A stretch of 60,112 nt of DNA, taken from Candidatus Yanofskybacteria bacterium (GTDB lineage Bacteria > Patescibacteriota > Minisyncoccia > 2-02-FULL-40-12 > IGHO2-12-FULL-4). The stretch covers positions 1 to 60,112 of the forward strand of contig JACOZX010000018.1 of assembly GCA_016181105.1 (NCBI GenBank), written 5' to 3'. The notes below the pieces were generated by a model. That model saw only the letters and a list, made by a program, of their open reading frames with translations, was not told the origin of the DNA and did no database searches. The number at the start of each line of letters is the position of its first letter. The first letter of the stretch is position 1. Of the stretch, positions 1 to 60,112 are shown piece by piece. The position numbers and the translations under genes were made by a program.

Positions 1-765
1 AAAATTATTACCAAAGTTTTTACAAAAGATAAATCTTCTGAAGTTTATGGTTTTGTTGAAAAAGAAATTCTATCCGGCCGACAGTCTTTTGTGATATGTT
101 CCCGTATTGAGCTGGGCAACCCGCAAGAGGTGATTAAGACTTCCGGAAAACAAAACAAGATGAATGTGTTGTGGGCGGAAGTTAAGGCTGTTACTGCTGA
201 ATACGAAAAACTTTCAAAAAGCATTTTTCCTAATTTTAAAATCGCTATGCTTCATGGAAAAATGAAGCCTAAAGAGAAAGAAAAAATCATGGAGGACTTT
301 AAAAACAGGAAATATCACATTTTAGTGTCCACCTCGGTTGTTGAAGTCGGGGTGGATGTTCCAAATGCGACGGTTATGCTGATTGAAAATGCTGAAAGGT
401 TCGGCTTGTCACAACTGCACCAATTTAGGGGCAGAGTGGGACGGGCTGAACATCAGTCATATTGTTTTTTGGTCAATGGCGGCGGCAATCGTTTTGAGAA
501 CAAAAGGCTGAAAGCTTTGGAGATTTGTGATGATGGTTTTAAACTGGCTGAACAGGATTTGCTATTGCGCGGTCCGGGAGAGTTTGTCGGCACCAAACAA
601 TCCGGTTTGCCGGACTTGGCGATGGCTTCTCTGTCTGATTTGGACTTAATAAAAAAAGCCCGGCTGGAAGCTAGGCTTTTGCTGAAAGATGACCCGAATT
701 TGAAAAAGTCTCCCCTTCTTAAGGCTCAAGTGGCTAACTTTCAAAAAATAAGACACTTTGAGTAA
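1..765 (+). CDS. recG: ATP-dependent DNA helicase RecG, C-terminal part (5' end outside window)
   Basis: The frame is open from base 1 (KIITKVF..SGRQSFVICSRIE) into the listed 91..765 ORF. Helicase C-domain blocks: HGKMKPKEKE, ILVSTSVVEVGVDVPNA, QLHQFRGRVGR. Confidence 0.85.
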   Translation, partial: KIITKVFTKDKSSEVYGFVEKEILSGRQSFVICSRIELGNPQEVIKTSGKQNKMNVLWAEVKAVTAEYEKLSKSIFPNFKIAMLHGKMKPKEKEKIMEDFKNRKYHILVSTSVVEVGVDVPNATVMLIENAERFGLSQLHQFRGRVGRAEHQSYCFLVNGGGNRFENKRLKALEICDDGFKLAEQDLLLRGPGEFVGTKQSGLPDLAMASLSDLDLIKKARLEARLLLKDDPNLKKSPLLKAQVANFQKIRHFE

Positions 766-829
766 AAGTGGAATTATGAAGTATGAGTCAAGAACCAAGG
801 AGAGAAACAGATTTTTTAAGGACCTTAAT

Positions 830-2398
830 TCATGATTCATGATTCGTGATTCTATTCTTGGGGGTAACCCAAAAACCTAGATATTTGCCGAGCATCAATC
901 TGCTCTGGGCTTCCAGACCGGGTAAAGCGCCTAAGACGATTGTGGTTATGGGGAACAATAGCCATTGCAAAACCATCCAAAGATACTTAAAGCGTCTATA
1001 GTGTAATGGCTTTGGCGGCAAGAGAACTATAGATAAGACAGCTGAAGAAATAAGCCCGATCATGGCCAGACTCATTATGGTTCTCGTGAATTGAGGCAGG
1101 TTTAAAGACAAGACAGACTGGTTGAATTTTGCTCCGCCAACTGCGACCGGCAACCAGCCCAGAATGAATATTATGATCGCATTAGTAGCCCAAGAGTGAA
1201 AACCCTCAAGGATATTAAAGACATAGTAAACCTTTTTTTTCAAAGGGATTAGTTTATTTTTGTAAAAACCAAAAAAGAAATAGGGTATGTTCTCTACGCC
1301 ATAACCCCAGCGACGCTGTTGTTTGTAGATGTTCTTCATTGTCTGCCAAAAGCTGGGAGCTACGTTGGCATCCATAGATACGGGGTAAAACATGGGTGTT
1401 ACCCTGTAATTGCCGTTGTATCTCAAGAAACACTGCCAAAAAATTCGTGAGTCTTCGGAGACCATGTTGGTTTGCCAAAAATCAACATCAACCAGAGCCT
1501 GAAACGGCATTGAGTGGCTGGAGAACGTAGTCAATCTCTCCGGTCTTTCCTGCTGAATTGTATGCCAGAAAGTGGCAGAGAAAGCGACCACCCGGGCTAA
1601 GGCCGGGGCTTCCCAGATGTTGTTGACATAAAGAGGTACCGGTTGATAAGAGGTATGTAGAGGGTCTCGTGTCGTAAGATAAAGATATGTTAAAAGAGAA
1701 AAGTAGTGGTTGGGGGCGACAGTGTCTATGTCAAAGTTTGAGACGATAACATGGTCATATTTTATGCCCAGAGCATCAATGATTTTTTCTTTAACAACTT
1801 TGCCGGCGTGGGCTGCGTTTGAGCCTTTGCCGGGTATTTCTCCAGAAATACTGTCCGGATGTTCCGTGACTATAAATTGAAAAAACTTACTGCCGTATTC
1901 TTTTTCCAGCTCATAGCCCAATTTATTTTCTTCCTCGCCGGCTCTGGACTCTTGGGCTAAAACCAAGATCATTTTTGTCTTGGGGTAGTTTGAATTTAGC
2001 AGGCTTTCAATTGAAGCTGTAACCAACTCCCTGCCTTCTTTGTAACGGGGCAGTATTATCAGGTGGTAAATGTCTTGCCAGGACTTAACGCTTTGCAGTT
2101 TGTACTCTGCGGTTGGCAGTTTCTCCAGCCTTTCAAGCCAGTCAATAGTCAGGTTAAGCCTTAGTTTTCTGTAGGCGTGTCTTAGGTGCAGAGAAAGATA
2201 TACGGTTTTAATAAGCCAATAGGTGTCAAATAGAATTATAAAAACGGCGGTAAAAGCGGGCGCAATAAAGGATAAAAATATAATCAAAAACAGTGTAAGC
2301 CAAGCTAAAAAGCCCGGCAAAAGCTCAAAAAAACGATATAAAAACCTTTCTTTTTTATCAGAAAGGTCTAAAGATTTACTTAATTTGGCATAGTCCAT
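830..2398 (-). CDS. membrane-embedded family-2 glycosyltransferase (processive type)
   Basis: 522 aa. Hydrophobic segments at both ends surround a soluble domain with SNFDIDT and QQRRWGYG (QxxRW-like) motifs. Confidence 0.6.
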   Translation of the reverse strand: MDYAKLSKSLDLSDKKERFLYRFFELLPGFLAWLTLFLIIFLSFIAPAFTAVFIILFDTYWLIKTVYLSLHLRHAYRKLRLNLTIDWLERLEKLPTAEYKLQSVKSWQDIYHLIILPRYKEGRELVTASIESLLNSNYPKTKMILVLAQESRAGEEENKLGYELEKEYGSKFFQFIVTEHPDSISGEIPGKGSNAAHAGKVVKEKIIDALGIKYDHVIVSNFDIDTVAPNHYFSLLTYLYLTTRDPLHTSYQPVPLYVNNIWEAPALARVVAFSATFWHTIQQERPERLTTFSSHSMPFQALVDVDFWQTNMVSEDSRIFWQCFLRYNGNYRVTPMFYPVSMDANVAPSFWQTMKNIYKQQRRWGYGVENIPYFFFGFYKNKLIPLKKKVYYVFNILEGFHSWATNAIIIFILGWLPVAVGGAKFNQSVLSLNLPQFTRTIMSLAMIGLISSAVLSIVLLPPKPLHYRRFKYLWMVLQWLLFPITTIVLGALPGLEAQSRLMLGKYLGFWVTPKNRITNHES

Positions 2399-2452
2399 TA
2401 TTGCAACAAATAATAAATTAAGTTTTACAAACAGTCAAACGAAGCGATAGCG

Positions 2453-4579
2453 TTAAGAACGTTTTGAAGGAAACTTGTCAACCAGTTTTTGTTCAATCGC
2501 GTAAAGACAAATTTCTTTGGCTCCTTGTTCCGAATATCCGAATTTTTCTTCTAAGTTCCTGGTCATGTGAGTAGCGTGTTCTTTCAACCGAGTGTCAAAG
2601 GTTTTGAACTTTTCGGTTCCAAAACATTTTACCGCTTCTTTAAAGTTGTCGCTTTTGAGGAACGGTTCCGGTAGCTTCTCTTTCAAGTTTTTGGTGTAGG
2701 CTGTAAAGAGTTCTTGGTACAATTCCGTTTCAGATATTTTCTTGCCGGTTATTTTTTTACTTTGTAATTGGGCAACAACTTTTCTGAACTTTTTTTGAAC
2801 TTCTTTTGCAAACTCTAAAGCGCCATGATCACCCAGATCTGTACTGGTAAAGCAAGAACCGAGTATTTTCAAAAATTCAGTTGAAACCTCTAATTCTTGC
2901 TGGGTCCACTCGCATTTTATTTTGCTCCCAACATCGTAGTTTACGGCGTATATATAATTTAGAATGTCTTTGTGAATTTGTTCTTTATTGTAAAAATAAA
3001 GAGATTCTTTTATCTCGTTTAACACCATGTAATCATACCAGTTTACAAGCGAGCCGATAAAGTTTTTAGGTATATTTTCGTTTCTTGTGTCTCTGCTAAC
3101 CCTGTGCTTGAAGAAGTCACAAACATTGTCCATGTTTATCAATTTGGGTTTTCCGCCATAACGCCTTAAAAACTCACCAAAAAGACCAATGGATTCTCTT
3201 CCGGAAAATCCCCTTTCTCCTTCCAATTCTCCTGTCGCAATCAGTTTCCGCCTAACGACAGCCGTCAGTTTTTTCTTGTCTTCTTCGGATAGCCATTGTG
3301 GAATGGTGCCGCCATATATCGCCATCCTTAGCAGAAGTCCCGCTTCGTCGCAGTAACGGTTGTATTTTTTCATGTCCGGAATCCACTCTTTAAGTGCTGT
3401 GCATTCAGCATTCATTCTGGAAGAAATTATTACTCTTGCGAAGTTTTTTAGAACCCTCGGAAGAAACTGCAGATCGGTTTGTTCACCGAAGATACTGCAG
3501 TAAATTTTAACCTCGGTAGGCACATCTAAAACGTATGGAACTTTGTTGTACTGGATTCTTCCCTGGAATGATTCGGCTTTCTCTTCCTTTATGCTTTCTT
3601 TGTCTTCCGGGTTCATGAGAGCTAAAAAAAGCGAACTTATTCTTTCTTCTACCATGCCGTTGTCCATAAGGACATATATGCCATTATTGGTTTTGGCAAG
3701 GGGCGAAAATACGTATTTCACAAGATTGGCGCCGAATATAGCATCAAGCTTTCTTTGGGTCTGAACAACAGTCAAGTAAGCCTCTTTGATGGGGCTGTCT
3801 CCGGGGTTAAAAACGCTGATGCCTTCGCCCAGCCGACGGTCAAATTTGCAGTTTCGGACTTTAATCATGTTGAAAACTTTGTCAAGAGAGCCGAGTTTTT
3901 CAAACAAAGCCCAAAAAAGAGACTTGCATATTGTGCAGACCTCTCTTTTAAATAGCCACTCATATTCTTTTTCGTGAGAGAGCTTATACTTAAATTCAGA
4001 CATCTTTTCCGACAGAAGTTTGTCCAAGAAAACAGCGCGATAACTTTTGGGGATAACCAACATCGGGTAGTCGTGGCTTGGGCAGGAGACATTAACCTTT
4101 TCCCCTCCAATATCAATATCCCAAAAAATCTCAAAACTTTGCCCTTCCTCTGTGGCCGTGTATTCTTCAAATGCCTGAAGAAGGTTGTTCAAAAATGTAC
4201 TTTTGCCGCATCCATGAGGCCCTTCGTAGACATATATCCGATTCTGCCTGGAGCCCTGCCTAAGCGATTCCACCTGCCTTACAAATCTGTTGGCAAAAAG
4301 TCTGTCGGCAAAAAAAGGGTTGTCAGAATCCCTGACAAAAATTTTTGAACAGTCGTATTTAATGAAACCGATACTTTCGGGATCGTCGGGATATTCGTCT
4401 TCTCCTTTGCTGACATAACTTTTGACCATGTCGTGAAAAAGCTGAAAAATATCCCGCAGAGACCTTTCGGGCTCTCTTTTTGCAATGTCCAAAAATTCAT
4501 CAAACCTCAAAACTTTTCTTTTCTCTTTATCCTCAATATCGGTTCTTAATGTCTCCAGCGCTTTTTTGGTTTCATCCAT
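2453..4579 (-). CDS. PrkA-like P-loop ATPase paralogue (fourth gene of the PrkA/DUF444/SpoVR operon)
   Basis: 708 aa with Walker A GPHGCGKST. The start codon lies 2 nt after the SpoVR stop. Size and architecture resemble PrkA-family proteins, but the assignment is by resemblance only. Confidence 0.5.
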   Translation of the reverse strand: MDETKKALETLRTDIEDKEKRKVLRFDEFLDIAKREPERSLRDIFQLFHDMVKSYVSKGEDEYPDDPESIGFIKYDCSKIFVRDSDNPFFADRLFANRFVRQVESLRQGSRQNRIYVYEGPHGCGKSTFLNNLLQAFEEYTATEEGQSFEIFWDIDIGGEKVNVSCPSHDYPMLVIPKSYRAVFLDKLLSEKMSEFKYKLSHEKEYEWLFKREVCTICKSLFWALFEKLGSLDKVFNMIKVRNCKFDRRLGEGISVFNPGDSPIKEAYLTVVQTQRKLDAIFGANLVKYVFSPLAKTNNGIYVLMDNGMVEERISSLFLALMNPEDKESIKEEKAESFQGRIQYNKVPYVLDVPTEVKIYCSIFGEQTDLQFLPRVLKNFARVIISSRMNAECTALKEWIPDMKKYNRYCDEAGLLLRMAIYGGTIPQWLSEEDKKKLTAVVRRKLIATGELEGERGFSGRESIGLFGEFLRRYGGKPKLINMDNVCDFFKHRVSRDTRNENIPKNFIGSLVNWYDYMVLNEIKESLYFYNKEQIHKDILNYIYAVNYDVGSKIKCEWTQQELEVSTEFLKILGSCFTSTDLGDHGALEFAKEVQKKFRKVVAQLQSKKITGKKISETELYQELFTAYTKNLKEKLPEPFLKSDNFKEAVKCFGTEKFKTFDTRLKEHATHMTRNLEEKFGYSEQGAKEICLYAIEQKLVDKFPSKRS

Positions 4580-4581
4580 AG

Positions 4582-6285
4582 TTACACTCCACCCTCTTCT
4601 TCGGAAATCAAAGTTTTTTCCACTGTTTTATCTTTGCAAGTGTAAAGCACGCGGAGTTTTTTATACTCCGGTGTATACCCGGCTTCTAAAAGCAGACTAC
4701 CCAGTCTTATCGGGCCGGAATCAAACTCTGTTGTCTCGAGTTTAACCGTATTGCCTGCCAGATAAGATAAACCGATTAAAACTGCTGGAATATAGGGCGT
4801 AACCAGAGACCGGCCCTCAAAGGAGTGGTCAAGGTACAGCTCCCCTTCCTTGGCTTTATCTTCACTGATTGTGATATGGGGCGGGTGGTATAAGCTGTCG
4901 TTAAGCATCTTTCGATAGTCTTTTCCGCTTCTCGACTTGATATAGACTTCAAGCGACAACCTTTCTAAGTTCAAGTGAAAGCCGGCGACGAAAAGATTGT
5001 GTTTGTCAACGAAATCCTGAAAGTCTTCGTCGGAAAGAAAATTGACAAGCATAAAGTCGTCAAAGTTTTTTCTGGCTTCAAACAAGGCTTTTTTGCCTGT
5101 TTCTTCTCCCAGTTTTTGGTCAAAGCGCTTTCTGGCTTCAGCATCTTTTATCAGCTGATATTGATAGGAAAGCTTGCCTTTCATTGCCAGTTCCTCAATA
5201 AATTCGTAGAGACGCTTGAATCCAATGTAAGGGTTAAGCCCTATTTTTGGGTCAACGACAACCCCCGAGTTGGTTATAGAAAAGTCAATCTCGTGAGAGC
5301 GAATCCGTGGGTCGGCTATAAACAACCTTTCATGCCACAAACTGGCCCAGCCCTCGTTGCTGTTGTGGGTTCTCATTTGAGCCTGAAAAAAAAGCGACGT
5401 TCTTCTTACTACTTCAAGAACTTCTTTCATCCACCCATTGCCTTCTTTGTTTACAAACTCGGAGTGGTCTGCAAGATATTGAAGAATATCTTTTGTCTTT
5501 GGCTTCTTTTTTTCTTCATGCTTCTTGAAAACGCTGTCAAGTTCCGGAAATTTACTTCTGAAAGCCGGTTCGTTGAAGAAAATGTCATCTCCTATTTTCT
5601 GGCCAAACTGCTTATGGCAGACATTGAGTCGTTCAAGTTCATCGTAATAAAACTTGAGCGTTACGTTCTTTCCTTCATAGCGTTGTTTCAGAAACTTACC
5701 GAAGTAGAAGTCAACTTTTTTAGAGAAGGAACCTGCAATTCCCTTTGTCTGGATTCTGTCTCCTTCTTCAAGTTCCTGGTAATAGGCAACTAAGTTATCC
5801 GCGCCTCTGGCAAATTCAATTACGTAGTCAACCCACCTTTTTTCGGTTCCCATTTCTTCCCGGATTCTGTTTATCAGACGCTTGTCGGCCAGCGCTTCAC
5901 CGCAAAAATCCCGATTCCATGTGTTTCTGAAAAAAACGTTGTTTTGAAAGTAGTCTATGTGGGGTAAAACGTGATAGAAAATCATTATATTAAGCCAGTC
6001 GGCGTTGTTATCGTTGTAGAACGATAAAGGGGGCCTGGTATTAATGACGGTCTCATAGGGGTTGTTGGGGTATAGTTTATAAGCCCATTTATTTTTGATA
6101 ACCTCCACGTCATCAACCCAAAAATCATAAAGCGTCGGAATCATCGCTTTTGGCGAAAGTGTCAAGAAATCTTGATTGGTGGCGATGTACTCTAGAGTCT
6201 CTCCCTCAAAATTTAAGCCCTCAGCTCTTGCTCTAGTCTTGCACTCCTCCATAATTTTCTTGGCCTCTTGCCCTAACAGTTCCAT
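4582..6285 (-). CDS. spoVR: SpoVR/YcgB family protein
   Basis: 567 aa with SpoVR-typical blocks, e.g. NEGWASLWHERLF and FYHVLPHIDYFQNN. Confidence 0.85.
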   Translation of the reverse strand: MELLGQEAKKIMEECKTRARAEGLNFEGETLEYIATNQDFLTLSPKAMIPTLYDFWVDDVEVIKNKWAYKLYPNNPYETVINTRPPLSFYNDNNADWLNIMIFYHVLPHIDYFQNNVFFRNTWNRDFCGEALADKRLINRIREEMGTEKRWVDYVIEFARGADNLVAYYQELEEGDRIQTKGIAGSFSKKVDFYFGKFLKQRYEGKNVTLKFYYDELERLNVCHKQFGQKIGDDIFFNEPAFRSKFPELDSVFKKHEEKKKPKTKDILQYLADHSEFVNKEGNGWMKEVLEVVRRTSLFFQAQMRTHNSNEGWASLWHERLFIADPRIRSHEIDFSITNSGVVVDPKIGLNPYIGFKRLYEFIEELAMKGKLSYQYQLIKDAEARKRFDQKLGEETGKKALFEARKNFDDFMLVNFLSDEDFQDFVDKHNLFVAGFHLNLERLSLEVYIKSRSGKDYRKMLNDSLYHPPHITISEDKAKEGELYLDHSFEGRSLVTPYIPAVLIGLSYLAGNTVKLETTEFDSGPIRLGSLLLEAGYTPEYKKLRVLYTCKDKTVEKTLISEEEGGV

Positions 6286-6365
6286 AGTTCTTGCCTCGTT
6301 TTTCCTTATTTTTAAGGTTCTTTCTTAAAATTTACAGGATTATCAGATAAATACAAGGACTAAAA

Positions 6366-6388
6366 AACGGACGGTATTACCGTCCGTT
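6366..6388 (-). terminator. hairpin plus U-run between the DUF444 gene and spoVR (intra-operon terminator or attenuator)
   Basis: The minus strand reads ACGGACGG-taata-CCGTCCGT followed by TTTTTTA, directly after the stop at 6393. Confidence 0.45.
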
Positions 6389-6392
6389 GACT

Positions 6393-7565
6393 CTAGTCTT
6401 CAGCGACTAAAGCTTTGACTGCTTGTTTGTTGTTTTCATCGGTTACATTGCTGTCAGACATCAAATGCATTCTGAAAACATCCTTTCTGTCTATAAAGCC
6501 GCCTTCTTTTATATATAGCTCAAAAAGGCTTTCTTGTTTAAGTTCAAGATGGCGGGGGTTTCTCAAGACACTAACGCCCATACGATTAACATAGCTTAGA
6601 ATTTTTTCTATTTCCGGAATTGCCTCTTCTCCGTCGTCTCCGTCGTCGCCATCGGTGCCTTGAAAGACGTAAATGTTATAATCTCTGGCAAGATTTTCTT
6701 CCTCAACAACCCTGTTGACCTCTTGATAAACAGAAGGGATAAGGGTGCCGCCGTTGGTAGCCTTTGTAAAGTAGGCCTCTACTGAAACTTCTTCAGCTTC
6801 AACGTCATGAACAAAAAACCTTGGTATTACAAGATGCTTATATTGAAATAAAAGCCACGAATATATCATTAGGTGTTGGCTTAATATTGCTTTGGTCGGG
6901 TCGCCCTGCATAGAACCAGAATAATCTCTTAAGAAAAACACAATTGCTTGAGACTTCCAGACCCTTTCTTTGGAAAGAACACGATAAATTTTATCCTGCG
7001 GACCGACAATAAGTTTTGTTGTGTCAATGTTGTCTCCGTCAATACGGCCCAGAGCAATATTGCTCTTAACAACACTTGTCAGTGTTGCTTTTTTGTCTAA
7101 AAATTGGCCGGATCCTTTGTGTCTGTCCGTCAGATCGTAAACATATTCGTCAGTCGGCACTTTTTTGCCTTTATCTTTCAAGTCAGGAAGCTTTAACTCT
7201 TCCGAAAGTTCTTTGCCCAGCTGGTAAGCTCCCGTTTCTATGCCGTGTTCGCCCTCACCTTCGCCGGCTTGGGGTTCTTCATCTTCAATTTCTTCGTCGC
7301 CATCGCCGTCTTCACCGCTTTCTGAAAGGGGTATTTCGTAGATAATATCTCCGACCTCTCCTTCTCCGTGTCCGGCTTGGTCTATCCCATGTTCGCCGGT
7401 CGGCTCAAAGTCTCCGTGAATAAGTTTTTCCTCAACGACGTAAGGGATTGCGATTACTCTGTCCGGTCCGGACAATATTTTTCTTATCCTTATTTTCTTC
7501 TTGAATCCGTCTTTTTCTCTCTGCGCATCTCTTTTCAAAAGTTCTTCAAGTGACTCGTTGGGCAT
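6393..7565 (-). CDS. YeaH/YhbH family protein (DUF444, vWA-like)
   Basis: 390 aa. It has an acidic linker (GEDGDGDEEIEDEE), FFLRDYSGSM and a C-terminal FQGTDGDDGDDG, and it lies 16 nt downstream of prkA. Confidence 0.8.
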   Translation of the reverse strand: MPNESLEELLKRDAQREKDGFKKKIRIRKILSGPDRVIAIPYVVEEKLIHGDFEPTGEHGIDQAGHGEGEVGDIIYEIPLSESGEDGDGDEEIEDEEPQAGEGEGEHGIETGAYQLGKELSEELKLPDLKDKGKKVPTDEYVYDLTDRHKGSGQFLDKKATLTSVVKSNIALGRIDGDNIDTTKLIVGPQDKIYRVLSKERVWKSQAIVFFLRDYSGSMQGDPTKAILSQHLMIYSWLLFQYKHLVIPRFFVHDVEAEEVSVEAYFTKATNGGTLIPSVYQEVNRVVEEENLARDYNIYVFQGTDGDDGDDGEEAIPEIEKILSYVNRMGVSVLRNPRHLELKQESLFELYIKEGGFIDRKDVFRMHLMSDSNVTDENNKQAVKALVAED

Positions 7566-7581
7566 TGAGGAGCTCCTTCAG

Positions 7582-9654
7582 TTAGCTTTCGTCTTCTTTT
7601 TCGCAGAAGTATTCAATTGTTTTCTGGGCGCAAGTTTGGCAATAGCCCAGTTTATACAGCATAGTTTCCACCATTCTATTGTAAATCTTCAGATTTTCTT
7701 CATTGGTCCTGTTGGCTAAAGCGCCAACCAAACTGCCCGCTCCGGCAACGTCCGACTCCAGTCTTACGTCAGTTACTGCTTTAACCAACGATTGCTGGTC
7801 CATAAAGTCGTAGTTGGGATCGGTGGATACTTTCTGGCCGTAAATTTTACGAACAGTATTGCGGTGAGATTCTTTTCTTTCACTGCTGGAAAGACCCATT
7901 CGGTTCTCAACACTATCAATGAAGCTTGTGTCTATTTTGATGGGCTTTAGTTCGCCAGTTTGCGGGTCCCTGTATTTCCACATCTTATCCGGACCCAAGT
8001 TTTCTTGATCCATTCCAATAATCATGTTGACATAAGCCAAAACATCTTTACGAATGGCTTCTGGATCGTCACGGTAAGCGTTAAAAATGGCAGTCTTTAC
8101 CCGCTCACGATAGAGCTGTTTGGCAGTCTTCAGGTCTCTTAAGTATTTTTCACGGTCTGCCGCTTCATCAACGTAGTCAAGGATCACCCGCTCAAAGGCC
8201 TTGAAAACATCTTTGGCGAATAAACACTTGCCCTCACTGCTTTCGGGCATGGTCCCGAGTATCTGAATGCTTCTGCCTAAGTTGCGATGGCCCAGCCCCT
8301 TTTGCCCCCACCTTTTAGTAACATCCGGACTGGTGTTGGCATTTTCCATAACCTCTACCAACGTTTTAACACCTTTTTCCCCGGCTATTTCACCGGCTGC
8401 CAATTTCATAATCTCAATCGGGATGAGTTTTTCCGAATCAGGAAGTCGGGTGAGCGTTACACCGACAGAGGCGGCAAAATTAAGATTTGGATCTTCATGC
8501 ATCTCCTCGCCGAAAATCGTGGTCTTTTTCTCACTGCCGATAACATAAGAAGTTAGTTCTGCCTGAAGCTTGTAGTCAGTATTGTGGGAGACATAACAGA
8601 GTCGGCATCGGTCTTTTATGGGTGCCTCGTCTTTGTCGGTTACAAACTGATTGTAGGCATTGTTATTGCTGGTAGCAATGATTAGTGTATCAATCGGCCA
8701 GATAAAACCGTCTAACTCAATGTTTCGGTTTTGAATGACTTGCAAGTATATCTGAACCAAGTCTTTTTTGTTTCTGAAAAGCTCATCGGAGAAGTGAATC
8801 CCGGCGCCGGCCACGCGCGCCAAAGCGCCGCGTTTTAAGTCAAACCTGTTAGGGTCTCCCGGTTTCAACAAAAGAAGATGTTGCAGCGACTCTTCACCCA
8901 AAAGGTCTACCGAAGAAGAAGTAATCTTATCCTTGGCCGAGTATTTGCCGGTAACAGTGCCCATGCTCTCACTCATAGGAACAGGGACTAGTTGTACGTG
9001 TTTGAGTGCTCTATTTGCGTCTCCATCAAAGTGGGTCATCAACTCACGCCATAAGTATTCCGACGAGGCGCCTAGGGGACGCCTTTGTTCATACAACTTT
9101 CTGATGGCGTTATCACTGAAACCGTTTCCCGACAATAACTTCTTTGATTCGTTTAAATCTTCAAAAAGATTCATGGCAAGAACCATCGGGTCTTCAAAAG
9201 TCAGGGAGTGCATTTCCGAAACCATTTGGTTGTAGCCAAGGGTTTCATCGAGGCCGACAAACTTAAAGGTATATTTGCGATTTTCCGGTTTTGCTAAAAA
9301 TTGTCTGTACTTTTCACAGACGTAACTTACAAAGAAAGTTTTGCCGTTACCGGGTTCTCCGACAAGAACAAAAGCCATTTCTTTGGCGGAACCGCCTTCA
9401 GCGGCATCTTTTACGAAATGCACAAAGTCATTTATCTCGTCATACCATCCGATTATGTGCCGGGTGCCTTGACGGAAAAATTCAAAATCGTATACAGTCC
9501 TTCCGGCGCGAATCTTTTTTTCAATCTTCTTTTCCAGAATCATCCGGGAAACAGCTTCTGAAGTTGTTTCAAACTTTCTTCGGCCTTGAGCTACCTCTTT
9601 GACATGAAAGAGTAAGCTTCTGCTGTCGTTGACGGTCGTGTCTTTTTCAGACAT
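7582..9654 (-). CDS. prkA: PrkA family serine protein kinase (AAA-type N-domain)
   Basis: 690 aa with P-loop GEPGNGKTFF and a long C-terminal PrkA-like region. It is the first gene of the operon. Confidence 0.85.
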   Translation of the reverse strand: MSEKDTTVNDSRSLLFHVKEVAQGRRKFETTSEAVSRMILEKKIEKKIRAGRTVYDFEFFRQGTRHIIGWYDEINDFVHFVKDAAEGGSAKEMAFVLVGEPGNGKTFFVSYVCEKYRQFLAKPENRKYTFKFVGLDETLGYNQMVSEMHSLTFEDPMVLAMNLFEDLNESKKLLSGNGFSDNAIRKLYEQRRPLGASSEYLWRELMTHFDGDANRALKHVQLVPVPMSESMGTVTGKYSAKDKITSSSVDLLGEESLQHLLLLKPGDPNRFDLKRGALARVAGAGIHFSDELFRNKKDLVQIYLQVIQNRNIELDGFIWPIDTLIIATSNNNAYNQFVTDKDEAPIKDRCRLCYVSHNTDYKLQAELTSYVIGSEKKTTIFGEEMHEDPNLNFAASVGVTLTRLPDSEKLIPIEIMKLAAGEIAGEKGVKTLVEVMENANTSPDVTKRWGQKGLGHRNLGRSIQILGTMPESSEGKCLFAKDVFKAFERVILDYVDEAADREKYLRDLKTAKQLYRERVKTAIFNAYRDDPEAIRKDVLAYVNMIIGMDQENLGPDKMWKYRDPQTGELKPIKIDTSFIDSVENRMGLSSSERKESHRNTVRKIYGQKVSTDPNYDFMDQQSLVKAVTDVRLESDVAGAGSLVGALANRTNEENLKIYNRMVETMLYKLGYCQTCAQKTIEYFCEKEDES

Positions 9655-9728
9655 TTTTCACCTTTTTTCTTTAATTTTTAAAAGACCTGATTGTAGCAAG
9701 CGTAATTTAAAAATATTATGGAGTCAAG

Positions 9729-10706
9729 CTAGTTTTTCATTAAAAAACTAAAGAGGAAGTCAGGCAGATTTAGGGCGCCGTTTTTGGCATTGATATCTGC
9801 ATCGCACAATTCTTGATACATGCTCTTGAGGTCTTCCAGCTCAAACTTGCGGGCATTTTCGTAATTTTTTCTGATGACAAAAGGATGCAGTTTTGACAGG
9901 CCGGCAAGCTGGCTATAGGGCACGGCTTTTTTGATTAGAGATTTTATCCGCAAAAGGACTCGGAACTGGTATATGACTAACCCTAGGATTGCGTTGGGGT
10001 CTTCCCCCTCTGAAAGATATTGGTCCAGCAACAAAATAGCTTTTCTGTGGTTTTTGCTGGCCATGGCGTCTGTTAAATCAAAGTTGTTTAAAACTACTTC
10101 TGGCGTTACAATCTTGTCTAAATCAGCTTCTCCTACTTCTTTATTTTTGCTCTGGCTGTCAAAGTTTTTGTAAGCTATCAGTTTGGCAATTTCATTTTTT
10201 GTTTTTTCTTGGGACTGTGAAGTCAAAAAAATAAGTTTTCTGACCGTCGGTGTTTGAATTTTTAGTCCCGCGTTTCCAAACTCCTCTATACACCATTTTT
10301 CCAAAGCAGAATCTTTGAGCGGTAAAATTTCTTTGGACTTCGGGGCGTTTTGAGATAAAAACCGAAAAAGGGCTTTGCCTTTTTTGTTTAACTCCAAACC
10401 GGAGGAATATTCGTAGAGGATGAGACAGAAGTTTTTTTCAGGGTTTTTGAAATACTTTTTTAATATTTCCAAGACAGCCTCTTGGGTCCGGCTGTTTACA
10501 AAAAGAGCATTAGCAAGAATAAGTTTGCCTTCGTTGAATATGGATCTAGTCTCCAGAGCGTCTTTTAATGATTTTATCCCCTCTTCTTGGTTGAGGTCTA
10601 TTTTTTCAATGATTAAGCCGGGTGCTGTTTTTAAAAAATCAGCCGTCTTTTTTTTGACAGCTTCTTTAACCGAAAAATTTTCTTGACCGTAAAAAAAATG
10701 AAACAT
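9729..10706 (-). CDS. holA: DNA polymerase III subunit delta
   Basis: The N-terminus MFHFFYGQENF and the size (~325 aa) fit HolA. The start was moved to the internal ATG to avoid overlapping the upstream gene. Confidence 0.6.
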   Translation of the reverse strand: MFHFFYGQENFSVKEAVKKKTADFLKTAPGLIIEKIDLNQEEGIKSLKDALETRSIFNEGKLILANALFVNSRTQEAVLEILKKYFKNPEKNFCLILYEYSSGLELNKKGKALFRFLSQNAPKSKEILPLKDSALEKWCIEEFGNAGLKIQTPTVRKLIFLTSQSQEKTKNEIAKLIAYKNFDSQSKNKEVGEADLDKIVTPEVVLNNFDLTDAMASKNHRKAILLLDQYLSEGEDPNAILGLVIYQFRVLLRIKSLIKKAVPYSQLAGLSKLHPFVIRKNYENARKFELEDLKSMYQELCDADINAKNGALNLPDFLFSFLMKN

Positions 10707-10728
10707 AAATTTGCTATTGAGGTAAGTT

Positions 10729-11712
10729 CTAATCTGTAAATATCTCAACCCAAATTGTTCCCGGTGTAAATTTTAATTCACCACCTTCGGCATCGTAAAA
10801 ATAAAGCTTCTCTTTGGCCGTAGTTTTTTTCCAGAAGCCTTTGATTTCTTGCCCGTTCTGGTAGAAGGTTGCTTCGCCGGAGCCGACGGTTTTTATTCGG
10901 ATGTAGTCTTTACTGACGGGAGACCATGTTGTTTTCATGAAAACAACATTTTCCGCCTCAACTTGTTTGGACGTGTTTTTGTCTGTTTCATCTTTCCCGC
11001 CGCGTTCCCGGCGGTATGTGTTATTGTCTGAGTCATATTCCCAAGACACCTGAAACTCGTCTTTATAAATTGCCGGCGGTTGTATATTGCCCAAACTCTT
11101 TGATTTTTTGTGCGGATATGAGCTAAGTGATTTGCTTAGTCCATACTCCAGACTGGCAACGGCTTTGTTTATAAGTTCCGGATTGGTGAAACCGTTGTGG
11201 GGGGGTTTTGCCTCCTTCTTTCTATAGTAAATTGTGCCGTCGTATTTCATGGCGTCTATGTTGTCAACCACTCCGCCGTTTAATTCTGCCAGCGCCTCTT
11301 TCTCTCCTCCCCAGTGGCTGTAAATCGCTCCCAAACCCTGAACCAAGGGTATAAAATCTAGGCGTGAGGATCTTATGGAGCCAATTTCTTTCGGCCAGTT
11401 GCATTGAAAAACAGCCATCATTCTGGTTACCCCGCCTTCTGTGACGGGCATTTCAAAAACGAAGTCAGCTTCACTAATTCCTGAAAGGGGTCTGGTTTCC
11501 GGATCAGAAGCTAACATGACTGCCAGCGGTCTGACTTTGGCTTTTTCGCATTTAACGCCGGAGAGATCTGACTCCGGGAAATTCATTCCTTCTATCACGG
11601 CCTCTCCTCTTTTGATCTCAATCTTATTGTTTCCGTAAAACAAAAACCAGCCGGCAATAAAGACAACGATTCCGGATCCAACCAAAAGTATTTTTGTTGT
11701 AGAAATTTTCAT
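10729..11712 (-). CDS. DUF3048 (YerB-like) membrane-anchored protein
   Basis: It has an N-terminal TM segment and the block RPLAVMLASDPETRPLSGISEADFVFEMPVTEGGVTRMMAVFQ. The ATG overlaps the polA stop (ATGA). Confidence 0.55.
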   Translation of the reverse strand: MKISTTKILLVGSGIVVFIAGWFLFYGNNKIEIKRGEAVIEGMNFPESDLSGVKCEKAKVRPLAVMLASDPETRPLSGISEADFVFEMPVTEGGVTRMMAVFQCNWPKEIGSIRSSRLDFIPLVQGLGAIYSHWGGEKEALAELNGGVVDNIDAMKYDGTIYYRKKEAKPPHNGFTNPELINKAVASLEYGLSKSLSSYPHKKSKSLGNIQPPAIYKDEFQVSWEYDSDNNTYRRERGGKDETDKNTSKQVEAENVVFMKTTWSPVSKDYIRIKTVGSGEATFYQNGQEIKGFWKKTTAKEKLYFYDAEGGELKFTPGTIWVEIFTD

Positions 11713-14393
11713 GACATTTCTGACCAATTTTTTCCGACTTTTATGTCAACCACTATGGGCACTTTGATCTGCCCCTTTTGTGCATCAGGAGACCATATAT
11801 TCTCCATGATTTCTTTGAATTTCAATGCGATTTTTGTTGTCTTTTCCTCTCTCACCTCGCATAATAGCTCATCGTGGACTTGCAGTAAAATTTTAGCTTC
11901 CTCTTCAAGTTTATTTCCGTGGATAAAATTGTAAACCTTAATCATCGCCAGTTTCATTATATCAGCCTCTGTTCCCTGAATCGGGGCGTTAATGGCCATT
12001 CTTTCGGCCTGGGCTACCATGTGAGGCATGCTGGAATTTATCTCCGGCAAATCCCTTCTTCTGCCGAAGTAAGTTTGGACATAGCCTTTTTCTTTGGCTT
12101 CAGTCTTGGCCTTTTCCATATAGTCTGCCATACCGGAAAACTTGTTTAGATATTTTGTAATAAACTCTCTGGCGCGCATTTTGTCCACACCGGCGGAACG
12201 GGCGAAACCAAGGACACCCATACCAAATAAAATGCCAAAATTCAGGGCCTTGGCTTGCCGGCGCATTTGGGTGGTAACTTTGTCTGGACTGACCTCAAAG
12301 ACTTCGGCGGCCGTACGGGTATGAATATCTTCGTTGTTTTGGAAGGCCTCAAGCATCTTCCGGTCACCCGACAGATAGGCGGCGATTCTTAGCTCAATTT
12401 GTGAATAATCAAGCGATAAAAGTTGCCAGCCCTCTTCAGCCACAAATGCTTTCCTAAACTCTTGTCCGAGTTCGGTGCGAATGGGGATGTTCTGTAAATT
12501 GGGGTCCTGACTGGAAAGTCTGCCCGTAACCGTACCCATTTGATTGTAAGTGGTGTGTACGCGATGGTCTTTCCGGTTAATTAAGGCCGGAAACGGTTCG
12601 ATGTAGGTCGTTTTTAATTTCTGAAGCTCTCGGTACTGCATTATAAGTTCAATTATTGGATGTTCGTCAACCAGTTTTTCAAGTTCGGAGACTGCCGTGG
12701 AACGGGCTCCCCCGCTGGTTTTCTTGACCTTGGTTTTTAGTTGCAGTTTATCAAATAGCACCTCTCCGAGTTGCTGGGGCGAGTTGATGTTAAATTCTTG
12801 TCCGGCCTGCTCGTCCGGCCCGCCTGCCGGACGAGCAGGCAGGCGAGCCTGCTCATAAATTTTCTTTTCCAAGCCGGTAATTTCAGAATTTACTTTTTCC
12901 GACAATTTTTCTAAACCGACTGTATCAATTTTGATGCCGTTTTTTTCCATTTCTGCTAAGACAGGAATCAGGGGCATCTCAATTTCTTCAAAAACTTTAA
13001 CCAGATTTTTTTCTTTCAGTTTTTTCAAGAGGATTTCCACCAGTTTGGGCAAAGCCAAGCTTTCGTTTGTCGCGGATTGACCAAATTCTAGAAAATACAA
13101 CTTGTCTAGGTCATAATTTTTAAGTTCCGGTTTGATTAGATAAGCAGCCACGGCTGTGTCAAAGTCAAGATTCTTAATATGGACTCCTTGGTTTAAAAGA
13201 AGTTTGACTATAGGTTTAAGGTTATGTCCTCTTTTGGCTACGGCGTTGTCTTCTAAGAGATTTTTTAGATCAGAAGTTGTCTTTTCTAATGCGGTTAGGT
13301 TGCCGTTTAGATAGAGTGTTTTGGGGTCGGGGTTTTGAATAACTAAAGATTGCGGTTCGTTTAGGTCTAATCTTTTTTGTTCTTTTTCTTGATTTTCTAT
13401 TGGTTCTGTTTTTGCGGCGGCCGTATCCGGCAGACGGGCTAGTAAGCTGTTAAAGCCGAGGTTTCTCAAAAGTTGTATAGTTTTTTCTTTGTTGTATTTG
13501 TTTCGCCAGTCTACTTTTTCAAGAGAAAAATCTATGTCTAGGTTGATAATGATTGTCGCCAACCTTTTACTAAAAATTGCCTGTTTTTCATTTTCTTTCA
13601 ATTTTTCTGCGAGTTTGGCGGTCAAGATCTCGCCCCCCTCACCATTTCTATAAGATGGATTAATGGTGAGGGGTTTCGTCTCGGACTTCTCGGTCCGAGA
13701 CTTCACTTTTTTAAAATCTTTATCTTTTATTTTTTTTAGTTCTTTATACAAGTTTTCTATTGTGCCGTATTTCTGCAATAAGGTCATGGCTGTCTTTTCA
13801 CCGATACCGGGAACTCCGGGAATGTTGTCTGAAGGATCGCCTTTTAATCCCTTAAAATCCACAACTTGGCAAGGCTCTAGGCCGTATCTTTCTTTGACAC
13901 CTTTTTCGTTGTAAGTAACCATGTCGGTTACGCCTTTACGCAAAGTGAAAACGACCACCTTATCCCCTTCCACTAACTGCAGAGTGTCTAAGTCGCCTGT
14001 CAGAATTACTGTCTGCAAATCTTTTACTTTCTTGGCTTGTTCGGTAACCGAACCGATTAAATCATCAGCTTCAAATCCCTCTTGTTCAAAAATTTCAACA
14101 CCAAAGGCTTGCAAGACCTCTTTGATAAGTGGTATTTGAGCATAAAGTTCGTCGGGCGCTTTTTTGCGGTGGGCTTTGTATTCTTCAAACTCTTCGTGGC
14201 GAAAAGTTGGTCCGGCCAAGTCAAAAGCGGCGGCCATATAATCGGGCCGCATGTCTTTGATAGTCTTAAGCAGAACCGAGGTAAAGCCATATACTGCGTT
14301 GACGATCATGCCTTGAGGCGAGGTCAAAGGCGGCAAAGCATGAAAGGCGCGGTGAACCAAAGCGTTGGCATCAATTAGAATTAATTTTTTCAT
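11709..14393 (-). CDS. polA: DNA polymerase I
   Basis: 894 aa with a 5' nuclease N-domain (LILIDANALVHRAFHAL), FNINSPQQL, DYSQIELRIAA and QVHDEL. Confidence 0.95.
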   Translation of the reverse strand: MKKLILIDANALVHRAFHALPPLTSPQGMIVNAVYGFTSVLLKTIKDMRPDYMAAAFDLAGPTFRHEEFEEYKAHRKKAPDELYAQIPLIKEVLQAFGVEIFEQEGFEADDLIGSVTEQAKKVKDLQTVILTGDLDTLQLVEGDKVVVFTLRKGVTDMVTYNEKGVKERYGLEPCQVVDFKGLKGDPSDNIPGVPGIGEKTAMTLLQKYGTIENLYKELKKIKDKDFKKVKSRTEKSETKPLTINPSYRNGEGGEILTAKLAEKLKENEKQAIFSKRLATIIINLDIDFSLEKVDWRNKYNKEKTIQLLRNLGFNSLLARLPDTAAAKTEPIENQEKEQKRLDLNEPQSLVIQNPDPKTLYLNGNLTALEKTTSDLKNLLEDNAVAKRGHNLKPIVKLLLNQGVHIKNLDFDTAVAAYLIKPELKNYDLDKLYFLEFGQSATNESLALPKLVEILLKKLKEKNLVKVFEEIEMPLIPVLAEMEKNGIKIDTVGLEKLSEKVNSEITGLEKKIYEQARLPARPAGGPDEQAGQEFNINSPQQLGEVLFDKLQLKTKVKKTSGGARSTAVSELEKLVDEHPIIELIMQYRELQKLKTTYIEPFPALINRKDHRVHTTYNQMGTVTGRLSSQDPNLQNIPIRTELGQEFRKAFVAEEGWQLLSLDYSQIELRIAAYLSGDRKMLEAFQNNEDIHTRTAAEVFEVSPDKVTTQMRRQAKALNFGILFGMGVLGFARSAGVDKMRAREFITKYLNKFSGMADYMEKAKTEAKEKGYVQTYFGRRRDLPEINSSMPHMVAQAERMAINAPIQGTEADIMKLAMIKVYNFIHGNKLEEEAKILLQVHDELLCEVREEKTTKIALKFKEIMENIWSPDAQKGQIKVPIVVDIKVGKNWSEMS
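12805..12854. repeat. D-type GC-rich palindromic mini-element inserted in frame in polA
   Basis: A 13-bp stem CCTGCTCGTCCGG/CCGGACGAGCAGG is flanked by an 8-bp direct repeat GAGCAGGC (minus-strand reading). It adds 42 nt, encoding RLPARPAGGPDEQA. Confidence 0.8.
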
Positions 14394-14407
14394 AGCTCGT
14401 CTGGGAA

Positions 14408-14481
14408 GAACCTCCGCAAGTGCCTCTTTTTTGCGTCGGACTGTCGCCGCCGAACTGCAAAAGAGGCACTTGCTTTGGTTC
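14408..14481 (-). repeat. B-type hairpin element (copy 3, reverse orientation)
   Basis: The stem GAACC..GCAAGTGCCTCTTTT / AAAAGAGGCACTTGC..GGTTC encloses the conserved loop, the reverse complement of GCAGTTCGGCGGCGACAGTCCGACGC. Confidence 0.8.
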
Positions 14482-14507
14482 TAAATAAAATCTTTTTTCG
14501 CGGAGGT

Positions 14508-14954
14508 TTAAGTTAAGACAGAAATCTTTCTCGTCATCTCGTCTATGTGGTCTATATGAATTTTCATATAATTTTTTGGCAGTATTTTTTTAACTCTGTC
14601 TGACCACTCAATTAGAATTAAATTTTTCGGATTATTAAAAATTTTTTTAACGCCAAGTTGAAGCAAGTCTTTGTGGTCTTTAAGCCGGTAGGCATCAATA
14701 TGGAAGAGATTGTTATAAGCTGTAAGTTTTAAGTTATAAGACTTAATCAGAACAAAAGTCGGGCTGGAAATTTTGTTTTTTACTCCCAGACCTTTGGCAA
14801 AACCTTTTACGAAAGTAGTTTTTCCGGCACCAAGTTCGCCCTCTAGCCCCAACACAAAAGCAATCCTTTTTTGCAAAGCTTTCTGGGCTATTTCCTTGGC
14901 TAAAACCCTTGCCGCTTTCCGTGTTTCTTTTGGGCTTTTTGAAATAAATTTCAT
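14508..14954 (-). CDS. tsaE: tRNA t6A biosynthesis ATPase TsaE
   Basis: 148 aa with LEGELGAGKTTFVKGFAKGLG and SPTF..H.D.YRL. Confidence 0.85.
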   Translation of the reverse strand: MKFISKSPKETRKAARVLAKEIAQKALQKRIAFVLGLEGELGAGKTTFVKGFAKGLGVKNKISSPTFVLIKSYNLKLTAYNNLFHIDAYRLKDHKDLLQLGVKKIFNNPKNLILIEWSDRVKKILPKNYMKIHIDHIDEMTRKISVLT

Positions 14955-14963
14955 ACCCTCGAA

Positions 14964-15011
14964 TCCAAGGAGGCTCCTTGGACGGTTTTAAGCTCCTTGG
15001 ACGGTTTTAAG
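14964..15011 (+). repeat. REP-like palindrome TCCAAGGAGGCTCCTTGGA plus a 20-bp tandem duplication at the 3' end of the transposase gene
   Basis: The palindrome spans 14964-14982. CTCCTTGGACGGTTTTAAG is repeated at 14974-14992 and 14993-15011. The second unit encodes the C-terminus LKTVQGA. Confidence 0.8.
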
Positions 15012-15650
15012 CCTTAACCAATCTTTGTGAAAGTCAGAAAAGTCCTTCCTGTTCTTAAAATAATCTGGAAACTTTTCCAGACTTAAAATCGCTTTTTCAA
15101 CTCTTTGCTTGCCCAGATAATCTAAGGAACTTGAGTATTTGTAATTTTCAGCAAATGCTAGTGTTTTTTTGGTATCAATGATCCCGTTTTCTTTCCAACT
15201 TGGCTCAAGAACCTTCACTGGGTTAAGGTGAATGTACGCTAGTAAATATTTTAAATATCTGTCGTTGTCGACATGCTCTGCTTTAAAAGGCTTTTGAAAC
15301 AGTGAGCCAACGCGTTCATATTTTTTATTAAAATACATTGCGTAACTAGTTGTGAGTTTCTTCATAAAATTTGTAAGTCCGCCTTCTTTTATTTCTTTAA
15401 CTAAAATATGAAAATGATTAGGCATCAAAACATAAGCCCCAACAGCAATCAGTCTCTCCCCCAAACCTACCTTATCCAAGGAGGCTCCTTGGGAGGTTTT
15501 AAAAACAACAGCTTTTGTTCCGTTTGCTAACCGTAGCGTCTTAGAAAACCTTTCGTAGTCCCTTGTCTCCTGAAATATTTTTCTCTTTTCAACACCACGG
15601 TTGTAGACATGGTAATATTCACCTACTGCGAATTTAATTTTGCGCTCCAT
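14988..15650 (-). CDS. IS200-like Y1 (HUH) transposase, REP-associated (RAYT-like)
   Basis: 220 aa with YHVYNRG, MPNHFHILV (HUH) and YIHLNPVK (catalytic Tyr region). It is flanked by copies of the same palindrome. Confidence 0.8.
   Translation of the reverse strand: MERKIKFAVGEYYHVYNRGVEKRKIFQETRDYERFSKTLRLANGTKAVVFKTSQGASLDKVGLGERLIAVGAYVLMPNHFHILVKEIKEGGLTNFMKKLTTSYAMYFNKKYERVGSLFQKPFKAEHVDNDRYLKYLLAYIHLNPVKVLEPSWKENGIIDTKKTLAFAENYKYSSSLDYLGKQRVEKAILSLEKFPDYFKNRKDFSDFHKDWLRLKTVQGA
15475..15492 (+). repeat. REP-like palindrome copy inside the transposase CDS
   Basis: TCCAAGGAGGCTCCTTGG, translated as part of KTSQGASLDKV. Confidence 0.75.
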
Positions 15651-15679
15651 AATATAAGTATAACAGATAGTTTCTAAAA

Positions 15680-15717
15680 TCCAAGGAGGCTCCTTGGATA
15701 CGGCTCTTTGGATACGG
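15680..15717 (+). repeat. REP-like palindrome copy upstream of the transposase start, with a short tandem repeat
   Basis: TCCAAGGAGGCTCCTTGGA is followed by TACGGCTCTTTGGATACGG. Confidence 0.8.
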
Positions 15718-15739
15718 TAGGTTTTTTTGGATAAAAAAA

Positions 15740-15760
15740 CCCTGTCTCAAAAAGACAGGG
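15740..15760 (-). terminator. rho-independent terminator
   Basis: The minus strand reads CCCTGTCT-ttttg-AGACAGGG followed by TTTTTTTA, downstream of the ORF ending at 15788. Confidence 0.6.
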
Positions 15761-15787
15761 TGGCCGAAATTCTTGGCCAGAGAAGTA

Positions 15788-16180
15788 CTAGGGTTGGCGG
15801 TCCCATTCAAGAAAATTTCTGGGTTGCCGCCGAACCGGAACTGGAGGCTGGATTTCTGACTCCTCCCCAGCCGCCGAAGAGACAGGCGGCTTTGGGGGGT
15901 TGAGCTTTTCTGCAACCGCTTCAAGGGCGGTGGCAGCCCTTTCTAAACTGGGTGTTTCCACAAGCGTGGGCGTGGTGGAAACGGTAGGTGTAGACTCAAG
16001 CGCGAGAATGAACCCGAGCAAATAGCCCGAGTACCAAATCCACGCTAAGAGAGCTAACCCTCCCAATCCCAGCATCCAGTGCAAAAAGGTAAACCAAGAC
16101 GTTGACGTCAGCGACTCCTTGCGCCTGATAGGCGTAGAGGGTCGCAAAACCCTTTGTCGCCATTTTACGTTTGCTTTCAT
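15788..16180 (-). CDS. hypothetical membrane protein (GC-rich island 1)
   Basis: 130 aa with one strongly hydrophobic segment (WFTFLHWMLGLGGLALLAWIWYSGYLLGFILAL). The start overlaps the upstream stop (TAATG). Confidence 0.4.
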   Translation of the reverse strand: MKANVKWRQRVLRPSTPIRRKESLTSTSWFTFLHWMLGLGGLALLAWIWYSGYLLGFILALESTPTVSTTPTLVETPSLERAATALEAVAEKLNPPKPPVSSAAGEESEIQPPVPVRRQPRNFLEWDRQP

Positions 16181-16923
16181 TAAAATCTCTCCTTTCTGAC
16201 CTCAGAATCAAAGAATTCCCACCCAGCGTTCTGGGGGAGTCTCCTTTTCCCTTGGCCATATTGAATAATGTCCGTTTCTGTTTGGCCGGTTCTGGGGTCA
16301 TCCCAGACAGCCTCAAACCACAATTCTGTCCCCGGGGGCAACATTGTTGTGGATTGAGTATTGGGTTGAACCTCAACAACCAATTCAGCCCCGCTATATC
16401 CGCGGATAACGGTTTTGCGGAGGCGATTCCGCACAAGCTTTTTTTCCAGCGACGCCTCGTACTCAGCTCGGGCTTGAGCGGCCATGACTTCGGCCATTTT
16501 TTGTTCTTTCTTATTTCTCTTGTGGTTGACCGCGGCCTGAATGGCCTTGGCCCCGAAGTAGCCGCCAACGCCGCCAATTGCGGCTCCCTTCCAACCGCCG
16601 ACGGCTCCGCCGAGAGCGGCGCCACCTATGCCGACCTCAATCGGCGTTATGCGGACCCTTCCCCGGTTTCCCCGACCATACTGGTCGGTTCCGTAGAAGT
16701 AGCCGCCGTCTTCGTAACCATAACCGTAATGGTCATGGTGATAAATTGCGTTGTGAAACCCAGCCCGATCGTTCATCATGTCCCCTCGAACATGATTTCG
16801 CTCGATGAGGCGGACGTTGTTGTTGATGACTCGGGACAGCTCGTCCTGGGCCATGGCAGTCAGTGTGAACTGCCCGCCCAACAAAAGACTTAAAAACCCA
16901 ACAATTCTGAAAAATGTTCTCAT
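16180..16923 (-). CDS. secreted glycine-zipper protein (GC-rich island 1)
   Basis: 247 aa with a signal-like N-terminus MRTFFRIVGFLSLLLGGQFTLTAMA and the glycine zipper GIGGAALGGAVGGWKGAAIGGVGGYFG. Other-frame ORFs here are GC-driven shadows. Confidence 0.55.
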   Translation of the reverse strand: MRTFFRIVGFLSLLLGGQFTLTAMAQDELSRVINNNVRLIERNHVRGDMMNDRAGFHNAIYHHDHYGYGYEDGGYFYGTDQYGRGNRGRVRITPIEVGIGGAALGGAVGGWKGAAIGGVGGYFGAKAIQAAVNHKRNKKEQKMAEVMAAQARAEYEASLEKKLVRNRLRKTVIRGYSGAELVVEVQPNTQSTTMLPPGTELWFEAVWDDPRTGQTETDIIQYGQGKRRLPQNAGWEFFDSEVRKERF

Positions 16924-17194
16924 CTCTTTCTCACTTTCTGCCCGTTTTGGGCTGAAAACCTTGTTTTTTAAGATCTATACTGTACTTATATTATAGCAGT
17001 TTTTAACCACCCAAGTCAATGGCTTAAAAGTCCTTATTTTTCAAGGGTTTCATAGGTAAAAAAGACATTAAGGTCGGACCTTTTTAAAGATTCAAGGTCC
17101 GACCTCGGGAACATTTAATTGGGTAAAATATGGAAGCGTAGCAGATACAAGTGGAGCTATAATTTATGGAGCAGGTAGTGACTCTGAGGGCAGT

Positions 17195-17286
17195 AAAAGT
17201 TGCGAGGGGCACGGTTTGTCAACGACCCCTCCCCAGTTTTTCAAAGTAAAACTGGGGAGGGGATCTTGACAAGACGAGCAACTTTT
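17195..17286. repeat. long composite hairpin in a 460-bp intergenic region
   Basis: The perfect 15-bp stem CCCCTCCCCAGTTTT/AAAACTGGGGAGGGG is extended by TTGTCAA/TTGACAA and AAAAGTTGC/GCAACTTTT. Confidence 0.7.
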
Positions 17287-17375
17287 TCTGATGAAGAATC
17301 CTCGCTGGGGATTCTGAAGTCCCGAAGAGGCGCTACTGCGGAATAAATTTTAGGGAAAATCGGTAACAAAAAAAA

Positions 17376-17392
17376 GACGGCATTTTGCCGTC
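17376..17392 (-). terminator. rho-independent terminator
   Basis: The minus strand reads GACGGCA-aaa-TGCCGTC followed by a run of eight T, directly after the stop at 17395. Confidence 0.7.
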
Positions 17393-17394
17393 CG

Positions 17395-18564
17395 TTACTT
17401 TTTGTAAAAATATCCTTGTCTGTGAAAGAGTGTGTAATTCTTTTTGTGCCATTTGTTATGGGTGTCCCACTCCCCCGCCTCTACTTTAATCAATCTCTCG
17501 CCTTCCGTGTTGCTAATCGGTTCATAACTTAGAAAGTTTACACTTCTGATCATGGCGCCAATTTTGAAAAACACGTCGCTTAGTCTGGAGAGATCGGTTT
17601 CAAAAAAAGCCAATCCTCCCGTAGTTTTTGCCAGTTCTTCCAAAAAGTCCGTTACTTGAGCCGCTCGGCTGGAGCCGAATATAAGAACCGGGTCTTGTTG
17701 GTAAAGACCGACGGTGTAAACCAACACTTGATTATTCTGCAGTTCACTTATTACTTCAGCCAGACTGTGGTCGTTAATTTTTATTTCCCCTGACGCTTGA
17801 GGGTCTGGTATATCCAAGCCGTCAGTCAGAACGACTGCCACTCTTAGAAAGTTACCACTGACATGTGAGAAGTGCCGGGCTAAGTTAAAAACGGCGTCCC
17901 TCAACGGCGTATTGCCTCCGGCCTGATTGGCTTTGCTGATACCAATCTCTATATCTTTGAGGTTGTTGGTCCAATCTTGGTTAATGAAAAGATTGGTTGA
18001 GGCTAAGGTTACCGTGTCATACTTTTTCATAAGAAAATAGTAGGTATTTCTAAAAAAGAAACTTCTCGGAATGTTGACACCGAAAGCGTCTTGCAGTTTG
18101 TCGGAGTCCAGAAAGTTAATTTCATAAGCAATTTCCGAAGCCAAGCCAACATCTTTTTCTTCCCTGAAAACAGAACGGAAAAGCGAACGGGCGGCATTTT
18201 TGGCCTGCTCCAGCTTGTTTTCTCCCAGTTGAGCGTTGGACTGAAAGGTCGGCACCATTGACTCGCTGGAATCTATGGCTACAGCCAAGGCAATCGCTTG
18301 GTCGTCATACCTATTGAAACTTTCTATGTTTTGCTCTGTCCAAACAACTTTGCCGCCAGAATCCTTTTCACCCTCAAAGATTCTGAAGTTTTCCTTGTTT
18401 AGCTTTAAGGTCTGACCTTTGTCAAATATTAAGAGCGGCAGATGCACGTTTTTAACCTCTACTCTAAACTGGGTTGGTTCCTGAACTGTTTTTTCGGCTG
18501 AAAAAGTGTTCAGGCTAAAAAGACAAAAAACGGAAACAACGCACAATTTCAAGCTTTTTCTCAT
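17395..18564 (-). CDS. secreted von Willebrand factor A domain protein
   Basis: 389 aa with a signal peptide, a MIDAS-like AIDSSESM and a later VLTDGLD. Confidence 0.7.
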   Translation of the reverse strand: MRKSLKLCVVSVFCLFSLNTFSAEKTVQEPTQFRVEVKNVHLPLLIFDKGQTLKLNKENFRIFEGEKDSGGKVVWTEQNIESFNRYDDQAIALAVAIDSSESMVPTFQSNAQLGENKLEQAKNAARSLFRSVFREEKDVGLASEIAYEINFLDSDKLQDAFGVNIPRSFFFRNTYYFLMKKYDTVTLASTNLFINQDWTNNLKDIEIGISKANQAGGNTPLRDAVFNLARHFSHVSGNFLRVAVVLTDGLDIPDPQASGEIKINDHSLAEVISELQNNQVLVYTVGLYQQDPVLIFGSSRAAQVTDFLEELAKTTGGLAFFETDLSRLSDVFFKIGAMIRSVNFLSYEPISNTEGERLIKVEAGEWDTHNKWHKKNYTLFHRQGYFYKK

Positions 18565-19244
18565 TTTTCTTCTCTTTCTTTCAGGGTAACGTGGACAAAA
18601 GATTCTTTCTCTCTAAGCATTTTTGATAAGTTGCCAATATCGCTAAAGTTAATGCTTGGATGCGGGTTAGTTTGCTTTATGCTCGGGTCATAGACAGGGA
18701 AAGGTCTTATGTCGTCTTCGCCTTGTCCTTTGAAGTAGCCAATAATCAGGCCGACTCCCGCTCCCCCGCCAATTCTTATTGCTAAGTCAGCGAGGTTAAT
18801 CCTATTGCTGTTTTTGTCAGCGGTTTCTGCGGTCTTGTCGTTTTTGTTAAGGCCGGCTATGTCTCGCCAGAATAAAGAAGAAAAACCCACAACGGCTCCG
18901 ATTGAACTGCCGGTTAAAAGTCCTTTAAGTTTTTCCGGTTTGCCCTGAATCAGGTAGACCGATTCTATTTGGCCGAGACCGATGCTTTGTAATATCTCGC
19001 CCCGCTTGTCTACGGCGACATACATCAGTTTTTTTTCCAAATCTAGGTGGTGAAAAAATCCGTCAACTATTTTAATAGTTATCATTGTGGATTCTTGCCG
19101 TGGTTCTTCATTTGCGATAGGAACTTGGGTAAAGCCGATAGGCGCGTAGAGTAATGTCAGAGTCAAAAAGAAAACGGGAAGAGATTTTAGTCTTACTTTC
19201 ATTGATACTCCTTTTGTTTTAAGGTTCTTGGCAAAAATTAACAC
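18561..19244 (-). CDS. hypothetical secreted/membrane protein with glycine-zipper segments
   Basis: 227 aa with a signal-like N-terminus, LLTGSSIGAVVGF and GGGAGVGLIIGYF. It overlaps the vWA gene by 4 nt. Confidence 0.5.
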   Translation of the reverse strand: MLIFAKNLKTKGVSMKVRLKSLPVFFLTLTLLYAPIGFTQVPIANEEPRQESTMITIKIVDGFFHHLDLEKKLMYVAVDKRGEILQSIGLGQIESVYLIQGKPEKLKGLLTGSSIGAVVGFSSLFWRDIAGLNKNDKTAETADKNSNRINLADLAIRIGGGAGVGLIIGYFKGQGEDDIRPFPVYDPSIKQTNPHPSINFSDIGNLSKMLREKESFVHVTLKEREEK

Positions 19245-19296
19245 AAAAAAAAGAGGCTGTAAACCTCTCTATGGCTATGGGGCAAGGCCCCTTTTG

Positions 19297-20502
19297 TCAG
19301 CTAGGGACGACTATCCAGTTAACGGTTTGCTTTACCGTTTTTGCTCTCAAGTTGTCAGTAATGACGAAAGTTATGAAATAGTTGCCGGGGTTAAGGGTCG
19401 TGGGGAAAGTCAGACCAAAACTGGCCAACCGGCGCGAGTCTCTGACTGCATTTACAAATTGGTTGGCTGCGGAAATTTTAATTTCCGGCAGTTCTTTGAC
19501 CAAAACCGGCGGGTCTTTTTTGCTTAATTTTAGCTCAACAACAATTTTAACCAGCAAATCGGGCGACTCAAAGGTTTCTCCGCTGGCAAGTTTTTTTTCT
19601 TCAAATCTGACGCCTTCCAACAGGAAAAAAGTCGCCGGAGGCTGGTCTTTTTGAAAGATCAGCTCCAAAAAACCGGCATTTTTGAACTTCATAAGTTCTT
19701 TGCGAAGGCTTTCAAATTCGTCGGACAGGCTAGTGAGGCTTTGACTGAATGATTCAAGAGATTCCTCAATTTCTTTTTCATTTTCCGGAAAAAGTTTGAC
19801 CAATCGCTCAATGTCTTTTGATTCGGAGTTAAGCGTTCTTTGCCACTTAAGGATTCGGTTTACCGCTTCAAGAGCCTTTTTGGTCTTGGCAGATTGACGG
19901 CTCAATAAATCTTGTATTTTTTTGTCCTTCACGTTTTCCGGTTCTTGGGAGGCTCTTATCTCATTGGTTTCCTTTGTGAAGTCAGCGACAGAAGAGTCCA
20001 GGGTTTTAAAAAGCTCAAGAAAAGCGTCCAGTTGTTCTTTCTGTAACTTGTTCAGAGGCTCTATTTTGGTGTTGAAAGCAACGGAAGCCACGGACAGCTC
20101 GGGCAGAGCGGCTGTGGCTTTGGCCAGACGACTCAAAGCACCAACCCCGAACATATCAGCGCTACGATAAGCTCCGCCAAAAACCTGTTCTAAGATTTGG
20201 CCGACATCGGTTTTCGGTGCGTCAGCGTAGATAAGCTTGTATCCGGAGTAACTTTGCGTGAAACAGAGCTGGGCAAGCAGTCTGTCTCTTTCTGAATCAG
20301 GCAGATCATTGCTTAACAAAAACTGTTCAACGGTTGAGTTAGTTTCCATAAAAATATAGAGCATCTGATCTTCCTGAAAATACCAGCTTTCTACATTTGG
20401 CGGACTTTCTATTACAACAGTCTGCGTAAATTCATTCCAGCAGTTGGAGCTGATTATTATGTCTGAAGGGTTGGAGATTCTAAGAGCAACTCTTGACGGC
20501 AC
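19297..20502 (-). CDS. hypothetical coiled-coil protein (the frame stays open upstream to 20700)
   Basis: 401 aa from a GTG start. The same frame has no stop for another 66 codons upstream and overlaps the lipoprotein ORF by 22 nt. Confidence 0.5.
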   Translation of the reverse strand: MPSRVALRISNPSDIIISSNCWNEFTQTVVIESPPNVESWYFQEDQMLYIFMETNSTVEQFLLSNDLPDSERDRLLAQLCFTQSYSGYKLIYADAPKTDVGQILEQVFGGAYRSADMFGVGALSRLAKATAALPELSVASVAFNTKIEPLNKLQKEQLDAFLELFKTLDSSVADFTKETNEIRASQEPENVKDKKIQDLLSRQSAKTKKALEAVNRILKWQRTLNSESKDIERLVKLFPENEKEIEESLESFSQSLTSLSDEFESLRKELMKFKNAGFLELIFQKDQPPATFFLLEGVRFEEKKLASGETFESPDLLVKIVVELKLSKKDPPVLVKELPEIKISAANQFVNAVRDSRRLASFGLTFPTTLNPGNYFITFVITDNLRAKTVKQTVNWIVVPS

Positions 20503-20678
20503 CCTAAAGTTCTTGTTTAGTTTGTCCGGTTCGCCCCTTACTTCTCTGACCCACTCTCTGTCGTCAAGTCCGTATTTTCTTTCTATCTTCTCTTTTTTTA
20601 TCGGTTTATCGCCAAATTCGGGGGCTGATTTAATTAAAGAGTCGGCCTTTTTAGCCAGTATTTTTATCTCTTCAATTT

Positions 20679-20924
20679 TCAGCTTAAGCTCTTCAAAATT
20701 TTATATCCTCTGCTTCGTTTTTCCAGCAGTTTACTGTTTAGTTCGTGGTAATCCTTTTCCAAAGAATTTAGTTTTTTCAAAAAAGAGTTCTTCTGTTTGG
20801 CGACTTCTTTTTGTTCTTGGGTTTGTTTTTCTTTTTCAGGGCCGGGAGCGGGAAGATGGACACTTTTCCCGCAGGCCGTCAGTAAAATGACAGACAAGCA
20901 TAAAACCAGCGAAAAGCGTCTCAT
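20679..20924 (-). CDS. small lipoprotein (possibly the N-terminus of the following ORF)
   Basis: 81 aa with the lipobox-like LSVILLTAC-G. Confidence 0.5.
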   Translation of the reverse strand: MRRFSLVLCLSVILLTACGKSVHLPAPGPEKEKQTQEQKEVAKQKNSFLKKLNSLEKDYHELNSKLLEKRSRGYKILKSLS

Positions 20925-21122
20925 TTTTCCTCCTTCCTTTACGCAAACAAAAAACGGAGTTTTCGGTTCTATATTCCCGGTGTTAGAAAAATGTTGTCAA
21001 AAAACAACACAATCTACCTAGGAATAGAGTCGAAAACCCCGGTTTCTGCTGGGATTTGCCCTTTTCTTTTCAGTAGTCTTGGCTAAGCATATTCTTTGTC
21101 CCGCGGGATGTCAATTCGGTGT

Positions 21123-21506
21123 TCAGCGGAAATCTGCCAAGGCATTTTTAAAATGCAACACCTTTGCCTTACTGTCAAGTTTGTTGACTATTATAGACAA
21201 GATGTCAACTCGCCACTCTTTTTCATTATTTTGTTTTTGACTATTTAAGTACAAGCTGGCGGTTCTGATAATGTGGCTGGCTTTTTTGGGGTTAACTCTT
21301 AATTCCGGACCAAAACTGCTTCCAAATTCTTTGCTGTTCGTTTTGACTTCGCAAAAAACGGTTACTCCTTCTTTTTCGGCAATTATATCTATCTCGCCCC
21401 AAGGTTTTCGGTAATTTCTGGCAATTATTCTATATCCCCTGCTTTCCAAGTATCTGGCGGCGATATTTTCACCCAGAAAACCAATTTTTTTGTTATCGTT
21501 AGGCAT
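21123..21506 (-). CDS. yraN: YraN family (UPF0102) endonuclease-like protein
   Basis: 127 aa with GENIAARYLESRGYRIIARNYR..GEIDIIA. Confidence 0.8.
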   Translation of the reverse strand: MPNDNKKIGFLGENIAARYLESRGYRIIARNYRKPWGEIDIIAEKEGVTVFCEVKTNSKEFGSSFGPELRVNPKKASHIIRTASLYLNSQKQNNEKEWRVDILSIIVNKLDSKAKVLHFKNALADFR

Positions 21507-21516
21507 AAGTAGTTTT

Positions 21517-21699
21517 AAGTTTGGATGATTATTACTTTTTCCGGACGTTCGTTTTCCCCAGCGAGGAAAACTTCACTCGTTGCAGTCTGTGGATTCCCGA
21601 CCAGAGTCGGGACATAGCCATCGATGGCTATGCAACCTGCCTGTCGGCAGACAGGTCCACAGCCTGCAGCGCCTACAAAAGCAATAATCATCCAAACTT
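21517..21699 (+). ncRNA. A-type structured element, copy 1 (unclassified ncRNA or structured MITE)
   Basis: A 23-bp closing helix with one mismatch. The conserved core is TTTTTCCGGACG..CCAGCG loop..GCAGTCTGTGG/CCACAGCCTGC, with three internal hairpins. Confidence 0.7.
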
Positions 21700-21705
21700 A
21701 TTCCA

Positions 21706-21723
21706 GTGTTTCGCACGAAACAC
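21706..21723. repeat. C-type palindrome GTGTTTCGCACGAAACAC
   Basis: A perfect 18-bp palindrome, 7 nt after element A1. Confidence 0.85.
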
Positions 21724-21979
21724 CCCCAAGTCATAAAGTGGACAACTTTTTGACACAAAAACCTAAAAATACTACAATTACCAAGTGATTCTCGGCAGAG
21801 AATTTTTGCTTTAAAATATAGTTTTTCTCTGTTATAGCCGATTCTATAACAACTTTAACATTGGTACTCGCATAAAAAAAGCTTTCTCTTTTACGGCTAG
21901 AACTCTTGTCAAATTAACCAGAGCCAAAGAGGATAAAATAAGGGTTTTTAAATCTTTTTGCCAAAAGGACGTTTTCTTT

Positions 21980-22993
21980 TTGTTTTTGGCTATTTTTCTT
22001 TCCAGCCAGTTAATTTTTACCAAAGGTTCTTTGTCTTACGGACAAGATGAAACCTACTCAATTAAAGACTATATTGAAGAAGTAGCTATTCCTGCAAGAA
22101 TCTTAACCAAAATACAGTCAGCGGAAGCCAATAGTTTGGCTTCTTTTGTTGGCTTGGAATCTCACGGTTTTTTGCCAAATCCGGTCAATACGCTCCAACA
22201 AACGTCTCTTATGGCCTTTAATTCCTTGGAAAACAACCTATCTGAATTCAAAAGCAACGGAAAAGGGGACCAGATTTCAATCTATACCGTACAAGAGGGA
22301 GATACCCTCTCTTTTATTGCCTCTGACTTTGGTGTTAGTACAAATACAATAATCTGGGCCAATAGTTTAAAAGACATTGACAGTATCAGGCCGGGAGACG
22401 AACTTAAGATTCCACCCATAAACGGGGTCGTACACAAGGTGAAAAAAGGGGATACTATTTCCTCTGTTGCCCAAAAATATGCGGCAGAACAAGAGAAAAT
22501 CATTGAGTTTAATGCTTTACCGAAAGACGGCTCTTTGCAGATTGATGATGAGCTGATTATCCCCGATGGCAAGAAGGCTTCCACTGGAGTTGCCTCGGGT
22601 AGTCAGTCTTCTGCCAGGAGATTTGCTTATTTGCCGGATTTAACTGACTTTTTTATGCTTCCGGCCATTGGCAGAAACTGGGGGATAATTCATGGCAGGA
22701 ATGGGGTTGATATAGCTAACAGTTGCGGAACGCCAATTTACGCGGCGGCTGGTGGTGTTGCGGCTATATCAGACGCGGTTGGTTGGAATGGCGGGTTTGG
22801 TAAATTTATAAAACTTGTCCATTCAAACGGCACAGAAACAATTTATGCTCATGCCAGCAAACTCCTTGTAAATCAAGGGCAAACAGTATCTAAAGGCGAA
22901 CAAGTGGCTATTATGGGTACAACCGGACGCTCAACGGGTTGTCATTTGCATTTTGAGGTTCATGGCGCCAAAAATCCTCTGGCTAAGTACTAA
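21980..22993 (+). CDS. LysM-domain M23 family peptidoglycan endopeptidase
   Basis: Two LysM repeats (GDTLSFIASDFGVSTNTI, GDTISSVAQKYAAEQEKI) and an M23 core (GVDIA..HSNGTETIYAHAS..GTTGRSTGCHLHFEV). The start (TTG) is uncertain. Confidence 0.85.
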   Translation: MFLAIFLSSQLIFTKGSLSYGQDETYSIKDYIEEVAIPARILTKIQSAEANSLASFVGLESHGFLPNPVNTLQQTSLMAFNSLENNLSEFKSNGKGDQISIYTVQEGDTLSFIASDFGVSTNTIIWANSLKDIDSIRPGDELKIPPINGVVHKVKKGDTISSVAQKYAAEQEKIIEFNALPKDGSLQIDDELIIPDGKKASTGVASGSQSSARRFAYLPDLTDFFMLPAIGRNWGIIHGRNGVDIANSCGTPIYAAAGGVAAISDAVGWNGGFGKFIKLVHSNGTETIYAHASKLLVNQGQTVSKGEQVAIMGTTGRSTGCHLHFEVHGAKNPLAKY

Positions 22994-23013
22994 ATGTTTC
23001 GCACGAAACATTT
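22992..23013. repeat. C-type palindrome AAATGTTTCGCACGAAACATTT (possible bidirectional terminator)
   Basis: A perfect 22-bp palindrome overlapping the stop of the M23 gene. Confidence 0.85.
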
Positions 23014-23060
23014 TGAAAGTAACAAAAAAACCGTCCTCGTGGATGGTTTTACATTATAAA

Positions 23061-23630
23061 CTAAGGACTTTTTAAAGTTATCTTGTAACTTTCGTCTAAG
23101 TTAAGTAACCCCTCTTCGTACATTAACCAACACTGGTTTTTCACTTCTTCTAGTATTGAATTAAAGTCAATAAATCCTTCTTCGCCCAAGTCATTCTTGT
23201 AAAATTCTTCTACTGTGGCTTTATAAAGCTCCTTTGAACTTATTGGCTGTTTTTCTTCTATAACCTTAACAATAGCTTCTCTTGTTTCTTTTTTGTCTTC
23301 TTCCTTTGCTTTTGCTCTTTGACGTCTGGACTCCGCTAATGCTTCTGGTGGGAGGAGAAAGGCCAAACTTGCGTCATCTTCAATTTCGTAAGGACTGACC
23401 TCGCGAATGGTGTATCCGCCTTTTTCGGTACTAAAACTTCTTTTAAAACCCAACTTTCCTTTTTTTATTTCAACTAACTCGTCAGCAAGCAAGCGCTGGA
23501 TAGCAGTATGGATAGTTTTGTTTACTATTTTTATTACTTCTTCTTCGCTATTTACTAATGAATCTCTGCATATTATAGCGTAAACAGCTTCGCCAATCTT
23601 TTCTCGGTCTTCTGGGTTTATAGAAAACAT
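23061..23630 (-). CDS. hypothetical protein
   Basis: 189 aa with a basic/acidic central linker (RRQRAKAKEEDKKETRE) and no motif I recognise. Confidence 0.5.
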   Translation of the reverse strand: MFSINPEDREKIGEAVYAIICRDSLVNSEEEVIKIVNKTIHTAIQRLLADELVEIKKGKLGFKRSFSTEKGGYTIREVSPYEIEDDASLAFLLPPEALAESRRQRAKAKEEDKKETREAIVKVIEEKQPISSKELYKATVEEFYKNDLGEEGFIDFNSILEEVKNQCWLMYEEGLLNLDESYKITLKSP

Positions 23631-23732
23631 GTAAGTCTCCTTTAAATTTCAATGAACTCAAAAAATCTTAACAAAAGGAGATAGATAGTCAAATTAGAAA
23701 GAAAAAGCTTGAAAAATAAGACTTTTTTAGTG

Positions 23733-23893
23733 TTGCGCCAAACGGTAATGTTGGTTATGCCAGGCGCTGTGCCAAGTGGCGCTGTGGTGTGCCATTGGCG
23801 CAATGACTTGGCGCTATGTTGTGCCACCGCTGTGCCAAGTGGCACTAGCGCCAAAAGTTTTGGCACTAGTGCCAATTGTTTGGCGCTATGCCA
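23733..23893. repeat. dense array of TTGGCRC/GYGCCAA half-sites (iteron- or operator-like)
   Basis: Nine exact half-sites lie within ~160 bp. They include the palindromes GCGCCAAAAGTTTTGGCAC and GTGCCAATTGTTTGGCGC and the duplicated units CTGTGCCAAGTGGCRC and TTGGCGCTATG. Confidence 0.75.
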
Positions 23894-23927
23894 TTTTTCC
23901 TAGATCATGGAGCCTGAAACCAACGGC

Positions 23928-25326
23928 TTATTTAATGTGATTGGCGGTTATGGTGTCGTTGTTTTCTAAATCAGCGATTGTCCGGCTTATTTTCAACATA
24001 CGATGGTAGCCTCGGCCTGAAATGCCATGTTTTTCAACAAATCTGCCGAGTATCAGTTCGGCCTCCGGTTTTAAATTACAAATTTTGTGTATATTCCTAA
24101 AACCTACTTCGGAGTTGGTGAGTAAATTATATTTTTTTAGTCTTTCCGCTTGAATTTCTCTTGCTTTTTCAACCTTTTTCCTTAATTCCAAAGAAGATTC
24201 TGAAGACCGGGTGTCTTTGAGGTTGGCAAATGTTTCGCGCGAAACATAAACCTGGATATCTATCCGGTCTAAAAGAGGACCGGAGATCTTTTTTTTGTAT
24301 CTTATGACATTTGCTTGCGGGCAATAACAAGTTTCCGTTTCACTGCCGAAGTTTCCGCAGGGACAAGGATTCATGGAAGCCACAAGCATAAATCTGGCCG
24401 GAAAATGACCGGAACCGGAGGCTCTGGCAACTGTCACCGAGCCTTCTTCCATGGGTTGTCTTAAAGATTCTAAGACATTTCTTGGGAATTCCGGCAGTTC
24501 GTCCAGAAAAAGCACTCCTCTGTGAGCCAAACTAATCTCGCCGGGGCGGGGGATAGAACCGCCGCCGATAATTCCCGGAGCTGAATAAAATAGTTGCTAA
24601 AGCTTTGGCCAGTATAGTCTTTCCTGAACCGGGCGGACCAAACATTAAAATATTGTGGCCACCGGCGGCGGCCACTAAAAGCGCTCTTTTGGCTCCTTCT
24701 TGGCCTTTAATATTGGCAAAGTCGTAGTCGCTTTCCTGTTTGTCAGAGCTAATCTGATGAAAAGAAGTTTGTTTTTCAGGCTCAATTTCAATCTCACTTT
24801 TTAAGTAAGAAACCAGTTCTTTTAAGTTGTTAACCCCAACAACTCTAATGTCGTTTACCAAGGCTGCCTCCTTAGCGTTCAATTTGGGTACCAGGATCTC
24901 ATAAAAGCCCATTTTACTGGCTAAAACTGCCATAGACAAGATACCGTTAATCGGTCGCAAGGAACCGTCTAAAGAAAGCTCGCCGGCAAAAAGGCGAGCT
25001 TTCTTTGGGTCTATTTTTACTTGCAAAGTTGCTGCCAGGTAGCCTACGGCAATCGGCAAGTCAAAAGACGAACCCTCCTTTTTTATGCTAGCCGGGGCCA
25101 GATTGACTATAATCCTTAAGTTTTTTGACTTTGGATTGGCAAAACCGCTGTTTCTAATGGCCGAATCCAACCTGTCTTTAGATTCCTCAACACTTTTGTC
25201 GGGCAAACCGACAATGTTGAAAAAATGCAGTCCCGGGAAGGAGTCAACCTCAACATCAATTTTTACCGCATCCAAACCGTTTAAAGCGGCGGAAGAAACC
25301 ATTACAGACATATTTACTCCCCCCAT
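23928..25326 (-). pseudogene. comM: Mg-chelatase-like competence protein ComM/YifB, internally deleted and frameshifted
   Basis: The N-terminal ORF ends ..GPPGSGKTILAKALATILFSS. The C-terminal ORF resumes in another frame at GIIGGGSIPRPGEISLAHRGVLFLDE. About 45 residues normally found between these blocks are absent. Confidence 0.75.
24230..24247. repeat. C-type palindrome ATGTTTCGCGCGAAACAT inside the comM coding sequence
   Basis: A perfect 18-bp palindrome, translated as YVSRETF. Confidence 0.85.
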
Positions 25327-25335
25327 AGTTAGTTT

Positions 25336-25361
25336 AAAAATGTTTCGCGCGAAACATTTTT
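25336..25361. repeat. C-type palindrome AAAAATGTTTCGCGCGAAACATTTTT (possible bidirectional terminator)
   Basis: A perfect 26-bp palindrome between the dksA-like stop and the comM start. Confidence 0.85.
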
Positions 25362-25731
25362 AGGCTGATCTTGGTTTTTGTCTGGCACAATCCATGCAAA
25401 ACTTAGCTACGGGCATAACTTTTAGACGAGTTGGGGCAATTTCCACAGAACAAGTTTCACATTGGCCGTAAGTGCCTTCTTTAATTTTTTCAATAGTCGA
25501 TCTAATATCTCTTAATCTTGTCACGAGGTTGTTTTTTAGTATATTCAGTCTTTCAAATTCTTCTATTTCTCTCGCATTCTCGTCAATACCGGAGCCTTCA
25601 TTAGGAAATGGCACGATAAAACCATCCTCGGTATTAGGGTCTTTTTTAGCGAAAGCAGCCAACTCCGATAGTATTTCGTTTTCTTCTTTTCGCAGGCTCT
25701 CTAAAAGTTTTTGTTGTTCATCTTTAGTCAT
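25360..25731 (-). CDS. DksA/TraR family C4-type zinc-finger protein
   Basis: CETCSVEI..(17 aa)..CMDC at the C-terminus with a coiled-coil N-terminal part. The start is placed at the ATG. Confidence 0.7.
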   Translation of the reverse strand: MTKDEQQKLLESLRKEENEILSELAAFAKKDPNTEDGFIVPFPNEGSGIDENAREIEEFERLNILKNNLVTRLRDIRSTIEKIKEGTYGQCETCSVEIAPTRLKVMPVAKFCMDCARQKPRSA

Positions 25732-25953
25732 AAGCAACAACTAAGGTTAACACAAACTTTTTCATTATTCAAAAATATAAACCCCATCACCATTCAGGCT
25801 CATAATTTAAAGAAAAGCAAGGCTTTATTGAAGAACCGCCTACGGCTTGGATTGTTGTAAGTGGTTGCATTTCTCTGAAAGGTGAGGGGTTGTTGTTTTC
25901 TACTGACCGCTCGCCAAGTAAAACTTGGTTCGTGTCTAGAAAAAACAAAAAAA

Positions 25954-26000
25954 GGGCACTATCGCCTATCAAAATAACTTACTTGAGCAGGCAAGTGCCC
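25954..26000 (-). terminator. possible terminator (7-bp stem, large loop, long U-run)
   Basis: The minus strand reads GGGCACT..33 nt..AGTGCCC followed by TTTTTTTGTTTTTT, downstream of the ORF ending at 26147. Confidence 0.35.
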
Positions 26001-26146
26001 TGTTTGGAAAAATAAAAAGATACCGGCTACCCCTTAAAAGCGGTGGTAGCTAGAATATAAAGATCTAGATTAAGGGTATCAAGTTAAATAAAAAAAGTCA
26101 ACGAGAGTTATCAACAGGTGTTGATAAGGTGTTACTAAAGTAGATT

Positions 26147-27505
26147 CTAGAATCCAAGTAGAGTGTCAACAATGGAGTACACTTGTTCACGAGAGCTGGC
26201 AATTACGAGGTAGGTATTGTTATTTGCTGAAGAAACTAGGGCGTAATCAATAGACCTGTCAGGATAGGGGAAGTTCATAAATCTTATGTCCACGTCCCGG
26301 TATTTGTTGTTCTCAAAGATATCTTGTTCGGATGCTTCTGTAATCTGAAAAAGCTCGGCTAAGTCATCTGATAATGTTTGTTCCCACTCTGACATGGCTA
26401 TTCTGGCGACAACGGCGTCAGTAATCTCAACAATCAGAGCAGTCCTTGTTTCGGGTTCGGCATCTGTGATGGGTTTACCCAGATCGTCAAATTTTTCCTG
26501 TTGGCGGGAAATTACCAGGCCAAACCTTTTATCAGTAACATTGTCAAGCAGGCTTTGGTTTTGATTAACGAGGAATCTGCTGACAAAACTTGAGAAAGTT
26601 ACGGGTTCTCCGGTTTCGTTTTCCGGAGTTAAAAACAAATTCTTTGAGCTTTCTCCCAAAACAACTTGAGATAGGACCAAGTTAAGAGGTTCCATGTCGT
26701 CCAGAGAAGCCAAATCAGGCACGACAACCGAATCACTGGAGGCAAAGATTAGTTTTAACGGTTTAAGGAAATCGGGCGTAGATGTTGGAGTCGGCGAAGA
26801 GGTGACTACCGGAGTAATGTCTTCTCTTAAGAAATAAAACCAATATCCGCCACCAGCCACAACCACCAAGACAACGATGGCAATGAGTGTCCATCGGTTA
26901 AAAACAGCGGTCTTTTTGGGCGGCACGGCAATTGCCGACGTCGGTACGGGTTTATCCTTGACTTGTTGAGGACTAAGTGGTCTGATATTAGGCAAAACAG
27001 AACGTTTTTCTGCTCCGGCTATGCTTATGCTTGCCGAGGGTGGTAATGGCTTTGGCGGCAACCTGTCAGATGGTTGGCCGGTAGACGGTAGGGGCGGGGA
27101 ACTGGGAATGGTTACTTCCACGCCTTTCGCCGGTGCTCCCTGACCGATAGATTTAATATCGCTTTCCATGGTTCTAATGGAAGATTTGGCGCTGATATTG
27201 CTGGTTGCCGCCGGGTTTGGTTGAACCGGTCGCGGAGGGACAAGAGGCGGGGCGGTTGGAGAACTCTTAATTGGAGGAATTGTGGTTGAAGGTGATGGCG
27301 CAGCAATTAGTGGAGGCTTGGGTATGGTTGGCGCGGGCACGACAACAGGAGCTGTCGGTTTTGGCGGTTGCGATACAGGCCCGCCTGTTGGGCGGACAGG
27401 CCCGCCTGCCGGACGGGCAGGCAAAGAAGCCGGAGACGGCAATTGAGGAGTTGATTCAGAATCTTTTGCTATTGGTAAATTTGAAGGAGGGGGATTTGTT
27501 GCCAT
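26147..27505 (-). CDS. proline-rich membrane-anchored hypothetical protein
   Basis: 452 aa with ~200 aa of Pro-rich low complexity, one TM segment (WTLIAIVVLVVVAGGGYWFYFL) and a globular C-terminal part. Confidence 0.6.
   Translation of the reverse strand: MATNPPPSNLPIAKDSESTPQLPSPASLPARPAGGPVRPTGGPVSQPPKPTAPVVVPAPTIPKPPLIAAPSPSTTIPPIKSSPTAPPLVPPRPVQPNPAATSNISAKSSIRTMESDIKSIGQGAPAKGVEVTIPSSPPLPSTGQPSDRLPPKPLPPSASISIAGAEKRSVLPNIRPLSPQQVKDKPVPTSAIAVPPKKTAVFNRWTLIAIVVLVVVAGGGYWFYFLREDITPVVTSSPTPTSTPDFLKPLKLIFASSDSVVVPDLASLDDMEPLNLVLSQVVLGESSKNLFLTPENETGEPVTFSSFVSRFLVNQNQSLLDNVTDKRFGLVISRQQEKFDDLGKPITDAEPETRTALIVEITDAVVARIAMSEWEQTLSDDLAELFQITEASEQDIFENNKYRDVDIRFMNFPYPDRSIDYALVSSANNNTYLVIASSREQVYSIVDTLLGF
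27375..27422. repeat. D-type GC-rich element, two tandem 21-nt units, in frame in the CDS
   Basis: ACAGGCCCGCCTG is repeated at 27375 and 27396. The element encodes PARPAGGPVRPTGGP and shares GGCCCGCCTGCCGGACGRGCAGGC with the polA insert. Confidence 0.8.
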
Positions 27506-27525
27506 ATAAACTTACCATTGAAAAA

Positions 27526-29622
27526 TTATTTTTTCATGGATAAGTTTATTCTACCATATTCGTCAATATTTTTCACACGCACATGCACGCTTTGTCCAAT
27601 TTTTAGAACATCTGACGGCCGGCGGATATGCTCGTTTGAAATTTCAGAGACATGAACCATGCCGTCTTGACCCGGCTTAAACTCAACAAAAGCCCCAAAA
27701 TCCATAATTTTTACAACTTTGCCGTCAAACTCATCGCCCGGTTTGGCTTCGTAAGTTATATCTTCAATCCACAAGATTGCCTTTTTCATGCCCTCGGCGC
27801 TGTCCGAAGTTATAAACACCGAACCATCGTCTTCAATGTCAATTTGCACGCCGGTTTTGTCTATAATTTCATTTATCATCTTACCCTGCGGGCCGATGAC
27901 AGTGCGAATTTTTTCCGGATTTATTTTGATAATTTTAACCCTAGGCGCGAAAGATGAAAGTTCTTTTCTTGGCTCCGATATGGCCTTGGCCATCTGGTCT
28001 AGTATCTCCAACCTTGCTTTTTTGGTTTGTTCCAAGGCTTTTTCCAGTATTTCCGGCGTGATGCCTTCAATTTTTACGTCCATCTGCATGGCGGTAATTC
28101 CATTTCTGGTGCCGGCAACTTTCAGGTCCATGTCGCCGTGATGGTCTTCCGGGCCCTGAATATCGGTAAGGACTTTATACTTATCGCCTTCGGCGGAAAA
28201 CATTAAACCCATGGCAATTCCCGCCGCCGGGGTTTTAATTGGCACACCGCCATCCATCAAAGCCAAAGAGGCGCCGCAAACAGAGGCCATGGAAGATGAG
28301 CCGTTGGAGGATAAAATTTCAGAAACAACCCTGATTGTGTAAGGAAATTCTTCTTTGGAAGGAATAATCGGCTCCAAAGCTCTTTCAGCCAAAGCGCCAT
28401 GGCCAATCTCCCGCCGTCCGGCAAAACCCATTCTGCCAACCTCACCGACGCTAAAAGGAGGAAAAACATAGTGATGCATGAAGCGTTTTTTGGTCAATTC
28501 TATCTCCATGGTTTCAATCCATTGTTCCATGCCCGGCGCGGCCAAAGTCAAAGAAGAGAGAGCCTGGGTTGTGCCTCGGTTGAACAAACCGGTGCCGTGA
28601 GAGTGGGGGAGAACGGCAACTTCGGCGTTAATTGCCCGGAGTTCGTCAACTTTTCTACCGTCCGGCCTTTTTTCCGACTCCAAAATATTTTTATGGACAA
28701 TTCGGTCAATTTCTTCTTCAAAGATAATGTTTGCTTCTTTAAGCTTGCCGTCTAACTCCGGATGCTCTTTGAATTGTTCCTTTATATATTCAGCAAGTTC
28801 GTCTTGTGTCCGGTGAAGGCCTTCCACATATTCTTGTTTGTGGGGTGTGTATAAAACTTTTTCAAGTTTTGGCGAGACGAAATCGCTGACCAGTTTGTGT
28901 AAAGCCTCGTCGTGGCTGAAAATGTCCAGTTTTTTCTTTTCAACTTTAAAATCACCGGCAATTTTCTGCTGTAATTTGGTCAGTTTTTGGATTTCTTTAA
29001 AGCCGTGATTAATTGCTTCAGCGATGTCTTTCTCCGGGATAATCTTGCCGCCGGCTTCAATCATATTTATTTTATTGGCTGTGCCAGCAACAATGATGTC
29101 AAAATCGCTTTCTGTCCGTTCGGTATAAGTTGGGTTTATGACTAATTTGCCTGCAACTCTGCCAACTCGAACACCGGCCACCGGTCCGTCAAAAGGAATA
29201 TCAGAAATCATCAAAGCCAAAGAAGCGCCAAAAAGCGCTACTATGTCGGGGTCGTTGACTCCGTCAAAAGTCAGAACCGTCGGCACAACCTGTACCTCGT
29301 TTCTTATGTTGTGGTCAAATCTCGGCCTGATTGAGCGGTCAATTACCCGGCTGGTAAGAATGGCTTCTTCCGACGGCCGTGTTTCACGCTTTATCCATTT
29401 AGAGCCCTTAATTTTGCCGGCGGCGTAATATTTTTCTTCGTAGTCCACCGACAAAGGAAAATAGTCGGCATTCTTTGGATGGGCCGACATGGTGGCTGTT
29501 ACCAGCACGGTAGAATCGCCGTACTGCACACGGCAAGAACCGTTTGCCTGTCCGGCTAAACGGCCGATTTCTACAAAGAGTTTTTTGCCCGCAAACTCTT
29601 CGGAATATGTTTTTATATCCAC
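27526..29622 (-). CDS. pnp: polyribonucleotide nucleotidyltransferase (PNPase)
   Basis: 698 aa with two RNase PH domains, KH (GPQGKMINEI) and S1 (GKVVKIMDFGAFVEF). Confidence 0.95.
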   Translation of the reverse strand: MDIKTYSEEFAGKKLFVEIGRLAGQANGSCRVQYGDSTVLVTATMSAHPKNADYFPLSVDYEEKYYAAGKIKGSKWIKRETRPSEEAILTSRVIDRSIRPRFDHNIRNEVQVVPTVLTFDGVNDPDIVALFGASLALMISDIPFDGPVAGVRVGRVAGKLVINPTYTERTESDFDIIVAGTANKINMIEAGGKIIPEKDIAEAINHGFKEIQKLTKLQQKIAGDFKVEKKKLDIFSHDEALHKLVSDFVSPKLEKVLYTPHKQEYVEGLHRTQDELAEYIKEQFKEHPELDGKLKEANIIFEEEIDRIVHKNILESEKRPDGRKVDELRAINAEVAVLPHSHGTGLFNRGTTQALSSLTLAAPGMEQWIETMEIELTKKRFMHHYVFPPFSVGEVGRMGFAGRREIGHGALAERALEPIIPSKEEFPYTIRVVSEILSSNGSSSMASVCGASLALMDGGVPIKTPAAGIAMGLMFSAEGDKYKVLTDIQGPEDHHGDMDLKVAGTRNGITAMQMDVKIEGITPEILEKALEQTKKARLEILDQMAKAISEPRKELSSFAPRVKIIKINPEKIRTVIGPQGKMINEIIDKTGVQIDIEDDGSVFITSDSAEGMKKAILWIEDITYEAKPGDEFDGKVVKIMDFGAFVEFKPGQDGMVHVSEISNEHIRRPSDVLKIGQSVHVRVKNIDEYGRINLSMKK

Positions 29623-29805
29623 AAATTGTGTAACAAGTAAACGAGAGGAGAGTAACTGATTCTGGCCGAAATGCTCAACTTTTTGAACGCTTTGGCCAAA
29701 GCCCCATTACTTCCGTTCCTCCCCGCAAAACTTACTTGTCAAAGTTAATAAAAGCACCATACCATATTACTTGATAAATTTAAAGATGGCGAGGACATGA
29801 CCGGA

Positions 29806-30312
29806 TTATTGGTTCTTTTTGATTAACCACTCCAAAATCTCATCCGTTGACTGTAGTTTGGCCCATTTTTTTAGATACTTAAAATCCAGTTTTTTTTGGA
29901 CTCTTAAAACAGACTCAATATCCTCCAATTGCCGCGAAGATTGGCCCTCTTTGTGCCATCTCAATTTGCTTAAGATTAAGTCCTCGGGAGAGATAAAATA
30001 AACCGTTTCTTTTTCCACTGTCAGCGGCAATCTTCTGGCTAGTTCTTGTTTGGTTATGGGGTTTTTCCCAGCAATAAAAAAATCAACTTTTAGATTGGCT
30101 TCGGGATAAATAAAATTAAACTCGCTTTCTCTTTCCAACGCTTCTTTCATAGCGTCTTCGTCAATGTAAGCAATCTTGGAAATTTTTTGCAGAGCGTTTT
30201 TTAACAGTTTCAGATTTGAAGGAAAAAGTTCAACTATCACGGTGACGGCATATAAAACATTATGCTTGTTTAGAATCTTGGCGACTCGGGCGATTAGTTC
30301 GTGGAAATTCAT
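29806..30312 (-). CDS. hypothetical protein resembling the C-terminal part of MNT/AbiEii-like nucleotidyltransferases
   Basis: 168 aa. FNFIYPEANLKVDFF and ISPEDLILSKLRWH..DIESVL resemble that family, but no G-S/G..DxD catalytic block is visible after LYAVT. Confidence 0.35.
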   Translation of the reverse strand: MNFHELIARVAKILNKHNVLYAVTVIVELFPSNLKLLKNALQKISKIAYIDEDAMKEALERESEFNFIYPEANLKVDFFIAGKNPITKQELARRLPLTVEKETVYFISPEDLILSKLRWHKEGQSSRQLEDIESVLRVQKKLDFKYLKKWAKLQSTDEILEWLIKKNQ

Positions 30313-30448
30313 AATTCCGAGCTAACTGGTTTAGGCTCAAAAGAAACATTGAAAAGTCAGAAACTAGCTTAATCTTTTGGTCAGTCGACATTTTCCGAAA
30401 ATTTTCGTCCTGAACTTCTTGGGCGGTCTTTTTGTCCTTAATTTTCAT
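30260..30448 (-). CDS. small hypothetical ORF overlapping the next ORF by 53 nt
   Basis: 62 aa. The long out-of-frame overlap suggests a disrupted stop or a frameshift. Confidence 0.3.
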   Translation of the reverse strand: MKIKDKKTAQEVQDENFRKMSTDQKIKLVSDFSMFLLSLNQLARNYEFPRTNRPSRQDSKQA

Positions 30449-30450
30449 AG

Positions 30451-31017
30451 CTAATACATCAAAAACTTCTTGGGATCTTCGCCTAAGTCGGTGAAGACGT
30501 CTACCGTTTCTTTAAGCCTTGCCGATGTGCTTCTTCCAAATGAAACCGCTTCTACCTTCAAGCCGCGGTTGACGCGGAGATATTCAACTAAGGGGATAAA
30601 ATCGCCGTCTCCGGTAACTATGACAGCCACATCAATTTTGTCGGCTAAAATGATAGCATCAATGGCTATGCCGACGTCCCAGTCAGCTTTTTTCATGCCT
30701 CCGGGAAAAATCTGCAAGTCTTTTATCTTAATCTCGTAACCGCTTTTTTCCAGAGCTTCCAAAAAAGCCTTTTCTTCGCCTGATTCCGTCTTAATGACAT
30801 AGACGAAAGCGCGGATGAGCTGGCGGCCGTTGACCGCCGCTTCCAGGATTTTTTTAAAGTTAGCTTTGGCGTGGTAAAGATTTTTGGCCGAGTGGTACAT
30901 GTTTTGGGCGTCAACAAAAACGCCAACACGCTGGTGTTGGGTCGTCCCAATGTTGAGACTATGTTCTGTCGGCCTTTTGGCTTGGCTTGTTACTCGTCCC
31001 TTATTTCCTTTGACCAT
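30451..31017 (-). CDS. NYN-domain (LabA-like) putative RNase
   Basis: 188 aa with GVFVDAQNMYHSA, DVGIAIDAI and VIVTGDGDFIPLVEYL. Confidence 0.75.
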   Translation of the reverse strand: MVKGNKGRVTSQAKRPTEHSLNIGTTQHQRVGVFVDAQNMYHSAKNLYHAKANFKKILEAAVNGRQLIRAFVYVIKTESGEEKAFLEALEKSGYEIKIKDLQIFPGGMKKADWDVGIAIDAIILADKIDVAVIVTGDGDFIPLVEYLRVNRGLKVEAVSFGRSTSARLKETVDVFTDLGEDPKKFLMY

Positions 31018-31030
31018 AATTTTATCTGAC

Positions 31031-31297
31031 TTACTTCTTCAAGCCCAATTCTTTGATGGTTTTGGCGTATTTCTTGGGCGATTCCTTTTTGAGGTAATCT
31101 AAAAGACGGCGTCTTTTGGCGACCATTTTGAGGAGGCCGGTGCGGGAACTGTTGTCTTTGATGTGCTTTTTGAGATGCTTGGTTAACCTCTCAATTTCCT
31201 CACTAAACAAAGCTACTTGAACAGCCGCCGAACCGGTATCTTTTTCGTGGATAGAGTGTTTTTTGATTATTTTTGTTTTGTCTTTTGGATTAATCAT
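31031..31297 (-). CDS. rpsO: 30S ribosomal protein S15
   Basis: TGSAAVQVALFSEEIERLTKHLKKHIKDNSSRTGLLKMVAKRRRLLDYL. The start is placed at the internal ATG (88 aa). Confidence 0.9.
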   Translation of the reverse strand: MINPKDKTKIIKKHSIHEKDTGSAAVQVALFSEEIERLTKHLKKHIKDNSSRTGLLKMVAKRRRLLDYLKKESPKKYAKTIKELGLKK

Positions 31298-31442
31298 CTT
31301 GAAAAATGGCCTGATTATAGTATTAAGTTTAGCATAGATTTTTGGTTGAGGCAAATGAGGAGGGGGGGGGAAGCTTCGCTAATGTTACTTTTTCCGATTA
31401 ATTGTGCGACTTATGTTTGTGAGATATAATTATATGCATGCC

Positions 31443-31507
31443 CCGTAGTGAAAACTCGAGACACTGCGGAGCAGTCAAACTAATTAACACTCGAGTTTCT
31501 ACTACGG
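31443..31507 (+). promoter_or_regulatory. 18-bp-arm hairpin in the xer leader that overlaps the Shine-Dalgarno sequence
   Basis: CCGTAGTGAAAACTCGAG..29 nt..CTCGAGTTTCTACTACGG (16/18 paired). The right arm runs into GGAGG-ATG at 31506-31515, and a TATAAT lies at ~31425. Confidence 0.5.
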
Positions 31508-31512
31508 AGGAT

Positions 31513-32372
31513 GGCAGACATTAAGCAACTCAAAAACGATTTTCTGGAGTATCTGGAAATAGAGAAAAACCGTTCGCCGAAGACGGTGGAAAATTACGGA
31601 CATTATCTTAACCGGTTTTTGAATTTTGCATCTGACAGATAGTCATGGCGAATCCTTAAAAAAAGTTACTCAAAACTACCATATCATCGCCATCCGCGCT
31701 TTTTTGAAATATTTATCAAAAAGGGAAATTAAGTCTGTCTCGCCTGAAAAAATAGAGCTGGGCAAGCAAGAAGATCGGCATATTGATTTTTTAGAGTCAA
31801 ACGAATTGGCAAGACTTCTTGCTTCGCCAAAAGGCGATGACCTGCCCAGTCTGCGCGATAAAGCTATTTTGGAAACTTTATTCAGCACCGGCTTGCGTGT
31901 TTCGGAACTTTGCTCTTTAGAAACGGACAAGGTGGACTTGAACAGGGGAGAGATATCTGTCAAAGGCAAGGGCTCTAAAATCAGACTGGTCTTTTTATCA
32001 GACGATGCCCAAAAAGCAAACCGGGCATATTTGAAAAAACGCAGCGATGCCGATACCGCGTTTTTTATTCGGATTCCCAAAGATCAAAGATTTGGTAAAT
32101 ATGAAAACCTGGGACTAACTCCCCGCAGCGTGCAAAGGATAATAAAAAAGCACGCAACGCGCGCCGGAATTGTCGGTAAAAAAGTCAGTCCGCATTCTCT
32201 TCGCCATAGCATGGCCACCGACCTTCTAAGAAACGGCGCCGATATTCGCTCCGTTCAAGCAATACTCGGCCACTCATCTGTTACCACAACTCAAATCTAC
32301 ACTCATGTAACCGACAGCGGATTGAAAGAGGTACACAAAAAGTATCATAAAAATAAAGTCACCGAAAGTTAA
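31513..32372 (+). pseudogene. XerC/XerD-family tyrosine recombinase with an interrupted N-terminal core-binding domain
   Basis: MADIKQLKNDFLEYLEIEKNRSPKTVENYGHYLNRFLNFASDR stops at a TAG near 31642. The rest continues in another frame from ~31626 (LHLTDSHGESLKKVTQNYH..). The catalytic residues are intact (LRVSEL, HSLRHS, GHSS, IYTHV). Confidence 0.7.
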
Positions 32373-32374
32373 GC

Positions 32375-32403
32375 CACCCTACGTCCTCGGAGGACGTAGG
32401 GTG
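32375..32403 (+). terminator. 13-bp hairpin after the xer stop (no U-run)
   Basis: CACCCTACGTCCT-cgg-AGGACGTAGGGTG. Confidence 0.4.
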
Positions 32404-32460
32404 AGGACATAGTGAGTAGTACAAGGTTCCACCTTGTACTACCTTGTACTACAAAAAACA

Positions 32461-32497
32461 GCCCCGAGGAGGCTTAAACTGCAAGCCTGCTCGGGGC
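32461..32497 (-). terminator. nested hairpin plus U-run on the minus strand
   Basis: GCCCCGAG..AGGCTT..AAGCCT..CTCGGGGC, followed on the minus strand by TGTTTTTTG, downstream of the small ORF. Confidence 0.55.
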
Positions 32498-32508
32498 ATT
32501 ATTCTAAG

Positions 32509-32694
32509 TTATCTGCTTCCAACACTTTCCCTTATGGGCGATCGGGAAAGACCGATTTCTTTATAAAACCTTTCAATCAGGATCAGCCTGGCTAACCCTG
32601 ATTCCATAGGAGCATTTTCAAACTCCCCGTCTTCGTTTCTGGGAACTCTGTCCCTTCTCCTTGCCGTAACTTTTCCATTCTGGTCGTGATTCAT
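32509..32694 (-). CDS. small hypothetical protein (61 aa)
   Basis: The ATG is preceded by AAGGAG. It is basic (KVTARRRDRVPRNEDGEF). Confidence 0.35.
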   Translation of the reverse strand: MNHDQNGKVTARRRDRVPRNEDGEFENAPMESGLARLILIERFYKEIGLSRSPIRESVGSR

Positions 32695-32846
32695 GAAATC
32701 TCCTTTTTTGTGTGACCGAAATACTGCTTTAGTATAACACATTCCTAGAAAAAAGGAAGCCCTAGCGTTAGCTAGGGCTTTTTGGGGTCTTGGGGTGGGA
32801 TTTACTGCCCCCACACTCTGGCGAGTATGGGGTAAAAATTTTTGAG

Positions 32847-33506
32847 TTAGGCGGCGGCCGTCAGCGAGGCCGGGCGGATTTTTTTGGTCGCCTTGATCTT
32901 ATCGATCTCGGCAACCGTGAAGCCCAGCGCCTGCAAAATTCCGCAGGCGACACCCCGATTTACGAGACCCTTCTTCTGCTCGGCCAGCTCAATGCGAGCG
33001 GCCCGAATCAGGGAAAAAAGAGAGTCTACGTTGTCCTGCGCCGATTCCGACTCCAAAGCTGTGATAACTGCCTCGGCACCGAACAGGGAAACTGCAAAGG
33101 AGGCGATTTGAGGCAAGCTGTTGAACAGCTGCCACATGTCGCTGTCAACTTCCTCTGCCTCGAACTTCGCCATGTGGTAGGCGATAGCCAACAGGTTGGG
33201 GTTCTGGACGATGGGTTGCACGATGTTAACCCCTTCCTCAACTGCCCCGACCAAAGTCTCGGCCGGAAGTATGTCGGTGGAATCGTAACGGTCATCGGCT
33301 ACCAGACCGGCCAGCTCGTCGATGGAAAGATACGGGCGACCAAAAGTATTCTTGGCCTCCATCTCTTTGGCTGACTCCTCCTCTTCTCGAACCTCTGGCA
33401 TGAACTCGTCGGTAAAAAAAACTGCAGGCTTTCTGAGTTCGGGGCGAGTCGGGTGATTTACAAAAATTCCGCCCAACTCTTCCTTGACAGTCACCATATT
33501 TGACAT
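32847..33506 (-). CDS. hypothetical acidic protein (GC-rich island 2)
   Basis: ~219 aa with a start after GAGGTG. Its composition is sensible, unlike the Arg/Gly-rich opposite-strand ORF. Confidence 0.5.
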   Translation of the reverse strand: MSNMVTVKEELGGIFVNHPTRPELRKPAVFFTDEFMPEVREEEESAKEMEAKNTFGRPYLSIDELAGLVADDRYDSTDILPAETLVGAVEEGVNIVQPIVQNPNLLAIAYHMAKFEAEEVDSDMWQLFNSLPQIASFAVSLFGAEAVITALESESAQDNVDSLFSLIRAARIELAEQKKGLVNRGVACGILQALGFTVAEIDKIKATKKIRPASLTAAA

Positions 33507-33669
33507 AAACACCTCACAAAAAAACTTTGTTGAAAGTTAACTACAAGTTTTCAAATTTCTATACTCTAATTATACCAAATTTTGACCACTTTTGTCAATG
33601 GTTCGGCGAACTTGCCACTAACAACCAAAAAAGCCTATTTTTAAGGCTTTTTTGGAATATCTAATTTTA

Positions 33670-33871
33670 GAGCTTGGGCGAATAATGCTTTTGTAGGCTC
33701 TGTAAGCTGTGGATTGCTCGCGAGCCGCTTTTTCAGCCCATTCAGCAGAATAAGATGAAAAAGTGGCGAGCTGGTCGGAAAGTATTCTTTCCGAATCCAT
33801 AGCTTACAAAGAGCGAGCTTTTTCGCTGGAAAAAAGCGAGCGTCCGGAAAAAGCATTATTCGCCCAAGCTC
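33670..33871 (-). ncRNA. A-type structured element, copy 3
   Basis: The closing helix is GAGCTTGGGCGAATAATGCTTTT/AAAAGCATTATTCGCCCAAGCTC. It has the same core as copies 1 and 2, with compensated stems. Confidence 0.7.
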
Positions 33872-34763
33872 AACTCTTCAACTCTTCTATCCCATCAGCC
33901 AATCTTACCGTCGGCTTCCAGCCAAGAAGTTTCTTGGCCAAACTAATATCAGCCAAAGTTAATCTAGCTTCTCCTTTTCTTGGCGCAATAACTTTTGTTT
34001 TACTCCCAATCATTTTTGCTACTTCAACAACCGAATGATTTTCCCCACTGCCGATATTTATGACTTCTCCTTTGCCGACTTTGCTTGACTTCATAGCCGC
34101 AAGATTGGCGGCGACCACATCTCGGACATGAGTAAAATCTCTCCTCTGTTTGCCGTTAGGAACTATGGTCAGCGGCTGGCCGGCTTTGTTTTGCTTTAGA
34201 AAAATTCCGATTACAGTAGCATAAGCGTCTTCGCAAGTTTGCCTCGGACCATAGACATTAAAATATCTCAAACAAACAACCGGCAATCCATAGAGATGAT
34301 TGAAAAGTTGGCAGTACATCTCGCCCATGTATTTTTGCATGGCATAAGGATTGAGGGGATTGGCAATCATATCTTCCCGTAAGGGCATGGTTTTTTGCAG
34401 GCCGTAAGCCGAAGAAGAAGCAGAGTATATAAATTTTTTAACGCCGGCTTCTTTGGCGGCAAGCAAAACATGCAAGGTGCCGGTTAAGTTTGCATCGTGA
34501 GAAGTTTTTGGATCTTTGATTGAAGGCTGGATTCTGGGCTGGGCGGCTAGGTGAAAAACAACTTCGGCTTTTTTGAAGATGGGCCTGATTTTGTCCAGAT
34601 CAACAATGCTTAAATTGTGAAATTTGGCCTTGGGGTTGAGGTTTTCTTTTTTTCCAGTTGAGAGGTTGTCTATGACATGAATGTCCTTGTGGCCTTGCTT
34701 GACCAACTCATCAACCAAATTTGAGCCGATAAACCCGGCTCCGCCGGTAACAATGATTTTCAT
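33870..34763 (-). CDS. NAD-dependent sugar-nucleotide epimerase/dehydratase (SDR family)
   Basis: MKIIVTGGAGFIGSNLV and the catalytic-type YAMQKY. Confidence 0.85.
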   Translation of the reverse strand: MKIIVTGGAGFIGSNLVDELVKQGHKDIHVIDNLSTGKKENLNPKAKFHNLSIVDLDKIRPIFKKAEVVFHLAAQPRIQPSIKDPKTSHDANLTGTLHVLLAAKEAGVKKFIYSASSSAYGLQKTMPLREDMIANPLNPYAMQKYMGEMYCQLFNHLYGLPVVCLRYFNVYGPRQTCEDAYATVIGIFLKQNKAGQPLTIVPNGKQRRDFTHVRDVVAANLAAMKSSKVGKGEVINIGSGENHSVVEVAKMIGSKTKVIAPRKGEARLTLADISLAKKLLGWKPTVRLADGIEELKS

Positions 34764-34787
34764 AATTTAAATATACAGAACAATTAC

Positions 34788-34849
34788 GCGAGTATGCCTG
34801 TTTCTTGCGCCGGACTGTCGCCGTCGAACTGCGAAACAGGCATACTCGC
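34788..34849 (-). repeat. B-type hairpin element (copy 4, reverse orientation)
   Basis: The stem GCGAGTATGCCTGTTTC/GAAACAGGCATACTCGC surrounds the loop, the reverse complement of GCAGTTCGACGGCGACAGTCCGGCGC. Confidence 0.8.
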
Positions 34850-34874
34850 TTCATTTACAAAAATTATCAATTTG

Positions 34875-34947
34875 TATCCCCAGGAGGGCTTGAACCTCCA
34901 ACCTTCAGCTCCGCAAGCTGACGCTCTTCCAATTGAGCTATGGGGAC
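34875..34947 (-). tRNA. tRNA-Arg (anticodon GCG)
   Basis: Hand-folded cloverleaf: GTCCCCA TA GCTC AATTGGAA GAGC G TCAGC TTGCGGA GCTGA AGGTT GGAGG TTCAAGC CCTCC TGGGGAT A. Confidence 0.8.
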
Positions 34948-34953
34948 AGCATG

Positions 34954-35490
34954 TTACATGCCCAATTTTCTGGTAATAACTTCAATCAAGGTATCTTCGT
35001 GCCGCTCCTCCGGCAAAAGACCCAATAGCATATTGCGGATTTCTGTGGGACTTTCTTGTCCGACAAGAGGAAGTTTGATGTAAGAGCGATGCCAACCTTT
35101 GTGCTTAAAGCTAAGCTCTTTAAGAAATGGGGGATCATACTCAATCCAAAAAGATTTCAAGTGTCTGTAAAGATAAGCCTTTCCGTCTAACACCAAACCT
35201 CTTTGATTTATCTCCCAAGCCACATCTTTCTTCTCCTGCATTCCTAAAATAACCATAACTGTTGCAATCAAAAAAAAGAATATGGCGGTAACGGTGTTTT
35301 GAGAAATAAGCAGATAGAGCAGGCCGACTAGGGCTAAAACAGAGACTATGGCTGTCAGCAATGATTTGTTTACAAACTGATAATGAGCGGGTATGCGGCC
35401 GGAAATTTTTGAAGGCAAAGCTGTTTCACTATTTTCAACATTCTTTTTTCTCAAGTCTAAGATTTGAGACATGCTTAAATCTAACACCAC
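34954..35490 (-). CDS. hypothetical membrane protein
   Basis: 178 aa with two adjacent TM segments followed by a soluble domain. Confidence 0.5.
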   Translation of the reverse strand: MVLDLSMSQILDLRKKNVENSETALPSKISGRIPAHYQFVNKSLLTAIVSVLALVGLLYLLISQNTVTAIFFFLIATVMVILGMQEKKDVAWEINQRGLVLDGKAYLYRHLKSFWIEYDPPFLKELSFKHKGWHRSYIKLPLVGQESPTEIRNMLLGLLPEERHEDTLIEVITRKLGM

Positions 35491-35498
35491 ACACGCTT

Positions 35499-36926
35499 TT
35501 AAGGAAGAGCCGGTTGTTTACCGGCAAGAAAATCAAGAAAAACTTTTTCCCCAGCCTCTTCTTTTTTACCTTCCGGCCGGCGTTCGGGAATAAAAAGCTT
35601 TGAGCAAAAATACTGTAAATTGGAAATATCGCCCTTTTCGCCTTTTGGGTCAATAACAAACTTTGCCAGCTCTTCAATTATTCTTTTCAGTCGGAACCTT
35701 TTGATTATAAGGCTGTTTGAGGAGATTATTTTGCCCCTCGATTCAACTTTAGGAATGTAAACACAGCCTTTTTCTTCCAGTGTTTTTGTGTATTGCTCAC
35801 GGATTTCTTTGGGCAGACTTTTCGGGGATTTTTCCAAGAGCGTTTCAAACTCTTCTTCAGAGTAAAAACTTGGGTAAAAATCTGACGGCGGAAGATTTAA
35901 ACCTTCCACTTTCTCGGTTATTTTTATGCCGAGTATTCTTCTGATTCCGGCCACAATTTCTGCGCCCATAACATCAGACCAAATATCTATCTCTCCTTCG
36001 GTTTTACCGGCAAACTGTTTTAAGTTTTCTATATCTGAAACAATTTCTGTGATCAAGGGCGCGGTAATGAAGTTGTAAGTTCTGCTTTTGATTTTAAGAA
36101 TTTTGGGTATCTGAAAGTTTTCATATCTTCTCAAAGCAGAAAAATATAACGGCCGGATATTCTGGAGAACTGTAGTGCTTTTTTTATTTCTAAACCGGTC
36201 AATTTGAGACAAGGCTTTTGGCAAATGATTGCCGGACAGATGAGCGTCGCCGATATGGACAAACAATTTGGCTTGCGGATGCTTTTCCGCAATAGCCGCA
36301 ATTTTTTCGGCGAAAAATTTGTCTTCCAGATCTTGTTCGCCGCTCTCGGCTTGAAACTTTATGCCGTAGACTTTAATTCCAAGCTTTTTGGCTGTTTCCA
36401 ATATTTTTTTATAACCCGGCCAATGTTCCATGTCCCCCCATTCAAGAAAATGAGATCTTTTTAAAAATAGCTCTTCATCTATCTGGCCGGACATGAACTC
36501 TTCTATCGCTTTCTGGTGTTTGGGCGAAATAAATTCTAAGGCTAAAACCGCCTGACCCGATTGCGGTTGAGCCGCTCTTTCTATAAATTCGGCTGAAAAT
36601 TCCTGGTTTCTTCTTAGGTTGTGGCGGTCTCCAAGGAAAACGATATCCGAATTTCTCGCTTCAGCTTCAACTTTTTGGGCTTCGGCCGGCTGTTCAAAGT
36701 TGCGAAATTCTTTGTAAAAATCTTTGAGGTATTTTTCCAGTTCGGGATCTTTGTCGGCCACATTTTCGTCCAAGCCAAAACAAGTGGCCTCGTAATTTTC
36801 AAACCACTTTATTGTTTCCAGCAGGTTATCCAAAATCTTTTTCTCGTTTGCTTTCAATTCACCAACTCTTTCTTGAGGCTTTGTCTTGGGCTTTTCTATG
36901 GCGTTTGTTTTTTCCGGTCTAATCAT
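35499..36926 (-). CDS. hypothetical protein, possibly ChaN/Tiki-like
   Basis: 475 aa. The only hint is IVFLGDRHNLRRNQEF. Confidence 0.35.
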   Translation of the reverse strand: MIRPEKTNAIEKPKTKPQERVGELKANEKKILDNLLETIKWFENYEATCFGLDENVADKDPELEKYLKDFYKEFRNFEQPAEAQKVEAEARNSDIVFLGDRHNLRRNQEFSAEFIERAAQPQSGQAVLALEFISPKHQKAIEEFMSGQIDEELFLKRSHFLEWGDMEHWPGYKKILETAKKLGIKVYGIKFQAESGEQDLEDKFFAEKIAAIAEKHPQAKLFVHIGDAHLSGNHLPKALSQIDRFRNKKSTTVLQNIRPLYFSALRRYENFQIPKILKIKSRTYNFITAPLITEIVSDIENLKQFAGKTEGEIDIWSDVMGAEIVAGIRRILGIKITEKVEGLNLPPSDFYPSFYSEEEFETLLEKSPKSLPKEIREQYTKTLEEKGCVYIPKVESRGKIISSNSLIIKRFRLKRIIEELAKFVIDPKGEKGDISNLQYFCSKLFIPERRPEGKKEEAGEKVFLDFLAGKQPALP

Positions 36927-37029
36927 ACCCGAATCTTAACAGTTGAAGCTGTGAAAATCAAAGTTTACTTTTTGTCAGCTTTTTGTATAGTTACAAAAGC
37001 TCTCTTTGTCTTAGGAAAACGGAGCGAGG

Positions 37030-37386
37030 ATGAGGATTTTAAATATTGTCGGACTTTTGATTTTCTTTGGTTCAATGTTTGGCATGTTTGTTTTTATAAG
37101 GGGAGCGGACCCTAGTCCAAGCCTGCTTTTGCTGTTTCTTGCGACTTTTATCGGAGGAGCTGTTCTCGCTGTTTGGGCGCAGAATAAAAAATTTCCCGAC
37201 AGATTTTTTATGCTTGCTCTGATTTCCGGATATTTAAGTTTTGTTTTTTTTGGTTTCGCCAGAGTGGCCAGAACGGTTTCTTTAGAAGAAGCTATGCCGT
37301 TTCTTGTGCTTGCGGTATTGATGGGCATTTGTTCTGTTGTCTTCGGGATTAGTTCTGACGAAGTTAAGAAAAAGAAAAACGAGTAA
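37030..37386 (+). CDS. hypothetical membrane protein (3-4 TM)
   Basis: 118 aa, strongly hydrophobic, followed by a terminator. Confidence 0.55.
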   Translation: MRILNIVGLLIFFGSMFGMFVFIRGADPSPSLLLLFLATFIGGAVLAVWAQNKKFPDRFFMLALISGYLSFVFFGFARVARTVSLEEAMPFLVLAVLMGICSVVFGISSDEVKKKKNE

Positions 37387-37392
37387 ATTTAA

Positions 37393-37415
37393 AGCCCGCA
37401 AATGCGGGTTTTTTT
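37393..37415 (+). terminator. rho-independent terminator
   Basis: AGCCCGC-aaat-GCGGGTT followed by a T-run. Confidence 0.7.
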
Positions 37416-37419
37416 GTTG

Positions 37420-37437
37420 GCGGTGGGTGGAGGAGTC
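37420..37437 (-). repeat. duplicated 3' end of tRNA-Ser(TGA), with CCA
   Basis: GCGGTGGGTGGAGGAGTC is identical to 37556-37573. The copy is preceded by TG, so it reads ..ACCCACCGCCA on the minus strand. Confidence 0.85.
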
Positions 37438-37556
37438 TCCTTCGCCTCTCGGCTTGCCGTCGCTCGCCTCGGGCTAGGCACCGCCTCGCGGTTTCGCCTG
37501 CTGGCTCAACATCGCTCCGGCGTTCGACTCCTCACGCAAAATAAGCAGTTATTTTG

Positions 37557-37638
37557 CGGTGGGTGGAGGAGTCGAACCTCCAAGGGCTTGCGCCCGTCGG
37601 TTTTCAAGACCGATGCCATGCCATTAGGCGAACCCACC
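37557..37638 (-). tRNA. tRNA-Ser (anticodon TGA)
   Basis: Hand-folded: GGTGGGT TC GCC TAATGGCAT GGC A TCGGT CTTGAAA ACCGA CGGGCGCAAGCCCTT GGAGG TTCGACT CCTCC ACCCACC G. It has a long variable arm and no encoded CCA. Confidence 0.9.
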
Positions 37639-37658
37639 GAGTTTTTCAGTAAACGCAA

Positions 37659-37913
37659 TCAATAAATGTTGTGCTTGCCGACAGCATAAAATCTTATGAT
37701 ATTCTTGTCGGCAAAATCAAATATTATCCGGTACTGATGATTTATAGAAAAAGCCCAAAACTCATTAAGTTCACCGTGAAGTTTGTGGGTTTTGGGGTGC
37801 AAATCAAACGGGTTTATTCTAAAAATTTTCTCTTTTTTTGTTGCCAGCGACTTGATCTCTTTGGGCAGTTTCTTAAATTGCTGTTTAAACTTGGAGTAGT
37901 AAAATATCTTCAT
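37659..37913 (-). CDS. RelE/YafQ-type toxin of a type II toxin-antitoxin pair
   Basis: 84 aa with HKLHGELNEFWAFSINHQYRIIFDF..FYAVGKH. Confidence 0.7.
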   Translation of the reverse strand: MKIFYYSKFKQQFKKLPKEIKSLATKKEKIFRINPFDLHPKTHKLHGELNEFWAFSINHQYRIIFDFADKNIIRFYAVGKHNIY

Positions 37914-37918
37914 TCTAC

Positions 37919-38128
37919 CTATTCCAAATCTCCCAGAGATTTAAGGATTTTCCAATTCTTGCCTTTGCCAAAATCCCTCTTAGCTTTTTCAAGTTCTTTA
38001 GCCAGTTCGTGGACACGCAAAAGATGGCGAAAGAACTCGCTGACACTGGCAAAGTTGCCAGTTTTTACTTCGTCCCTAACTTTTCTTGTTAGTTCTTGGG
38101 GCAAGGATATGTTAATGATGTTTCTCAT
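37919..38128 (-). CDS. ribbon-helix-helix antitoxin
   Basis: 69 aa with INISLPQEL..FASVSEFFRHLLR, ending 5 nt upstream of the toxin. Confidence 0.65.
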   Translation of the reverse strand: MRNIINISLPQELTRKVRDEVKTGNFASVSEFFRHLLRVHELAKELEKAKRDFGKGKNWKILKSLGDLE

Positions 38129-38285
38129 GGTTGTAATAATTTATATTACAATTCTAACAAAAATTAAGAGAGAGGTCAAATTCTAGTGCATGATCCGGCA
38201 TTCGCCAAGACTTCCAAGACTTCCATGATTCGTTGATTTTTCAAGAGATCCTTGATAGTCTGACGATTGAATTCTTCCAATCCTT

Positions 38286-39038
38286 ATGACTATTAATATC
38301 ATCTCCCATCGCGGGTCCGGCGTCGGCGCACGTGAGAACACGGTCGCGGCATTTGCCGCAGCGTTGAAGCAGGGCGCACACAGTTTTGAGTGCGACGTGC
38401 GCTTCACGCGAGATCTTAAACCTGTTATTCACCATGATTTCACCGCTCTGTCACTCTTCCGCAAACTTACCCCGATTAAGCGGCTTACACTGGCTCAGAT
38501 TCAGCATCTGTCCACATATCACGACGCCTCGGTAAACAGTCTCGACGATGTCCTCAACTTTCTGGGCTTCACGAATGCCCAATGTTATCTCCATCTTAAG
38601 GACGTTTCCCGACTACCTGTTCTTGGCATTCTGCGACAGATCGAGAGGTCTCACTTGGCCGGTCAAATGTTTTTTGTGATACCCGGATCTGAATATGGGA
38701 GGCTCCAGTCCTTTGGCGTCAACCCGAATCGTATAGTTGTGATGGTGCCGTACCCTTTTTTCCGCTTTGGGCACAATATAGCCAGAAGTGTGTGTCACGA
38801 GGTTGCCTTACTTGCGCCGCCTGGCATCCTTAATCTTGATGCTGCCTTCTTGCGACTTGTTGAGACGGCCAGCGGACAAGCCCGTGCAGTGGGCCATCGT
38901 GTAAGTGTTGGCCTAGGCGATACCGTTTCCACACTGCAGTGGTTAAGCGCCCTCCCGGTCGATGGTATCTGGACCAATCAACCCGTTCTTTGTAACGACG
39001 TCTTGCAGCGTGCGGCCAGACTCGACATAGCTGTATGA
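38286..39038 (+). CDS. glycerophosphodiester phosphodiesterase family protein (GC-rich island 3)
   Basis: IISHRGSG..RENTVAAFAAALKQGAHSFECDVRFTRDLKPVIHHD. Confidence 0.75.
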   Translation: MTINIISHRGSGVGARENTVAAFAAALKQGAHSFECDVRFTRDLKPVIHHDFTALSLFRKLTPIKRLTLAQIQHLSTYHDASVNSLDDVLNFLGFTNAQCYLHLKDVSRLPVLGILRQIERSHLAGQMFFVIPGSEYGRLQSFGVNPNRIVVMVPYPFFRFGHNIARSVCHEVALLAPPGILNLDAAFLRLVETASGQARAVGHRVSVGLGDTVSTLQWLSALPVDGIWTNQPVLCNDVLQRAARLDIAV

Positions 39039-39655
39039 CAACAACTGATACAAGGTCGATCCTTATCATTCATGGTGCCATAGTCCGCAGTTCGACGCAT
39101 CGATGGCTGAAAGAAATGCAGACTCACTTTGTCAGTCGGGGAGTCTCGGATGTCAGAGTCTTTCACTGGAGCGGCCATGTGACGGTCCGTGCCATAGAGA
39201 AAGCCAGTGATGAGTTATCGCAGTTGCTTGACGACTGTAATCAGTCGGTGCGTGTGCTTGCAAAGAGCACTGGAGCTCTTGTCTTCCGCTCGGCGGTTCG
39301 AAAGTTATGCACGAAGTCGGCTGCAAGACAATTTGACCTTCTTCTTCAAGTTGCCGCACCAAACTCAACTGCGCCCGAGCCGAGTCTGTGTAATGTGAGA
39401 AGGATTGTGAACATCTATTCGCGTGATGACTAGTTTCTGAAATTCTTTCTACGGTTCGGACCAGTGTTCAGGCGTTACACACAGATGTTATACATGTCAG
39501 AGGCTGTTGGCGTGACCACTGTAGAGAATATTCAGGTTCCAGGCATAGGTCACAATACATTCAATTGGAATGTTCACATTACTGAAGGTGCGTTCGCGGG
39601 TAGGCACCTATATGATGTCTATTTCGACTTGTTGAATGGTGGCGCCGTGCCGTGA
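39035..39655 (+). pseudogene. alpha/beta-hydrolase-like ORF interrupted by one in-frame TAG (39431-39433)
   Basis: ORFs 39035..39433 and 39464..39655 share a frame, and the 10 codons between them contain no other stop. The start overlaps the GDPD stop (ATGA). Confidence 0.55.
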
Positions 39656-39688
39656 GGCTTCCTTTGTCCACCTGCAAAATCATGATTG

Positions 39689-39706
39689 GCGGAGGGAGTG
39701 GGAGTC
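39689..39706 (-). repeat. duplicated 3' end of tRNA-Ser(GCT), with CCA
   Basis: GCGGAGGGAGTGGGAGTC is identical to 39877-39894. The copy reads ..TCCCTCCGCCA on the minus strand. Confidence 0.85.
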
Positions 39707-39877
39707 CTCTTCCCTCGAAAATTTCTGATGCCTAAGGGCATATCGAAATTTTCTCCTCCAGAGCCTGGGTTTTCGAAAAAGTGAAACTATTCACTTTTTC
39801 TCAATACCCTTCGACTCCCGCTCTTGCATCGACAAGTAGCATAAATAGTTAGCAAAAGCTAACTATTTGTGTACATG

Positions 39878-39963
39878 CGGAGGGAGTGGGAGTCGAACCC
39901 ACATGACCTCTTTCAAGGTCGGAGATTAGCAATCTCCTGCACCAGCCATTATGCGCCCCCTCC
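39878..39963 (-). tRNA. tRNA-Ser (anticodon GCT)
   Basis: Hand-folded: GGAGGGG GC GCA TAATGGCTGG TGC A GGAGA TTGCTAA TCTCC GACCTTGAAAGAGGTCAT GTGGG TTCGACT CCCAC TCCCTCC G. Confidence 0.9.
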
Positions 39964-39964
39964 A

Positions 39965-40231
39965 CTACTTATATATTTCGTCTCTTTTAGCTATTTTAAG
40001 TATGGATATTTCCTTTCTGTTTTTGATGATGTCAAAAATCACCCTATATTCTCCTATTCTAAAACGAAAACTTCCCAATTCATTATTTACCAATTTCTTT
40101 GCAAACTTCAAAGGATTGTTCAAAGTAAAAAAGCGCACCTTGCCGGCTATGCGCCTTTGAATAACTGATGAAAAACGCTGCAAATCGTTTAATGCCTGCT
40201 TGGTATAAATTGTCTTCCACTCAAATGCCAA
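39965..40231 (-). CDS. RelE/ParE-family toxin
   Basis: C-terminal LGSFRFRIGEYRVIFDI..ISILKIAKRDEIYK. A TTG start overlaps the antitoxin stop. Confidence 0.65.
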   Translation of the reverse strand: MAFEWKTIYTKQALNDLQRFSSVIQRRIAGKVRFFTLNNPLKFAKKLVNNELGSFRFRIGEYRVIFDIIKNRKEISILKIAKRDEIYK

Positions 40232-40424
40232 GGTTGTGAAGGACTTTTTCTTGAGGAACAGCCTCTCCTCTTTTTGTTTGTTCTCTAGCGAAAGCAATGT
40301 CTTTTGCGTGTTTGGCGTACTTTTCAAGCATGGCAAACTTTTCATCAAGCTTTTTAAGGCGTTTTTTTATTTCATCTTTCTCTCTTGAGACTGTTTTGAT
40401 TTGATTGGACAAAACTTGATTCAT
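40221..40424 (-). CDS. antitoxin partner (small, coiled-coil)
   Basis: A 67-aa ORF immediately upstream of, and overlapping, the toxin. Confidence 0.5.
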   Translation of the reverse strand: MNQVLSNQIKTVSREKDEIKKRLKKLDEKFAMLEKYAKHAKDIAFAREQTKRGEAVPQEKVLHNLGI

Positions 40425-40464
40425 GGTCCAATGTTAACAACTTCTTGAGCAAAAAACAATAGGG

Positions 40465-41217
40465 CTAGCCTTTGGCAACGACTAAACCGATTACTTTTTC
40501 TGCGCCCGCCTCTTTCAATATTCTGGCGCACTCGTCTAGGGTTGCTCCGGTGGTGGTTATGTCGTCAACCAGAAGTATAGTTTTGTTTTTTATCTTTTCC
40601 GGCTGACGGCAAATAAATATCCCCTCTGTGTTTTTTATCCTTTCTTCTTTGTTTTCTATCTCCGCTTGAGGCTTTTTACTCTTTATCCTGTCCAATACGT
40701 CAACGGCAATTTCTAATTTAAATTCCCCGGCTAACTCATCAGCTAAAAGTTCTGACTGATTGTAAGAGCGCCAGTTAAGCCTTAACCGGTGCAAGGGCAG
40801 GGGAACGAGGACAATCTCGCTTCGGTAACTGTCAAAAAAGCGGTCTTTGTTTTTTTGTTTTAAAAACCTTATCAGGAGTCTGCCAAGAGGCGCTTTTGTT
40901 GAGGATATGAACTTGTATTTTAAAGCCCAAAGCATTTTTTTGACTAGAGGTTCTTCGTAACTGGCGGCTATCCAGATAAAATCTAAAAAGTGGTCCTTCC
41001 TGCAAAACGGACAAGTTTCGCCTTGGCTTGTGGGCGAGGCGCAGAAGGCGCACTCAAAACCTTTTCTAATATTGATTCTTTGAAAACATGGCTGGCACGA
41101 GTATTTATCCGGATCGTCTGCGTTTTGGATTTTGTTACAACCCAGACAATGAATAGGGAAGAATAGATCAAAGAAAAAGTCTTTTAAGCTTGCTATGGAT
41201 AACTTGAGTAACTTCAT
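40465..41217 (-). CDS. comFC: ComF family phosphoribosyltransferase-like competence protein
   Basis: N-terminal Cys clusters (CLGC..C..C, CAFC..CPFC) and a PRTase loop LLVDDITTTGATL. Confidence 0.8.
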   Translation of the reverse strand: MKLLKLSIASLKDFFFDLFFPIHCLGCNKIQNADDPDKYSCQPCFQRINIRKGFECAFCASPTSQGETCPFCRKDHFLDFIWIAASYEEPLVKKMLWALKYKFISSTKAPLGRLLIRFLKQKNKDRFFDSYRSEIVLVPLPLHRLRLNWRSYNQSELLADELAGEFKLEIAVDVLDRIKSKKPQAEIENKEERIKNTEGIFICRQPEKIKNKTILLVDDITTTGATLDECARILKEAGAEKVIGLVVAKG

Positions 41218-41246
41218 TTTATTTTTATGGTATAATCAAACTAATT

Positions 41247-42338
41247 ATGAACTTCGGTTTCTTCAAGAATTTTTTAGCTAAAGGCACGCTGGGGATAGAT
41301 ATGGGCACAGCCTCAATCAAGGTTGTTGAACTTTCCAAAGAAAGCGGACGTTTTAAGTTACTAAATTATGGAATCTTCCGGCTTGAGAATCAAGAAGAAG
41401 CCGTTGAAACCAAGCAGAAGATTACGAAATTGCCCGATCAGGATATTGTTTGGGGCATCAAAGAGCTTATCGCCCGTTCAGGCATAAAAAGTAAAAATGT
41501 AGTTGCCTCCATTCCCTCGTTCTCAACTTTCTCAACTGTCATCTCTTTGCCCTACCTGTCAGAAAGAGACTTGGCCAAAGCCATACCCTTTGAAGCCAAA
41601 AAGTATGTGCCAATTCCGATTGACCAAGTTATTTTGGACTGGTCAATAATCAATTCAACTTCAGATCAGACAAGCGGGGGACAGTTGGGGGCGGGGCGTA
41701 TTACCCCTACGGTAGACGTTTTCTTGGCGGCTGTTCCCAAACATGAGACAGAGAGATACAAAAAAATTATGAATGCCGCCGGTTTAAACTTGGCGGCTCT
41801 GGAACTTGAAAATATCGCTTTGATCAGGTCTTTAATCGGCAACGACTTGAGTCCTGTGGCGATAGTTAATATAGGAGGCAGAAGCACATCTATACTGGTG
41901 GTGAATCAGGGTTTTGAGAGGATAAGCCATAATTACGAGATTGGCGGATTTGAAATCACCAGATCAATTGCCCGTTCTATGGGAGTCGGTCTTTCCAGAG
42001 CGGAAGAATTTAAAAAGACAATCGGTTTAAAGCCGGAAGGGACCAAAGTTGTCAGCGAGGCGATGACTTCTTTGCTGGATATGATGGTTTTTGAGGCAAA
42101 AAAAACTATTACGACTTTTGAGAATGCTAAAGGCGTTAAAATACAAAAGATTTTTCTGGTTGGCGGGGTGGCTAACATGCCGAGCTTTTTGGAATACTTT
42201 AAGACCAAGATTAACATGGAAACTGTTATCGGTAACCCCTTCGCGCGAGTTGTCTATCCCAAAGAGCTTGCCAAGATGATTCCCGAGTTAAGTCCGACCT
42301 TTTCTATAGCTGCCGGTTTGGCCATGAGAGAAGTGTGA
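41247..42338 (+). CDS. pilM: type IV pilus assembly ATPase-fold protein PilM
   Basis: 363 aa with an actin-like fold signature (GIDMGTASIKVVEL, LVGGVANMP). Confidence 0.85.
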   Translation: MNFGFFKNFLAKGTLGIDMGTASIKVVELSKESGRFKLLNYGIFRLENQEEAVETKQKITKLPDQDIVWGIKELIARSGIKSKNVVASIPSFSTFSTVISLPYLSERDLAKAIPFEAKKYVPIPIDQVILDWSIINSTSDQTSGGQLGAGRITPTVDVFLAAVPKHETERYKKIMNAAGLNLAALELENIALIRSLIGNDLSPVAIVNIGGRSTSILVVNQGFERISHNYEIGGFEITRSIARSMGVGLSRAEEFKKTIGLKPEGTKVVSEAMTSLLDMMVFEAKKTITTFENAKGVKIQKIFLVGGVANMPSFLEYFKTKINMETVIGNPFARVVYPKELAKMIPELSPTFSIAAGLAMREV

Positions 42339-42440
42339 TATAATAAGTTTAGTTAAAAGTTTATCAAGTTATAAAGTTCATAAAGTAAAAACTTTAAGAA
42401 CTTGAACAACTTTATAACTTAGAACTAGCGCGAAGCGCTT

Positions 42441-43007
42441 ATGTCAGAAGGAGGGTTAATACAACTTCTTCCAGAAACAAGAAGAAAACTGGAAATTAAA
42501 CTTCCCGGAGAAAATCATCCGGTCTATTTGGCCGTTGGTTTTTTGGTTTTGGTTGCTTTATTGTTCGGCGGATTAAAAGTTTATTCATCTATTTTAAAAA
42601 ACAACTTAACGACTCTGGACGAAGAGGGGACTGCTTTAGAAAAAAGCAGGGACAGGGCTTTTGAGTCTGAACTTTTGGTTTTAAATAAGAGATTTGCTTT
42701 GTCATCAGGCTTGATAGACGGACATATCATCTGGTCCGAAGCTTTGGTCAAACTGCAGAACCTTATGCCCAAGCAGTCGCAGATGGATACTTTTTTTGCT
42801 GATACGCAAGCGCGCAAGATAGAACTCAAGGGCAGGGCCTCAAGTTATACCGTTATTGCCCAGCAAATCGCCAGCTTTTTATCGGAGGAAGCTGTTCTTG
42901 ATATTGACTTGAACAAAGTCAACAGCTTGTCCTCGGGTATGCTGGAGTATGATATGAAAATTATTTTTGATAAAAATAAGTTCTTGCTTTTTAAGAAGCA
43001 ACTTTAA
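42441..43007 (+). CDS. pilN: PilN-like bitopic pilus assembly protein
   Basis: 188 aa with a single TM segment after a short cytoplasmic N-terminus, positioned after pilM. Confidence 0.5.
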   Translation: MSEGGLIQLLPETRRKLEIKLPGENHPVYLAVGFLVLVALLFGGLKVYSSILKNNLTTLDEEGTALEKSRDRAFESELLVLNKRFALSSGLIDGHIIWSEALVKLQNLMPKQSQMDTFFADTQARKIELKGRASSYTVIAQQIASFLSEEAVLDIDLNKVNSLSSGMLEYDMKIIFDKNKFLLFKKQL

Positions 43008-43559
43008 ATGAACTATAAAAAATTAATTGCGGCAGGTTTGGTTGCTTTAGGCATTATTTTACTGCCGGTTTTGGTTGTATCTGAATACTACACGCTGACA
43101 GCGGTAAAAGGCGCCATCAGCGAAAAAAAGACAGCTTTGGACAAAAAGAAAGCGCTGATGGTCAAGATAGAAGACTTGAGAAACCAGACTAAAGAAAAAC
43201 ATACCGGTCTTGAGAAGTTGGCTACAGTTCTGCCGGAGGGCAAAGAAACCCATGAGGTTGTTGTTAATATTGAAGAAATGTCCAAACAAAGCGGAGTTGA
43301 ATTGAAAACACTTAAAACAGCGCTTATTCAGCAAGGCGGTACCAGCTCAAACGGGCCGAGATCCATGCAAGTTGAAGTCGGCGGTGCGGGCCAGTACCGA
43401 GCTATTTTAGACTTCATAAAACTGACAGAAAAAAACTTAAGGATTCTGGACATTCAGGAGTTCACCCTATCTTTGGATACTTCGGCCACAGCCGCCGGCG
43501 GGCTTAATTTTGCCGCTAAAATAAATACTTATTTTATAGAAAAACCTTTAACTCCCTAA
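43008..43559 (+). CDS. pilO: PilO-like bitopic pilus assembly protein
   Basis: 183 aa with a TM segment, then a coiled coil, then an alpha/beta domain. The start abuts the pilN stop. Confidence 0.5.
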   Translation: MNYKKLIAAGLVALGIILLPVLVVSEYYTLTAVKGAISEKKTALDKKKALMVKIEDLRNQTKEKHTGLEKLATVLPEGKETHEVVVNIEEMSKQSGVELKTLKTALIQQGGTSSNGPRSMQVEVGGAGQYRAILDFIKLTEKNLRILDIQEFTLSLDTSATAAGGLNFAAKINTYFIEKPLTP

Positions 43560-43567
43560 AATCATTT

Positions 43568-43852
43568 ATGTCCCAGACTATTAAATCAGATTCCGAGAAC
43601 TTGTTCATTGGTTTGATAATTTTCGCCGGATTGGCTATGGCTTACCTTTTTTACTCAAATCTTGTGCCGGCCGCTCCTTCTGATTTTTCAGCTCCGACTT
43701 CGGCTAGAGCCGAAATTGCTTCGGAAATTGAAACTATCAATTTAGATTTTTCCGTTCTTGACCATATTCTTTTCAAGCAATTAAAAGTTTTTGGAACTAT
43801 TCCGGTCAGTTCCGGCCAAACCGGCAGAGAAAACCCATTTGCCCCTTTTTAG
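43568..43852 (+). CDS. small membrane-anchored hypothetical protein of the pilus operon
   Basis: 94 aa with one TM segment. Confidence 0.45.
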   Translation: MSQTIKSDSENLFIGLIIFAGLAMAYLFYSNLVPAAPSDFSAPTSARAEIASEIETINLDFSVLDHILFKQLKVFGTIPVSSGQTGRENPFAPF

Positions 43853-43855
43853 CCA

Positions 43856-45631
43856 ATGATCAAAATTCCCCAGGTTCTTATTCAGGAGTTAGTAAAGAGA
43901 AATCTTGTTCCGGAGGAAAAAGTTGAGGAGTATACAAAACAGGCCCAGGACGAAAATAAAGATTTCGGAAGAATCTTGGTTGAACAAGGGCTTGTAAGCG
44001 AAGAAGATATTCTCAAGATTAAAGAAGAGGTTTACCGTCTGCCTGTTTTTGATTTGATTAAATCAAAGACGGAAATTAACTTAGAGCTTTCCAATCTTAT
44101 CTCGGAAGATATCATAAATTTCTATCACATAATTCCTTTTGCCAAAACGGACTCTGTTTTGAGAGTCGGCATTCTTAATCCGGAAGACATCAACGCCCTG
44201 GAAGCTTTAAAGTTTATAGGCGAAGACAAGGGTCTGGAGCTGGAAAGGTTTTTGATTAGTTATAAAGATTTTGACCGTCTTTTGCAGAGCTACTCATCTA
44301 TTACCAGCGAGGTTGGCGAGGCTTTGGAAGTTAAATCTGCCGGGGATGATGCTTCTAAACTCAAACTGGAAATTCCCAAAACCGGCTCTTTGGATCAGAT
44401 TACGGCTGACTCCCCGGTAACCAGAGTCGTTGCCATAATGGTTAAGCATGCGGTTGAGAATAAGGCTTCCGACATACACATTGAACCTCTTGAAAATACG
44501 ATTCGCGTTCGTTTCAGGATTGACGGTGTTTTGCAGTCAACACTTTCTTTGCCCAAGAACTTGCTTTCGGCAATTGTGACTAGGATTAAGATTTTATCCG
44601 AGATGAAAATTGATGAAACTCGCCTGCCGCAGGACGGGCGTTTCAGCACTTATTTGGACAGAAAGATTGATTTTAGAGTCTCTTCTCTGCCGACTCGGCA
44701 CGGCGAAAAGATAGTTATGCGTATTCTGGATCCTTTGGTCGGCAACATAGATCTTCCCGACCTCGGTCTTTTTGGCCGTTCTCTGGACTTGGTTTTAAAA
44801 AATATAGAGAAACCTTTTGGCCAGATTTTGATCACCGGTCCAACCGGTTCCGGCAAGAGCACCACCCTATACTCTATTTTGAGAAAATATAATAATGAAG
44901 GTATAAATATCATCACTTTAGAGGACCCGATTGAGTATTTTTTGGAGGGTATAAACCAGTCGCAGGTTCACGAAGAAATAGGTTACACCTTTGCCAATGG
45001 CCTGCGCCACATTTTGCGCCAAGACCCGGACGTTATAATGGTCGGTGAGATAAGAGACAGGGAGACTGCCGGACTGGCCACAAATTCCGCTCTTACCGGC
45101 CACGTGGTTTTGTCCACTTTGCACACCAACGATTCGGTTGGCGTAATTCCGAGGCTGATAGATATGGGTGTTGAAAAATATCTTATCGCTCCCACCTTAA
45201 ATCTGGCCATTGCCCAGAGGCTTTTGAGAAAGTTGTGTAAAAAGTGTAAAATTAAAACTAAGCCCAATGCCGCTGAAAAAAAGATTCTTGACCAGGCGAT
45301 TAAAAACATGCCGACAGCTTACAGAAAAGATTTGCCTTCGGAGACAGAGTTTATTTACAAGCCTTCGGAAAAAGGTTGCGGTGAGTGCAACGGCAAGGCT
45401 TATAAAGGCAGAATCGCTATTTTTGAAGTTTTGGAGATGACTGACGAGTTGGAGCAGATAATTTTGGGGCAGATTTCAGAGGCAAAGATCAGGGCAGAAG
45501 CGGCTCGGCAAAACATGATCTCAATGTTTCAAGACGGTGTTATCAAAGTCTTGAAAGGCATAACTTCTCTGGAGGAGCTTCTGGAAACAGCTCAAGAGCA
45601 GGAAGTTGAGGAAGAAAAATTTAAAGTTTAA
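43856..45631 (+). CDS. pilB: type IV pilus extension ATPase PilB (GspE family)
   Basis: GPTGSGKSTTLYS, a GspE N-domain and a tetracysteine motif (CKKC..CGEC). Confidence 0.9.
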   Translation: MIKIPQVLIQELVKRNLVPEEKVEEYTKQAQDENKDFGRILVEQGLVSEEDILKIKEEVYRLPVFDLIKSKTEINLELSNLISEDIINFYHIIPFAKTDSVLRVGILNPEDINALEALKFIGEDKGLELERFLISYKDFDRLLQSYSSITSEVGEALEVKSAGDDASKLKLEIPKTGSLDQITADSPVTRVVAIMVKHAVENKASDIHIEPLENTIRVRFRIDGVLQSTLSLPKNLLSAIVTRIKILSEMKIDETRLPQDGRFSTYLDRKIDFRVSSLPTRHGEKIVMRILDPLVGNIDLPDLGLFGRSLDLVLKNIEKPFGQILITGPTGSGKSTTLYSILRKYNNEGINIITLEDPIEYFLEGINQSQVHEEIGYTFANGLRHILRQDPDVIMVGEIRDRETAGLATNSALTGHVVLSTLHTNDSVGVIPRLIDMGVEKYLIAPTLNLAIAQRLLRKLCKKCKIKTKPNAAEKKILDQAIKNMPTAYRKDLPSETEFIYKPSEKGCGECNGKAYKGRIAIFEVLEMTDELEQIILGQISEAKIRAEAARQNMISMFQDGVIKVLKGITSLEELLETAQEQEVEEEKFKV

Positions 45632-45642
45632 ATTATAATTTT

Positions 45643-46719
45643 ATGAAAGACATTGCAATTTACAAAAGTGAAATTAACGAATTGCTTCTGCTCCTAGCCC
45701 AAGAGCAGGGTTCGGACATTCATCTTTCTCCGGGTGTTTTTCCGACTATCAGAGTTGATGGCAGACTCATATCCCTGACCAATAGAAGCATTTTAGATTC
45801 TGAAACGATCGAGGGCTATGCTACGGCTCTAATCGGTGAAGAAAGAAAAGCCAGGTTTTTACAGGAAAAGGAAGCAGACTTTTCCTATACCGTGGAAGAA
45901 AAGGGCAGGTTCAGAATGAATATCTATATGAGTAAAGGCAGTTTTGCCATTACCGGCCGCAACATACCTTTTGAAATCAGGACTATTGAAGAATTAAAAT
46001 TGCCCAAGATATTAAAATTTTTCAGCCAACTGTCTCAAGGCTTTGTTTTAATAGTCGGGCCCAATGGTCATGGCAAATCTACAACTTTAGCGGCGCTGAT
46101 TAACCTGATTAACAAGGAAAGGGTAGAAAAAATCATTACCATTGAAGATCCGATTGAATACCTGTTTACTTCCGACAAAAGCATTATTGACCAAAGAGAG
46201 GTTTATCGCGACACAAACTCATTTGCCAACGCTTTGCGGGCCACCTTCAGAGAAAATGTCAATGTTATCATGGTGGGGGAGTTGCGGGATTATGAAACCA
46301 TGAGCGCCGCTGTTTCAGCGGCCGAAACGGGCCACTTGGTTTTTGCTTCTTTGCACACCAACAATGCCGCCCAAACGATAGAAAGAATTATAGACAGTTT
46401 TCCGCCGGCCCAACAGCCGCAGATCATTTCCCAGTTGGCGAACACGGTTTCAGGCATTATTTCGCAAAGACTGATTCCTTCAACAAAGGGCGGGCTGATT
46501 CCGGCGGTGGAAGTTTTAATTGCCAACTCGGCTGTCAGGAACTTAATCAGAGAGAATAAGGCGGAACAGCTGAACGTGGTGATTGATACAAATGAAGAAG
46601 TTGGCATGATTTCAATGAATAAGTCTCTGGCCGGCTTAGTCAAAAAAGGAGAAATCTCACAAGAACAGGCTGAATTTTTCTCTCTAAATCCCAAAGAACT
46701 AAAACTACTGCTTAAATAA
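45643..46719 (+). CDS. pilT: type IV pilus retraction ATPase PilT
   Basis: 358 aa with GPNGHGKSTT and AETGHLVFASLHTN. Confidence 0.9.
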   Translation: MKDIAIYKSEINELLLLLAQEQGSDIHLSPGVFPTIRVDGRLISLTNRSILDSETIEGYATALIGEERKARFLQEKEADFSYTVEEKGRFRMNIYMSKGSFAITGRNIPFEIRTIEELKLPKILKFFSQLSQGFVLIVGPNGHGKSTTLAALINLINKERVEKIITIEDPIEYLFTSDKSIIDQREVYRDTNSFANALRATFRENVNVIMVGELRDYETMSAAVSAAETGHLVFASLHTNNAAQTIERIIDSFPPAQQPQIISQLANTVSGIISQRLIPSTKGGLIPAVEVLIANSAVRNLIRENKAEQLNVVIDTNEEVGMISMNKSLAGLVKKGEISQEQAEFFSLNPKELKLLLK

Positions 46720-46748
46720 GCGGATTTACAAGTTGTTAATTTTTAACT

Positions 46749-47963
46749 ATGTCCCAGTTTACTTATGAAGCAAAAGATAAAGAGGGGAAGTTGATTAACG
46801 GCGTCATAGATGCCTTGTCTGAAGATGCGGCTGTTGAAACCCTTCACGACAAGGGTTTTGTTATTTTAAGTCTTGTTGCCGTAGAGAGAGGCTTGTTTAA
46901 AGGCGGTGACATCAACTCTTTTTTGGTCAAGCCAAACAAAAAAGATGTTACTGTTTTTACAAGGCAGCTGGCGACAATTATTGCCGCTGACATTCCTTTG
47001 ATTGAGGGCTTGGAAACCATCGCCAGTCAGGCGGAAAAAGAAAGTTTTGCCAGAATCGTAAAAGAGATGGCCGAGGCTATCAGGGGCGGTAGCTCGCTTT
47101 CAACTGCCGTCTCAAAACAACCCAAACTTTTTGGCGATTTTTACGTCAGTTTGGTCAAATCCGGAGAGGTATCCGGCCGGTTAGAGAAAACACTGAATTA
47201 TCTGGCTGACTATCTGGAAAGAAGCCAGAGTCTCAACTCTAAAATAAGGGGAGCGATGGCTTATCCGATGTTTATAGTTTTTGCTTTGGGCATTGTCGGT
47301 TTTATCATGATGACCTTTGTTTTGCCGAAGTTGTTGAGCATTCTTACTGAATCCGGGGTGGAAGACATACCCATAATCACCAGAGTTCTTATTAAGCTTA
47401 CCAATTTTGTCAACAACTATATTCTACTGGTTCTTTTTTCCTTAATTTTTTTGGCTTGGTTTACCAGACAGTATGTCAGAACAAAAACGGGGAAATATAA
47501 AATTGACCGTTTGAAAATAAGTTTTCCCCGCTTGGGCGTTATCGCCCGTAACATCTATATTGCCCGCATGTCGGAGACTCTTTCAACTTTGGTCAAGGCC
47601 GGAGTGCCCATACTGGAAGGGCTTAGAATTACCTCTGAAATAGTCGGAAACTTTATTTTCAGAGACATGCTTTTGGAAGCGGAAAAAAACGTTAGAAACG
47701 GCGGGAGCATATCGGCCGTTTTGACGGCGCACAAAGACATTCCCAAACTTGTTTCTTCAATGCTGGCCATAGGAGAGAAGACCGGTAAGACAGATTTTAT
47801 GCTTGATAATATATATAACTTTTATAATGCCGAGGCCGAAAGAGATATACAAAATCTTTCCCAGTTGATTGAGCCGATTCTGATTTTGCTTCTGGGTGTT
47901 GGCGCCGGGCTTTTGGTGGCCGGTATACTTTTACCGATATTCAGTCTGGTGGGGGCGGCGTAA
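46749..47963 (+). CDS. pilC: type IV pilus platform protein PilC (GspF family)
   Basis: 404 aa with a duplicated T2SS-F domain and 3 TM segments. Confidence 0.9.
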   Translation: MSQFTYEAKDKEGKLINGVIDALSEDAAVETLHDKGFVILSLVAVERGLFKGGDINSFLVKPNKKDVTVFTRQLATIIAADIPLIEGLETIASQAEKESFARIVKEMAEAIRGGSSLSTAVSKQPKLFGDFYVSLVKSGEVSGRLEKTLNYLADYLERSQSLNSKIRGAMAYPMFIVFALGIVGFIMMTFVLPKLLSILTESGVEDIPIITRVLIKLTNFVNNYILLVLFSLIFLAWFTRQYVRTKTGKYKIDRLKISFPRLGVIARNIYIARMSETLSTLVKAGVPILEGLRITSEIVGNFIFRDMLLEAEKNVRNGGSISAVLTAHKDIPKLVSSMLAIGEKTGKTDFMLDNIYNFYNAEAERDIQNLSQLIEPILILLLGVGAGLLVAGILLPIFSLVGAA

Positions 47964-48093
47964 TGTTGATAACTTTTATTTGTAAACCTTGTCATTTATT
48001 ATAGACTTTCATTATATTCTAATTTAAGAAACGACAATCAATAAACTCAAGTAATTTCGATTGCTCTTGTTTGTTGACTTACCGTTATTTTTA

Positions 48094-48645
48094 ATGAAAA
48101 GAAGTTTTAAACCAAGCAGTTCTACTGCTTTATCGCGCGGTTTCACTTTGGTTGAGTTGTTGGTCGTTATCGCCATAATCGGTATTTTGGCGACTTTACT
48201 GTTGTTGCAATTAGGTACGGCTCGTTCCAAAGCCAGAGACGCGACCAGAATTGCCCATGTCAATCAAGTCCGCACCGGGGTTGAGTTTTACTTTGACGAC
48301 AACGGTAAGTTTTTTGATTCTACTACCATGGGTCCTCTTGCTCCTAAGTATCTTACGCAATTACCCAGAGACCCTCTTGCTTCTGATTGCACTAACAATG
48401 TTTATGACGGCCGGGTTAGCGGCGCGGCCCAGTGTTACGGTTATGCTTGGAGCGGCTCCGGTCCTATCAGGTATTTTGTTTGGGCTGAACTGGAAGTTTG
48501 GGCCAAAGCTCTTGACCAAGATTTGGATCTTGACACAAGCGGTTGGAGCGGAGCAGGATCGGCGGCGACCGGGGTGGCTACCGAGAAAACCCAATGCACT
48601 GCCGCCGCCATTAATGACTGTATTTATGGCCAAGGACAGCCGTAG
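48094..48645 (+). CDS. type IV pilin (probable major pilin)
   Basis: Class III signal [33 protein letters not shown], followed by a strong terminator. Confidence 0.85.
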
Positions 48646-48683
48646 GAAGTGTAAAGTATAAAGTTTAAAATTATTGTTATCAT

Positions 48684-48704
48684 AAAACCGCCTTAGGCGG
48701 TTTT
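48684..48704 (+). terminator. rho-independent terminator after the pilin gene
   Basis: AAAACCGCC-tta-GGCGGTTTT. Confidence 0.7.
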
Positions 48705-48720
48705 ATGATATAATTGCCAA

Positions 48721-49533
48721 ATGACGGGGACTACGGTTTTCTTATTTGGTTTGGCGGTTGGCAGTTTTTTGAATGTTTTGATACATCGTTTGCCACGCGG
48801 AGAAAATTTTGTCAGTGGCAGGTCAAAATGTTCTAATTGCCATACAGTTTTAAGGTGGTTTGACCTAGTTCCTCTTTTCAGCTTCATTTTTTTGAAAGGC
48901 CGATGTCGTTATTGCAGGGAGAGAGTATCCGGGCGGTACCTTTTTGTGGAAATATTAACAGGTTGCCTGTTTTTGGCATTATTTTTTTTGCGTCGGCCTG
49001 ACAGTTTTTACGGTTACCTAGACCTTTCTTTTTGGCTGTTTGCTTCTTCGCTGCTGTTGGTTTTAGCCTTTATTGACTTGGATTATCTTATTATTTTTGA
49101 TAAAATATTGTTAGTTTTAGTTCTTATTACGTTTTTATATCAGGTCTTCGGGAAATATGTCGTCCAATTGGAGCCGGCGATTGTCGGAGGAACTTTTAAC
49201 ATAAACCACAATCTGTTGACCGCCTTTCTGTCCGGCCTGGTCTTTCTTTTAATTTTTTGGGTCACGAGAGGCAAGGGTATAGGATTGGGAGATGTAAAGT
49301 TAATTTTCGTTCTAGGTTTTTTGTTTGGTTTCCCCGGCATCTTAATTGTCGTTTACCTTTCTTTATTTGCGGGCACGATTTGGGGCTTGGCGCTTATTTT
49401 ATTTTTCGGTGCCTCAATGAAGTCAAGAATTGCTTTCGGCTTTGTTCTGGTTAACTCTGCCATTATCTTTATACTTTTTAACCAATTTTTAACAACAAAG
49501 TTTACGCCTTATATTATCAGATTATATCTATAA
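48721..49533 (+). CDS. pilD: prepilin peptidase (A24 family)
   Basis: The Cys motif CSNC..CRYC and multiple TM segments with GLGDVKL. Confidence 0.85.
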   Translation: MTGTTVFLFGLAVGSFLNVLIHRLPRGENFVSGRSKCSNCHTVLRWFDLVPLFSFIFLKGRCRYCRERVSGRYLFVEILTGCLFLALFFLRRPDSFYGYLDLSFWLFASSLLLVLAFIDLDYLIIFDKILLVLVLITFLYQVFGKYVVQLEPAIVGGTFNINHNLLTAFLSGLVFLLIFWVTRGKGIGLGDVKLIFVLGFLFGFPGILIVVYLSLFAGTIWGLALILFFGASMKSRIAFGFVLVNSAIIFILFNQFLTTKFTPYIIRLYL

Positions 49534-49599
49534 GAGGCCGGAAAAGAGGCCGTAATTGATTACTGCTTTTAACAAAAACAACGAAAGAGATTTTAATTA

Positions 49600-49672
49600 G
49601 AACCGAAGCGAGCGCCTCTTTTGCAGTCGACGGCGACAGTCCGACGCAAAAAAGAGGCGCTCGCGAAGGTTC
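49600..49672 (+). repeat. B-type hairpin element (copy 1)
   Basis: GAACCGAAGCGAGCGCCTCTTTT-GCAGTCGACGGCGACAGTCCGACGC-AAAAAAGAGGCGCTCGCGAAGGTTC. Confidence 0.85.
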
Positions 49673-49680
49673 GCACTAGT

Positions 49681-50142
49681 TTGAAAAAAGAAAATAACAA
49701 GAAAAAAATTAAATACTACCTGATTCTCATTGGTATCTGTCTGGGACTTTTGCTTTTTCTGGACCTGTTTACTTTAAACTCCAACATTTTCAACCTTAAA
49801 GGGAGTGTTCGGACGATGGATTTTAAGAAGACGGCGGAAATTAGAATTACCGGTCTGAAAGGGGACGCCCGGGCTTTTTCCGGAGAGGTTGTTAAGGGCA
49901 TGACTATCCTTGATGCTCTTCTTGCGTCCGCTGAAAGCGCCAACTTTAGAGTGGAGTATTTGATTGAAAAAGAAAATTTGGAAAACCTTTTAATAAACGG
50001 TTTGTCTGATTCTTTGTCTGTGGCTTGGCAGGCTTACCTTAACGGCAAGTCAGTTAATATCAAAAACCTGAATTCTATTAAAATAAAAAGCGGGGACTTG
50101 ATGGAGTTTAAACTCAAACCTGCCGGAAATGAAAGCAAATAA
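49681..50142 (+). CDS. hypothetical membrane-anchored protein (start uncertain; the listed ORF begins at 49621 inside repeat B1)
   Basis: A TTG at 49681 gives MKKENNKKKIKYYLILIGICLGLLLF.., i.e. a TM anchor plus a soluble domain. Confidence 0.45.
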   Translation: MKKENNKKKIKYYLILIGICLGLLLFLDLFTLNSNIFNLKGSVRTMDFKKTAEIRITGLKGDARAFSGEVVKGMTILDALLASAESANFRVEYLIEKENLENLLINGLSDSLSVAWQAYLNGKSVNIKNLNSIKIKSGDLMEFKLKPAGNESK

Positions 50143-50671
50143 AAAAATTGCCGGTTTTACTTTAATTGAAGTGCTTGTTGTTACCCTCTTGGTGGGTGTT
50201 TTTTCCACGATTTTACTGATAAACTTAAGGGGTTTTTCCACTAACCCCGTGATTTTGGAGCGGGCGGCTTTGGGGGTGATTTCGGATATAAGGAGGGCTC
50301 AAGCCTTATCCATTGCCGGGGTCTCCTTTCAGGGGACATCAGTCTGTGGTTATGGTATTCATTATCTTACCGGCGGAACTTACCTGATTTACGCCGGAGG
50401 AGAGTCAACCTGTGGTACGGCAAACCGTAACTACCAAAGTGTTCAGGATTTTAGTTATCAGCAAATCAAATTCAAAGAAGATAACATTGAATTTCGTTCT
50501 TCTTTTGACGATGTTTTTTTTGAACCGCCGGATCCGAAGACTTATATAGACAATCAATTTTCTCTCTCCTCCTCGCCCCTGACTATTACAGTTAAGTTTA
50601 AGGGCTACAATTGTCCGTCTTATTGCAAAACTATCTCCGTTTATCCTTCCGGTAAAATTGATCTTAATTAA
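50129..50671 (+). CDS. minor pilin (GspH/FimT-like)
   Basis: MKANKKIAG/FTLIEVLVV. Confidence 0.75.
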   Translation: MKANKKIAGFTLIEVLVVTLLVGVFSTILLINLRGFSTNPVILERAALGVISDIRRAQALSIAGVSFQGTSVCGYGIHYLTGGTYLIYAGGESTCGTANRNYQSVQDFSYQQIKFKEDNIEFRSSFDDVFFEPPDPKTYIDNQFSLSSSPLTITVKFKGYNCPSYCKTISVYPSGKIDLN

Positions 50672-50699
50672 ATGTCAACAAGGAAACCAATTTTAGTTA

Positions 50700-50838
50700 G
50701 AACCGAAGCGAGCGCCTCTTTTGCAGTTTCTCGTCGAAGGTTCCGATCGGCCGAATCCGAAGGATTCATAGCCGATAAATCGGAATCGATGTTGGCGGCG
50801 ACAGTCCGAAGCAAAAAAAGAGGCGCTCGCGAAGGTTC
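50700..50838 (+). repeat. B-type hairpin element (copy 2) with an ~85-nt extra insert in the loop
   Basis: The arms match copy 1. The loop additionally carries nested hairpins (GAATCC-gaa-GGATTC, CCGAT-aa-ATCGG). Confidence 0.85.
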
Positions 50839-51310
50839 GCACAACGAGGGTTTTACACTGATAGAACTGATTGCCACTCTTTTGGTTTTAATTGCGGTTG
50901 TTCAGGTTTTTATTTTAATAGCCGGCGACATCAGCAGTTCTTCTTTGGTGCGGGACAACCTGATTGCCGCCAATCTGACGCAGGAGGGGATAGAAGTTGC
51001 CCGCAACATAAGAGACCGGGACTGGTTCTTGGGTAACAGTTTTGGAGCTTCTCTGCCAGACGGCACCTGGAGGGTCCAATGGAACTCAACCTCTCTCCTC
51101 GCTTTGGATACGAATCCTGTTTTAAAAAAAGATACAGTCTCCGGGTTTTTTAGTTATGATACCGGCGCGGACACTATTTTTAAAAGAACGGTTTCAATAA
51201 CGGCAATTTCATCTCAAGAGATTAGAATTACCTCTACCGTTACCTGGGATTTTAAAAATTCGTTCAAAAACATAACCGCGGAAGAACATCTTTTTAACTG
51301 GTTTAAATAG
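50789..51310 (+). CDS. minor pilin (PilV-like); the leader peptide is encoded by repeat B2 (alternative start 50672)
   Basis: MLAATVRSKKRGAREGSHNEG/FTLIELIATLLVL. Confidence 0.65.
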   Translation: MLAATVRSKKRGAREGSHNEGFTLIELIATLLVLIAVVQVFILIAGDISSSSLVRDNLIAANLTQEGIEVARNIRDRDWFLGNSFGASLPDGTWRVQWNSTSLLALDTNPVLKKDTVSGFFSYDTGADTIFKRTVSITAISSQEIRITSTVTWDFKNSFKNITAEEHLFNWFK

Positions 51311-51313
51311 TCT

Positions 51314-51868
51314 ATGAAAAACAGGCAAAAGATAAAACATATTTCAAAACCGGACTTAAAAAAAGAGGCGGGTTTTTCTCTGATTGAATTTTTGGCCGCG
51401 ATTACCTTGGGGGCTATTGCTATAATGTTGATTAGCGGTATTTTTGTACAAACACTGCGTTTACAAAGAAAAGCCTTTTTTATCCAAAGAGTTCAGGAAA
51501 ACATCGGTCTTGTTCTGGAAGCTATGGCCAAAGAGATCAGAGTCAGTACGATTGCCACAGCCAATACCGGCTGTCCGCTTGCTCCGGTTCAGCTTTTAAC
51601 CATGACACATCCGGTTAACGGCAATTTAGAGTATTCTTTGTCCGGCGGAGCAATTCATCGCAGGGCGGTTGACTCTAATACAGATACGACCCTTAGTTCA
51701 AGCGGAATTTCGGTAACTCGTTTAGGTTTTTGTATCAGCGGCAATGCTTTGGATGACGGCTTACAGCCCAGAGTTACTATTTTGCTTTCAGTTCAAAACA
51801 GCAATGGCACAGAAATTATTCCAATTGACGTACAGACCACAGTTTCGCAGAGGTTATTAAGCGATTGA
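51314..51868 (+). CDS. minor pilin (PilW-like)
   Basis: ..LKKEAG/FSLIEFLAAITLGAIAIML. Confidence 0.7.
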   Translation: MKNRQKIKHISKPDLKKEAGFSLIEFLAAITLGAIAIMLISGIFVQTLRLQRKAFFIQRVQENIGLVLEAMAKEIRVSTIATANTGCPLAPVQLLTMTHPVNGNLEYSLSGGAIHRRAVDSNTDTTLSSSGISVTRLGFCISGNALDDGLQPRVTILLSVQNSNGTEIIPIDVQTTVSQRLLSD

Positions 51869-52218
51869 TAATTACAATGAAAAAAAATAAAAATCAGGAC
51901 GGTCAGATATTGATTTTCGCTATGATTATTCTGGGTATCATGGTTTTGACAGCCATATCTTTACAGGCAATTCTTATCCCCAAGTTGAGACTGTCTGCTG
52001 AAGTGAAAAATTCAGTCGGCGCGGCTTTTGCGGCAGAAAGCGGTTTGGAGTGGTGTTTGTACAACAACCAAGTTTCACCATCACCCACGCCCTGGCCTCC
52101 ACCGGTTATGGCCAACGGCGCGACATTTCAGGTTACACCGGCCGACTGCAGTGGAACCAATTTGAAATCAACGGGGACATACAGGGGGGTAGTCAGATCT
52201 TTTGAAGTTAACTTTTAG
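51865..52218 (+). CDS. PilX-like small membrane-anchored pilus protein
   Basis: 117 aa with DGQILIFAMIILGIMVLTAISL. Confidence 0.5.
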   Translation: MIITMKKNKNQDGQILIFAMIILGIMVLTAISLQAILIPKLRLSAEVKNSVGAAFAAESGLEWCLYNNQVSPSPTPWPPPVMANGATFQVTPADCSGTNLKSTGTYRGVVRSFEVNF

Positions 52219-52221
52219 CTA

Positions 52222-54458
<2,237 letters not shown>

Positions 54459-54517
54459 AGTGCTATGCTTTGTCAGGCTTAAATGAGCCTTCGCACTTTT
54501 TAAAACAGGAGAAAGAA

Positions 54518-55114
54518 GTGAGAAAATCAGGGATAGTCTTTTTGGTGATTTTAGCGGTTGTTGCAACTTTAACGAGTTCTGCCTTTGCGCAGAACGACGA
54601 CGAAAGGCGCGGACTGTTTTCCGTTCAACTGGGCGGAACTTCAAATATTGGGTCATCTGAAGCCAACAAGTTCAACATCGGCGGCAGTTTTGCTTATAGG
54701 CTTTTTGAATCGCGTAATTTTTATATTGAGCCAGGCCTGTCGCTGAATTGGCCGAGCAAAGAGTACCTTTTTGTTGAGGAGTATCCTTATCCTGTAGGGC
54801 GGATAAGCTCAAAGACTGTTATTGTGGATTTCAACGCTTCACAATCTTTTGTTGGAAAAAGGCAGAAGCGTTGCGTTCCTTATCTCACCGGGGGCATCGG
54901 TTTTATAAGAAACTGGTCAACTTTGACAGACGGATATTATGTTTATGACTGGGGTTCAGATACCAGTTTTACCAAAAACCTGGGTGCCGGATTCAGAATT
55001 TTTTTGGGAGAAGATCAGAACGTTTTTGTCGGCGGAGAGTATAAAAATTACTGGGCCGGCGACACCGGCAGTTTTCACGTTTTCTCCGGTAAGTTTGGGC
55101 TTAGGTTTGAGTAA
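54518..55114 (+). CDS. small beta-barrel-like (OmpA/OmpW-type) secreted protein
   Basis: A GTG start follows GGAGAAAG. It has a signal peptide ..TLTSSAFA/Q, alternating hydrophobic beta-strand patterns and a C-terminal GKFGLRFE. Confidence 0.45.
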   Translation: MRKSGIVFLVILAVVATLTSSAFAQNDDERRGLFSVQLGGTSNIGSSEANKFNIGGSFAYRLFESRNFYIEPGLSLNWPSKEYLFVEEYPYPVGRISSKTVIVDFNASQSFVGKRQKRCVPYLTGGIGFIRNWSTLTDGYYVYDWGSDTSFTKNLGAGFRIFLGEDQNVFVGGEYKNYWAGDTGSFHVFSGKFGLRFE

Positions 55115-55167
55115 TAAAAAATCCCTCATCACTTTTTAAAAAAAGTGGCGGGGGATTTAATTTTGTC

Positions 55168-56160
55168 TTATTTCTTTGAGGAAAAATAGTTACTTAAAAC
55201 TTTTAACCTGGGGTTGGCCAACTCCAGTTTTTTAGCCATGTCTTTTCTGTTTGGAAAAGTTGTAACCAGCCTTTTCAGCAAGGGAACTTCTTTTTCTAAG
55301 ATCAACCACTCATTTTTACTCTTTCCGCTATTCTTGAATTCTTCGCGCTGGTCGTCGTAAACTTCAGCCAGCAGTAAGGCTGATTCAAGCCATGTTTTTT
55401 TAAGCCACGGTTCGTCATAGCTGTTTTCGTATGATTTTTCAATCCATTTTAGGGCGGTACTTTTGTTAAAAACATCGTCATCAGCAAAATAATAAAGCTC
55501 ATTGTAAGCGTAAGACTTCCATCTGACAAAGAGTCTTTTAAAACTCAATGGATCTGTTTTGCTGGCAAGTCCATAGCGGGTAGCTCCCAGAAAAAAGTAG
55601 ACGGAGTGAAAATTTGGATTTTCTTTTAGAATTCTCTTCAATACTTTTATGCCGTCGGCCGTGTCTTTATCTGCCTGCGACAGTCCGGATAAGTTGCCTT
55701 CAAACCTATAAATGAACTTGGCTTGGCTGAAAAGCAAAATTGCTTGTGCCAACAAATGCTTATGGTTATCTTGACTGCTTGCCAGTTTGAAACCTTGACC
55801 GACAATCTCATGATATTTTTTGGCTCTGCCCGCCAATTCCACGTTGTCAGAAATATTTTTTTGCTTGTCTAGTCCTACGCCAAGCTCATGGCCAAGCAGA
55901 ACCCACTCTATTGATGACCAAAGATCATAGAAATAAGGGTCGTCCGGGTATTTTCTCAACAGTTCCCAAGCGTTTTCCAGATTTTGAGCGTTGATCTCTT
56001 TTGATTCAAAGTTGTCATAAAAACTGTCTACTATTTTGTTGAGTTGTTCGTACTTTTGTTCTTCTTGGTTTTGCTCCTGTGAGACCGGCCAAGCTGTCGC
56101 AATAACCGGAGGGCTTAACGTGACAAAAGCAAGAAAAGCAAGTATTTTTTTAAGCACCAT
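55168..56160 (-). CDS. hypothetical secreted helical-repeat protein
   Basis: 330 aa with a signal peptide and a helical, TPR-like composition. Confidence 0.5.
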   Translation of the reverse strand: MVLKKILAFLAFVTLSPPVIATAWPVSQEQNQEEQKYEQLNKIVDSFYDNFESKEINAQNLENAWELLRKYPDDPYFYDLWSSIEWVLLGHELGVGLDKQKNISDNVELAGRAKKYHEIVGQGFKLASSQDNHKHLLAQAILLFSQAKFIYRFEGNLSGLSQADKDTADGIKVLKRILKENPNFHSVYFFLGATRYGLASKTDPLSFKRLFVRWKSYAYNELYYFADDDVFNKSTALKWIEKSYENSYDEPWLKKTWLESALLLAEVYDDQREEFKNSGKSKNEWLILEKEVPLLKRLVTTFPNRKDMAKKLELANPRLKVLSNYFSSKK

Positions 56161-56225
56161 CTTTGCCTCTGACTGACTTTATTTTCAAGGTAGCTTGCCT
56201 ATTTTACAATCAAAAACAAGTTTTT

Positions 56226-56275
56226 GCAAGGTCACCCCTTGTCAGGATGACCCTGACAAGGGGTGATTGGCTTGC
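56226..56275. promoter_or_regulatory. 15-bp perfect inverted repeat in a divergent promoter region
   Basis: TCACCCCTTGTCAGG-atgac-CCTGACAAGGGGTGA, extended by GCAAG/CTTGC. Confidence 0.5.
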
Positions 56276-56308
56276 TGTTGGTTAGGTGGTATATTATAAT
56301 TAAAAATT

Positions 56309-56548
56309 ATGGATAATAACGTAGAGATTTACACAACTCCTTCTTGTCCTTACTGCCACATGGCCAAAGAATATTTTAAGAGCAAAGGTATTGACTATAA
56401 AGAGTACAATGTTGCTCAAGATGTTAAGAAGAGAGAAGAAATGCTTAAACTTGTCGGGCAGATAGCCGTACCGGTCATAGTAATTAACGGCCAAGCGATT
56501 CTTGGTTTTAATAAAGCTAAAGTTAATGAGTTGTTAGGAATAAAGTGA
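56309..56548 (+). CDS. glutaredoxin-like (NrdH/Grx) protein
   Basis: 79 aa with a CPYC active site. Confidence 0.8.
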   Translation: MDNNVEIYTTPSCPYCHMAKEYFKSKGIDYKEYNVAQDVKKREEMLKLVGQIAVPVIVINGQAILGFNKAKVNELLGIK

Positions 56549-56571
56549 GTTCAAACTCACAAAGTTAACCC

Positions 56572-57180
56572 ATGTACGAAGTTAAACCTCTCAACAAAAA
56601 AGAAGTGCCGGGGATTTCGGAAAAAACTATGGCGATACATCATGGCAAGCTTTATACCGGTTACGTCAATAAAAGCAATGAGATTCTCCAAAAACTTAAA
56701 GATTTGAGAACTAGCGGCAAAGCGGAAGGCAACACCACTTTCAGCGAGTTAAGGTCTCTCAAGGATGCCGAGACCTTTGCCGTCAATGGCATTTATCTTC
56801 ACGAAAACTATTTTGATTTGCTGGGCGGCGACGGAGATTGGAACAAGGCTCCGGAATTTTCTGCGGCTATGACCAAAAAATGGGGCTCGGTTGAAACCAT
56901 CGTTGGTTGGTTTTCAACTTGCGCCATGGCGGCCCGCGGCTGGTCAGTTTTGTGCTGGGATTCAAAAATAGGGGAGTTGAGGCACTATAACGGCGATGCT
57001 CACAATCAGGGCGGAGTCTGGGGCTGCATTCCGATTATTGCTCTGGATGTATATGAACATGCTTACTTTATAGACCATGGTTCCGACCGCAAAGCTTACA
57101 TTGAAGCTTTTTGGAAAAATCTTGACTGGGCTAAGGCGGAAGAGGTTTATTTGAAAGCCAAAGAATCAAATTTTAATTGA
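56572..57180 (+). CDS. Fe/Mn superoxide dismutase
   Basis: HHGKLYTGYVNK and DVYEHAYFIDHGSDRKAYIEAFW. Confidence 0.85.
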   Translation: MYEVKPLNKKEVPGISEKTMAIHHGKLYTGYVNKSNEILQKLKDLRTSGKAEGNTTFSELRSLKDAETFAVNGIYLHENYFDLLGGDGDWNKAPEFSAAMTKKWGSVETIVGWFSTCAMAARGWSVLCWDSKIGELRHYNGDAHNQGGVWGCIPIIALDVYEHAYFIDHGSDRKAYIEAFWKNLDWAKAEEVYLKAKESNFN

Positions 57181-57202
57181 AGCTTAGTCTGCTAAACCTT
57201 AA

Positions 57203-58558
57203 CTATCTCCAAGTTGACAGCCAAAATAGAAGGTTTTGCTCGGGCACGGTCAGTGGCAGACCGTAGGTAAAGGGAGAGAAAAAAAGGAAAAACAAAATAG
57301 AAAAAAACAGAAAAAGGCCAAAGAGGCCCTTTTTGTTTTTCTGGTTGAGCAAGTAGCCTAAAGCTAAAATGGCAAATACTAGGGAAGTAAAGTAGTGGTA
57401 TAAAAACATAACTCTGCCAACACCGATAAAGGGCAATAGGTTAAGGAAAAAACCGGAGAGTATGAAAGCGGAAGGAAAATCCAGTTGCATTTTTTTTAGC
57501 TTTGAGGCGGAATTTAAAAGCAAATAGAGAACGGCGATACTGGATGACCACCAAATAAAGGGATTGCCCAAGAAATAAACCTTGCTTTCGTTTTGGCCTT
57601 CAGCTTTGTTCCAATAGTAAATCGTTCGTGACATGAACGGCCAGCTATACCACTTACTGCCATAGGGGTGAGCCGCGATCAGTCTTTTGTTGGAACCGTA
57701 CATTTGCATATTGAGTTCGGTGAACTTTTTGAAAAAGCCGATCGGTTTCACCGAAGGATCGTTTCCGTATTGGTTGTTAAGCAGGGTTTTTTGAAAGCTT
57801 GGTGTCATGAAAGCATTGCCCGGTCCGGACTTGGGCAAGAGCTTGAAGTGTATGGCGAATATGCCAAGATAAATTACAAAAGGAAGTAAAATGAGGCAGG
57901 TGAAGTTCAAGCAAGTTTCTTTAAGATTTATTTTCTTTTGTTCCAGCCAGCCGAAAAGCTGGAAAATTATTATCAGTCCCAAAAACCCCAAACCGGTCCA
58001 CTTAACTGAAGCGGATAAACCTGCCAGTACCCCGGCCAGCAAAAGAAGTTTTAGCGACTGTCCGGACCTATATTTTAAATAAGCCAAAAGAGAACCAAAA
58101 CCGAAAAGCAAAAGCATGGAGTCTAAAAGTATAAAACGTGACTGAACAAGGAGGGCGTTCTCAAAAACTATGAACAAAGATGTCAGTAAAGATGTTTTTT
58201 TGGAGAAACCCAGCCGCAGTGCCAGAAAGAAAACTACGAGCGGCAACAGAGTTCCGGCCATAATTGGCAAAAGGCGGAGAGCCAAATAGTGTTTGTCGGG
58301 AAACATCTCGCCGATGTTGGCAAAAGAGAATCCCGGCTTGAAACCGCTGACATAGCCCGTCGCACTTAGCAAAAGTTTGCCTAAGGGTGGATGTATGTCA
58401 AAAAAATACTCACCGGTAAAATATCCGGATAAGAATTTCCCAAAGTGGACTTCATCAAAAACCGTCTGGTTGGGATGGCCAAATCTTATAAAATGAGTGA
58501 AGATGCTTAAAGCTAAGATAATTAAGACGAAAACAAGAGTTTTTTTATTTTCAAGCAT
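57203..58558 (-). CDS. GT39/PMT-like phospholipid-carrier-dependent glycosyltransferase
   Basis: 451 aa, polytopic, with DEVHFGKF and DIHPPLGKLL in the first loop. Confidence 0.75.
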   Translation of the reverse strand: MLENKKTLVFVLIILALSIFTHFIRFGHPNQTVFDEVHFGKFLSGYFTGEYFFDIHPPLGKLLLSATGYVSGFKPGFSFANIGEMFPDKHYLALRLLPIMAGTLLPLVVFFLALRLGFSKKTSLLTSLFIVFENALLVQSRFILLDSMLLLFGFGSLLAYLKYRSGQSLKLLLLAGVLAGLSASVKWTGLGFLGLIIIFQLFGWLEQKKINLKETCLNFTCLILLPFVIYLGIFAIHFKLLPKSGPGNAFMTPSFQKTLLNNQYGNDPSVKPIGFFKKFTELNMQMYGSNKRLIAAHPYGSKWYSWPFMSRTIYYWNKAEGQNESKVYFLGNPFIWWSSSIAVLYLLLNSASKLKKMQLDFPSAFILSGFFLNLLPFIGVGRVMFLYHYFTSLVFAILALGYLLNQKNKKGLFGLFLFFSILFFLFFSPFTYGLPLTVPEQNLLFWLSTWR

Positions 58559-58578
58559 ATATATAGTATAATTTAGGA

Positions 58579-59505
58579 GTGGAAAATAAAGAAGTGCATG
58601 ACTTAATTATCATCGGAGGTTCTGCTGCTGCTACTGCGGCAGGAATTTATGCTGCGCGGAGAGGTTTGAATTTTAAGATTATAACCAAAGATTTTGGCGG
58701 CGAAGTGGCAACTTCAGGGGAGATTGGCAACTGGCCGGGAATTAATAAGACAGATGGCATTACTTTGGCCGGGCAGTTTAAGGAGCATTTAAGGTATTAC
58801 GGAGTTGAGCCGGAAGAGGGGGTTGAGGTGGAAAAAGTTTTGGTAGAGCCCGACGGCAGTTTTTTAGTTAAATCAAACAACGGAAACTATGCCGCTAAAA
58901 CAGTCATTATGACTACCGGAGTTCATCCGCGCGAACTAGGCGTGACCGGGGAAAAAGAATTTCGCAATAAAGGAGTCAGTTACTGTACGGTATGCGACGG
59001 TCCGCTTTTTGCCGGTAAAAATGTGGCTACTGTCGGCGGAGGCAATTCGGCTCTTGAGTCCGCCCTCATGCTTTCTGATATCGCAAGTCAGGTGTATGTT
59101 ATTAACAAAAACGCGCAGTTTAAGGGCGACCAGATTTTAATTGATAATTTAAATAAAAAAAATAATGTGAAAATAACTTATGATGCCAGCACCACGGCAA
59201 TTATTGGTGACCAGTTTGTGACCAGTTTGAAGTATAACGATTCTTCTGGTTCGGAAAAAGAAATAAAGGTTGATGGCATTTTTGTCCACATTGGCATGGT
59301 GCCAAACAGCAGTTTGGCGCCGGATGAAACAGCTAAAGACCAGTTCGGCCAAATTAAAGTCAATGCTAACTGTGAAACCAACGTCCCCGGTCTTTATGCT
59401 GCCGGTGATGTTACTGATACGCCACACAAGCAAATTGTCATTGCCGCCGGCATGGGTACTTGCGCCCTGTTGTCAGCGGTCAATTATTTAAACCGAATGA
59501 AATGA
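58579..59505 (+). CDS. trxB: thioredoxin-disulfide reductase
   Basis: DLIIIGGSAAATAAGIYAARRG, the redox CTVCDG, and GGGNSALE. Confidence 0.9.
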   Translation: MENKEVHDLIIIGGSAAATAAGIYAARRGLNFKIITKDFGGEVATSGEIGNWPGINKTDGITLAGQFKEHLRYYGVEPEEGVEVEKVLVEPDGSFLVKSNNGNYAAKTVIMTTGVHPRELGVTGEKEFRNKGVSYCTVCDGPLFAGKNVATVGGGNSALESALMLSDIASQVYVINKNAQFKGDQILIDNLNKKNNVKITYDASTTAIIGDQFVTSLKYNDSSGSEKEIKVDGIFVHIGMVPNSSLAPDETAKDQFGQIKVNANCETNVPGLYAAGDVTDTPHKQIVIAAGMGTCALLSAVNYLNRMK

Positions 59506-59948
59506 TTTATCTTGGAGCGGACCACCGCGGATACGAGTTGAAAGAAAAAATTAAACAGTGGTTGGCCGACTGGGGCTATGAGTTTGAAGATTGCGGAGCT
59601 TTTGAATACGATAAAGATGACGATTATCCGGATTTTGCTCGGGTGGTAGCAGAAAAAGTCCATCAAGGTTCAACCTTGATGGACAGAGGAATATTGATCT
59701 GCGGTTCCGGTATTGGTGTTTGTGTGGCAGCCAACAAAACTAAGGGCATCCGCGCTGGTACTGCCGCCAGTCCCGGCCAAGTCAAAGCCTCTGTCGGCGA
59801 CGAAGACTTGAATGTATTATGTCTGTCCTCTGACTATGTTGACGAAAGTATTATTCGAAATATTATCAAAACTTTCCTGGAAACTAAATTTTCCGGCGAG
59901 GAGCGGCATAAGCGGAGAATAGACAAAATTGAACAGTTGGAACAATGA
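59502..59948 (+). CDS. rpiB: ribose-5-phosphate isomerase B
   Basis: MIYLGADHRGYELK and ILICGSGIGVCVAANK. The ATG overlaps the trxB stop. Confidence 0.85.
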   Translation: MIYLGADHRGYELKEKIKQWLADWGYEFEDCGAFEYDKDDDYPDFARVVAEKVHQGSTLMDRGILICGSGIGVCVAANKTKGIRAGTAASPGQVKASVGDEDLNVLCLSSDYVDESIIRNIIKTFLETKFSGEERHKRRIDKIEQLEQ

Positions 59949-60112
59949 AAAAGATTTTAATTATCGTGTTGCTTGCCATAGTTACTAACTTCATTATTTT
60001 TTGGATTACCGGAAATGATTCTTGCCCTAAAGAGCCCGGGGTAGTATCAATTCCAGAATGCGTTTTTGATATTACAGGAGGTTTGCCCTTAAAATATGAC
60101 TTGGAAGTATTC
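59945..60112 (+). CDS. hypothetical membrane-anchored protein, N-terminal part (runs off the window)
   Basis: MKKILIIVLLAIVTNFIIFWI.. is open to the end of the window. Confidence 0.4.
   Translation, partial: MKKILIIVLLAIVTNFIIFWITGNDSCPKEPGVVSIPECVFDITGGLPLKYDLEVF

Follow-up and report, generated by a model that had tools for sequence, protein, structure and literature searches.

The window, a 60,112-nucleotide stretch of DNA from a Candidatus Yanofskybacteria bacterium, carries an intact polA gene whose product contains both the Pfam 5′-3′ exonuclease and DNA_pol_A domains and is a 100% match to a protein, named DNA polymerase I by NCBI, of a Candidatus Yanofskybacteria metagenome-assembled genome (MAG). 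The gene is interrupted in frame by a short GC-rich insert, and the features of the site are these:

11709..14393, minus strand: polA (DNA polymerase I, 894 aa), the intact host gene
12806..12847, minus strand: 42-nt in-frame insert of 14 codons, RLPARPAGGPDEQA, 79% GC, without counterpart in 23/24 orthologues
12847..12854, minus strand: upstream copy of an 8-nt direct repeat, GAGCAGGC in coding sense, codons E-Q-A
12805-12812, in plus-strand coordinates: downstream copy of the 8-nt direct repeat
12805..12819, no strand assigned: left arm of a perfect 15-bp inverted repeat, GCCTGCTCGTCCGGC
12826..12840, no strand assigned: right arm of the same inverted repeat, GCCGGACGAGCAGGC
12819..12839, plus strand: inner unit, CCCGCCTGCCGGACGAGCAGG, 20/21 to the canonical unit U (defined below), missing from the sister genome
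12806..12818, minus strand: 3′ part of the outer unit, CCGGACGAGCAGG in coding sense
12840..12847, minus strand: 5′ part of the outer unit, CTCGCCTG in coding sense

On the coding strand the site reads TAT GAGCAGGC tcgcctgcctgctcgtccggcaggcgggccggac GAGCAGGC CGGA, and the inserted peptide, RLPARPAGGPDEQA, constitutes PolA residues 517-530. A preliminary description of this DNA held that a 34-nt segment plus one copy of the 8-nt repeat adds 14 codons in frame, and that the segment differs in composition from its gene; sequence, coordinates and frame were all confirmed, and the insert has 79% GC against 42% in the remainder of polA. The hairpin reported there as a perfect 13-bp structure is real but longer, its inverted repeat being perfect over 15 bp with a 6-nt spacer between the arms (DNA fold −23 kcal/mol, z = −5.1, 0/200 shuffles equally stable). 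Rfam at gathering threshold returned three tRNAs only from the whole window, and an E-value run over 12650-13000 yielded nothing but sub-threshold microRNA-model noise. In this intact polA the insert is most reasonably regarded as a neutral passenger, with frameshift, intein and assembly error disfavoured.

The 14 residues had been expected to be absent from orthologues, and they are missing from 23 of the 24 PolA sequences aligned, the exception being the sister genome, which has 21 of the 42 nt. In L120 and L121 the empty site reads, on the coding strand, TAT GAA TTA GCC GGA, and 22 further aligned orthologues are likewise without the segment. Two assemblies made independently, L118 from NCBI and L119 from Logan, agree on the sister allele (+21 nt; the window has +42 nt), which contains an unbroken unit, CTCGCCTGCCGGACGAGCAAG, matching U at 18/21 positions. 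In the window the inner unit interrupts this outer unit at CCTG^CCGG; the inner unit is 20/21 identical to the reverse complement of the outer unit and likewise 20/21 identical to canonical U. What had been taken for a single 42-nt element is thus two nested 21-nt units, and nesting at the same CCTG^CCGG position is seen independently in polA, L043 and L126. A junction pattern used to seek further polA alleles in JGI metagenomes matched three unrelated genes only.

The direction of change at insert sites, gain as opposed to loss, is suggested by parsimony on informal orthologue trees. On that footing a first unit would have entered the codons of the PolA thumb-helix loop before the window genome and the sister genome split, and a second, in inverse orientation, would later have landed midway along it, at CCTG^CCGG, in the window lineage only, creating the perfect 15-bp hairpin. 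We consider it probable, with good confidence, that a very small GC-rich palindromic repeat, non-autonomous and with a unit of exactly 21 nt, makes up the polA insert as a nested pair.

The canonical unit, U, is the 21-nt sequence CCCGCCTGCCGGACGGGCAGG, which begins CCCG and ends CAGG and carries CGTC only in the loop of its reverse strand. It can fold, behind a 4-nt tail, into a 6-bp stem closed by a 5-nt loop, or alternatively into an 8-bp stem containing one mismatch and one wobble pair. Stretches with an exact match to a 24-mer around U number at least 117 and come from many phyla, and an unbiased scan, in which one genome per species was queried with the central 19-mer, added a further 120. 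In that scan C stood at −1 in 97% of copies and G at +1 in 98%, with bases farther out random, so that U is a discrete 21-mer. Flanks were unique in 195/230 copies, the sole clusters being copies within a genome or orthologous sites, and no ‘master’ context common to different genomes was found among the flanks of the 230. Hosts include CPR, Bacteroidota (cultured isolates among them), Chloroflexota, Acidobacteriota, Planctomycetota, Omnitrophota, Proteobacteria and others, with the GC content of host stretches spanning 0.29 to 0.74; the isolates are Gelidibacter pelagius, Flavivirga sp. 57AJ16, Flavobacterium soyangense, Mucilaginibacter sp. PPCGB 2223 and Aureibaculum sp. The recurrence proposed for the module therefore extends from the window far across phyla, U being letter-identical in hundreds of sampled unrelated sites in more than a dozen bacterial phyla. 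The proposal of a mobile palindromic element is supported to the extent that presence/absence and dispersal, rather than movement seen directly, point to mobility.

Further copies and related hairpins lie elsewhere in the window:

27401..27421, plus strand: exact copy of U, read as PARPAGG on the minus strand, inside the ORF at 26147..27505
27380..27400, plus strand: tandem unit diverged from U (17/21 identical), giving PVRPTGG in the same ORF
26147..27505, minus strand: 452-aa Pro-rich ORF matching no Pfam family; it contains the second copy
21636..21655 and 52384-52403, no strand assigned: related 20-nt palindrome, CCTGCCTGTCGGCAGACAGG, two compensating changes from the palindrome ‘P20’

The recurrence that had been placed near 27375-27422 consists of the exact 21-mer and its 17/21 neighbour, and the two share one reading frame, LPARPAGGPVRPTGGP. 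In the sister orthologue of this ORF (L043) the arrangement is different, with a nested inverse unit and one extra unit. The module was also said to recur inside two elements, A1 and A2; what they contain, at 21636-21655 and 52384-52403, is a related hairpin and not the same module. P20 itself, CCTGCCTGCCGGCAGGCAGG, is likewise dispersed among the fetched loci.

Copies are common inside genes. Among genomes below 50% GC, 46/89 copies lay within ORFs of at least 200 aa, and these were read chiefly in three frames (RLPDGQ 17, PARPAGG 15, PPAGRAG 10, the other three together 4). Host genes include those for an IleRS/ValRS-type synthetase, DnaE, RecC, HisRS, PurB, IMPDH, ComM and an M1 peptidase, and, in the isolate Gelidibacter pelagius, a multicopper oxidase. 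The inserts in IMPDH and PurB are exactly 14 residues each relative to solved homologues, and a single ComM site carries inserts of 7, 14 and 21 residues, with the nearest relatives empty; in other lineages this site holds 7-residue inserts of degenerate sequence (for example LPDRQAG, LSDGKSS and LPQQKLN). Wherever an empty site or homologue allowed comparison, coding copies measured 21, 42 or 63 nt, as expected from the suggestion that they come in multiples of three. In a model of PolA two helices, 491-516 and 539-549, are joined by coil that includes the insert, and pLDDT drops below 50 over residues 521-532; against Taq polymerase the insert aligns as a 14-residue gap. As modelled, it extends a surface loop of low confidence that connects two helices of the thumb; a surface loop had been anticipated. 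Since U is seven codons long, has no stop codon in any of its six frames and encodes peptides rich in Pro, Ala, Gly and Arg, copies in surface loops would be nearly neutral, and could persist there even in essential genes. Selection appears to filter the reading frames and positions of copies.

How copies arise was approached through their flanks and neighbours. The 8-nt duplication reported at polA is present; its reading as a target-site duplication is not supported, there being no consistent duplication at other copies, and it is poor evidence of transposition. Seven of its eight bases match the unit's own 3′ end and the next tandem base (GGGCAGG+C). Across copies of U, flanking direct repeats were barely above a shuffled control and had no fixed length, and no conserved target motif adjoined U, positions beyond the unit not being conserved. 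Orientation relative to host ORFs was balanced (40 vs 50 in the first scan, 29 vs 17 in the second). All-against-all comparison of ORFs from 117 loci revealed no gene family in more than six loci. One candidate lies in the window itself:

14988..15650: Y1_Tnp ORF (IS200-like), 2.2 kb from the insert and flanked by hairpins other than U

A Y1 gene of this type is not supported as the mobiliser of U, with no linkage from either side: relatives occurred within 8 kb of U at 4/117 loci, never as flanks, and 80 loci of Y1 relatives (1.14 Mb) contained two U-like and four P20-like matches, none flanking the gene. A phage vector was also rejected, as the one exact match among 2.9 million viral contigs was to the same contig as a bacterial MAG match, and a BLAST search of PLSDB for a plasmid vector gave no match. 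Insertion at hairpin tips is a minority effect at most: 7.8% of copies, against 1.7% of controls, have flanking stems of 6 bp or longer. New copies appear to be made by an active insertion that leaves no target duplication. The mover could tentatively be a trans-acting enzyme working on single-stranded hairpins (HUH/RAYT-like or other) or, with the same tentative standing, copying from another copy via template switching or gene conversion; something else takes the remaining likelihood.

The alternative that survives best, although we think it rather unlikely, is that the whole family spreads with no dedicated enzyme, a strand jumping by microhomology, copying one 21-nt period and returning. 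The absence of a transposase among neighbours or linked Y1 loci would suit such a process, as would the slight excess of 3-4-nt direct repeats over the shuffled control. Likewise, the unit in ComM is bounded by GGC...GGC and that in polA by GAGCAGGC...GAGCAGGC, repeats that coincide with the unit's own periodic sequence, and GCCGGAC, which matches the centre of U over 7 nt, is present in polA even where the site is empty. However, one would expect jumps at microhomologies to vary in phase, whereas the ends delimit exactly 21 nt in 97-98% of the unbiased sample; at most copies the flanking repeat is not above chance, and the model leaves the entry of a first copy into a new phylum unexplained.

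A purely local origin, in which template switching or an inverted duplication made the polA hairpin in place, turning a quasi-palindrome into a perfect one with no mobile arrival, is less probable still. Reportedly, in a study of template-switch mutations, an inverted copy of neighbouring sequence gives a perfect stem in one step, and the inner unit of polA resembles such a product: it agrees at 20/21 positions with the outer unit read in reverse complement, including a lineage-specific A:T pair that perfects the 15-bp stem, and L043 repeats the pattern of an inverse copy in the centre. Against this, the inner unit is equally near canonical U, and where it departs from the reverse-complemented outer unit it has the canonical base (GGG, not GAG); being at 20/21 from both sources, it may yet owe its own step to a local inverted duplication. 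The nested unit of L043 is canonical at 21/21 and only 20/21 to the reverse complement of its host. Moreover, a local source is ruled out for the outer unit, which is missing from P0003 and the other orthologues and matches a 21-mer of hundreds of sampled unrelated sites, and template-switch hairpins explain single local events, not a discrete 21-mer with unique flanks in hundreds of genomes.

A selected function, whether of PARPAGG-type peptides as useful linkers or of the hairpin as a regulatory or terminator signal, seems very improbable. The dominance of three frames among coding copies and the location of some intergenic copies at the tips of larger hairpins would fit it, as would the effects of repetitive extragenic palindromes (REPs) on mRNA stability and termination (PMC3733652). 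Conservation, however, is at the DNA level, with U read in all six frames and present between genes as well; its host proteins are unrelated to each other, the insert is missing from nearest orthologues, and at the ComM site the 7-residue inserts of other lineages are degenerate, so that the peptide version is already largely refuted. That the inserts are artefacts of assembly or binning is scarcely credible even though MAGs supply most matches, given that both flanks of a copy lie in one conserved gene, that the sister polA allele agrees between the NCBI and Logan assemblies, and that U occurs in five named isolates and in hosts of widely differing GC content.

The preferred reading, a mobile hairpin inserted in multiple genes, invites comparison with known repeats. 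The preliminary description drew an analogy with Rickettsia palindromic elements (RPEs), which holds for behaviour and not for membership. Both are dispersed palindromic repeats, found in frame in conserved protein genes including those of replication and repair, tolerated at protein surfaces and with no transposase of their own known. An RPE-1 element measures about 100-150 bp, and no RPE family is known outside Rickettsia and its relatives; U, at 21 nt and in CPR, Bacteroidota and other phyla, is set apart by length and host rather than by consensus alignment. Most genomes that carry U have a much lower GC content than U itself, and it has one and the same sequence in over a dozen phyla. The short RPE-4 and RPE-6 have been equated with CGTC-type REPs by Di Nocera et al. 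2013 (PMC3733652).

With REP, BIME and REPIN sequences, which RAYT transposases (IS200-like, Y1) mobilise, U shares a 20-40-nt imperfect palindrome with a short unpaired tag, a GC-rich stem and a short loop, and the tendency to head-to-head pairs or clusters. A terminal tag, GTAG or CGTC, marks REPs, which lie mostly outside genes, downstream of ORFs, and are specific to a family or species, with occasional intragenic copies, DNA polymerase I included; in the CGTC families the stem opens with A/T pairs and the tail is CCA (PMC3733652). U starts CCCG and has neither A/T pairs at the stem base nor a CCA tail, 46 of the 89 copies in genomes below 50% GC are inside ORFs of at least 200 aa, and the same sequence occurs in distant phyla without RAYT linkage at the loci examined.

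MITEs, which derive from DDE transposons, have terminal inverted repeats and a fixed-length target duplication, and no fixed length appears among the direct repeats that flank U. IS200/IS605-type single-strand elements and their miniature derivatives insert directly 3′ of a conserved 4-5-nt target, with strand bias and no duplication; the absence of duplication at U is compatible with this, but no conserved target flanks U and its orientation relative to host ORFs is balanced. Head-to-tail units of the kind found in coding minisatellites occur at 27380-27421 (17/21); in polA the period-21 self-match is only ~10/21 because the units are inverted and nested, and elsewhere single units with unique flanks dominate. 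Yeast mitochondrial GC clusters are GC-rich palindromes of ~30-40 bp in an AT-rich genome, some of them in frame (var1), with short flanking duplications, and are regarded as mobile; their likeness to U is one of descriptions, as they are organellar and eukaryotic and have no known sequence relation to it. PARCEL (palindromic amphipathic repeat coding element) is reported to be a palindromic coding repeat distributed horizontally among diverse microbes, in intragenic tandem-repeat proteins (PMC2996958), from which U would differ as a 21-nt hairpin in unrelated housekeeping genes.

Literature searches gave no match for U, its reverse complement, the P20 palindrome or the six encoded peptides, topic matches being to general REP/RPE-type work; a hit to ‘parpagg’ was a Greenlandic word. 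The best reading of U is as a REP/RPE-like mobile hairpin, apparently undescribed so far. The fuller interpretation has in our judgement a little under an even chance of being right: that U is undescribed selfish DNA, the smallest discrete mobile unit we know of, kept letter-perfect across most bacterial phyla, which inserts without duplication, needs no element-linked gene, grows by self-nesting in 21-nt steps, and is an ongoing source of 7-, 14- and 21-residue loops, including in essential replication and translation enzymes. If U is the mobile hairpin that it seems to be, one 21-base sequence would explain many of the short Pro/Ala/Gly/Arg-rich indels (PARPAGG, RLPDGQ, PPAGRAG) in proteins of uncultured bacteria, and these, which annotators and structure predictors meet, could be masked or dated; they would also show, as a natural experiment, at which places essential enzymes can accommodate 7-21 additional residues. 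Faithful copying of a 21-mer in such different cells, with unique flanks and no partner gene, would pose a sharp mechanistic question, which the cultured Bacteroidota carriers make testable.

Two lesser resemblances to U were noted in the window. An apparent third copy at 44619-44641 was rejected: the letters there belong natively to a 592-aa ORF and encode RLPQDGR, which resembles the conserved motif of secretion ATPases. In polA itself, the linker at 13416-13445 encodes LLARLPD, similar to the RLPDGQ frame of U; the corresponding residues of orthologue P0003 are ARLPDGQA (18/21 nt identical), and the surrounding SLLxRL is native to all PolA orthologues.

The window, a 60-kb contig of a CPR/Patescibacteria metagenome-assembled genome (Candidatus Yanofskybacteria), carries a polA gene with an extra segment.

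The polA gene and its insert
11709..14393, minus strand: polA ORF, 894 aa, 100% identical to a protein named DNA polymerase I by NCBI
12806-12847: extra segment, 42 nt, encoding RLPARPAGGPDEQA, residues 517-530

Re-read on the coding strand, the site runs TAT GAGCAGGC TCGCCTGCCTGCTCGTCCGGCAGGCGGGCCGGAC GAGCAGGC CGGA CAA GAA TTT AAC ATC AAC, exactly as in the preliminary description. The insert is 79% GC, against 42% for the remainder of the gene, and contains a perfect 15-bp inverted repeat (12805-12819/12826-12840, spacer 6 nt). Folded as single-stranded DNA it reaches −23 kcal/mol (z-score −5.1 relative to dinucleotide shuffles), a stability that 0 of 200 shuffled sequences reached. Apart from the insert polA is intact, with 187 invariant columns in common with its orthologues. 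As had been anticipated, the extra residues were missing from 23 of 24 aligned orthologues (57–87% identity), in which IY-(K/E)LAG-xEFNINSPQQL is uninterrupted. An allele series was built from the DNA of the three closest PolA proteins.

Alleles at the polA site
P0003, an orthologue (78% identity): TAT GAA TTA GCC GGA; empty
P0002, from a sister genome (83–87% identity): TAT GAGCAAGCT CGCCTGCCGGAC GAGCAAGCT GGA; +21 nt
Window: sister arrangement with CCTGCTCGTCCGGCAGGCGGG added inside at CCTG^CCGG; +42 nt

The sister allele was the same in two assemblies, NCBI and Logan. Because the series runs from empty through +21 to +42, the 42 nt comprise two nested 21-nt units; the 14 extra codons first described are real, whereas the single 42-nt element is not. 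The younger unit lies inverted in the centre of the older. The 8-nt direct repeat had been read as a flanking duplication, yet 7/8 of its positions agree with GGGCAGG+C, the 3′ terminus of the unit followed by the first base that a tandem copy would add, and GCCGGAC, the centre of the canonical unit (hereafter U), was present already at the empty site; microhomology-seeded copy-choice therefore accounts for this repeat as well as a target duplication would. The inner unit is as close to the outer unit's reverse complement as to canonical U (20/21 in either case), making local inverted duplication a possible source for that single step, although it would account for neither the outer unit nor the U family.

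Against Taq polymerase the insert forms a clean 14-residue gap (FR-LAGHPFNLNS), at what is, in Pol I structures, the turn between two thumb-subdomain helices, just before the conserved FNxNSxxQL helix. An AlphaFold2 model on a 25-sequence alignment (mean pLDDT 77) predicts residues 517-538 as coil between helices 491-516 and 539-549, with pLDDT <50 at residues 521-532; the loop position raised at the outset thus corresponds to a low-confidence predicted coil.

The same unit was dispersed far beyond the window. Scan 1, for the exact 24-mer GGCCCGCCTGCCGGACGRGCAGGC in a collection with one genome per species, returned at least 117 stretches with unrelated flanks from hosts of 0.35–0.70 GC. Because a 24-mer pattern fixes its own ends, scan 2 used the central 19-mer only, and yielded at least 120 further stretches, nearly none in common with scan 1; 0/105 of its copies matched the 24-mer. 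Among the matches listed from genomes <55% GC, the 19-mer was preceded by C in 97% and followed by G in 98%, and positions beyond these were unconserved on either side, so U is exactly CCCGCCTGCCGGACGGGCAGG. Flanks were unique in 195/230 exact copies among the matches listed, clusters among the 230 representing only families repeated inside a single genome or sites that are orthologous. Roughly inferred, the collection would contain thousands of exact copies. Hosts among the matches listed were many CPR lineages and Bacteroidota, the latter including isolates (Gelidibacter pelagius, Flavivirga sp., Flavobacterium soyangense, Mucilaginibacter sp. and Aureibaculum sp.), together with Chloroflexota, Acidobacteriota, Planctomycetota, Omnitrophota, Margulisiibacteriota, Marinimicrobia, Nitrospirota, Elusimicrobia, Bacillota, Desulfobacterota and Proteobacteria; the few matches in ~70% GC genomes (actinomycetes and Variovorax among them) could be chance. 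Judged by sequence, the polA module is a single 21-nt hairpin found with identical letters in much of the bacterial domain.

All six frames of U are free of stop codons, and in each of them it occurs within long ORFs. Pfam-assigned host genes encode IleRS/ValRS-type synthetases, DnaE, RecC, HisRS, adenylosuccinate lyase (PurB), IMPDH, ComM/YifB, M1 peptidase, DegT aminotransferase and multicopper oxidase. The IMPDH and PurB copies, both reading LPARPAGGPAG(R/K)(Q/A)G, are gaps of exactly 14 residues relative to solved homologues. At one ComM site, in Daviesbacteria and relatives, all insert states were present.

Insert states at the ComM site
Closest relatives: RF-KG-RILTNS, AAA GGT AGA; empty
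L022: AAA GGC [CCGCCTGCCGGACGGGCAGGC] AAA; +21
L128: perfect 20-nt palindrome plus one base; +21
L127: nested; +42
L126: three nested 21-nt palindromic units; +63

Several further lineages look, from their sequences, to carry degenerate versions. Across the ComM/YifB loci (L022, L123-L128) a single codon position holds 0, 7, 14 or 21 residues of nested 21-nt palindromes, or unrelated inserts of 8–10 residues, according to lineage; either insertions favour this site, or it is an old one from which inserts have been precisely lost more than once. Every measurable coding insert was a multiple of 21 nt, bearing out the expectation of in-frame lengths: insertion of U into essential genes goes in seven-codon steps. 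Among matches listed from the unbiased scan 2, ORFs of ≥200 aa held 46/89 copies in genomes <50% GC, read as RLPDGQ (17), PARPAGG (15), PPAGRAG (10) or one of the remaining three frames (4 together), two of which contain Cys. A skew of this kind would be expected from purifying selection acting on the peptide.

Recurrence within the window was also partly as first described.

Copies in the window
27401-27421: exact U, inside the Pro-rich ORF 26147..27505 (minus strand)
27380-27400: tandem neighbour unit, 17/21 to U, same ORF (minus strand)

These two units share the PolA insert's reading frame (LPARPAGGPVRPTGGP). Elements A1 and A2, also said to hold the module, contain only a related 20-nt palindrome, two compensating changes away from the dispersed palindrome P20. 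In the sister orthologue of the Pro-rich ORF, a unit is split at CCTG^CCGG by an inverse canonical unit, with an extra unit upstream, so arrays turn over between genomes with PolA still 83–87% identical. A candidate third copy at 44619-44641 (CTCGCCTGCCGCAGGACGGGCGT, U-like with 3 extra bases) was rejected as native ...ETRLPQDGRF... coding sequence of a 592-aa ORF; resemblance to U can thus arise in ordinary genes. The PolA inter-domain linker (13416-13445, residues 317-326, LLARLPDTAA) resembles the RLPDGQ frame; the P0003 linker (L120 1886-1906) reads ARLPDGQA and matches U at 18/21 nt, and the orthologue P0011 has GPPVLPAGRQV nearby. The string may be what is left of an ancient unit, or may coincide by chance with the native SLLxRL motif.

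From these data we infer that U is mobile. The earlier proposal of a mobile element tolerated in frame is supported, but needs correcting as to how long the unit is, that two are nested, and what the direct repeat signifies. No fixed-length target duplication was found at U copies, the longest flanking direct repeats being slightly above shuffled controls and the few long ones sitting within heptamer tandem arrays; flank positions of scan-2 copies <55% GC revealed no conserved adjoining target. Orientation relative to host ORFs was balanced. Placement at larger-hairpin tips, including nesting in U itself, in P20 and in other small palindromes, was enriched ~fourfold, yet involved <10% of copies. 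No protein family recurred among ORFs of scan-1 loci, U was rare in viral contigs, and a BLAST search of PLSDB did not find it in plasmids. In Bacteroidota and some others, U was seen mid-array in AT-rich 7–8-nt tandem repeats (GAGTTAT, TTTTCAA, ATTGAAT, AAATCAA and others; e.g. scan-2 loci L213, L294, L313, L326 and L327, and Lentimicrobiaceae loci L003-L116), one Lentimicrobiaceae MAG having at least 15 composite copies.

U works, by analogy, like Rickettsia palindromic elements (RPEs) and like the intragenic REPs of Di Nocera et al. (PMC3733652), who reported that genes for replication and repair, DNA polymerase I among them, can contain REPs, and who found the CGTC class to lack a transposase of its own. 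The original RPE analogy stands in this functional sense; U is a member of neither group, because it lacks the GTAG or CGTC terminal tag, the A/T stem base and the CCA tail, is not mainly extragenic, is not lineage-specific as REPs and RPEs are, and has no RAYT linkage in the loci examined. Nor is it a MITE, the terminal-repeat and duplication signature being missing, and a conserved target like that of IS200/IS605-type elements is absent. No match to U or its encoded peptides was found in 8 million full texts.

A candidate mobiliser in the window was not supported.

Transposase near polA
14988..15650, minus strand: IS200-like Y1 transposase ORF (Pfam PF01797, E = 7e-9), 2.2 kb from the polA insert

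Among the matches listed, its relatives lay ≤8 kb from U in 4/117 loci and were never flanked by U there, and 80 loci of the family (1.14 Mb) held only two U-like and four P20-like matches; Y1 was therefore not assigned this role. Copies of the palindrome TCCAAGGAGSCTCCTTGGA bracket the ORF, an arrangement reminiscent of RAYT genes and their REPs; hairpin repeats lie at 14963-15010, 15474-15502 and 15679-15707. Relatives of the ORF number >430, mostly in CPR genomes; in the sister genome the stretch from tsaE to the upstream genes is occupied instead by a ParE-like gene and small ORFs.

Other repeats were noted in the window.

Further repeats
21515-21700, 52202-52468, 33670-33873 (last on minus strand): three paralogous intergenic elements, ~185-270 nt
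14408-14497, 34795-34842, 49577-49678, 50677-50838, both orientations: palindromic family TGCCTCTTTTTTGCGTCGGACTGTCGCCGCCGAACTGCAAAAGAGGCA and relatives
22992-23014, 24228-24250, 25338-25360: 22-nt perfect palindrome AAATGTTTCGCGCGAAACATTT, three copies ~1.1-1.2 kb apart

The intergenic elements had no Rfam match; their ends pair over 23–44 nt, internal hairpins differ by compensating changes, and two of the three contain a P20-like hairpin. A MITE family is one possible reading of these elements, a structured RNA not yet described another. One TGCCTCTTTTTTGCGTCGGACTGTCGCCGCCGAACTGCAAAAGAGGCA-family copy adjoins a tRNA gene (34875-34947), and the AAATGTTTCGCGCGAAACATTT palindrome may be a terminator or operator. 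A second widespread small palindrome, of type GTCATCCTGAGCG...CGAAGGATC, whose encoded peptides found no literature match, occurs in loci from distant phyla; it hosts U at its centre in L268 and L301, suggesting that environmental bacteria harbour a larger set of such small hairpin repeats nested in one another, and lies ~50 nt downstream of U in L067. Cumulative GC skew reaches its minimum at ~40000-41000 of the window, near which the genes seem to change from a minus-strand to a plus-strand majority, together suggesting a replication origin on this contig.

Follow-up and report, generated by a model that had tools for sequence, protein, structure and literature searches.

A previously undescribed superfamily of structured intergenic repeats in a narrow clade of CPR bacteria

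A 60,112-nucleotide stretch of a Candidatus Yanofskybacteria genome (contig JACOZX010000018.1, hereafter the window) carries three copies of an intergenic element that folds around a three-way junction. They belong to a previously undescribed superfamily of structured repeats in a narrow clade of CPR bacteria, a finding that we regard as real, new and well supported. As to their nature, we lean towards a lineage-specific superfamily of non-coding, non-autonomous repeats, mobile or recently mobile, with the fold being kept for copying and/or for harmless residence inside transcripts. The elements are best described as closest in kind to the REPIN, ERIC and Correia-type repeats, with ends that are set by pairing rather than by sequence and with a conserved branched core.

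Elements in the window

A sequence-only reading of the window had described an unclassified structured element in three copies, at 21517-21699 (+), 52222-52448 (+) and 33670-33871 (-). The sequences at these positions match that description, each copy is intergenic, and the covariance model (CM) scores given below agree with the strands of all three. Each contains TTTTTCCGGACG-YTCG, the 7-bp stem that bears the CCAGCG loop, the 11-bp helix with GGATT at its end, the inner hairpins and AGMGCCTWCAAAAR. At 0 mismatches, the 14-mer core matches the window in exactly three places. The compensatory variants reported for the 7-bp stem (GTTTTCC/GGAAAAC, GTTTTCT/AGAAAAC and GCTTTTT/AAAAAGC) are all correct, as are the difference between GCAG..CTGC and GTAA..TTAC in the 11-bp helix and the variants of the first inner hairpin. 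The 11-bp helix was rightly recognised but is usually not fully paired, one internal mismatch (T.C, A.A or C.A) being the rule. An inverted-repeat search gave lengths of 23, 24 and 23 bp for the closing helix, P0, of copies 1, 2 and 3.

Copy 1 (type A; CM score 142 bits) illustrates the layout. Both folding and the inverted-repeat search place the 5' arm of P0 (AAGTTTGGATGATTATTACTTTT) at 21517-21539 and its partner, the 3' arm, at 21677-21699. The conserved 5' junction TCCGGACGTTCG occupies 21540-21551 and is followed by the P1 hairpin (21551-21572), with its invariant CCAGCG loop at 21558-21563. The 5' strand of P2 (21577-21595, containing TTGCAGTCTGTGGATT) pairs with 21654-21671, and the two strands enclose three inner hairpins (21596-21653), of which hairpin 2 is shortened. 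The P2 3' strand and the 3' junction CCTAC together span 21654-21676. Copy 1 sits in a spacer between divergent genes: a YraN/UPF0102 gene (21123-21506, -), whose ATG is 10 nt away, and an M23 peptidase gene, whose promoter lies downstream of the copy.

Copy 2 (+ strand, 201 bits) occupies the spacer between an ORF at 51865-52218 and ligA (52458-54458), both on the + strand. Its P0 is formed by 52222-52245 and 52425-52448, the junction by 52246-52257, P1 by 52257-52279 and P2 by 52282-52300 with 52402-52419, leaving 52301-52401 for the inner hairpins. The corresponding parts of copy 3 (- strand, 222 bits) are P0 at 33849-33871/33670-33692, the junction at 33837-33848, P1 at 33815-33837, P2 at 33794-33812/33698-33715 and the inner hairpins at 33716-33793. 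The start of this copy falls within the TGA that ends an epimerase gene (33870-34763), and downstream of it lie an intrinsic terminator (about 33625-33655) and then the next promoter.

The window also holds a distant relative, designated type C, at 17156-17353 (-), with a CM score of 34 bits (E 2e-8). It follows the same plan of a closing helix, a junction (CTTCGGGAC), a hairpin with the CCAGCG loop, a long helix and CCCTCAGAG, and is about 90% identical to sequences at two other loci (L027:956-1107 and L161:2545-2697).

Fold and covariation

Folded as RNA, copies 1, 2 and 3 reach -88, -127 and -103 kcal/mol, corresponding to minimum free energy z-scores of -9.9 for copy 1, -14.9 for copy 2 and -11.2 for copy 3, and no shuffle out of 200 folded as well. 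A covariance model trained on 16 copies gave the window copies 142-222 bits on the strands stated above, versus 25-27 bits on the opposite strands, and returned 117 hits across the collected loci. In the 16-sequence alignment, double-sided changes were present in 44 of 67 pairs, 92.7% of cells were paired (73.9% when shuffled), and the covariation score was 0.50, compared with about 0.1 for controls in which the partners were slid. Across the 117 hits, double-sided changes rose to 61 of 67 pairs, with 92.5% of cells paired as opposed to 68.4% in shuffles (0 of 500 shuffles reached the observed value), although this alignment was fitted to the CM and hence leans towards the structure. The shuffles, CM scores and covariation together rule out a chance or low-complexity artefact. 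That the helices are selected for pairing is, on this comparative evidence, not in doubt, which upholds the earlier proposal of selection on secondary structure.

The unit is 170-260 nt long and is closed by its own P0 helix of about 22 bp (mean 21.7 bp) around the three-way junction. The sequence of P0 drifts while its pairing is kept: the consensus consists of 16-22 variable bp followed by GCUUUU/AAAAGC, and inward of these by an internal loop UCC/UNC and then GG/CC. P1 comprises 7 bp with the loop UCCAGCG and an extension GC..GC, and P2 reads CUUUGYRRSCUGUGGAU/AUCCACAGSYYRCAGAG, often with one internal mismatch. Hairpin 1 is closed by UC..GA, hairpin 2 has a conserved tip, CUUAUYCG...CGRAUGGG, with two tandem U.G pairs, and a third hairpin is optional. 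The invariant single-stranded motifs are UUUUUCCGGACGCUCG, the hairpin loop UCCAGCG, UGUGGAUUC, GCAAUCCACA and GCCUNCAAAA.

The mismatches that do occur are unevenly distributed between the strands. Outside the three invariant U.G pairs, the helices of the annotated strand contain 120 A.C mismatches compared with 55 G.U, and in 36 of 42 copies it is the complement that gives the better fold. The excess of G.U that would be expected of an RNA working only on the annotated strand is absent. The A.C:G.U ratio is 39:6 in copies antisense to their neighbours and 49:39 in sense copies, so the transcribed strand seems to matter in this comparison, yet a baseline excess of A.C remains. Simple strand-biased mutation was rejected as its cause, there being no general bias of G>A over C>T at conserved columns.

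Distribution and subfamilies

About 100 further copies were found beyond the window, in roughly 9 Patescibacteria (Paceibacteria-like) metagenome-assembled genomes (MAGs) and in metagenomes. The exact-pattern scan, which covered one genome per species, matched only Patescibacteria MAGs, with several contigs per MAG, and an independent pattern for the 3' end recovered the same roughly 9 MAGs along with about 25 chance matches elsewhere. An initial loose-pattern scan of the collection produced chance matches in GC-rich genomes, only one of its loci (L027) being real, while the metagenome scan added 60 loci, of which about 45 are real. The MAGs are labelled Paceibacterota, Yanofskybacteria, Nealsonbacteria, 'Saccharibacteria' or simply 'bacterium'. 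The label 'Saccharibacteria' is doubtful: at the DNA level, the polA genes of those genomes share 72-76% identity with the window's polA. The window, for its part, shares 80-86% identity with the Paceibacterota genome SMAG_U8024. There were no copies in the viral contigs, phage records or plasmids searched, and a phage or plasmid origin was rejected on these grounds.

Copies occur at a density of about one per 5-20 kb, and loci of 8-14 kb often hold two or three. Two shorter relatives are supported as subfamilies by the CM: type B (CTTCGGACGCTYG, without hairpin 2), at 50-97 bits, and type C, at 34-47 bits, which includes the window sequence at 17156-17353. Deletion-derived subfamilies are accompanied by truncated copies, among them one half copy and one with an internal deletion (L131:243-372 and L192).

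The earlier description of the element as unclassified withstood a cmscan-type check against Rfam 15. Nothing at the elements passed the gathering threshold, the only passing hits in the window being three tRNAs. A search of the whole window at E<=0.05 likewise gave nothing at the elements, and for copy 1 at E<=10 there were only spurious matches, far below gathering. Known RNA families (tRNA-like, 6S, SRP, RNase P, riboswitches, self-cleaving ribozymes, group I/II introns and HEARO, among others) were rejected accordingly. A literature search that included sequence strings found nothing relevant.

Gain, loss and genomic context

The suggestion that the element may be mobile now has direct support, from presence or absence at syntenic sites, near-identical cores at unrelated loci, and the fragments and subfamilies described above. 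Three syntenic sites show presence/absence of the element. At one locus (L123) a full copy lies between a polA-like gene and its neighbour, whereas the same genes in the window overlap by the ATGA at 11709-11712. A type B copy present in L131 and L124 corresponds to plain spacer at 56530-56596 of the window. The site that is filled in a related genome (L135:817-1046) retains in the window only a decayed remnant (TAATGTTACTTTTTCCGA) at 31380-31397 (+). No filled/empty pair above 90% identity was available, so the insertion junction is placed only approximately.

Cores that are 92-98% identical lie beside unrelated flanking genes in different genomes. Within a single MAG (L206/L216), near-identical cores sit in different P0 helices, with the similarity dropping at GC-TTTT/AAAA-GC. 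Furthermore, the ortholog of copy 1 in SMAG_U8024 (L129) keeps the flanks and outer helix but has a different subtype inside, and this swap of the interior suggests conversion between copies. No neighbouring gene family recurs beside the copies, the flanking genes being housekeeping genes, and no transposase recurs there either. Among about 180 loci, there was no 5' core paired with a distant 3' core; 5' cores that lacked a 3' core proved to be contig ends, truncated copies or subfamily B, and an autonomous, ORF-bearing version was therefore rejected. Neither an autonomous copy nor a partner enzyme was identified among the loci.

Placement with respect to genes is tight. In sense copies the stop codon of the preceding gene ends close to the first pair of P0, between -2 and +3 nt from it in about 10 copies; likewise for about 10 copies, the following ATG comes 2-10 nt past P0, without a Shine-Dalgarno sequence. 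In co-directional contexts, sense copies outnumber antisense copies by 21:6, and by 45:16 (about 3:1) in a larger set. No conserved promoter or terminator of the element's own was found around the copies; copy 1 has no promoter-like site except that of the downstream gene, and terminators lie downstream of only 5 of 42 copies. Any RNA would therefore have to be processed from mRNAs, and co-transcription of the copies with their neighbours is suggested by position only.

These features also dispose of several simpler roles. An independently transcribed sRNA gene does not fit, since P0 abuts stop and start codons and an own promoter and terminator are not conserved. A terminator role was rejected because no T-run follows the helix and terminators, where present, lie downstream, and an outward promoter in the AT-rich inner helix because it is not conserved.

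Constraint is indicated for copy 3. It and its ortholog (L135b) show 3 differences over 201 nt and have identical P0 helices, while the adjacent coding sequence has diverged by about 12-17% and the spacer just downstream by about 45%. This strong conservation, and that of the unpaired junction nucleotides across all copies, is also what a host-useful RNA would show.

A possible mechanism of copying and maintenance

Under the favoured reading of the superfamily as structure-defined, non-autonomous repeats, the unit would be copied via a folded single-stranded intermediate, which a trans-encoded enzyme may recognise by its structure and by the conserved junction. Copies would exchange cores by gene conversion. 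Where copies are co-transcribed with their neighbours, selection would keep P0 paired: the insert would fold away as a self-contained RNA domain, so that the stop codon before it and the start codon after it come to lie side by side. Because P0 would join these codons, a 200-nt insertion need not uncouple genes that overlap elsewhere. P0 may also be a substrate for RNase III. The excess of A.C mismatches, as a separate observation, is not predicted by such a co-transcribed RNA clamp for sense copies.

The substrates of Y1/HUH enzymes are folded single strands, and their action produces no terminal inverted repeats (TIRs) or target-site duplications (TSDs), which would suit the elements. A Y1/HUH transposase like that encoded in the window is a candidate for the type of enzyme, rather than a demonstrated partner. 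This 220-aa protein (14988-15650, -) contains the motifs YHVYNRG, PNHFHIL and YIHLNPV, and matches PF01797 with 36 bits and the RAYT model NF047646 with 43 bits, below the cutoff of 80. Its gene is bounded by the palindrome CCAAGGAGGCTCCTTGG, and an IS200-like unit spans 14965-15697. Loci of Y1 homologues are bounded by a lineage-specific palindrome in 66 of 78 cases, compared with 2 of 78 in the control. The CCAAGGAGGCTCCTTGG palindrome does not occur in any of the elements or in 262 loci, and the resident transposase was rejected as the cognate mobiliser since its flanking palindromes are unrelated to the elements. Moreover, Y1 homologues are common in Paceibacteria, while the repeat family is confined to about 9 genomes. 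The link between the Y1 gene and the elements is only a lead.

Alternative explanations

A processed functional RNA is a serious alternative, even if on balance we consider it unlikely. It would be a new structured RNA, transcribed in operons or 3' UTRs, freed by cleavage of P0 (e.g., by RNase III) and retained in many useful copies, with a three-way-junction core that acts in trans or in cis as a protein-binding scaffold, ribozyme or regulator. Covariation in every helix, along with invariant junction and loop nucleotides, is in keeping with such a role, and both the tandem U.G motif of hairpin 2 and the U.G that closes the P1 loop can pair only on the annotated strand. The sense bias of 45:16, the position of copy 3 between a stop codon and a terminator, and the 98.5% conservation of orthologous copy 3 amid diverged flanks point the same way. 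RNase III requires two helical turns, which the mean P0 length of 21.7 bp would fit. However, about a quarter of the copies lie antisense to their neighbours, copies are gained, lost, truncated and internally deleted, and the family is confined to about 9 species-level genomes, with no conserved promoter and no match to an Rfam ribozyme or RNA family. The preponderance of A.C over G.U at variable helix positions (120 versus 55) and the better folding of the complement in 36 of 42 copies also argue against it.

We regard as improbable that the element is instead a DNA-level site, in which a folded strand or cruciform is read by a structure-specific recombinase or replication protein. Such a protein would read sequence-free pairing and a few conserved bases; candidates are a tyrosine recombinase, as on integron attC sites, a Xer-type enzyme, or a factor acting on a single-strand initiation signal. 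Pairing is indeed conserved without sequence, some mismatches are themselves conserved (the internal one in P2 and those in the outer P0 of the ACTACGCT subfamily), and the complementary strand pairs at least as well. A gene for a short, 248-aa protein of the Phage_integrase family (a tyrosine recombinase; 31626-32372) adjoins the remnant in the window and a copy in both L135 and L145, and the window contains a probable replication origin. The recombinase link is, however, one of adjacency in a genome dense with copies. Core sites ordered as in attC are lacking, as are an integrase and a cassette context, and the neighbours are housekeeping genes. In addition, the pattern of mismatches changes with the direction in which the flanking genes are transcribed, which points to RNA-level or transcription-linked effects.

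The sequence-only reading had offered, as one of two options, a small core that lands in the loop of pre-existing intergenic hairpins, with the arms being host sequence and unique to each copy. The outer 12-18 bp of each arm do differ between copies and are complementary, the interior being the conserved part, but they are not truly unique: across about 45 copies the arms fall into loose subfamily consensuses, AGYTTGG..WATTGC/GCAATW..CCAARCT and AGCKTMGT...ACTACGCT, and grade into the invariant core. Judged by these alignments, P0 is variable yet homologous between copies and so belongs to the element, not to a prior host hairpin. The three empty sites lie in the window, opposite filled sites in relatives, and at about 72-80% identity none of them holds a hairpin of about 20 bp. 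Although near-identical cores in different closing helices, short hairpins with a similar stem top (...CTTTT/AAAAG..., family D in the window) and one doubtful, almost loop-less hairpin (L141:2610-2655), the sole candidate for an empty closing helix, could be cited for it, core swapping is equally explained by gene conversion between copies, and landing in existing hairpins is very improbable.

A broader proposal may be advanced tentatively, namely that the elements represent a new class of structured nucleic acid with a biochemistry of its own, either an operon RNA released through the closing helix (a ribozyme or a CPR-specific RNP scaffold) or a fold-defined mobile element copied as a folded single strand. 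In both cases, these minimal genomes would devote 1-3% of their DNA to it.

Comparison with known systems

The element belongs to no family tested. The REP/REPIN-RAYT system of Proteobacteria shares with it an extragenic location, high copy number, lack of coding capacity and a long hairpin that is kept by compensatory change, as well as the absence of TSDs and classical TIRs, vertical persistence, and a Y1 transposase-like gene in the genome. In contrast to REPINs, the element's arms are not self-palindromic and do not form the inverted doublet of short REP sequences with a conserved 5' tetranucleotide from which REPINs are built, and its branched three-way-junction interior is absent from REPINs. 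Nor is a RAYT gene flanked by the same repeat, the Y1 gene being flanked by CCAAGGAGGCTCCTTGG.

ERIC/IRU of enterobacteria, Correia/NEMIS of Neisseria and bcr of the Bacillus cereus group are similarly units of 100-200 nt between genes in transcription units, with termini that pair into a long RNA hairpin and, in some bcr families, with compensatory changes. The Correia terminal hairpin is an RNase III site, and the P0 helix length would be compatible with an element processed in this way. Correia elements, however, have conserved 26-bp TIRs and a TA duplication, whereas the present elements have no TSD and no conserved TIR sequence. None of these families is related to the element in sequence, and its interior is far more elaborate than theirs and better conserved than its ends.

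The PATEs of IS200/IS605 also lack TIRs and TSDs, hairpins and strandedness matter in them, and an IS200-like unit is present in the window. PATEs nonetheless carry the LE and RE hairpins of their parent, while the elements lack the palindrome of the resident IS200-like unit and carry no two separate end hairpins. Classical MITEs differ in every respect compared: the elements have no conserved terminal inverted repeats, no direct repeat or target-site duplication outside P0 in 45 copies, and no parent IS with the same ends among about 180 loci. A TA...TA appearance in some copies was considered as a target duplication and rejected, as it is inconsistent across copies.

Integron attC sites resemble the elements in that structure is kept without sequence, certain mismatches persist and pairing seems to be better on one of the two strands. 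They differ in size and in the branched core, and the elements have no integrase or cassette array and no R''(RYYYAAC)...R'(GTTRRRY) cores in attC order, their arms reading GTTTGG...CCAAAC, the opposite order. Finally, the orphan structured RNA motifs of Rfam likewise have multi-helix junctions, invariant junction nucleotides and abundant covariation. Unlike those motifs, the elements are not in Rfam 15, number dozens of copies per small genome, and show insertion polymorphism and fragments.

Conclusions

CPR/Patescibacteria genomes are among the smallest and most streamlined, and yet this clade carries a 200-nt element every 5-20 kb, in places squeezed into the gap between one gene's stop codon and the following start codon. 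More than 100 copies can be aligned, and they show covariation throughout the helices of a fold that has no counterpart in Rfam. The superfamily may offer a natural experiment in how an insertion is made harmless or useful in operons by clamping its ends, and it provides a candidate substrate for the widespread, palindrome-flanked Y1 transposase-like genes of Paceibacteria. If the RNA is processed or catalytic, it would be among the earliest examples of a lineage-specific structured RNA from CPR bacteria; if the elements are purely selfish, they would extend structure-defined repeats of the REPIN type, in more elaborate form, far outside the Proteobacteria.

Mismatches in the element helices

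Among the non-Watson-Crick pairs in the element helices, A.C pairs outnumbered G.U pairs by 120 to 55 on the annotated strand (the strand on which the copies are described) across the family-wide alignment. When copies were divided by their orientation to neighbouring genes, the A.C:G.U ratio was 39:6 in antisense copies, which is much more skewed than the 49:39 of sense copies.

Mini-hairpins

A second family of repeats, the type D mini-hairpins, occurs in the window at 14403-14487, 34777-34861, 49594-49678 and 50694-50844, with a further member in another locus (L155:7919-7989). Each is built from a conserved 27-nt core, TTGCGTCGGACTGTCGCCGYCGAACTGCAA, held inside a variable 23-bp stem that ends in ..GCCTCTTTT / AAAAGAGGC.., and the copy at 50694-50844 carries an additional structured insert. 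All four copies in the window have the same orientation relative to their flanking genes. Type D may have arisen by deletion from the type B elements, a shorter subfamily of the main element. A perfect 21-bp hairpin with a nearly empty loop (AAGGTTCGACCAGGCACTTTTTGCAAAAAGTGCCTGGTCGAACCTT) lies at L141:2610-2655, and the top of its stem is similar to that of the type B and D elements; this hairpin is either a relative that lacks the core or the result of a deletion.

Genomic surroundings of the elements

A nine-G run (31362-31370) stands beside a decayed element remnant at 31380-31397 (+), in the spacer that separates the S15 gene from a tyrosine recombinase gene of the Phage_integrase family (31626-32372). 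The 5' UTR of the recombinase gene contains a long hairpin, CCCCGTAGTGAAAACTCGAG...CTCGAGTTTCTACTACGGAGG (31437-31513), and the GGAGG ribosome-binding site falls within the 3' arm of this hairpin; the orthologous region of L135, a related genome, lacks the insert. A gene for an NYN-domain protein, a predicted RNase (30451-31017), adjoins the S15 gene, near the remnant and the recombinase gene.

The cumulative GC skew reaches its minimum at ~38000-41000, where gene direction also changes from mostly minus on the left to mostly plus on the right, and together these features suggest that replication starts here. The stretch 34874-39963 contains three tRNA genes, one for Arg and two for Ser.

An IS200-like unit was observed at 14965-15697. 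Its 220-aa Y1/HUH transposase-like ORF (14988-15650, minus strand) scored below the cutoff of the nearest NCBIfam model, RAYT. Two copies of a 17-nt palindrome, CCAAGGAGGCTCCTTGG, flank this ORF at 14965-14981 and 15681-15697, and a third copy lies in frame within the gene (15476-15492). Lineage-specific palindromes of 20-35 nt accompany 66 of the 78 Y1 homologue loci in Paceibacteria, preceding the start by ~55 nt and following directly on the stop.

Further strong intergenic hairpins are present at 23836-23878, 25325-25373, 48668-48721 and 55109-55169. One is a near-perfect 21-bp palindrome (CAAGTGGCACTAGCGCCAAAA/TTTTGGCACTAGTGCCAATTG). Three stem-loops with AT-rich flanks resemble bidirectional terminators, and one of them gave a spurious miRNA match in Rfam.

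Distribution among related genomes

MAGs CAZOKW01 and CAYZNJ01, the source of L123, L126, L131 and other loci, are labelled ‘uncultured Candidatus Saccharibacteria’. Their loci share 70-76% DNA identity with the Paceibacteria-like window in polA and other genes, and repeats of the window's element family are also present in them. The ‘Saccharibacteria’ label of both MAGs is probably wrong.

What the first reader, a model, noticed from the sequence alone, without database searches (positions are those of the whole stretch)
33670..33871. Copy 3 of the structured element on the opposite strand, abutting the epimerase stop codon
This is the most diverged copy and the main source of the compensatory substitutions. 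It lacks the CCTGTC/GACAGG module present in copies 1 and 2, which supports that module being a separable insertion. Its right arm overlaps the stop codon of the gene at 33870..34763 by 2 nt, so it would be co-transcribed as a 3' UTR structure. The ORFs predicted inside the three copies share FFPDARF..KLALC.LWI only because the nucleotide core is conserved.
Basis: seen in the sequence. Interest (0 to 1): 0.65.

Follow-up and report, generated by a model that had tools for sequence, protein, structure and literature searches.

The report
Mobile branched-hairpin repeat of Patescibacteria
The 202-base stretch after the epimerase gene is one copy of a previously uncatalogued family of hairpin-forming repeats that have spread between the genes of tiny groundwater bacteria; it is not a protein gene and matches no catalogued RNA family.

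Summary
Window 33670-33871 (minus strand) is a 202-nt element with a perfect 23-bp closing stem. It is homologous to copies at 21516-21700 and 52222-52448, and its first two bases lie in the epimerase stop codon.

It belongs to a larger family. About 30 further copies (80-260 nt) were recovered from groundwater metagenomes and Patescibacteria MAGs. All are intergenic, and they occur in both orientations.

A 63-pair branched structure is strongly supported: 96% of cells are paired, and 36 pairs show double changes against about 23 in shuffles. The interior is conserved (75% pairwise identity). The closing arms diverge (48%) but stay complementary.

Presence is patchy at five orthologous gene junctions, and near-identical copies sit at unrelated loci, so it behaves as non-autonomous mobile DNA.

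Copy 3 lies between the epimerase stop codon and an intrinsic terminator, so it is probably transcribed as a 3' UTR hairpin. No RNA data exist to confirm this.

G·U and A·C mismatches are equally frequent. The pairing constraint is therefore strand-symmetric, not clearly RNA-specific.

A small protein is refuted. There is no Rfam match, and no transposase or target duplication was identified.

Verdict: a new variant of the ERIC/Correia/REPIN kind of bacterial repeat.

The parts
33670..33871 (-). Copy 3 of the branched-hairpin repeat element (202 nt). 'Forward' orientation is the strand carrying TTTTTCCGGACG.
   Evidence: (nhmmer E = 4e-53)
33849..33871 (-). 5' arm of closing stem P1 (GAGCTTGGGCGAATAATGCTTTT). 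Its first 2 nt are the last 2 nt of the epimerase stop codon.
   Evidence: helices 1-2 covary
33670..33692 (-). 3' arm of closing stem P1 (AAAAGCATTATTCGCCCAAGCTC), perfectly complementary to the 5' arm.
33813..33848 (-). Invariant junction TCCGGAC followed by hairpin P2' (GCTTTTT/AAAAAGC, conserved loop TCCAGCG).
   Evidence: 3 of 9 pairs with double changes, 95% paired
33795..33811 (-). 5' strand of helix P3 (CTTTGTAAGCTATGGAT).
   Evidence: helix 5 (7 covarying pairs)
33698..33714 (-). 3' strand of helix P3 (ATCCACAGCTTACAGAG).
   Evidence: helix 5
33776..33793 (-). Hairpin P4 (CGGAAAGAATACTTTCCG), a short version of a swappable module. It is longer, with ATTATAC, in most relatives. It is CCCGAC..GTCGGG in copies 1 and 2 and CCCCCTTCGGGGG in the orthologous copy L116.
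33717..33771 (-). Long arm P5/P6 with the conserved motif CTTATTC..GAATGGG, which contains an invariant tandem U·G on the forward strand.
   Evidence: helices 7-8 (12 covarying pairs; UG:19 of 19 at two pairs)
33870..34763 (-). NAD-dependent epimerase/dehydratase gene (297 aa). The stop codon TGA is at 33870-33872.
   Evidence: (Pfam Epimerase and related families)
33625..33655 (-). Intrinsic-terminator-like hairpin (12-bp stem plus T tail) 14 nt downstream of the element. It probably ends the epimerase transcript.
33569..33598 (-). Perfect sigma-70-type promoter (TTGACA, 18-nt spacer with TG, TATAAT; 12 of 12 matches) for the next gene (32847..33512).
21516..21700 (+). Copy 1 (185 nt). It lies 9 nt from the start codon of the divergent YraN-like gene and upstream of the promoter of the M23 peptidase gene.
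52222..52448 (+). Copy 2 (227 nt). It fills the gap between a pilin-like gene (stop at 52218) and ligA (start at 52458).
21636..21655 (+). 20-nt hairpin module CCTGCCTGTCGGCAGACAGG inserted into GCAA|TCCACAG in copy 1.
52384..52403 (+). The same 20-nt module in copy 2.
31371..31397 (+). Possible remnant of a fourth copy: a left-arm-like AAGCTTCGCTAATGTTACTTTTTCCGA. It lies in the rpsO-xerC spacer, where the syntenic relative L049 carries a full copy. Low confidence.

Best explanation
Copy 3 belongs to an undescribed family of non-autonomous, palindromic mobile elements. They are about 160-260 nt long, with deletion derivatives of 80-130 nt. They colonise the short intergenic junctions of groundwater Patescibacteria close to Candidatus Yanofskybacteria.

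Each element has four features:
- A conserved, asymmetric interior: junction TCCGGAC, loop TCCAGCG, GGATTC, CTTATTCG/CGAATGGG and GCAATCCACAG.
- Several nested hairpins.
- Swappable hairpin modules.
- A closing stem of 20-27 bp whose sequence drifts quickly but stays Watson-Crick complementary.

Shown:
- The elements are multicopy and always intergenic, and they occur in both orientations.
- They are present or absent at orthologous gene junctions.
- Near-identical copies sit at unrelated loci.
- They can supply the stop codon or the last codons of the upstream gene.

Inferred:
- Because they sit inside operons and 3' UTRs, they are transcribed passively with the host genes. Copy 3 would run epimerase mRNA, then element, then terminator, and would fold into a very stable branched hairpin.
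- The folded DNA or RNA hairpin with its conserved interior is what an unidentified mobilising or binding protein recognises. This would explain why pairing is kept on both strands equally.

Any effect on the host, such as 3' end protection, RNase III processing or uncoupling of neighbouring cistrons, would be secondary and is untested.
For: 1. Family and copy number.
- A core-pattern scan found true members in 4 loci of two MAGs and in about 25 metagenome loci.
- nhmmer found several copies per contig, for example three in L097.
- Two MAG contigs end inside identical copies.
- Contig depth laid on the element is 120-640, against 5-57 on the flanks. Many different loose ends run into unlike sequence.

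2. Structure.
- 63 pairs; 96.1% of cells are paired.
- 36 pairs show double changes, against 23.3 ± 2.0 in shuffles.
- The covariation score is 0.407, against 0.147 in shuffles and at most 0.078 when partners are slid.
- Hairpin P2' covaries as well.

3. Mobility: patchy presence at orthologous junctions.
- polA|next gene: the two genes overlap by 4 nt in the window, but are separated by a 224-nt element in L013. PolA is 67% and the next gene 57% identical between the two.
- Epimerase 3' end: element present in the window and in L116-118; absent in L119-121.
- pilin|ligA: present in the window; absent in L122 and L124.
- rpe|pfkB: present in L039 and L059; absent in L122.
- rpsO-xerC: present in L049; only a possible remnant in the window.
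- Copy 1 is 92.6% identical, arms included, to L091, which has different flanks.
- Both orientations occur between co-directional genes.

4. Constraint.
- The orthologous copies in the window and L116 are 86.6% identical, against 61% at four-fold degenerate sites of the adjacent epimerase gene.
- Interior pairwise identity is 75%; the arms are 48%.

5. Transcription context of copy 3: stop codon, then element, then terminator, then promoter.

6. Not coding. Not in Rfam. Not in viral contigs.
Against: - No transposase, no autonomous parent element and no target-site duplication were identified. The flanks give no consistent direct repeat.
- Unlike classical MITEs, the terminal repeats are the least conserved part.
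- None of the absent sites is a clean empty site. The spacers differ, so some absences could be losses or replacements.
- The slow evolution of orthologous copies and the invariant unpaired nucleotides fit a host-selected function at least as well as a selfish element.
- Concerted evolution by gene conversion was not excluded.
- Transcription is inferred only from promoter and terminator consensus matches. No RNA-seq data exist.
Confidence: 0.62

Rival explanations
1. It is a host-selected functional structured RNA: a cis-acting mRNA element such as a processing, stability or protein-binding site, or conceivably a ribozyme. The conserved interior would be the active part and the closing stem would only need to pair. 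Mobility would be incidental or ancient.
For: - The interior is far better conserved than the closing stem (75% against 48%).
- Many unpaired nucleotides and a tandem U·G are invariant.
- Orthologous copies evolve more slowly than synonymous sites (86.6% against 61%) and show compensatory changes in P2'.
- The structure is complex, with multiple branches.
- Copies sit in transcribed positions.
- These genomes are very compact, so 200 nt of junk should be costly. This last point is an inference.
Against: - Copies occur in both orientations relative to co-directional flanking genes, about 15 same-sense to 8 antisense.
- G·U and A·C cells are equal on the mRNA-sense strand (14 against 14). One-sided changes are rare next to double changes. 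A helix selected at the RNA level should favour G·U.
- Flanking genes are functionally unrelated.
- The element is absent from 22 kb of a close relative and from orthologous junctions.
- There is no match to any Rfam family or ribozyme model.
Confidence: 0.2
2. It is a REPIN-like single-stranded-DNA element mobilised by a Y1 (IS200/IS605 or RAYT-type) transposase such as the one encoded in the window at 14988..15650. The hairpin would fold in ssDNA at the replication fork and be cut and pasted without target duplication.
For: - The window encodes a Y1_Tnp homologue, 44% identical to a Pfam-annotated Y1_Tnp protein of L124.
- Pairing is Watson-Crick only and strand-symmetric.
- No target duplication is visible.
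- REPINs also form long hairpins with compensatory changes 'in ssDNA or mRNA' (PMC3116915).
Against: - The window's Y1 gene is flanked by a different small hairpin, CCAAGGAGGCTCCTTGG, found only there. No copy of this element is next to it. The Y1 gene of L124 is flanked by yet another hairpin.
- REPINs have conserved ends and a variable spacer. This family shows the reverse.
- No conserved GTAG-type REP head and no conserved left-flank target tetranucleotide is seen.
Confidence: 0.1
3. The 'compensatory' pattern is a neutral by-product. These would be decaying palindromes kept perfect by DNA-level quasipalindrome correction, meaning template switching or intrastrand mismatch repair in extruded hairpins, with no selection on structure at all.
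For: - The stems are almost purely Watson-Crick. G·U is about as frequent as A·C, and there are very few one-sided intermediates.
- One derivative (L077, 4713-4634) is a perfect 29-bp palindrome in which the left-arm motif TTTTTCCGGA has been copied onto the right arm.
Against: - The asymmetric interior (TCCGGAC opposite GCCTWC, the tandem U·G and recurrent mismatches) is conserved and is not 'corrected' to symmetry.
- Sequence conservation exceeds that of synonymous sites.
- The process does not explain dispersal to new loci.
Confidence: 0.06
4. The copies encode a small protein (FFPDARF..KLALC.LWI).
For: ORFs of 71-77 aa overlap each window copy.
Against: - Copy 1 uses another frame for the first third.
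- The frame is free of stops in only 2 of 21 family members, and no frame is consistently open.
- Variable columns are spread evenly over codon positions: 34 of 45, 32 of 46 and 29 of 46.
- Modules of lengths that are not multiples of 3 come and go.
Confidence: 0.01

Closest known systems
ERIC / IRU elements of Enterobacteriaceae and Vibrio (established knowledge, not re-tested here)
   Same: - An imperfect-palindrome repeat of 100-250 nt.
- Confined to intergenic regions inside or next to transcription units, in either orientation.
- Size variants arise by insertion or deletion of internal blocks at fixed points.
- The mobilising enzyme is unknown.
- Copies are conserved between species.
   Different: - There is no sequence relationship, and the host phylum is different.
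- This family is longer and multibranched.
- It has an invariant asymmetric core and a fast-drifting closing stem.
Correia / NEMIS elements of Neisseria (established knowledge)
   Same: - A short non-coding element with terminal inverted repeats.
- Inserted between genes and co-transcribed into a long hairpin.
- It can change the 3' or 5' ends of neighbouring transcripts.
   Different: - Correia elements have conserved 26-bp terminal repeats and a TA duplication. Here the terminal repeats are the least conserved part, and a TA duplication could not be shown.
- The scans found no internal promoter here.
REPINs mobilised by RAYT transposases (Bertels and Rainey 2011, PMC3116915)
   Same: - Hairpin-forming, non-autonomous and long-lived.
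- Compensatory changes keep the hairpin, which is predicted to fold in ssDNA or mRNA.
- The window also encodes a Y1 transposase.
   Different: - REPINs have two conserved REP ends and a variable spacer. This family has a conserved interior and variable ends.
- The local Y1 gene is flanked by an unrelated hairpin.
Rickettsia palindromic elements (RPE) (established knowledge)
   Same: - Palindromic repeats that thrive in a reduced genome.
- They can contribute codons to host genes. Here they supply the stop codon or the last codons of the epimerase (window, L116) and of polA (L013).
   Different: RPEs often insert in frame inside genes. Every copy seen here is intergenic.

Membership tests
MITE (miniature inverted-repeat transposable element) | Short (under about 600 bp) and non-coding | tested here: met
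   Lengths are 83-257 nt. No conserved reading frame.
MITE (miniature inverted-repeat transposable element) | Terminal inverted repeats | tested here: met
   Near-perfect terminal stems of 20-27 bp in 25 elements. However, their sequence is poorly conserved (48% pairwise).
MITE (miniature inverted-repeat transposable element) | Multicopy, dispersed, with insertion polymorphism | tested here: met
   Searches show copy number. Searches show presence or absence at five orthologous junctions. One search shows a 92.6% identical copy at an unrelated locus.
MITE (miniature inverted-repeat transposable element) | Target-site duplication of fixed length | tested here: inconclusive
   Many copies end TA..TA, but this is part of the palindrome. 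Copy 3, L074 and L076 lack it. No clean filled and empty pair was available.
MITE (miniature inverted-repeat transposable element) | A related autonomous IS with the same ends | not testable with these tools
   None was seen in about 0.84 Mb of fetched loci.
REPIN / RAYT system | RAYT (Y1 transposase) gene flanked by copies of the same repeat | tested here: not met
   The window's Y1_Tnp gene (14988..15650) is flanked by CCAAGGAGGCTCCTTGG hairpins, not by this element.
REPIN / RAYT system | Two conserved inverted REP ends separated by a variable spacer | tested here: not met
   The pattern is the opposite: ends 48% and interior 75% pairwise identity. The REPIN description is from PMC3116915.
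Any Rfam 15 RNA family, including self-cleaving ribozymes, 6S, Y RNA and the large ncRNAs | Covariance-model score at or above the gathering threshold | tested here: not met
   Only three tRNAs pass in the window. With E up to 5-10 on copy 3, copy 2 and L059, no family recurs and none comes near its threshold.
Intrinsic (Rho-independent) terminator | GC-rich hairpin followed directly by a T tract | tested here: not met
   The closing stem of copy 3 is followed by TAAAATTAGA. The scan places the terminator 14 nt further downstream, at 33655-33625.
Small protein gene | Conserved open frame with third-position variation | tested here: not met
   the frame is open in 2 of 21 elements, and variability is equal across codon positions.
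Cis-regulatory leader or riboswitch | Fixed orientation upstream of functionally related genes | tested here: not met
   Both orientations occur, and the neighbours are unrelated: epimerase, ligA, polA, pfkB, xerC and an M23 peptidase.

The most novel reading that the evidence does not exclude
The conserved, asymmetric, multibranched interior is a new class of functional nucleic-acid fold. It would be an RNA, or a single-stranded DNA, recognised by a dedicated Patescibacteria protein or carrying catalytic (self-processing) activity. It would spread as a mobile module, and its host genomes would retain it because it does something for the neighbouring transcripts.
Probability: 0.2. Interest if true: 0.8.

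Novelty: new variant of a known kind. Interest (0 to 1): 0.5.

Why it matters
Patescibacteria (CPR) have some of the smallest and most gene-dense bacterial genomes, and almost nothing is known about their non-coding DNA or mobile elements. This work defines a repeat family that:
- occupies the short gaps between their genes;
- rewrites stop codons and gene spacing;
- breaks metagenome assemblies;
- shows an unusual evolutionary signature: an invariant core, a fast-drifting closing stem, and stems that stay paired as nearly pure Watson-Crick (about 4% non-standard cells).

The family gives a handle for finding the enzyme that moves it. It also provides a marker for strain-level comparison of these uncultured organisms, and a candidate structured RNA or ssDNA to test biochemically.

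There is a methodological caution too. Abundant 'compensatory substitutions' alone do not prove an RNA function when the element is a DNA palindrome found in both orientations.

Tried and rejected
- **Wasted scan.** The first collection scan (genome contigs) used a pattern whose gap was too short for the window's own copies. Most of its 46 hits were chance.
- **Strand by mismatch type.** A count of isolated 1x1 mismatches suggested the reverse strand was the functional RNA strand (24 A·C against 9 G·U). The reverse strand also folds 3.6 kcal/mol better on average. The alignment-based, orientation-aware count showed no asymmetry (14 against 14). The forward strand carries an invariant tandem U·G. 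The strand question is left open.
- **Internal promoter.** The conserved TATAAT on the reverse strand of the P4 module was not picked up as a promoter.
- **Arms from the target.** I considered that the arms derive from a palindrome at the target site. This is rejected: the empty polA junction has no such palindrome, and the arms travel with the element (copy 1 against L091).
- **Link to Y1/RAYT.** Not supported.
- **Clean empty sites for a target duplication.** None was found. The orthologous spacers are unrelated or rearranged.
- **RNA-seq.** No run could be listed for copy 3 or for L059.
- **Read laying.** The first read-laying run failed.
- **Literature.** Searches for CPR or Patescibacteria MITEs, palindromic repeats and structured RNAs returned nothing relevant.
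- **Not attempted.** I did not build a covariance model. The model would be about 215 positions long, and nhmmer plus RNAalifold already answered the questions.

Full report
**1. The observation**

Window 33670-33871 read on the minus strand is a 202-nt sequence. Its first 23 nt (GAGCTTGGGCGAATAATGCTTTT) are perfectly complementary to its last 23 nt. It folds far better than shuffled controls on either strand: -103.8 kcal/mol (z = -11.4) on the minus strand and -109.5 kcal/mol (z = -12.2) on the plus strand.

Repeat finding and alignment link it to 21516-21700 (+) and 52222-52448 (+). A core pattern taken from the three copies occurs three times in the window, against 0.00 expected. A profile built later from the family finds exactly these three full copies.

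- Copy 3 is the most diverged of the three, at 74-76% identity against 87% between copies 1 and 2.
- The hairpin CCTGCCTGTCGGCAGACAGG is found only in copies 1 and 2.
- The epimerase stop codon TGA (33870-33872) shares two bases with the element.

**2. It is a family, not a local triplet**

A metagenome scan with the core pattern returned 69 loci. About 25 of them carry the full family core. A mis-designed genome scan still recovered four loci in two MAGs. No viral contig matched.

Twenty-five complete elements could be delimited. They are 83-257 nt long, each with a closing stem of 20-27 bp. nhmmer found further copies, often several per contig.

Two MAG contigs end inside identical copies, which marks a repeat that breaks assemblies. 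When contigs of the source groundwater runs are laid on the region, depth over the element is 120-640 against 5-57 on the flanks. Many loose ends run into unlike sequence.

The best-named relatives of the window's LigA are Candidatus Yanofskybacteria MAGs, the closest at 83% identity. The host is therefore a Parcubacteria-type member of the Patescibacteria. One MAG is labelled Saccharibacteria, but its PolA is 67% identical to the window's. I do not claim a wide phylogenetic span.

**3. Anatomy**

In the orientation that carries TTTTTCCGGACG ('forward'; the minus strand for copy 3), the parts run as follows:
- closing stem P1;
- invariant junction TCCGGAC;
- hairpin P2' with the conserved loop TCCAGCG;
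- a long helix P3 (..TTGYRRGCTGTGGAT / ATCCACAGCYYRCAG..);
- a swappable hairpin P4;
- a long arm P5/P6 with the invariant CTTATTCG..CGAATGGG, which contains a tandem U·G;
- GCAATCCACAG;
- GCCTWCAAAAG, returning into P1.

On a 20-sequence alignment, RNAalifold predicts 63 pairs. The counts on that structure are:
- 96.1% of cells are standard pairs, against 81.5% in shuffles.
- 36 pairs carry double changes, against 23.3 ± 2.0 in shuffles.
- 190 cells carry double changes, against 56 in shuffles.
- The covariation score is 0.407, against 0.147 in shuffles and at most 0.078 when partners are slid by 1-3 columns.

RNAalifold mis-registered P2'. On an ungapped sub-alignment, P2' has 3 of 9 pairs with double changes and 95% pairing.

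The interior is much better conserved than the closing arms (75% against 48% mean pairwise identity).

Modules come and go:
- the 20-nt CCTG..CAGG hairpin in copies 1 and 2;
- long and short forms of P4;
- deletion derivatives of 81-130 nt in L063, L077 and L088.

**4. Not coding, not a known RNA**

The 'FFPDARF' frame is free of stops in only 2 of 21 elements, and no frame is consistently open. Variable columns are spread evenly over the three codon positions.

Rfam 15 gives only three tRNAs in the window at gathering thresholds. Permissive searches on copy 3, copy 2 and a relative gave nothing recurrent or near threshold.

**5. Behaviour as mobile DNA**

All copies are intergenic, typically 1-20 nt from the neighbouring stop or start codon. 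They occur in both orientations: the upstream gene is on the same strand in 24 cases and the opposite strand in 17; for the downstream gene the counts are 21 and 13.

Presence is patchy at orthologous junctions:
- (a) polA|next gene. In the window the two genes overlap by 4 nt (ATGA). In L013 a 224-nt element separates them and supplies polA's last three codons and its stop.
- (b) The epimerase 3' end carries the element in the window and in L116-118 (87% aa identity). It is absent in L120/121 (87%) and L119 (78%).
- (c) pilin-like|ligA is filled in the window. L122 and L124 have an unrelated 92-nt spacer there, and 22 kb of L122 holds no copy.
- (d) rpe|pfkB is filled in L039 and L059 but not in L122.
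- (e) rpsO-xerC is filled in L049. The window keeps at most a 27-nt piece that looks like a left arm.

Copy 1 is 92.6% identical, arms included, to L091, which has different neighbours. The arms therefore travel with the element and are not derived from the target.

Decay by deletion is visible. In L116 the right half of the element and most of the next gene are gone.

I could not define a target duplication or find an autonomous parent.

**6. Constraint**

Between the window and L116, the orthologous copies are 86.6% identical over 134 aligned nt. Four-fold degenerate sites of the adjacent epimerase gene are 61% identical. Over the same interval P2' changed by two compensatory double substitutions, and P4 was replaced by another hairpin.

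This means either purifying selection on the element or concerted evolution with other copies.

**7. RNA or DNA?**

The context of copy 3 is tidy: epimerase stop, element, intrinsic terminator (33655-33625), a perfect sigma-70-type promoter (33598-33569), then the next gene. Copy 2 lies inside an apparent operon, with no promoter or terminator signal between the genes. Copy 1 lies next to the start of a divergent gene. No RNA-seq run could be found to test this.

The pairing constraint is not RNA-like, for these reasons:
- Non-standard cells are few.
- In copies whose forward strand is the mRNA sense strand, they are as often A·C as G·U (14 against 14).
- One-sided (G·U-type) changes are rare next to double changes.

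An apparent reverse-strand bias did not hold up in the alignment-based count (24 against 9 isolated mismatches; 3.6 kcal/mol mean advantage). It is also opposed by the invariant forward-strand tandem U·G.

The simplest reading is that complementarity is maintained at the level of the palindromic DNA. It would act either as a hairpin or cruciform substrate for a protein, or through quasipalindrome correction. L077 contains a derivative in which the left-arm motif was copied onto the right arm to give a perfect 29-bp palindrome. The asymmetric interior is nevertheless held constant, which argues for sequence-specific recognition.

**8. Comparison with known systems**

The element works like the ERIC, Correia, RPE and REPIN type of bacterial intergenic palindromic repeat. 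It meets the MITE criteria of size, terminal inverted repeats, copy number and insertion polymorphism. Target duplication and an autonomous parent remain unshown.

It fails both REPIN criteria that could be tested. The window's Y1 transposase gene is flanked by a different hairpin. The conservation pattern is also the reverse of a REPIN's conserved ends and variable spacer (PMC3116915).

Literature searches found no description of such an element in CPR or Patescibacteria.

**9. Verdict**

It is best explained as one copy of a new family of non-autonomous, branched-hairpin mobile elements of Patescibacteria that are passively co-transcribed (confidence about 0.6).

The main rival is a host-selected functional structured RNA (about 0.2). 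The conserved interior and the slow evolution of orthologous copies keep it alive. Orientation-aware statistics on many more copies and strand-specific RNA data would decide between the two.

Interest is moderate. The kind of element is familiar. Its host group, its architecture and its pattern of a conserved core with drifting but paired arms are new.

Noticed in passing
window 14408-14497, 34795-34842, 49577-49672, 50677-50737: A second family of palindromic repeats. It has a conserved core GCG(T/C)CGGACTGTCGCCG(C/T)CGAACTGC inside a closing stem that differs between copies but stays paired (CTCTTTT/AAAAGAG against CTGTTTC/GAAACAG). Two copies fold with z of about -6.5. One copy sits between tRNA-Arg and the epimerase start, so the epimerase gene is bracketed by two different hairpin elements. 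Like the main family, it has a T-run followed by CGGAC.
   Followed up: partly
window 14988-15650 (-), with hairpins at 14965-14981, 15476-15492 and 15681-15697: A Y1 (IS200/IS605 or RAYT-type) transposase homologue, 44% identical to a Pfam Y1_Tnp protein of L124. It is flanked on both sides by the palindrome CCAAGGAGGCTCCTTGG. A third copy of the palindrome lies inside the gene. The palindrome occurs nowhere else in the window or in the fetched loci.
   Followed up: partly
window about 31441-31510: A roughly 70-nt hairpin (CCGTAGTGAAAACTCGAG...CTCGAGTTTCTACTACGG; -28.7 kcal/mol, z = -5.8). It sits between the xerC promoter-like region and the start codon, and it is absent from the syntenic relative L049. 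It looks like a third kind of palindromic insertion.
   Followed up: partly
window 31511-32372: The xerC-like tyrosine recombinase is split into two ORFs (31511..31642 and 31626..32372). The relative L049 has one intact 318-aa ORF (about 308 aa counted from the shared MADVKQ start). About 22 codons near the N-terminal domain are missing or frameshifted. This is either a pseudogene or an assembly error.
   Followed up: no
L077 4634-4713 and 5945-6025 (minus strand): Two 81-83-nt mini-derivatives of the element, with identical arms and in direct orientation, bracket a gene of about 1.1 kb on the opposite strand (not identified here). One of them is a perfect 29-bp-stem palindrome in which the left-arm motif has been copied onto the right arm.
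   Followed up: no
L116 3886-4150 (also L117): In the relative with 87% epimerase identity, a deletion joins the middle of the orthologous element to the last 50 or so codons of the neighbouring 221-aa gene. The epimerase ORF there reads five codons into the element (..SLVE*).
   Followed up: yes
all family members, forward strand; window 33813-33826 in copy 3: The loop and 3' strand of P2' (AGCGAG) can alternatively pair with the invariant CTCGCT just downstream. The result is a terminator-like hairpin followed by CTTTG, which the terminator scan flagged in L114. This pairing is mutually exclusive with the covarying P2' and shows no covariation of its own.
   Followed up: partly
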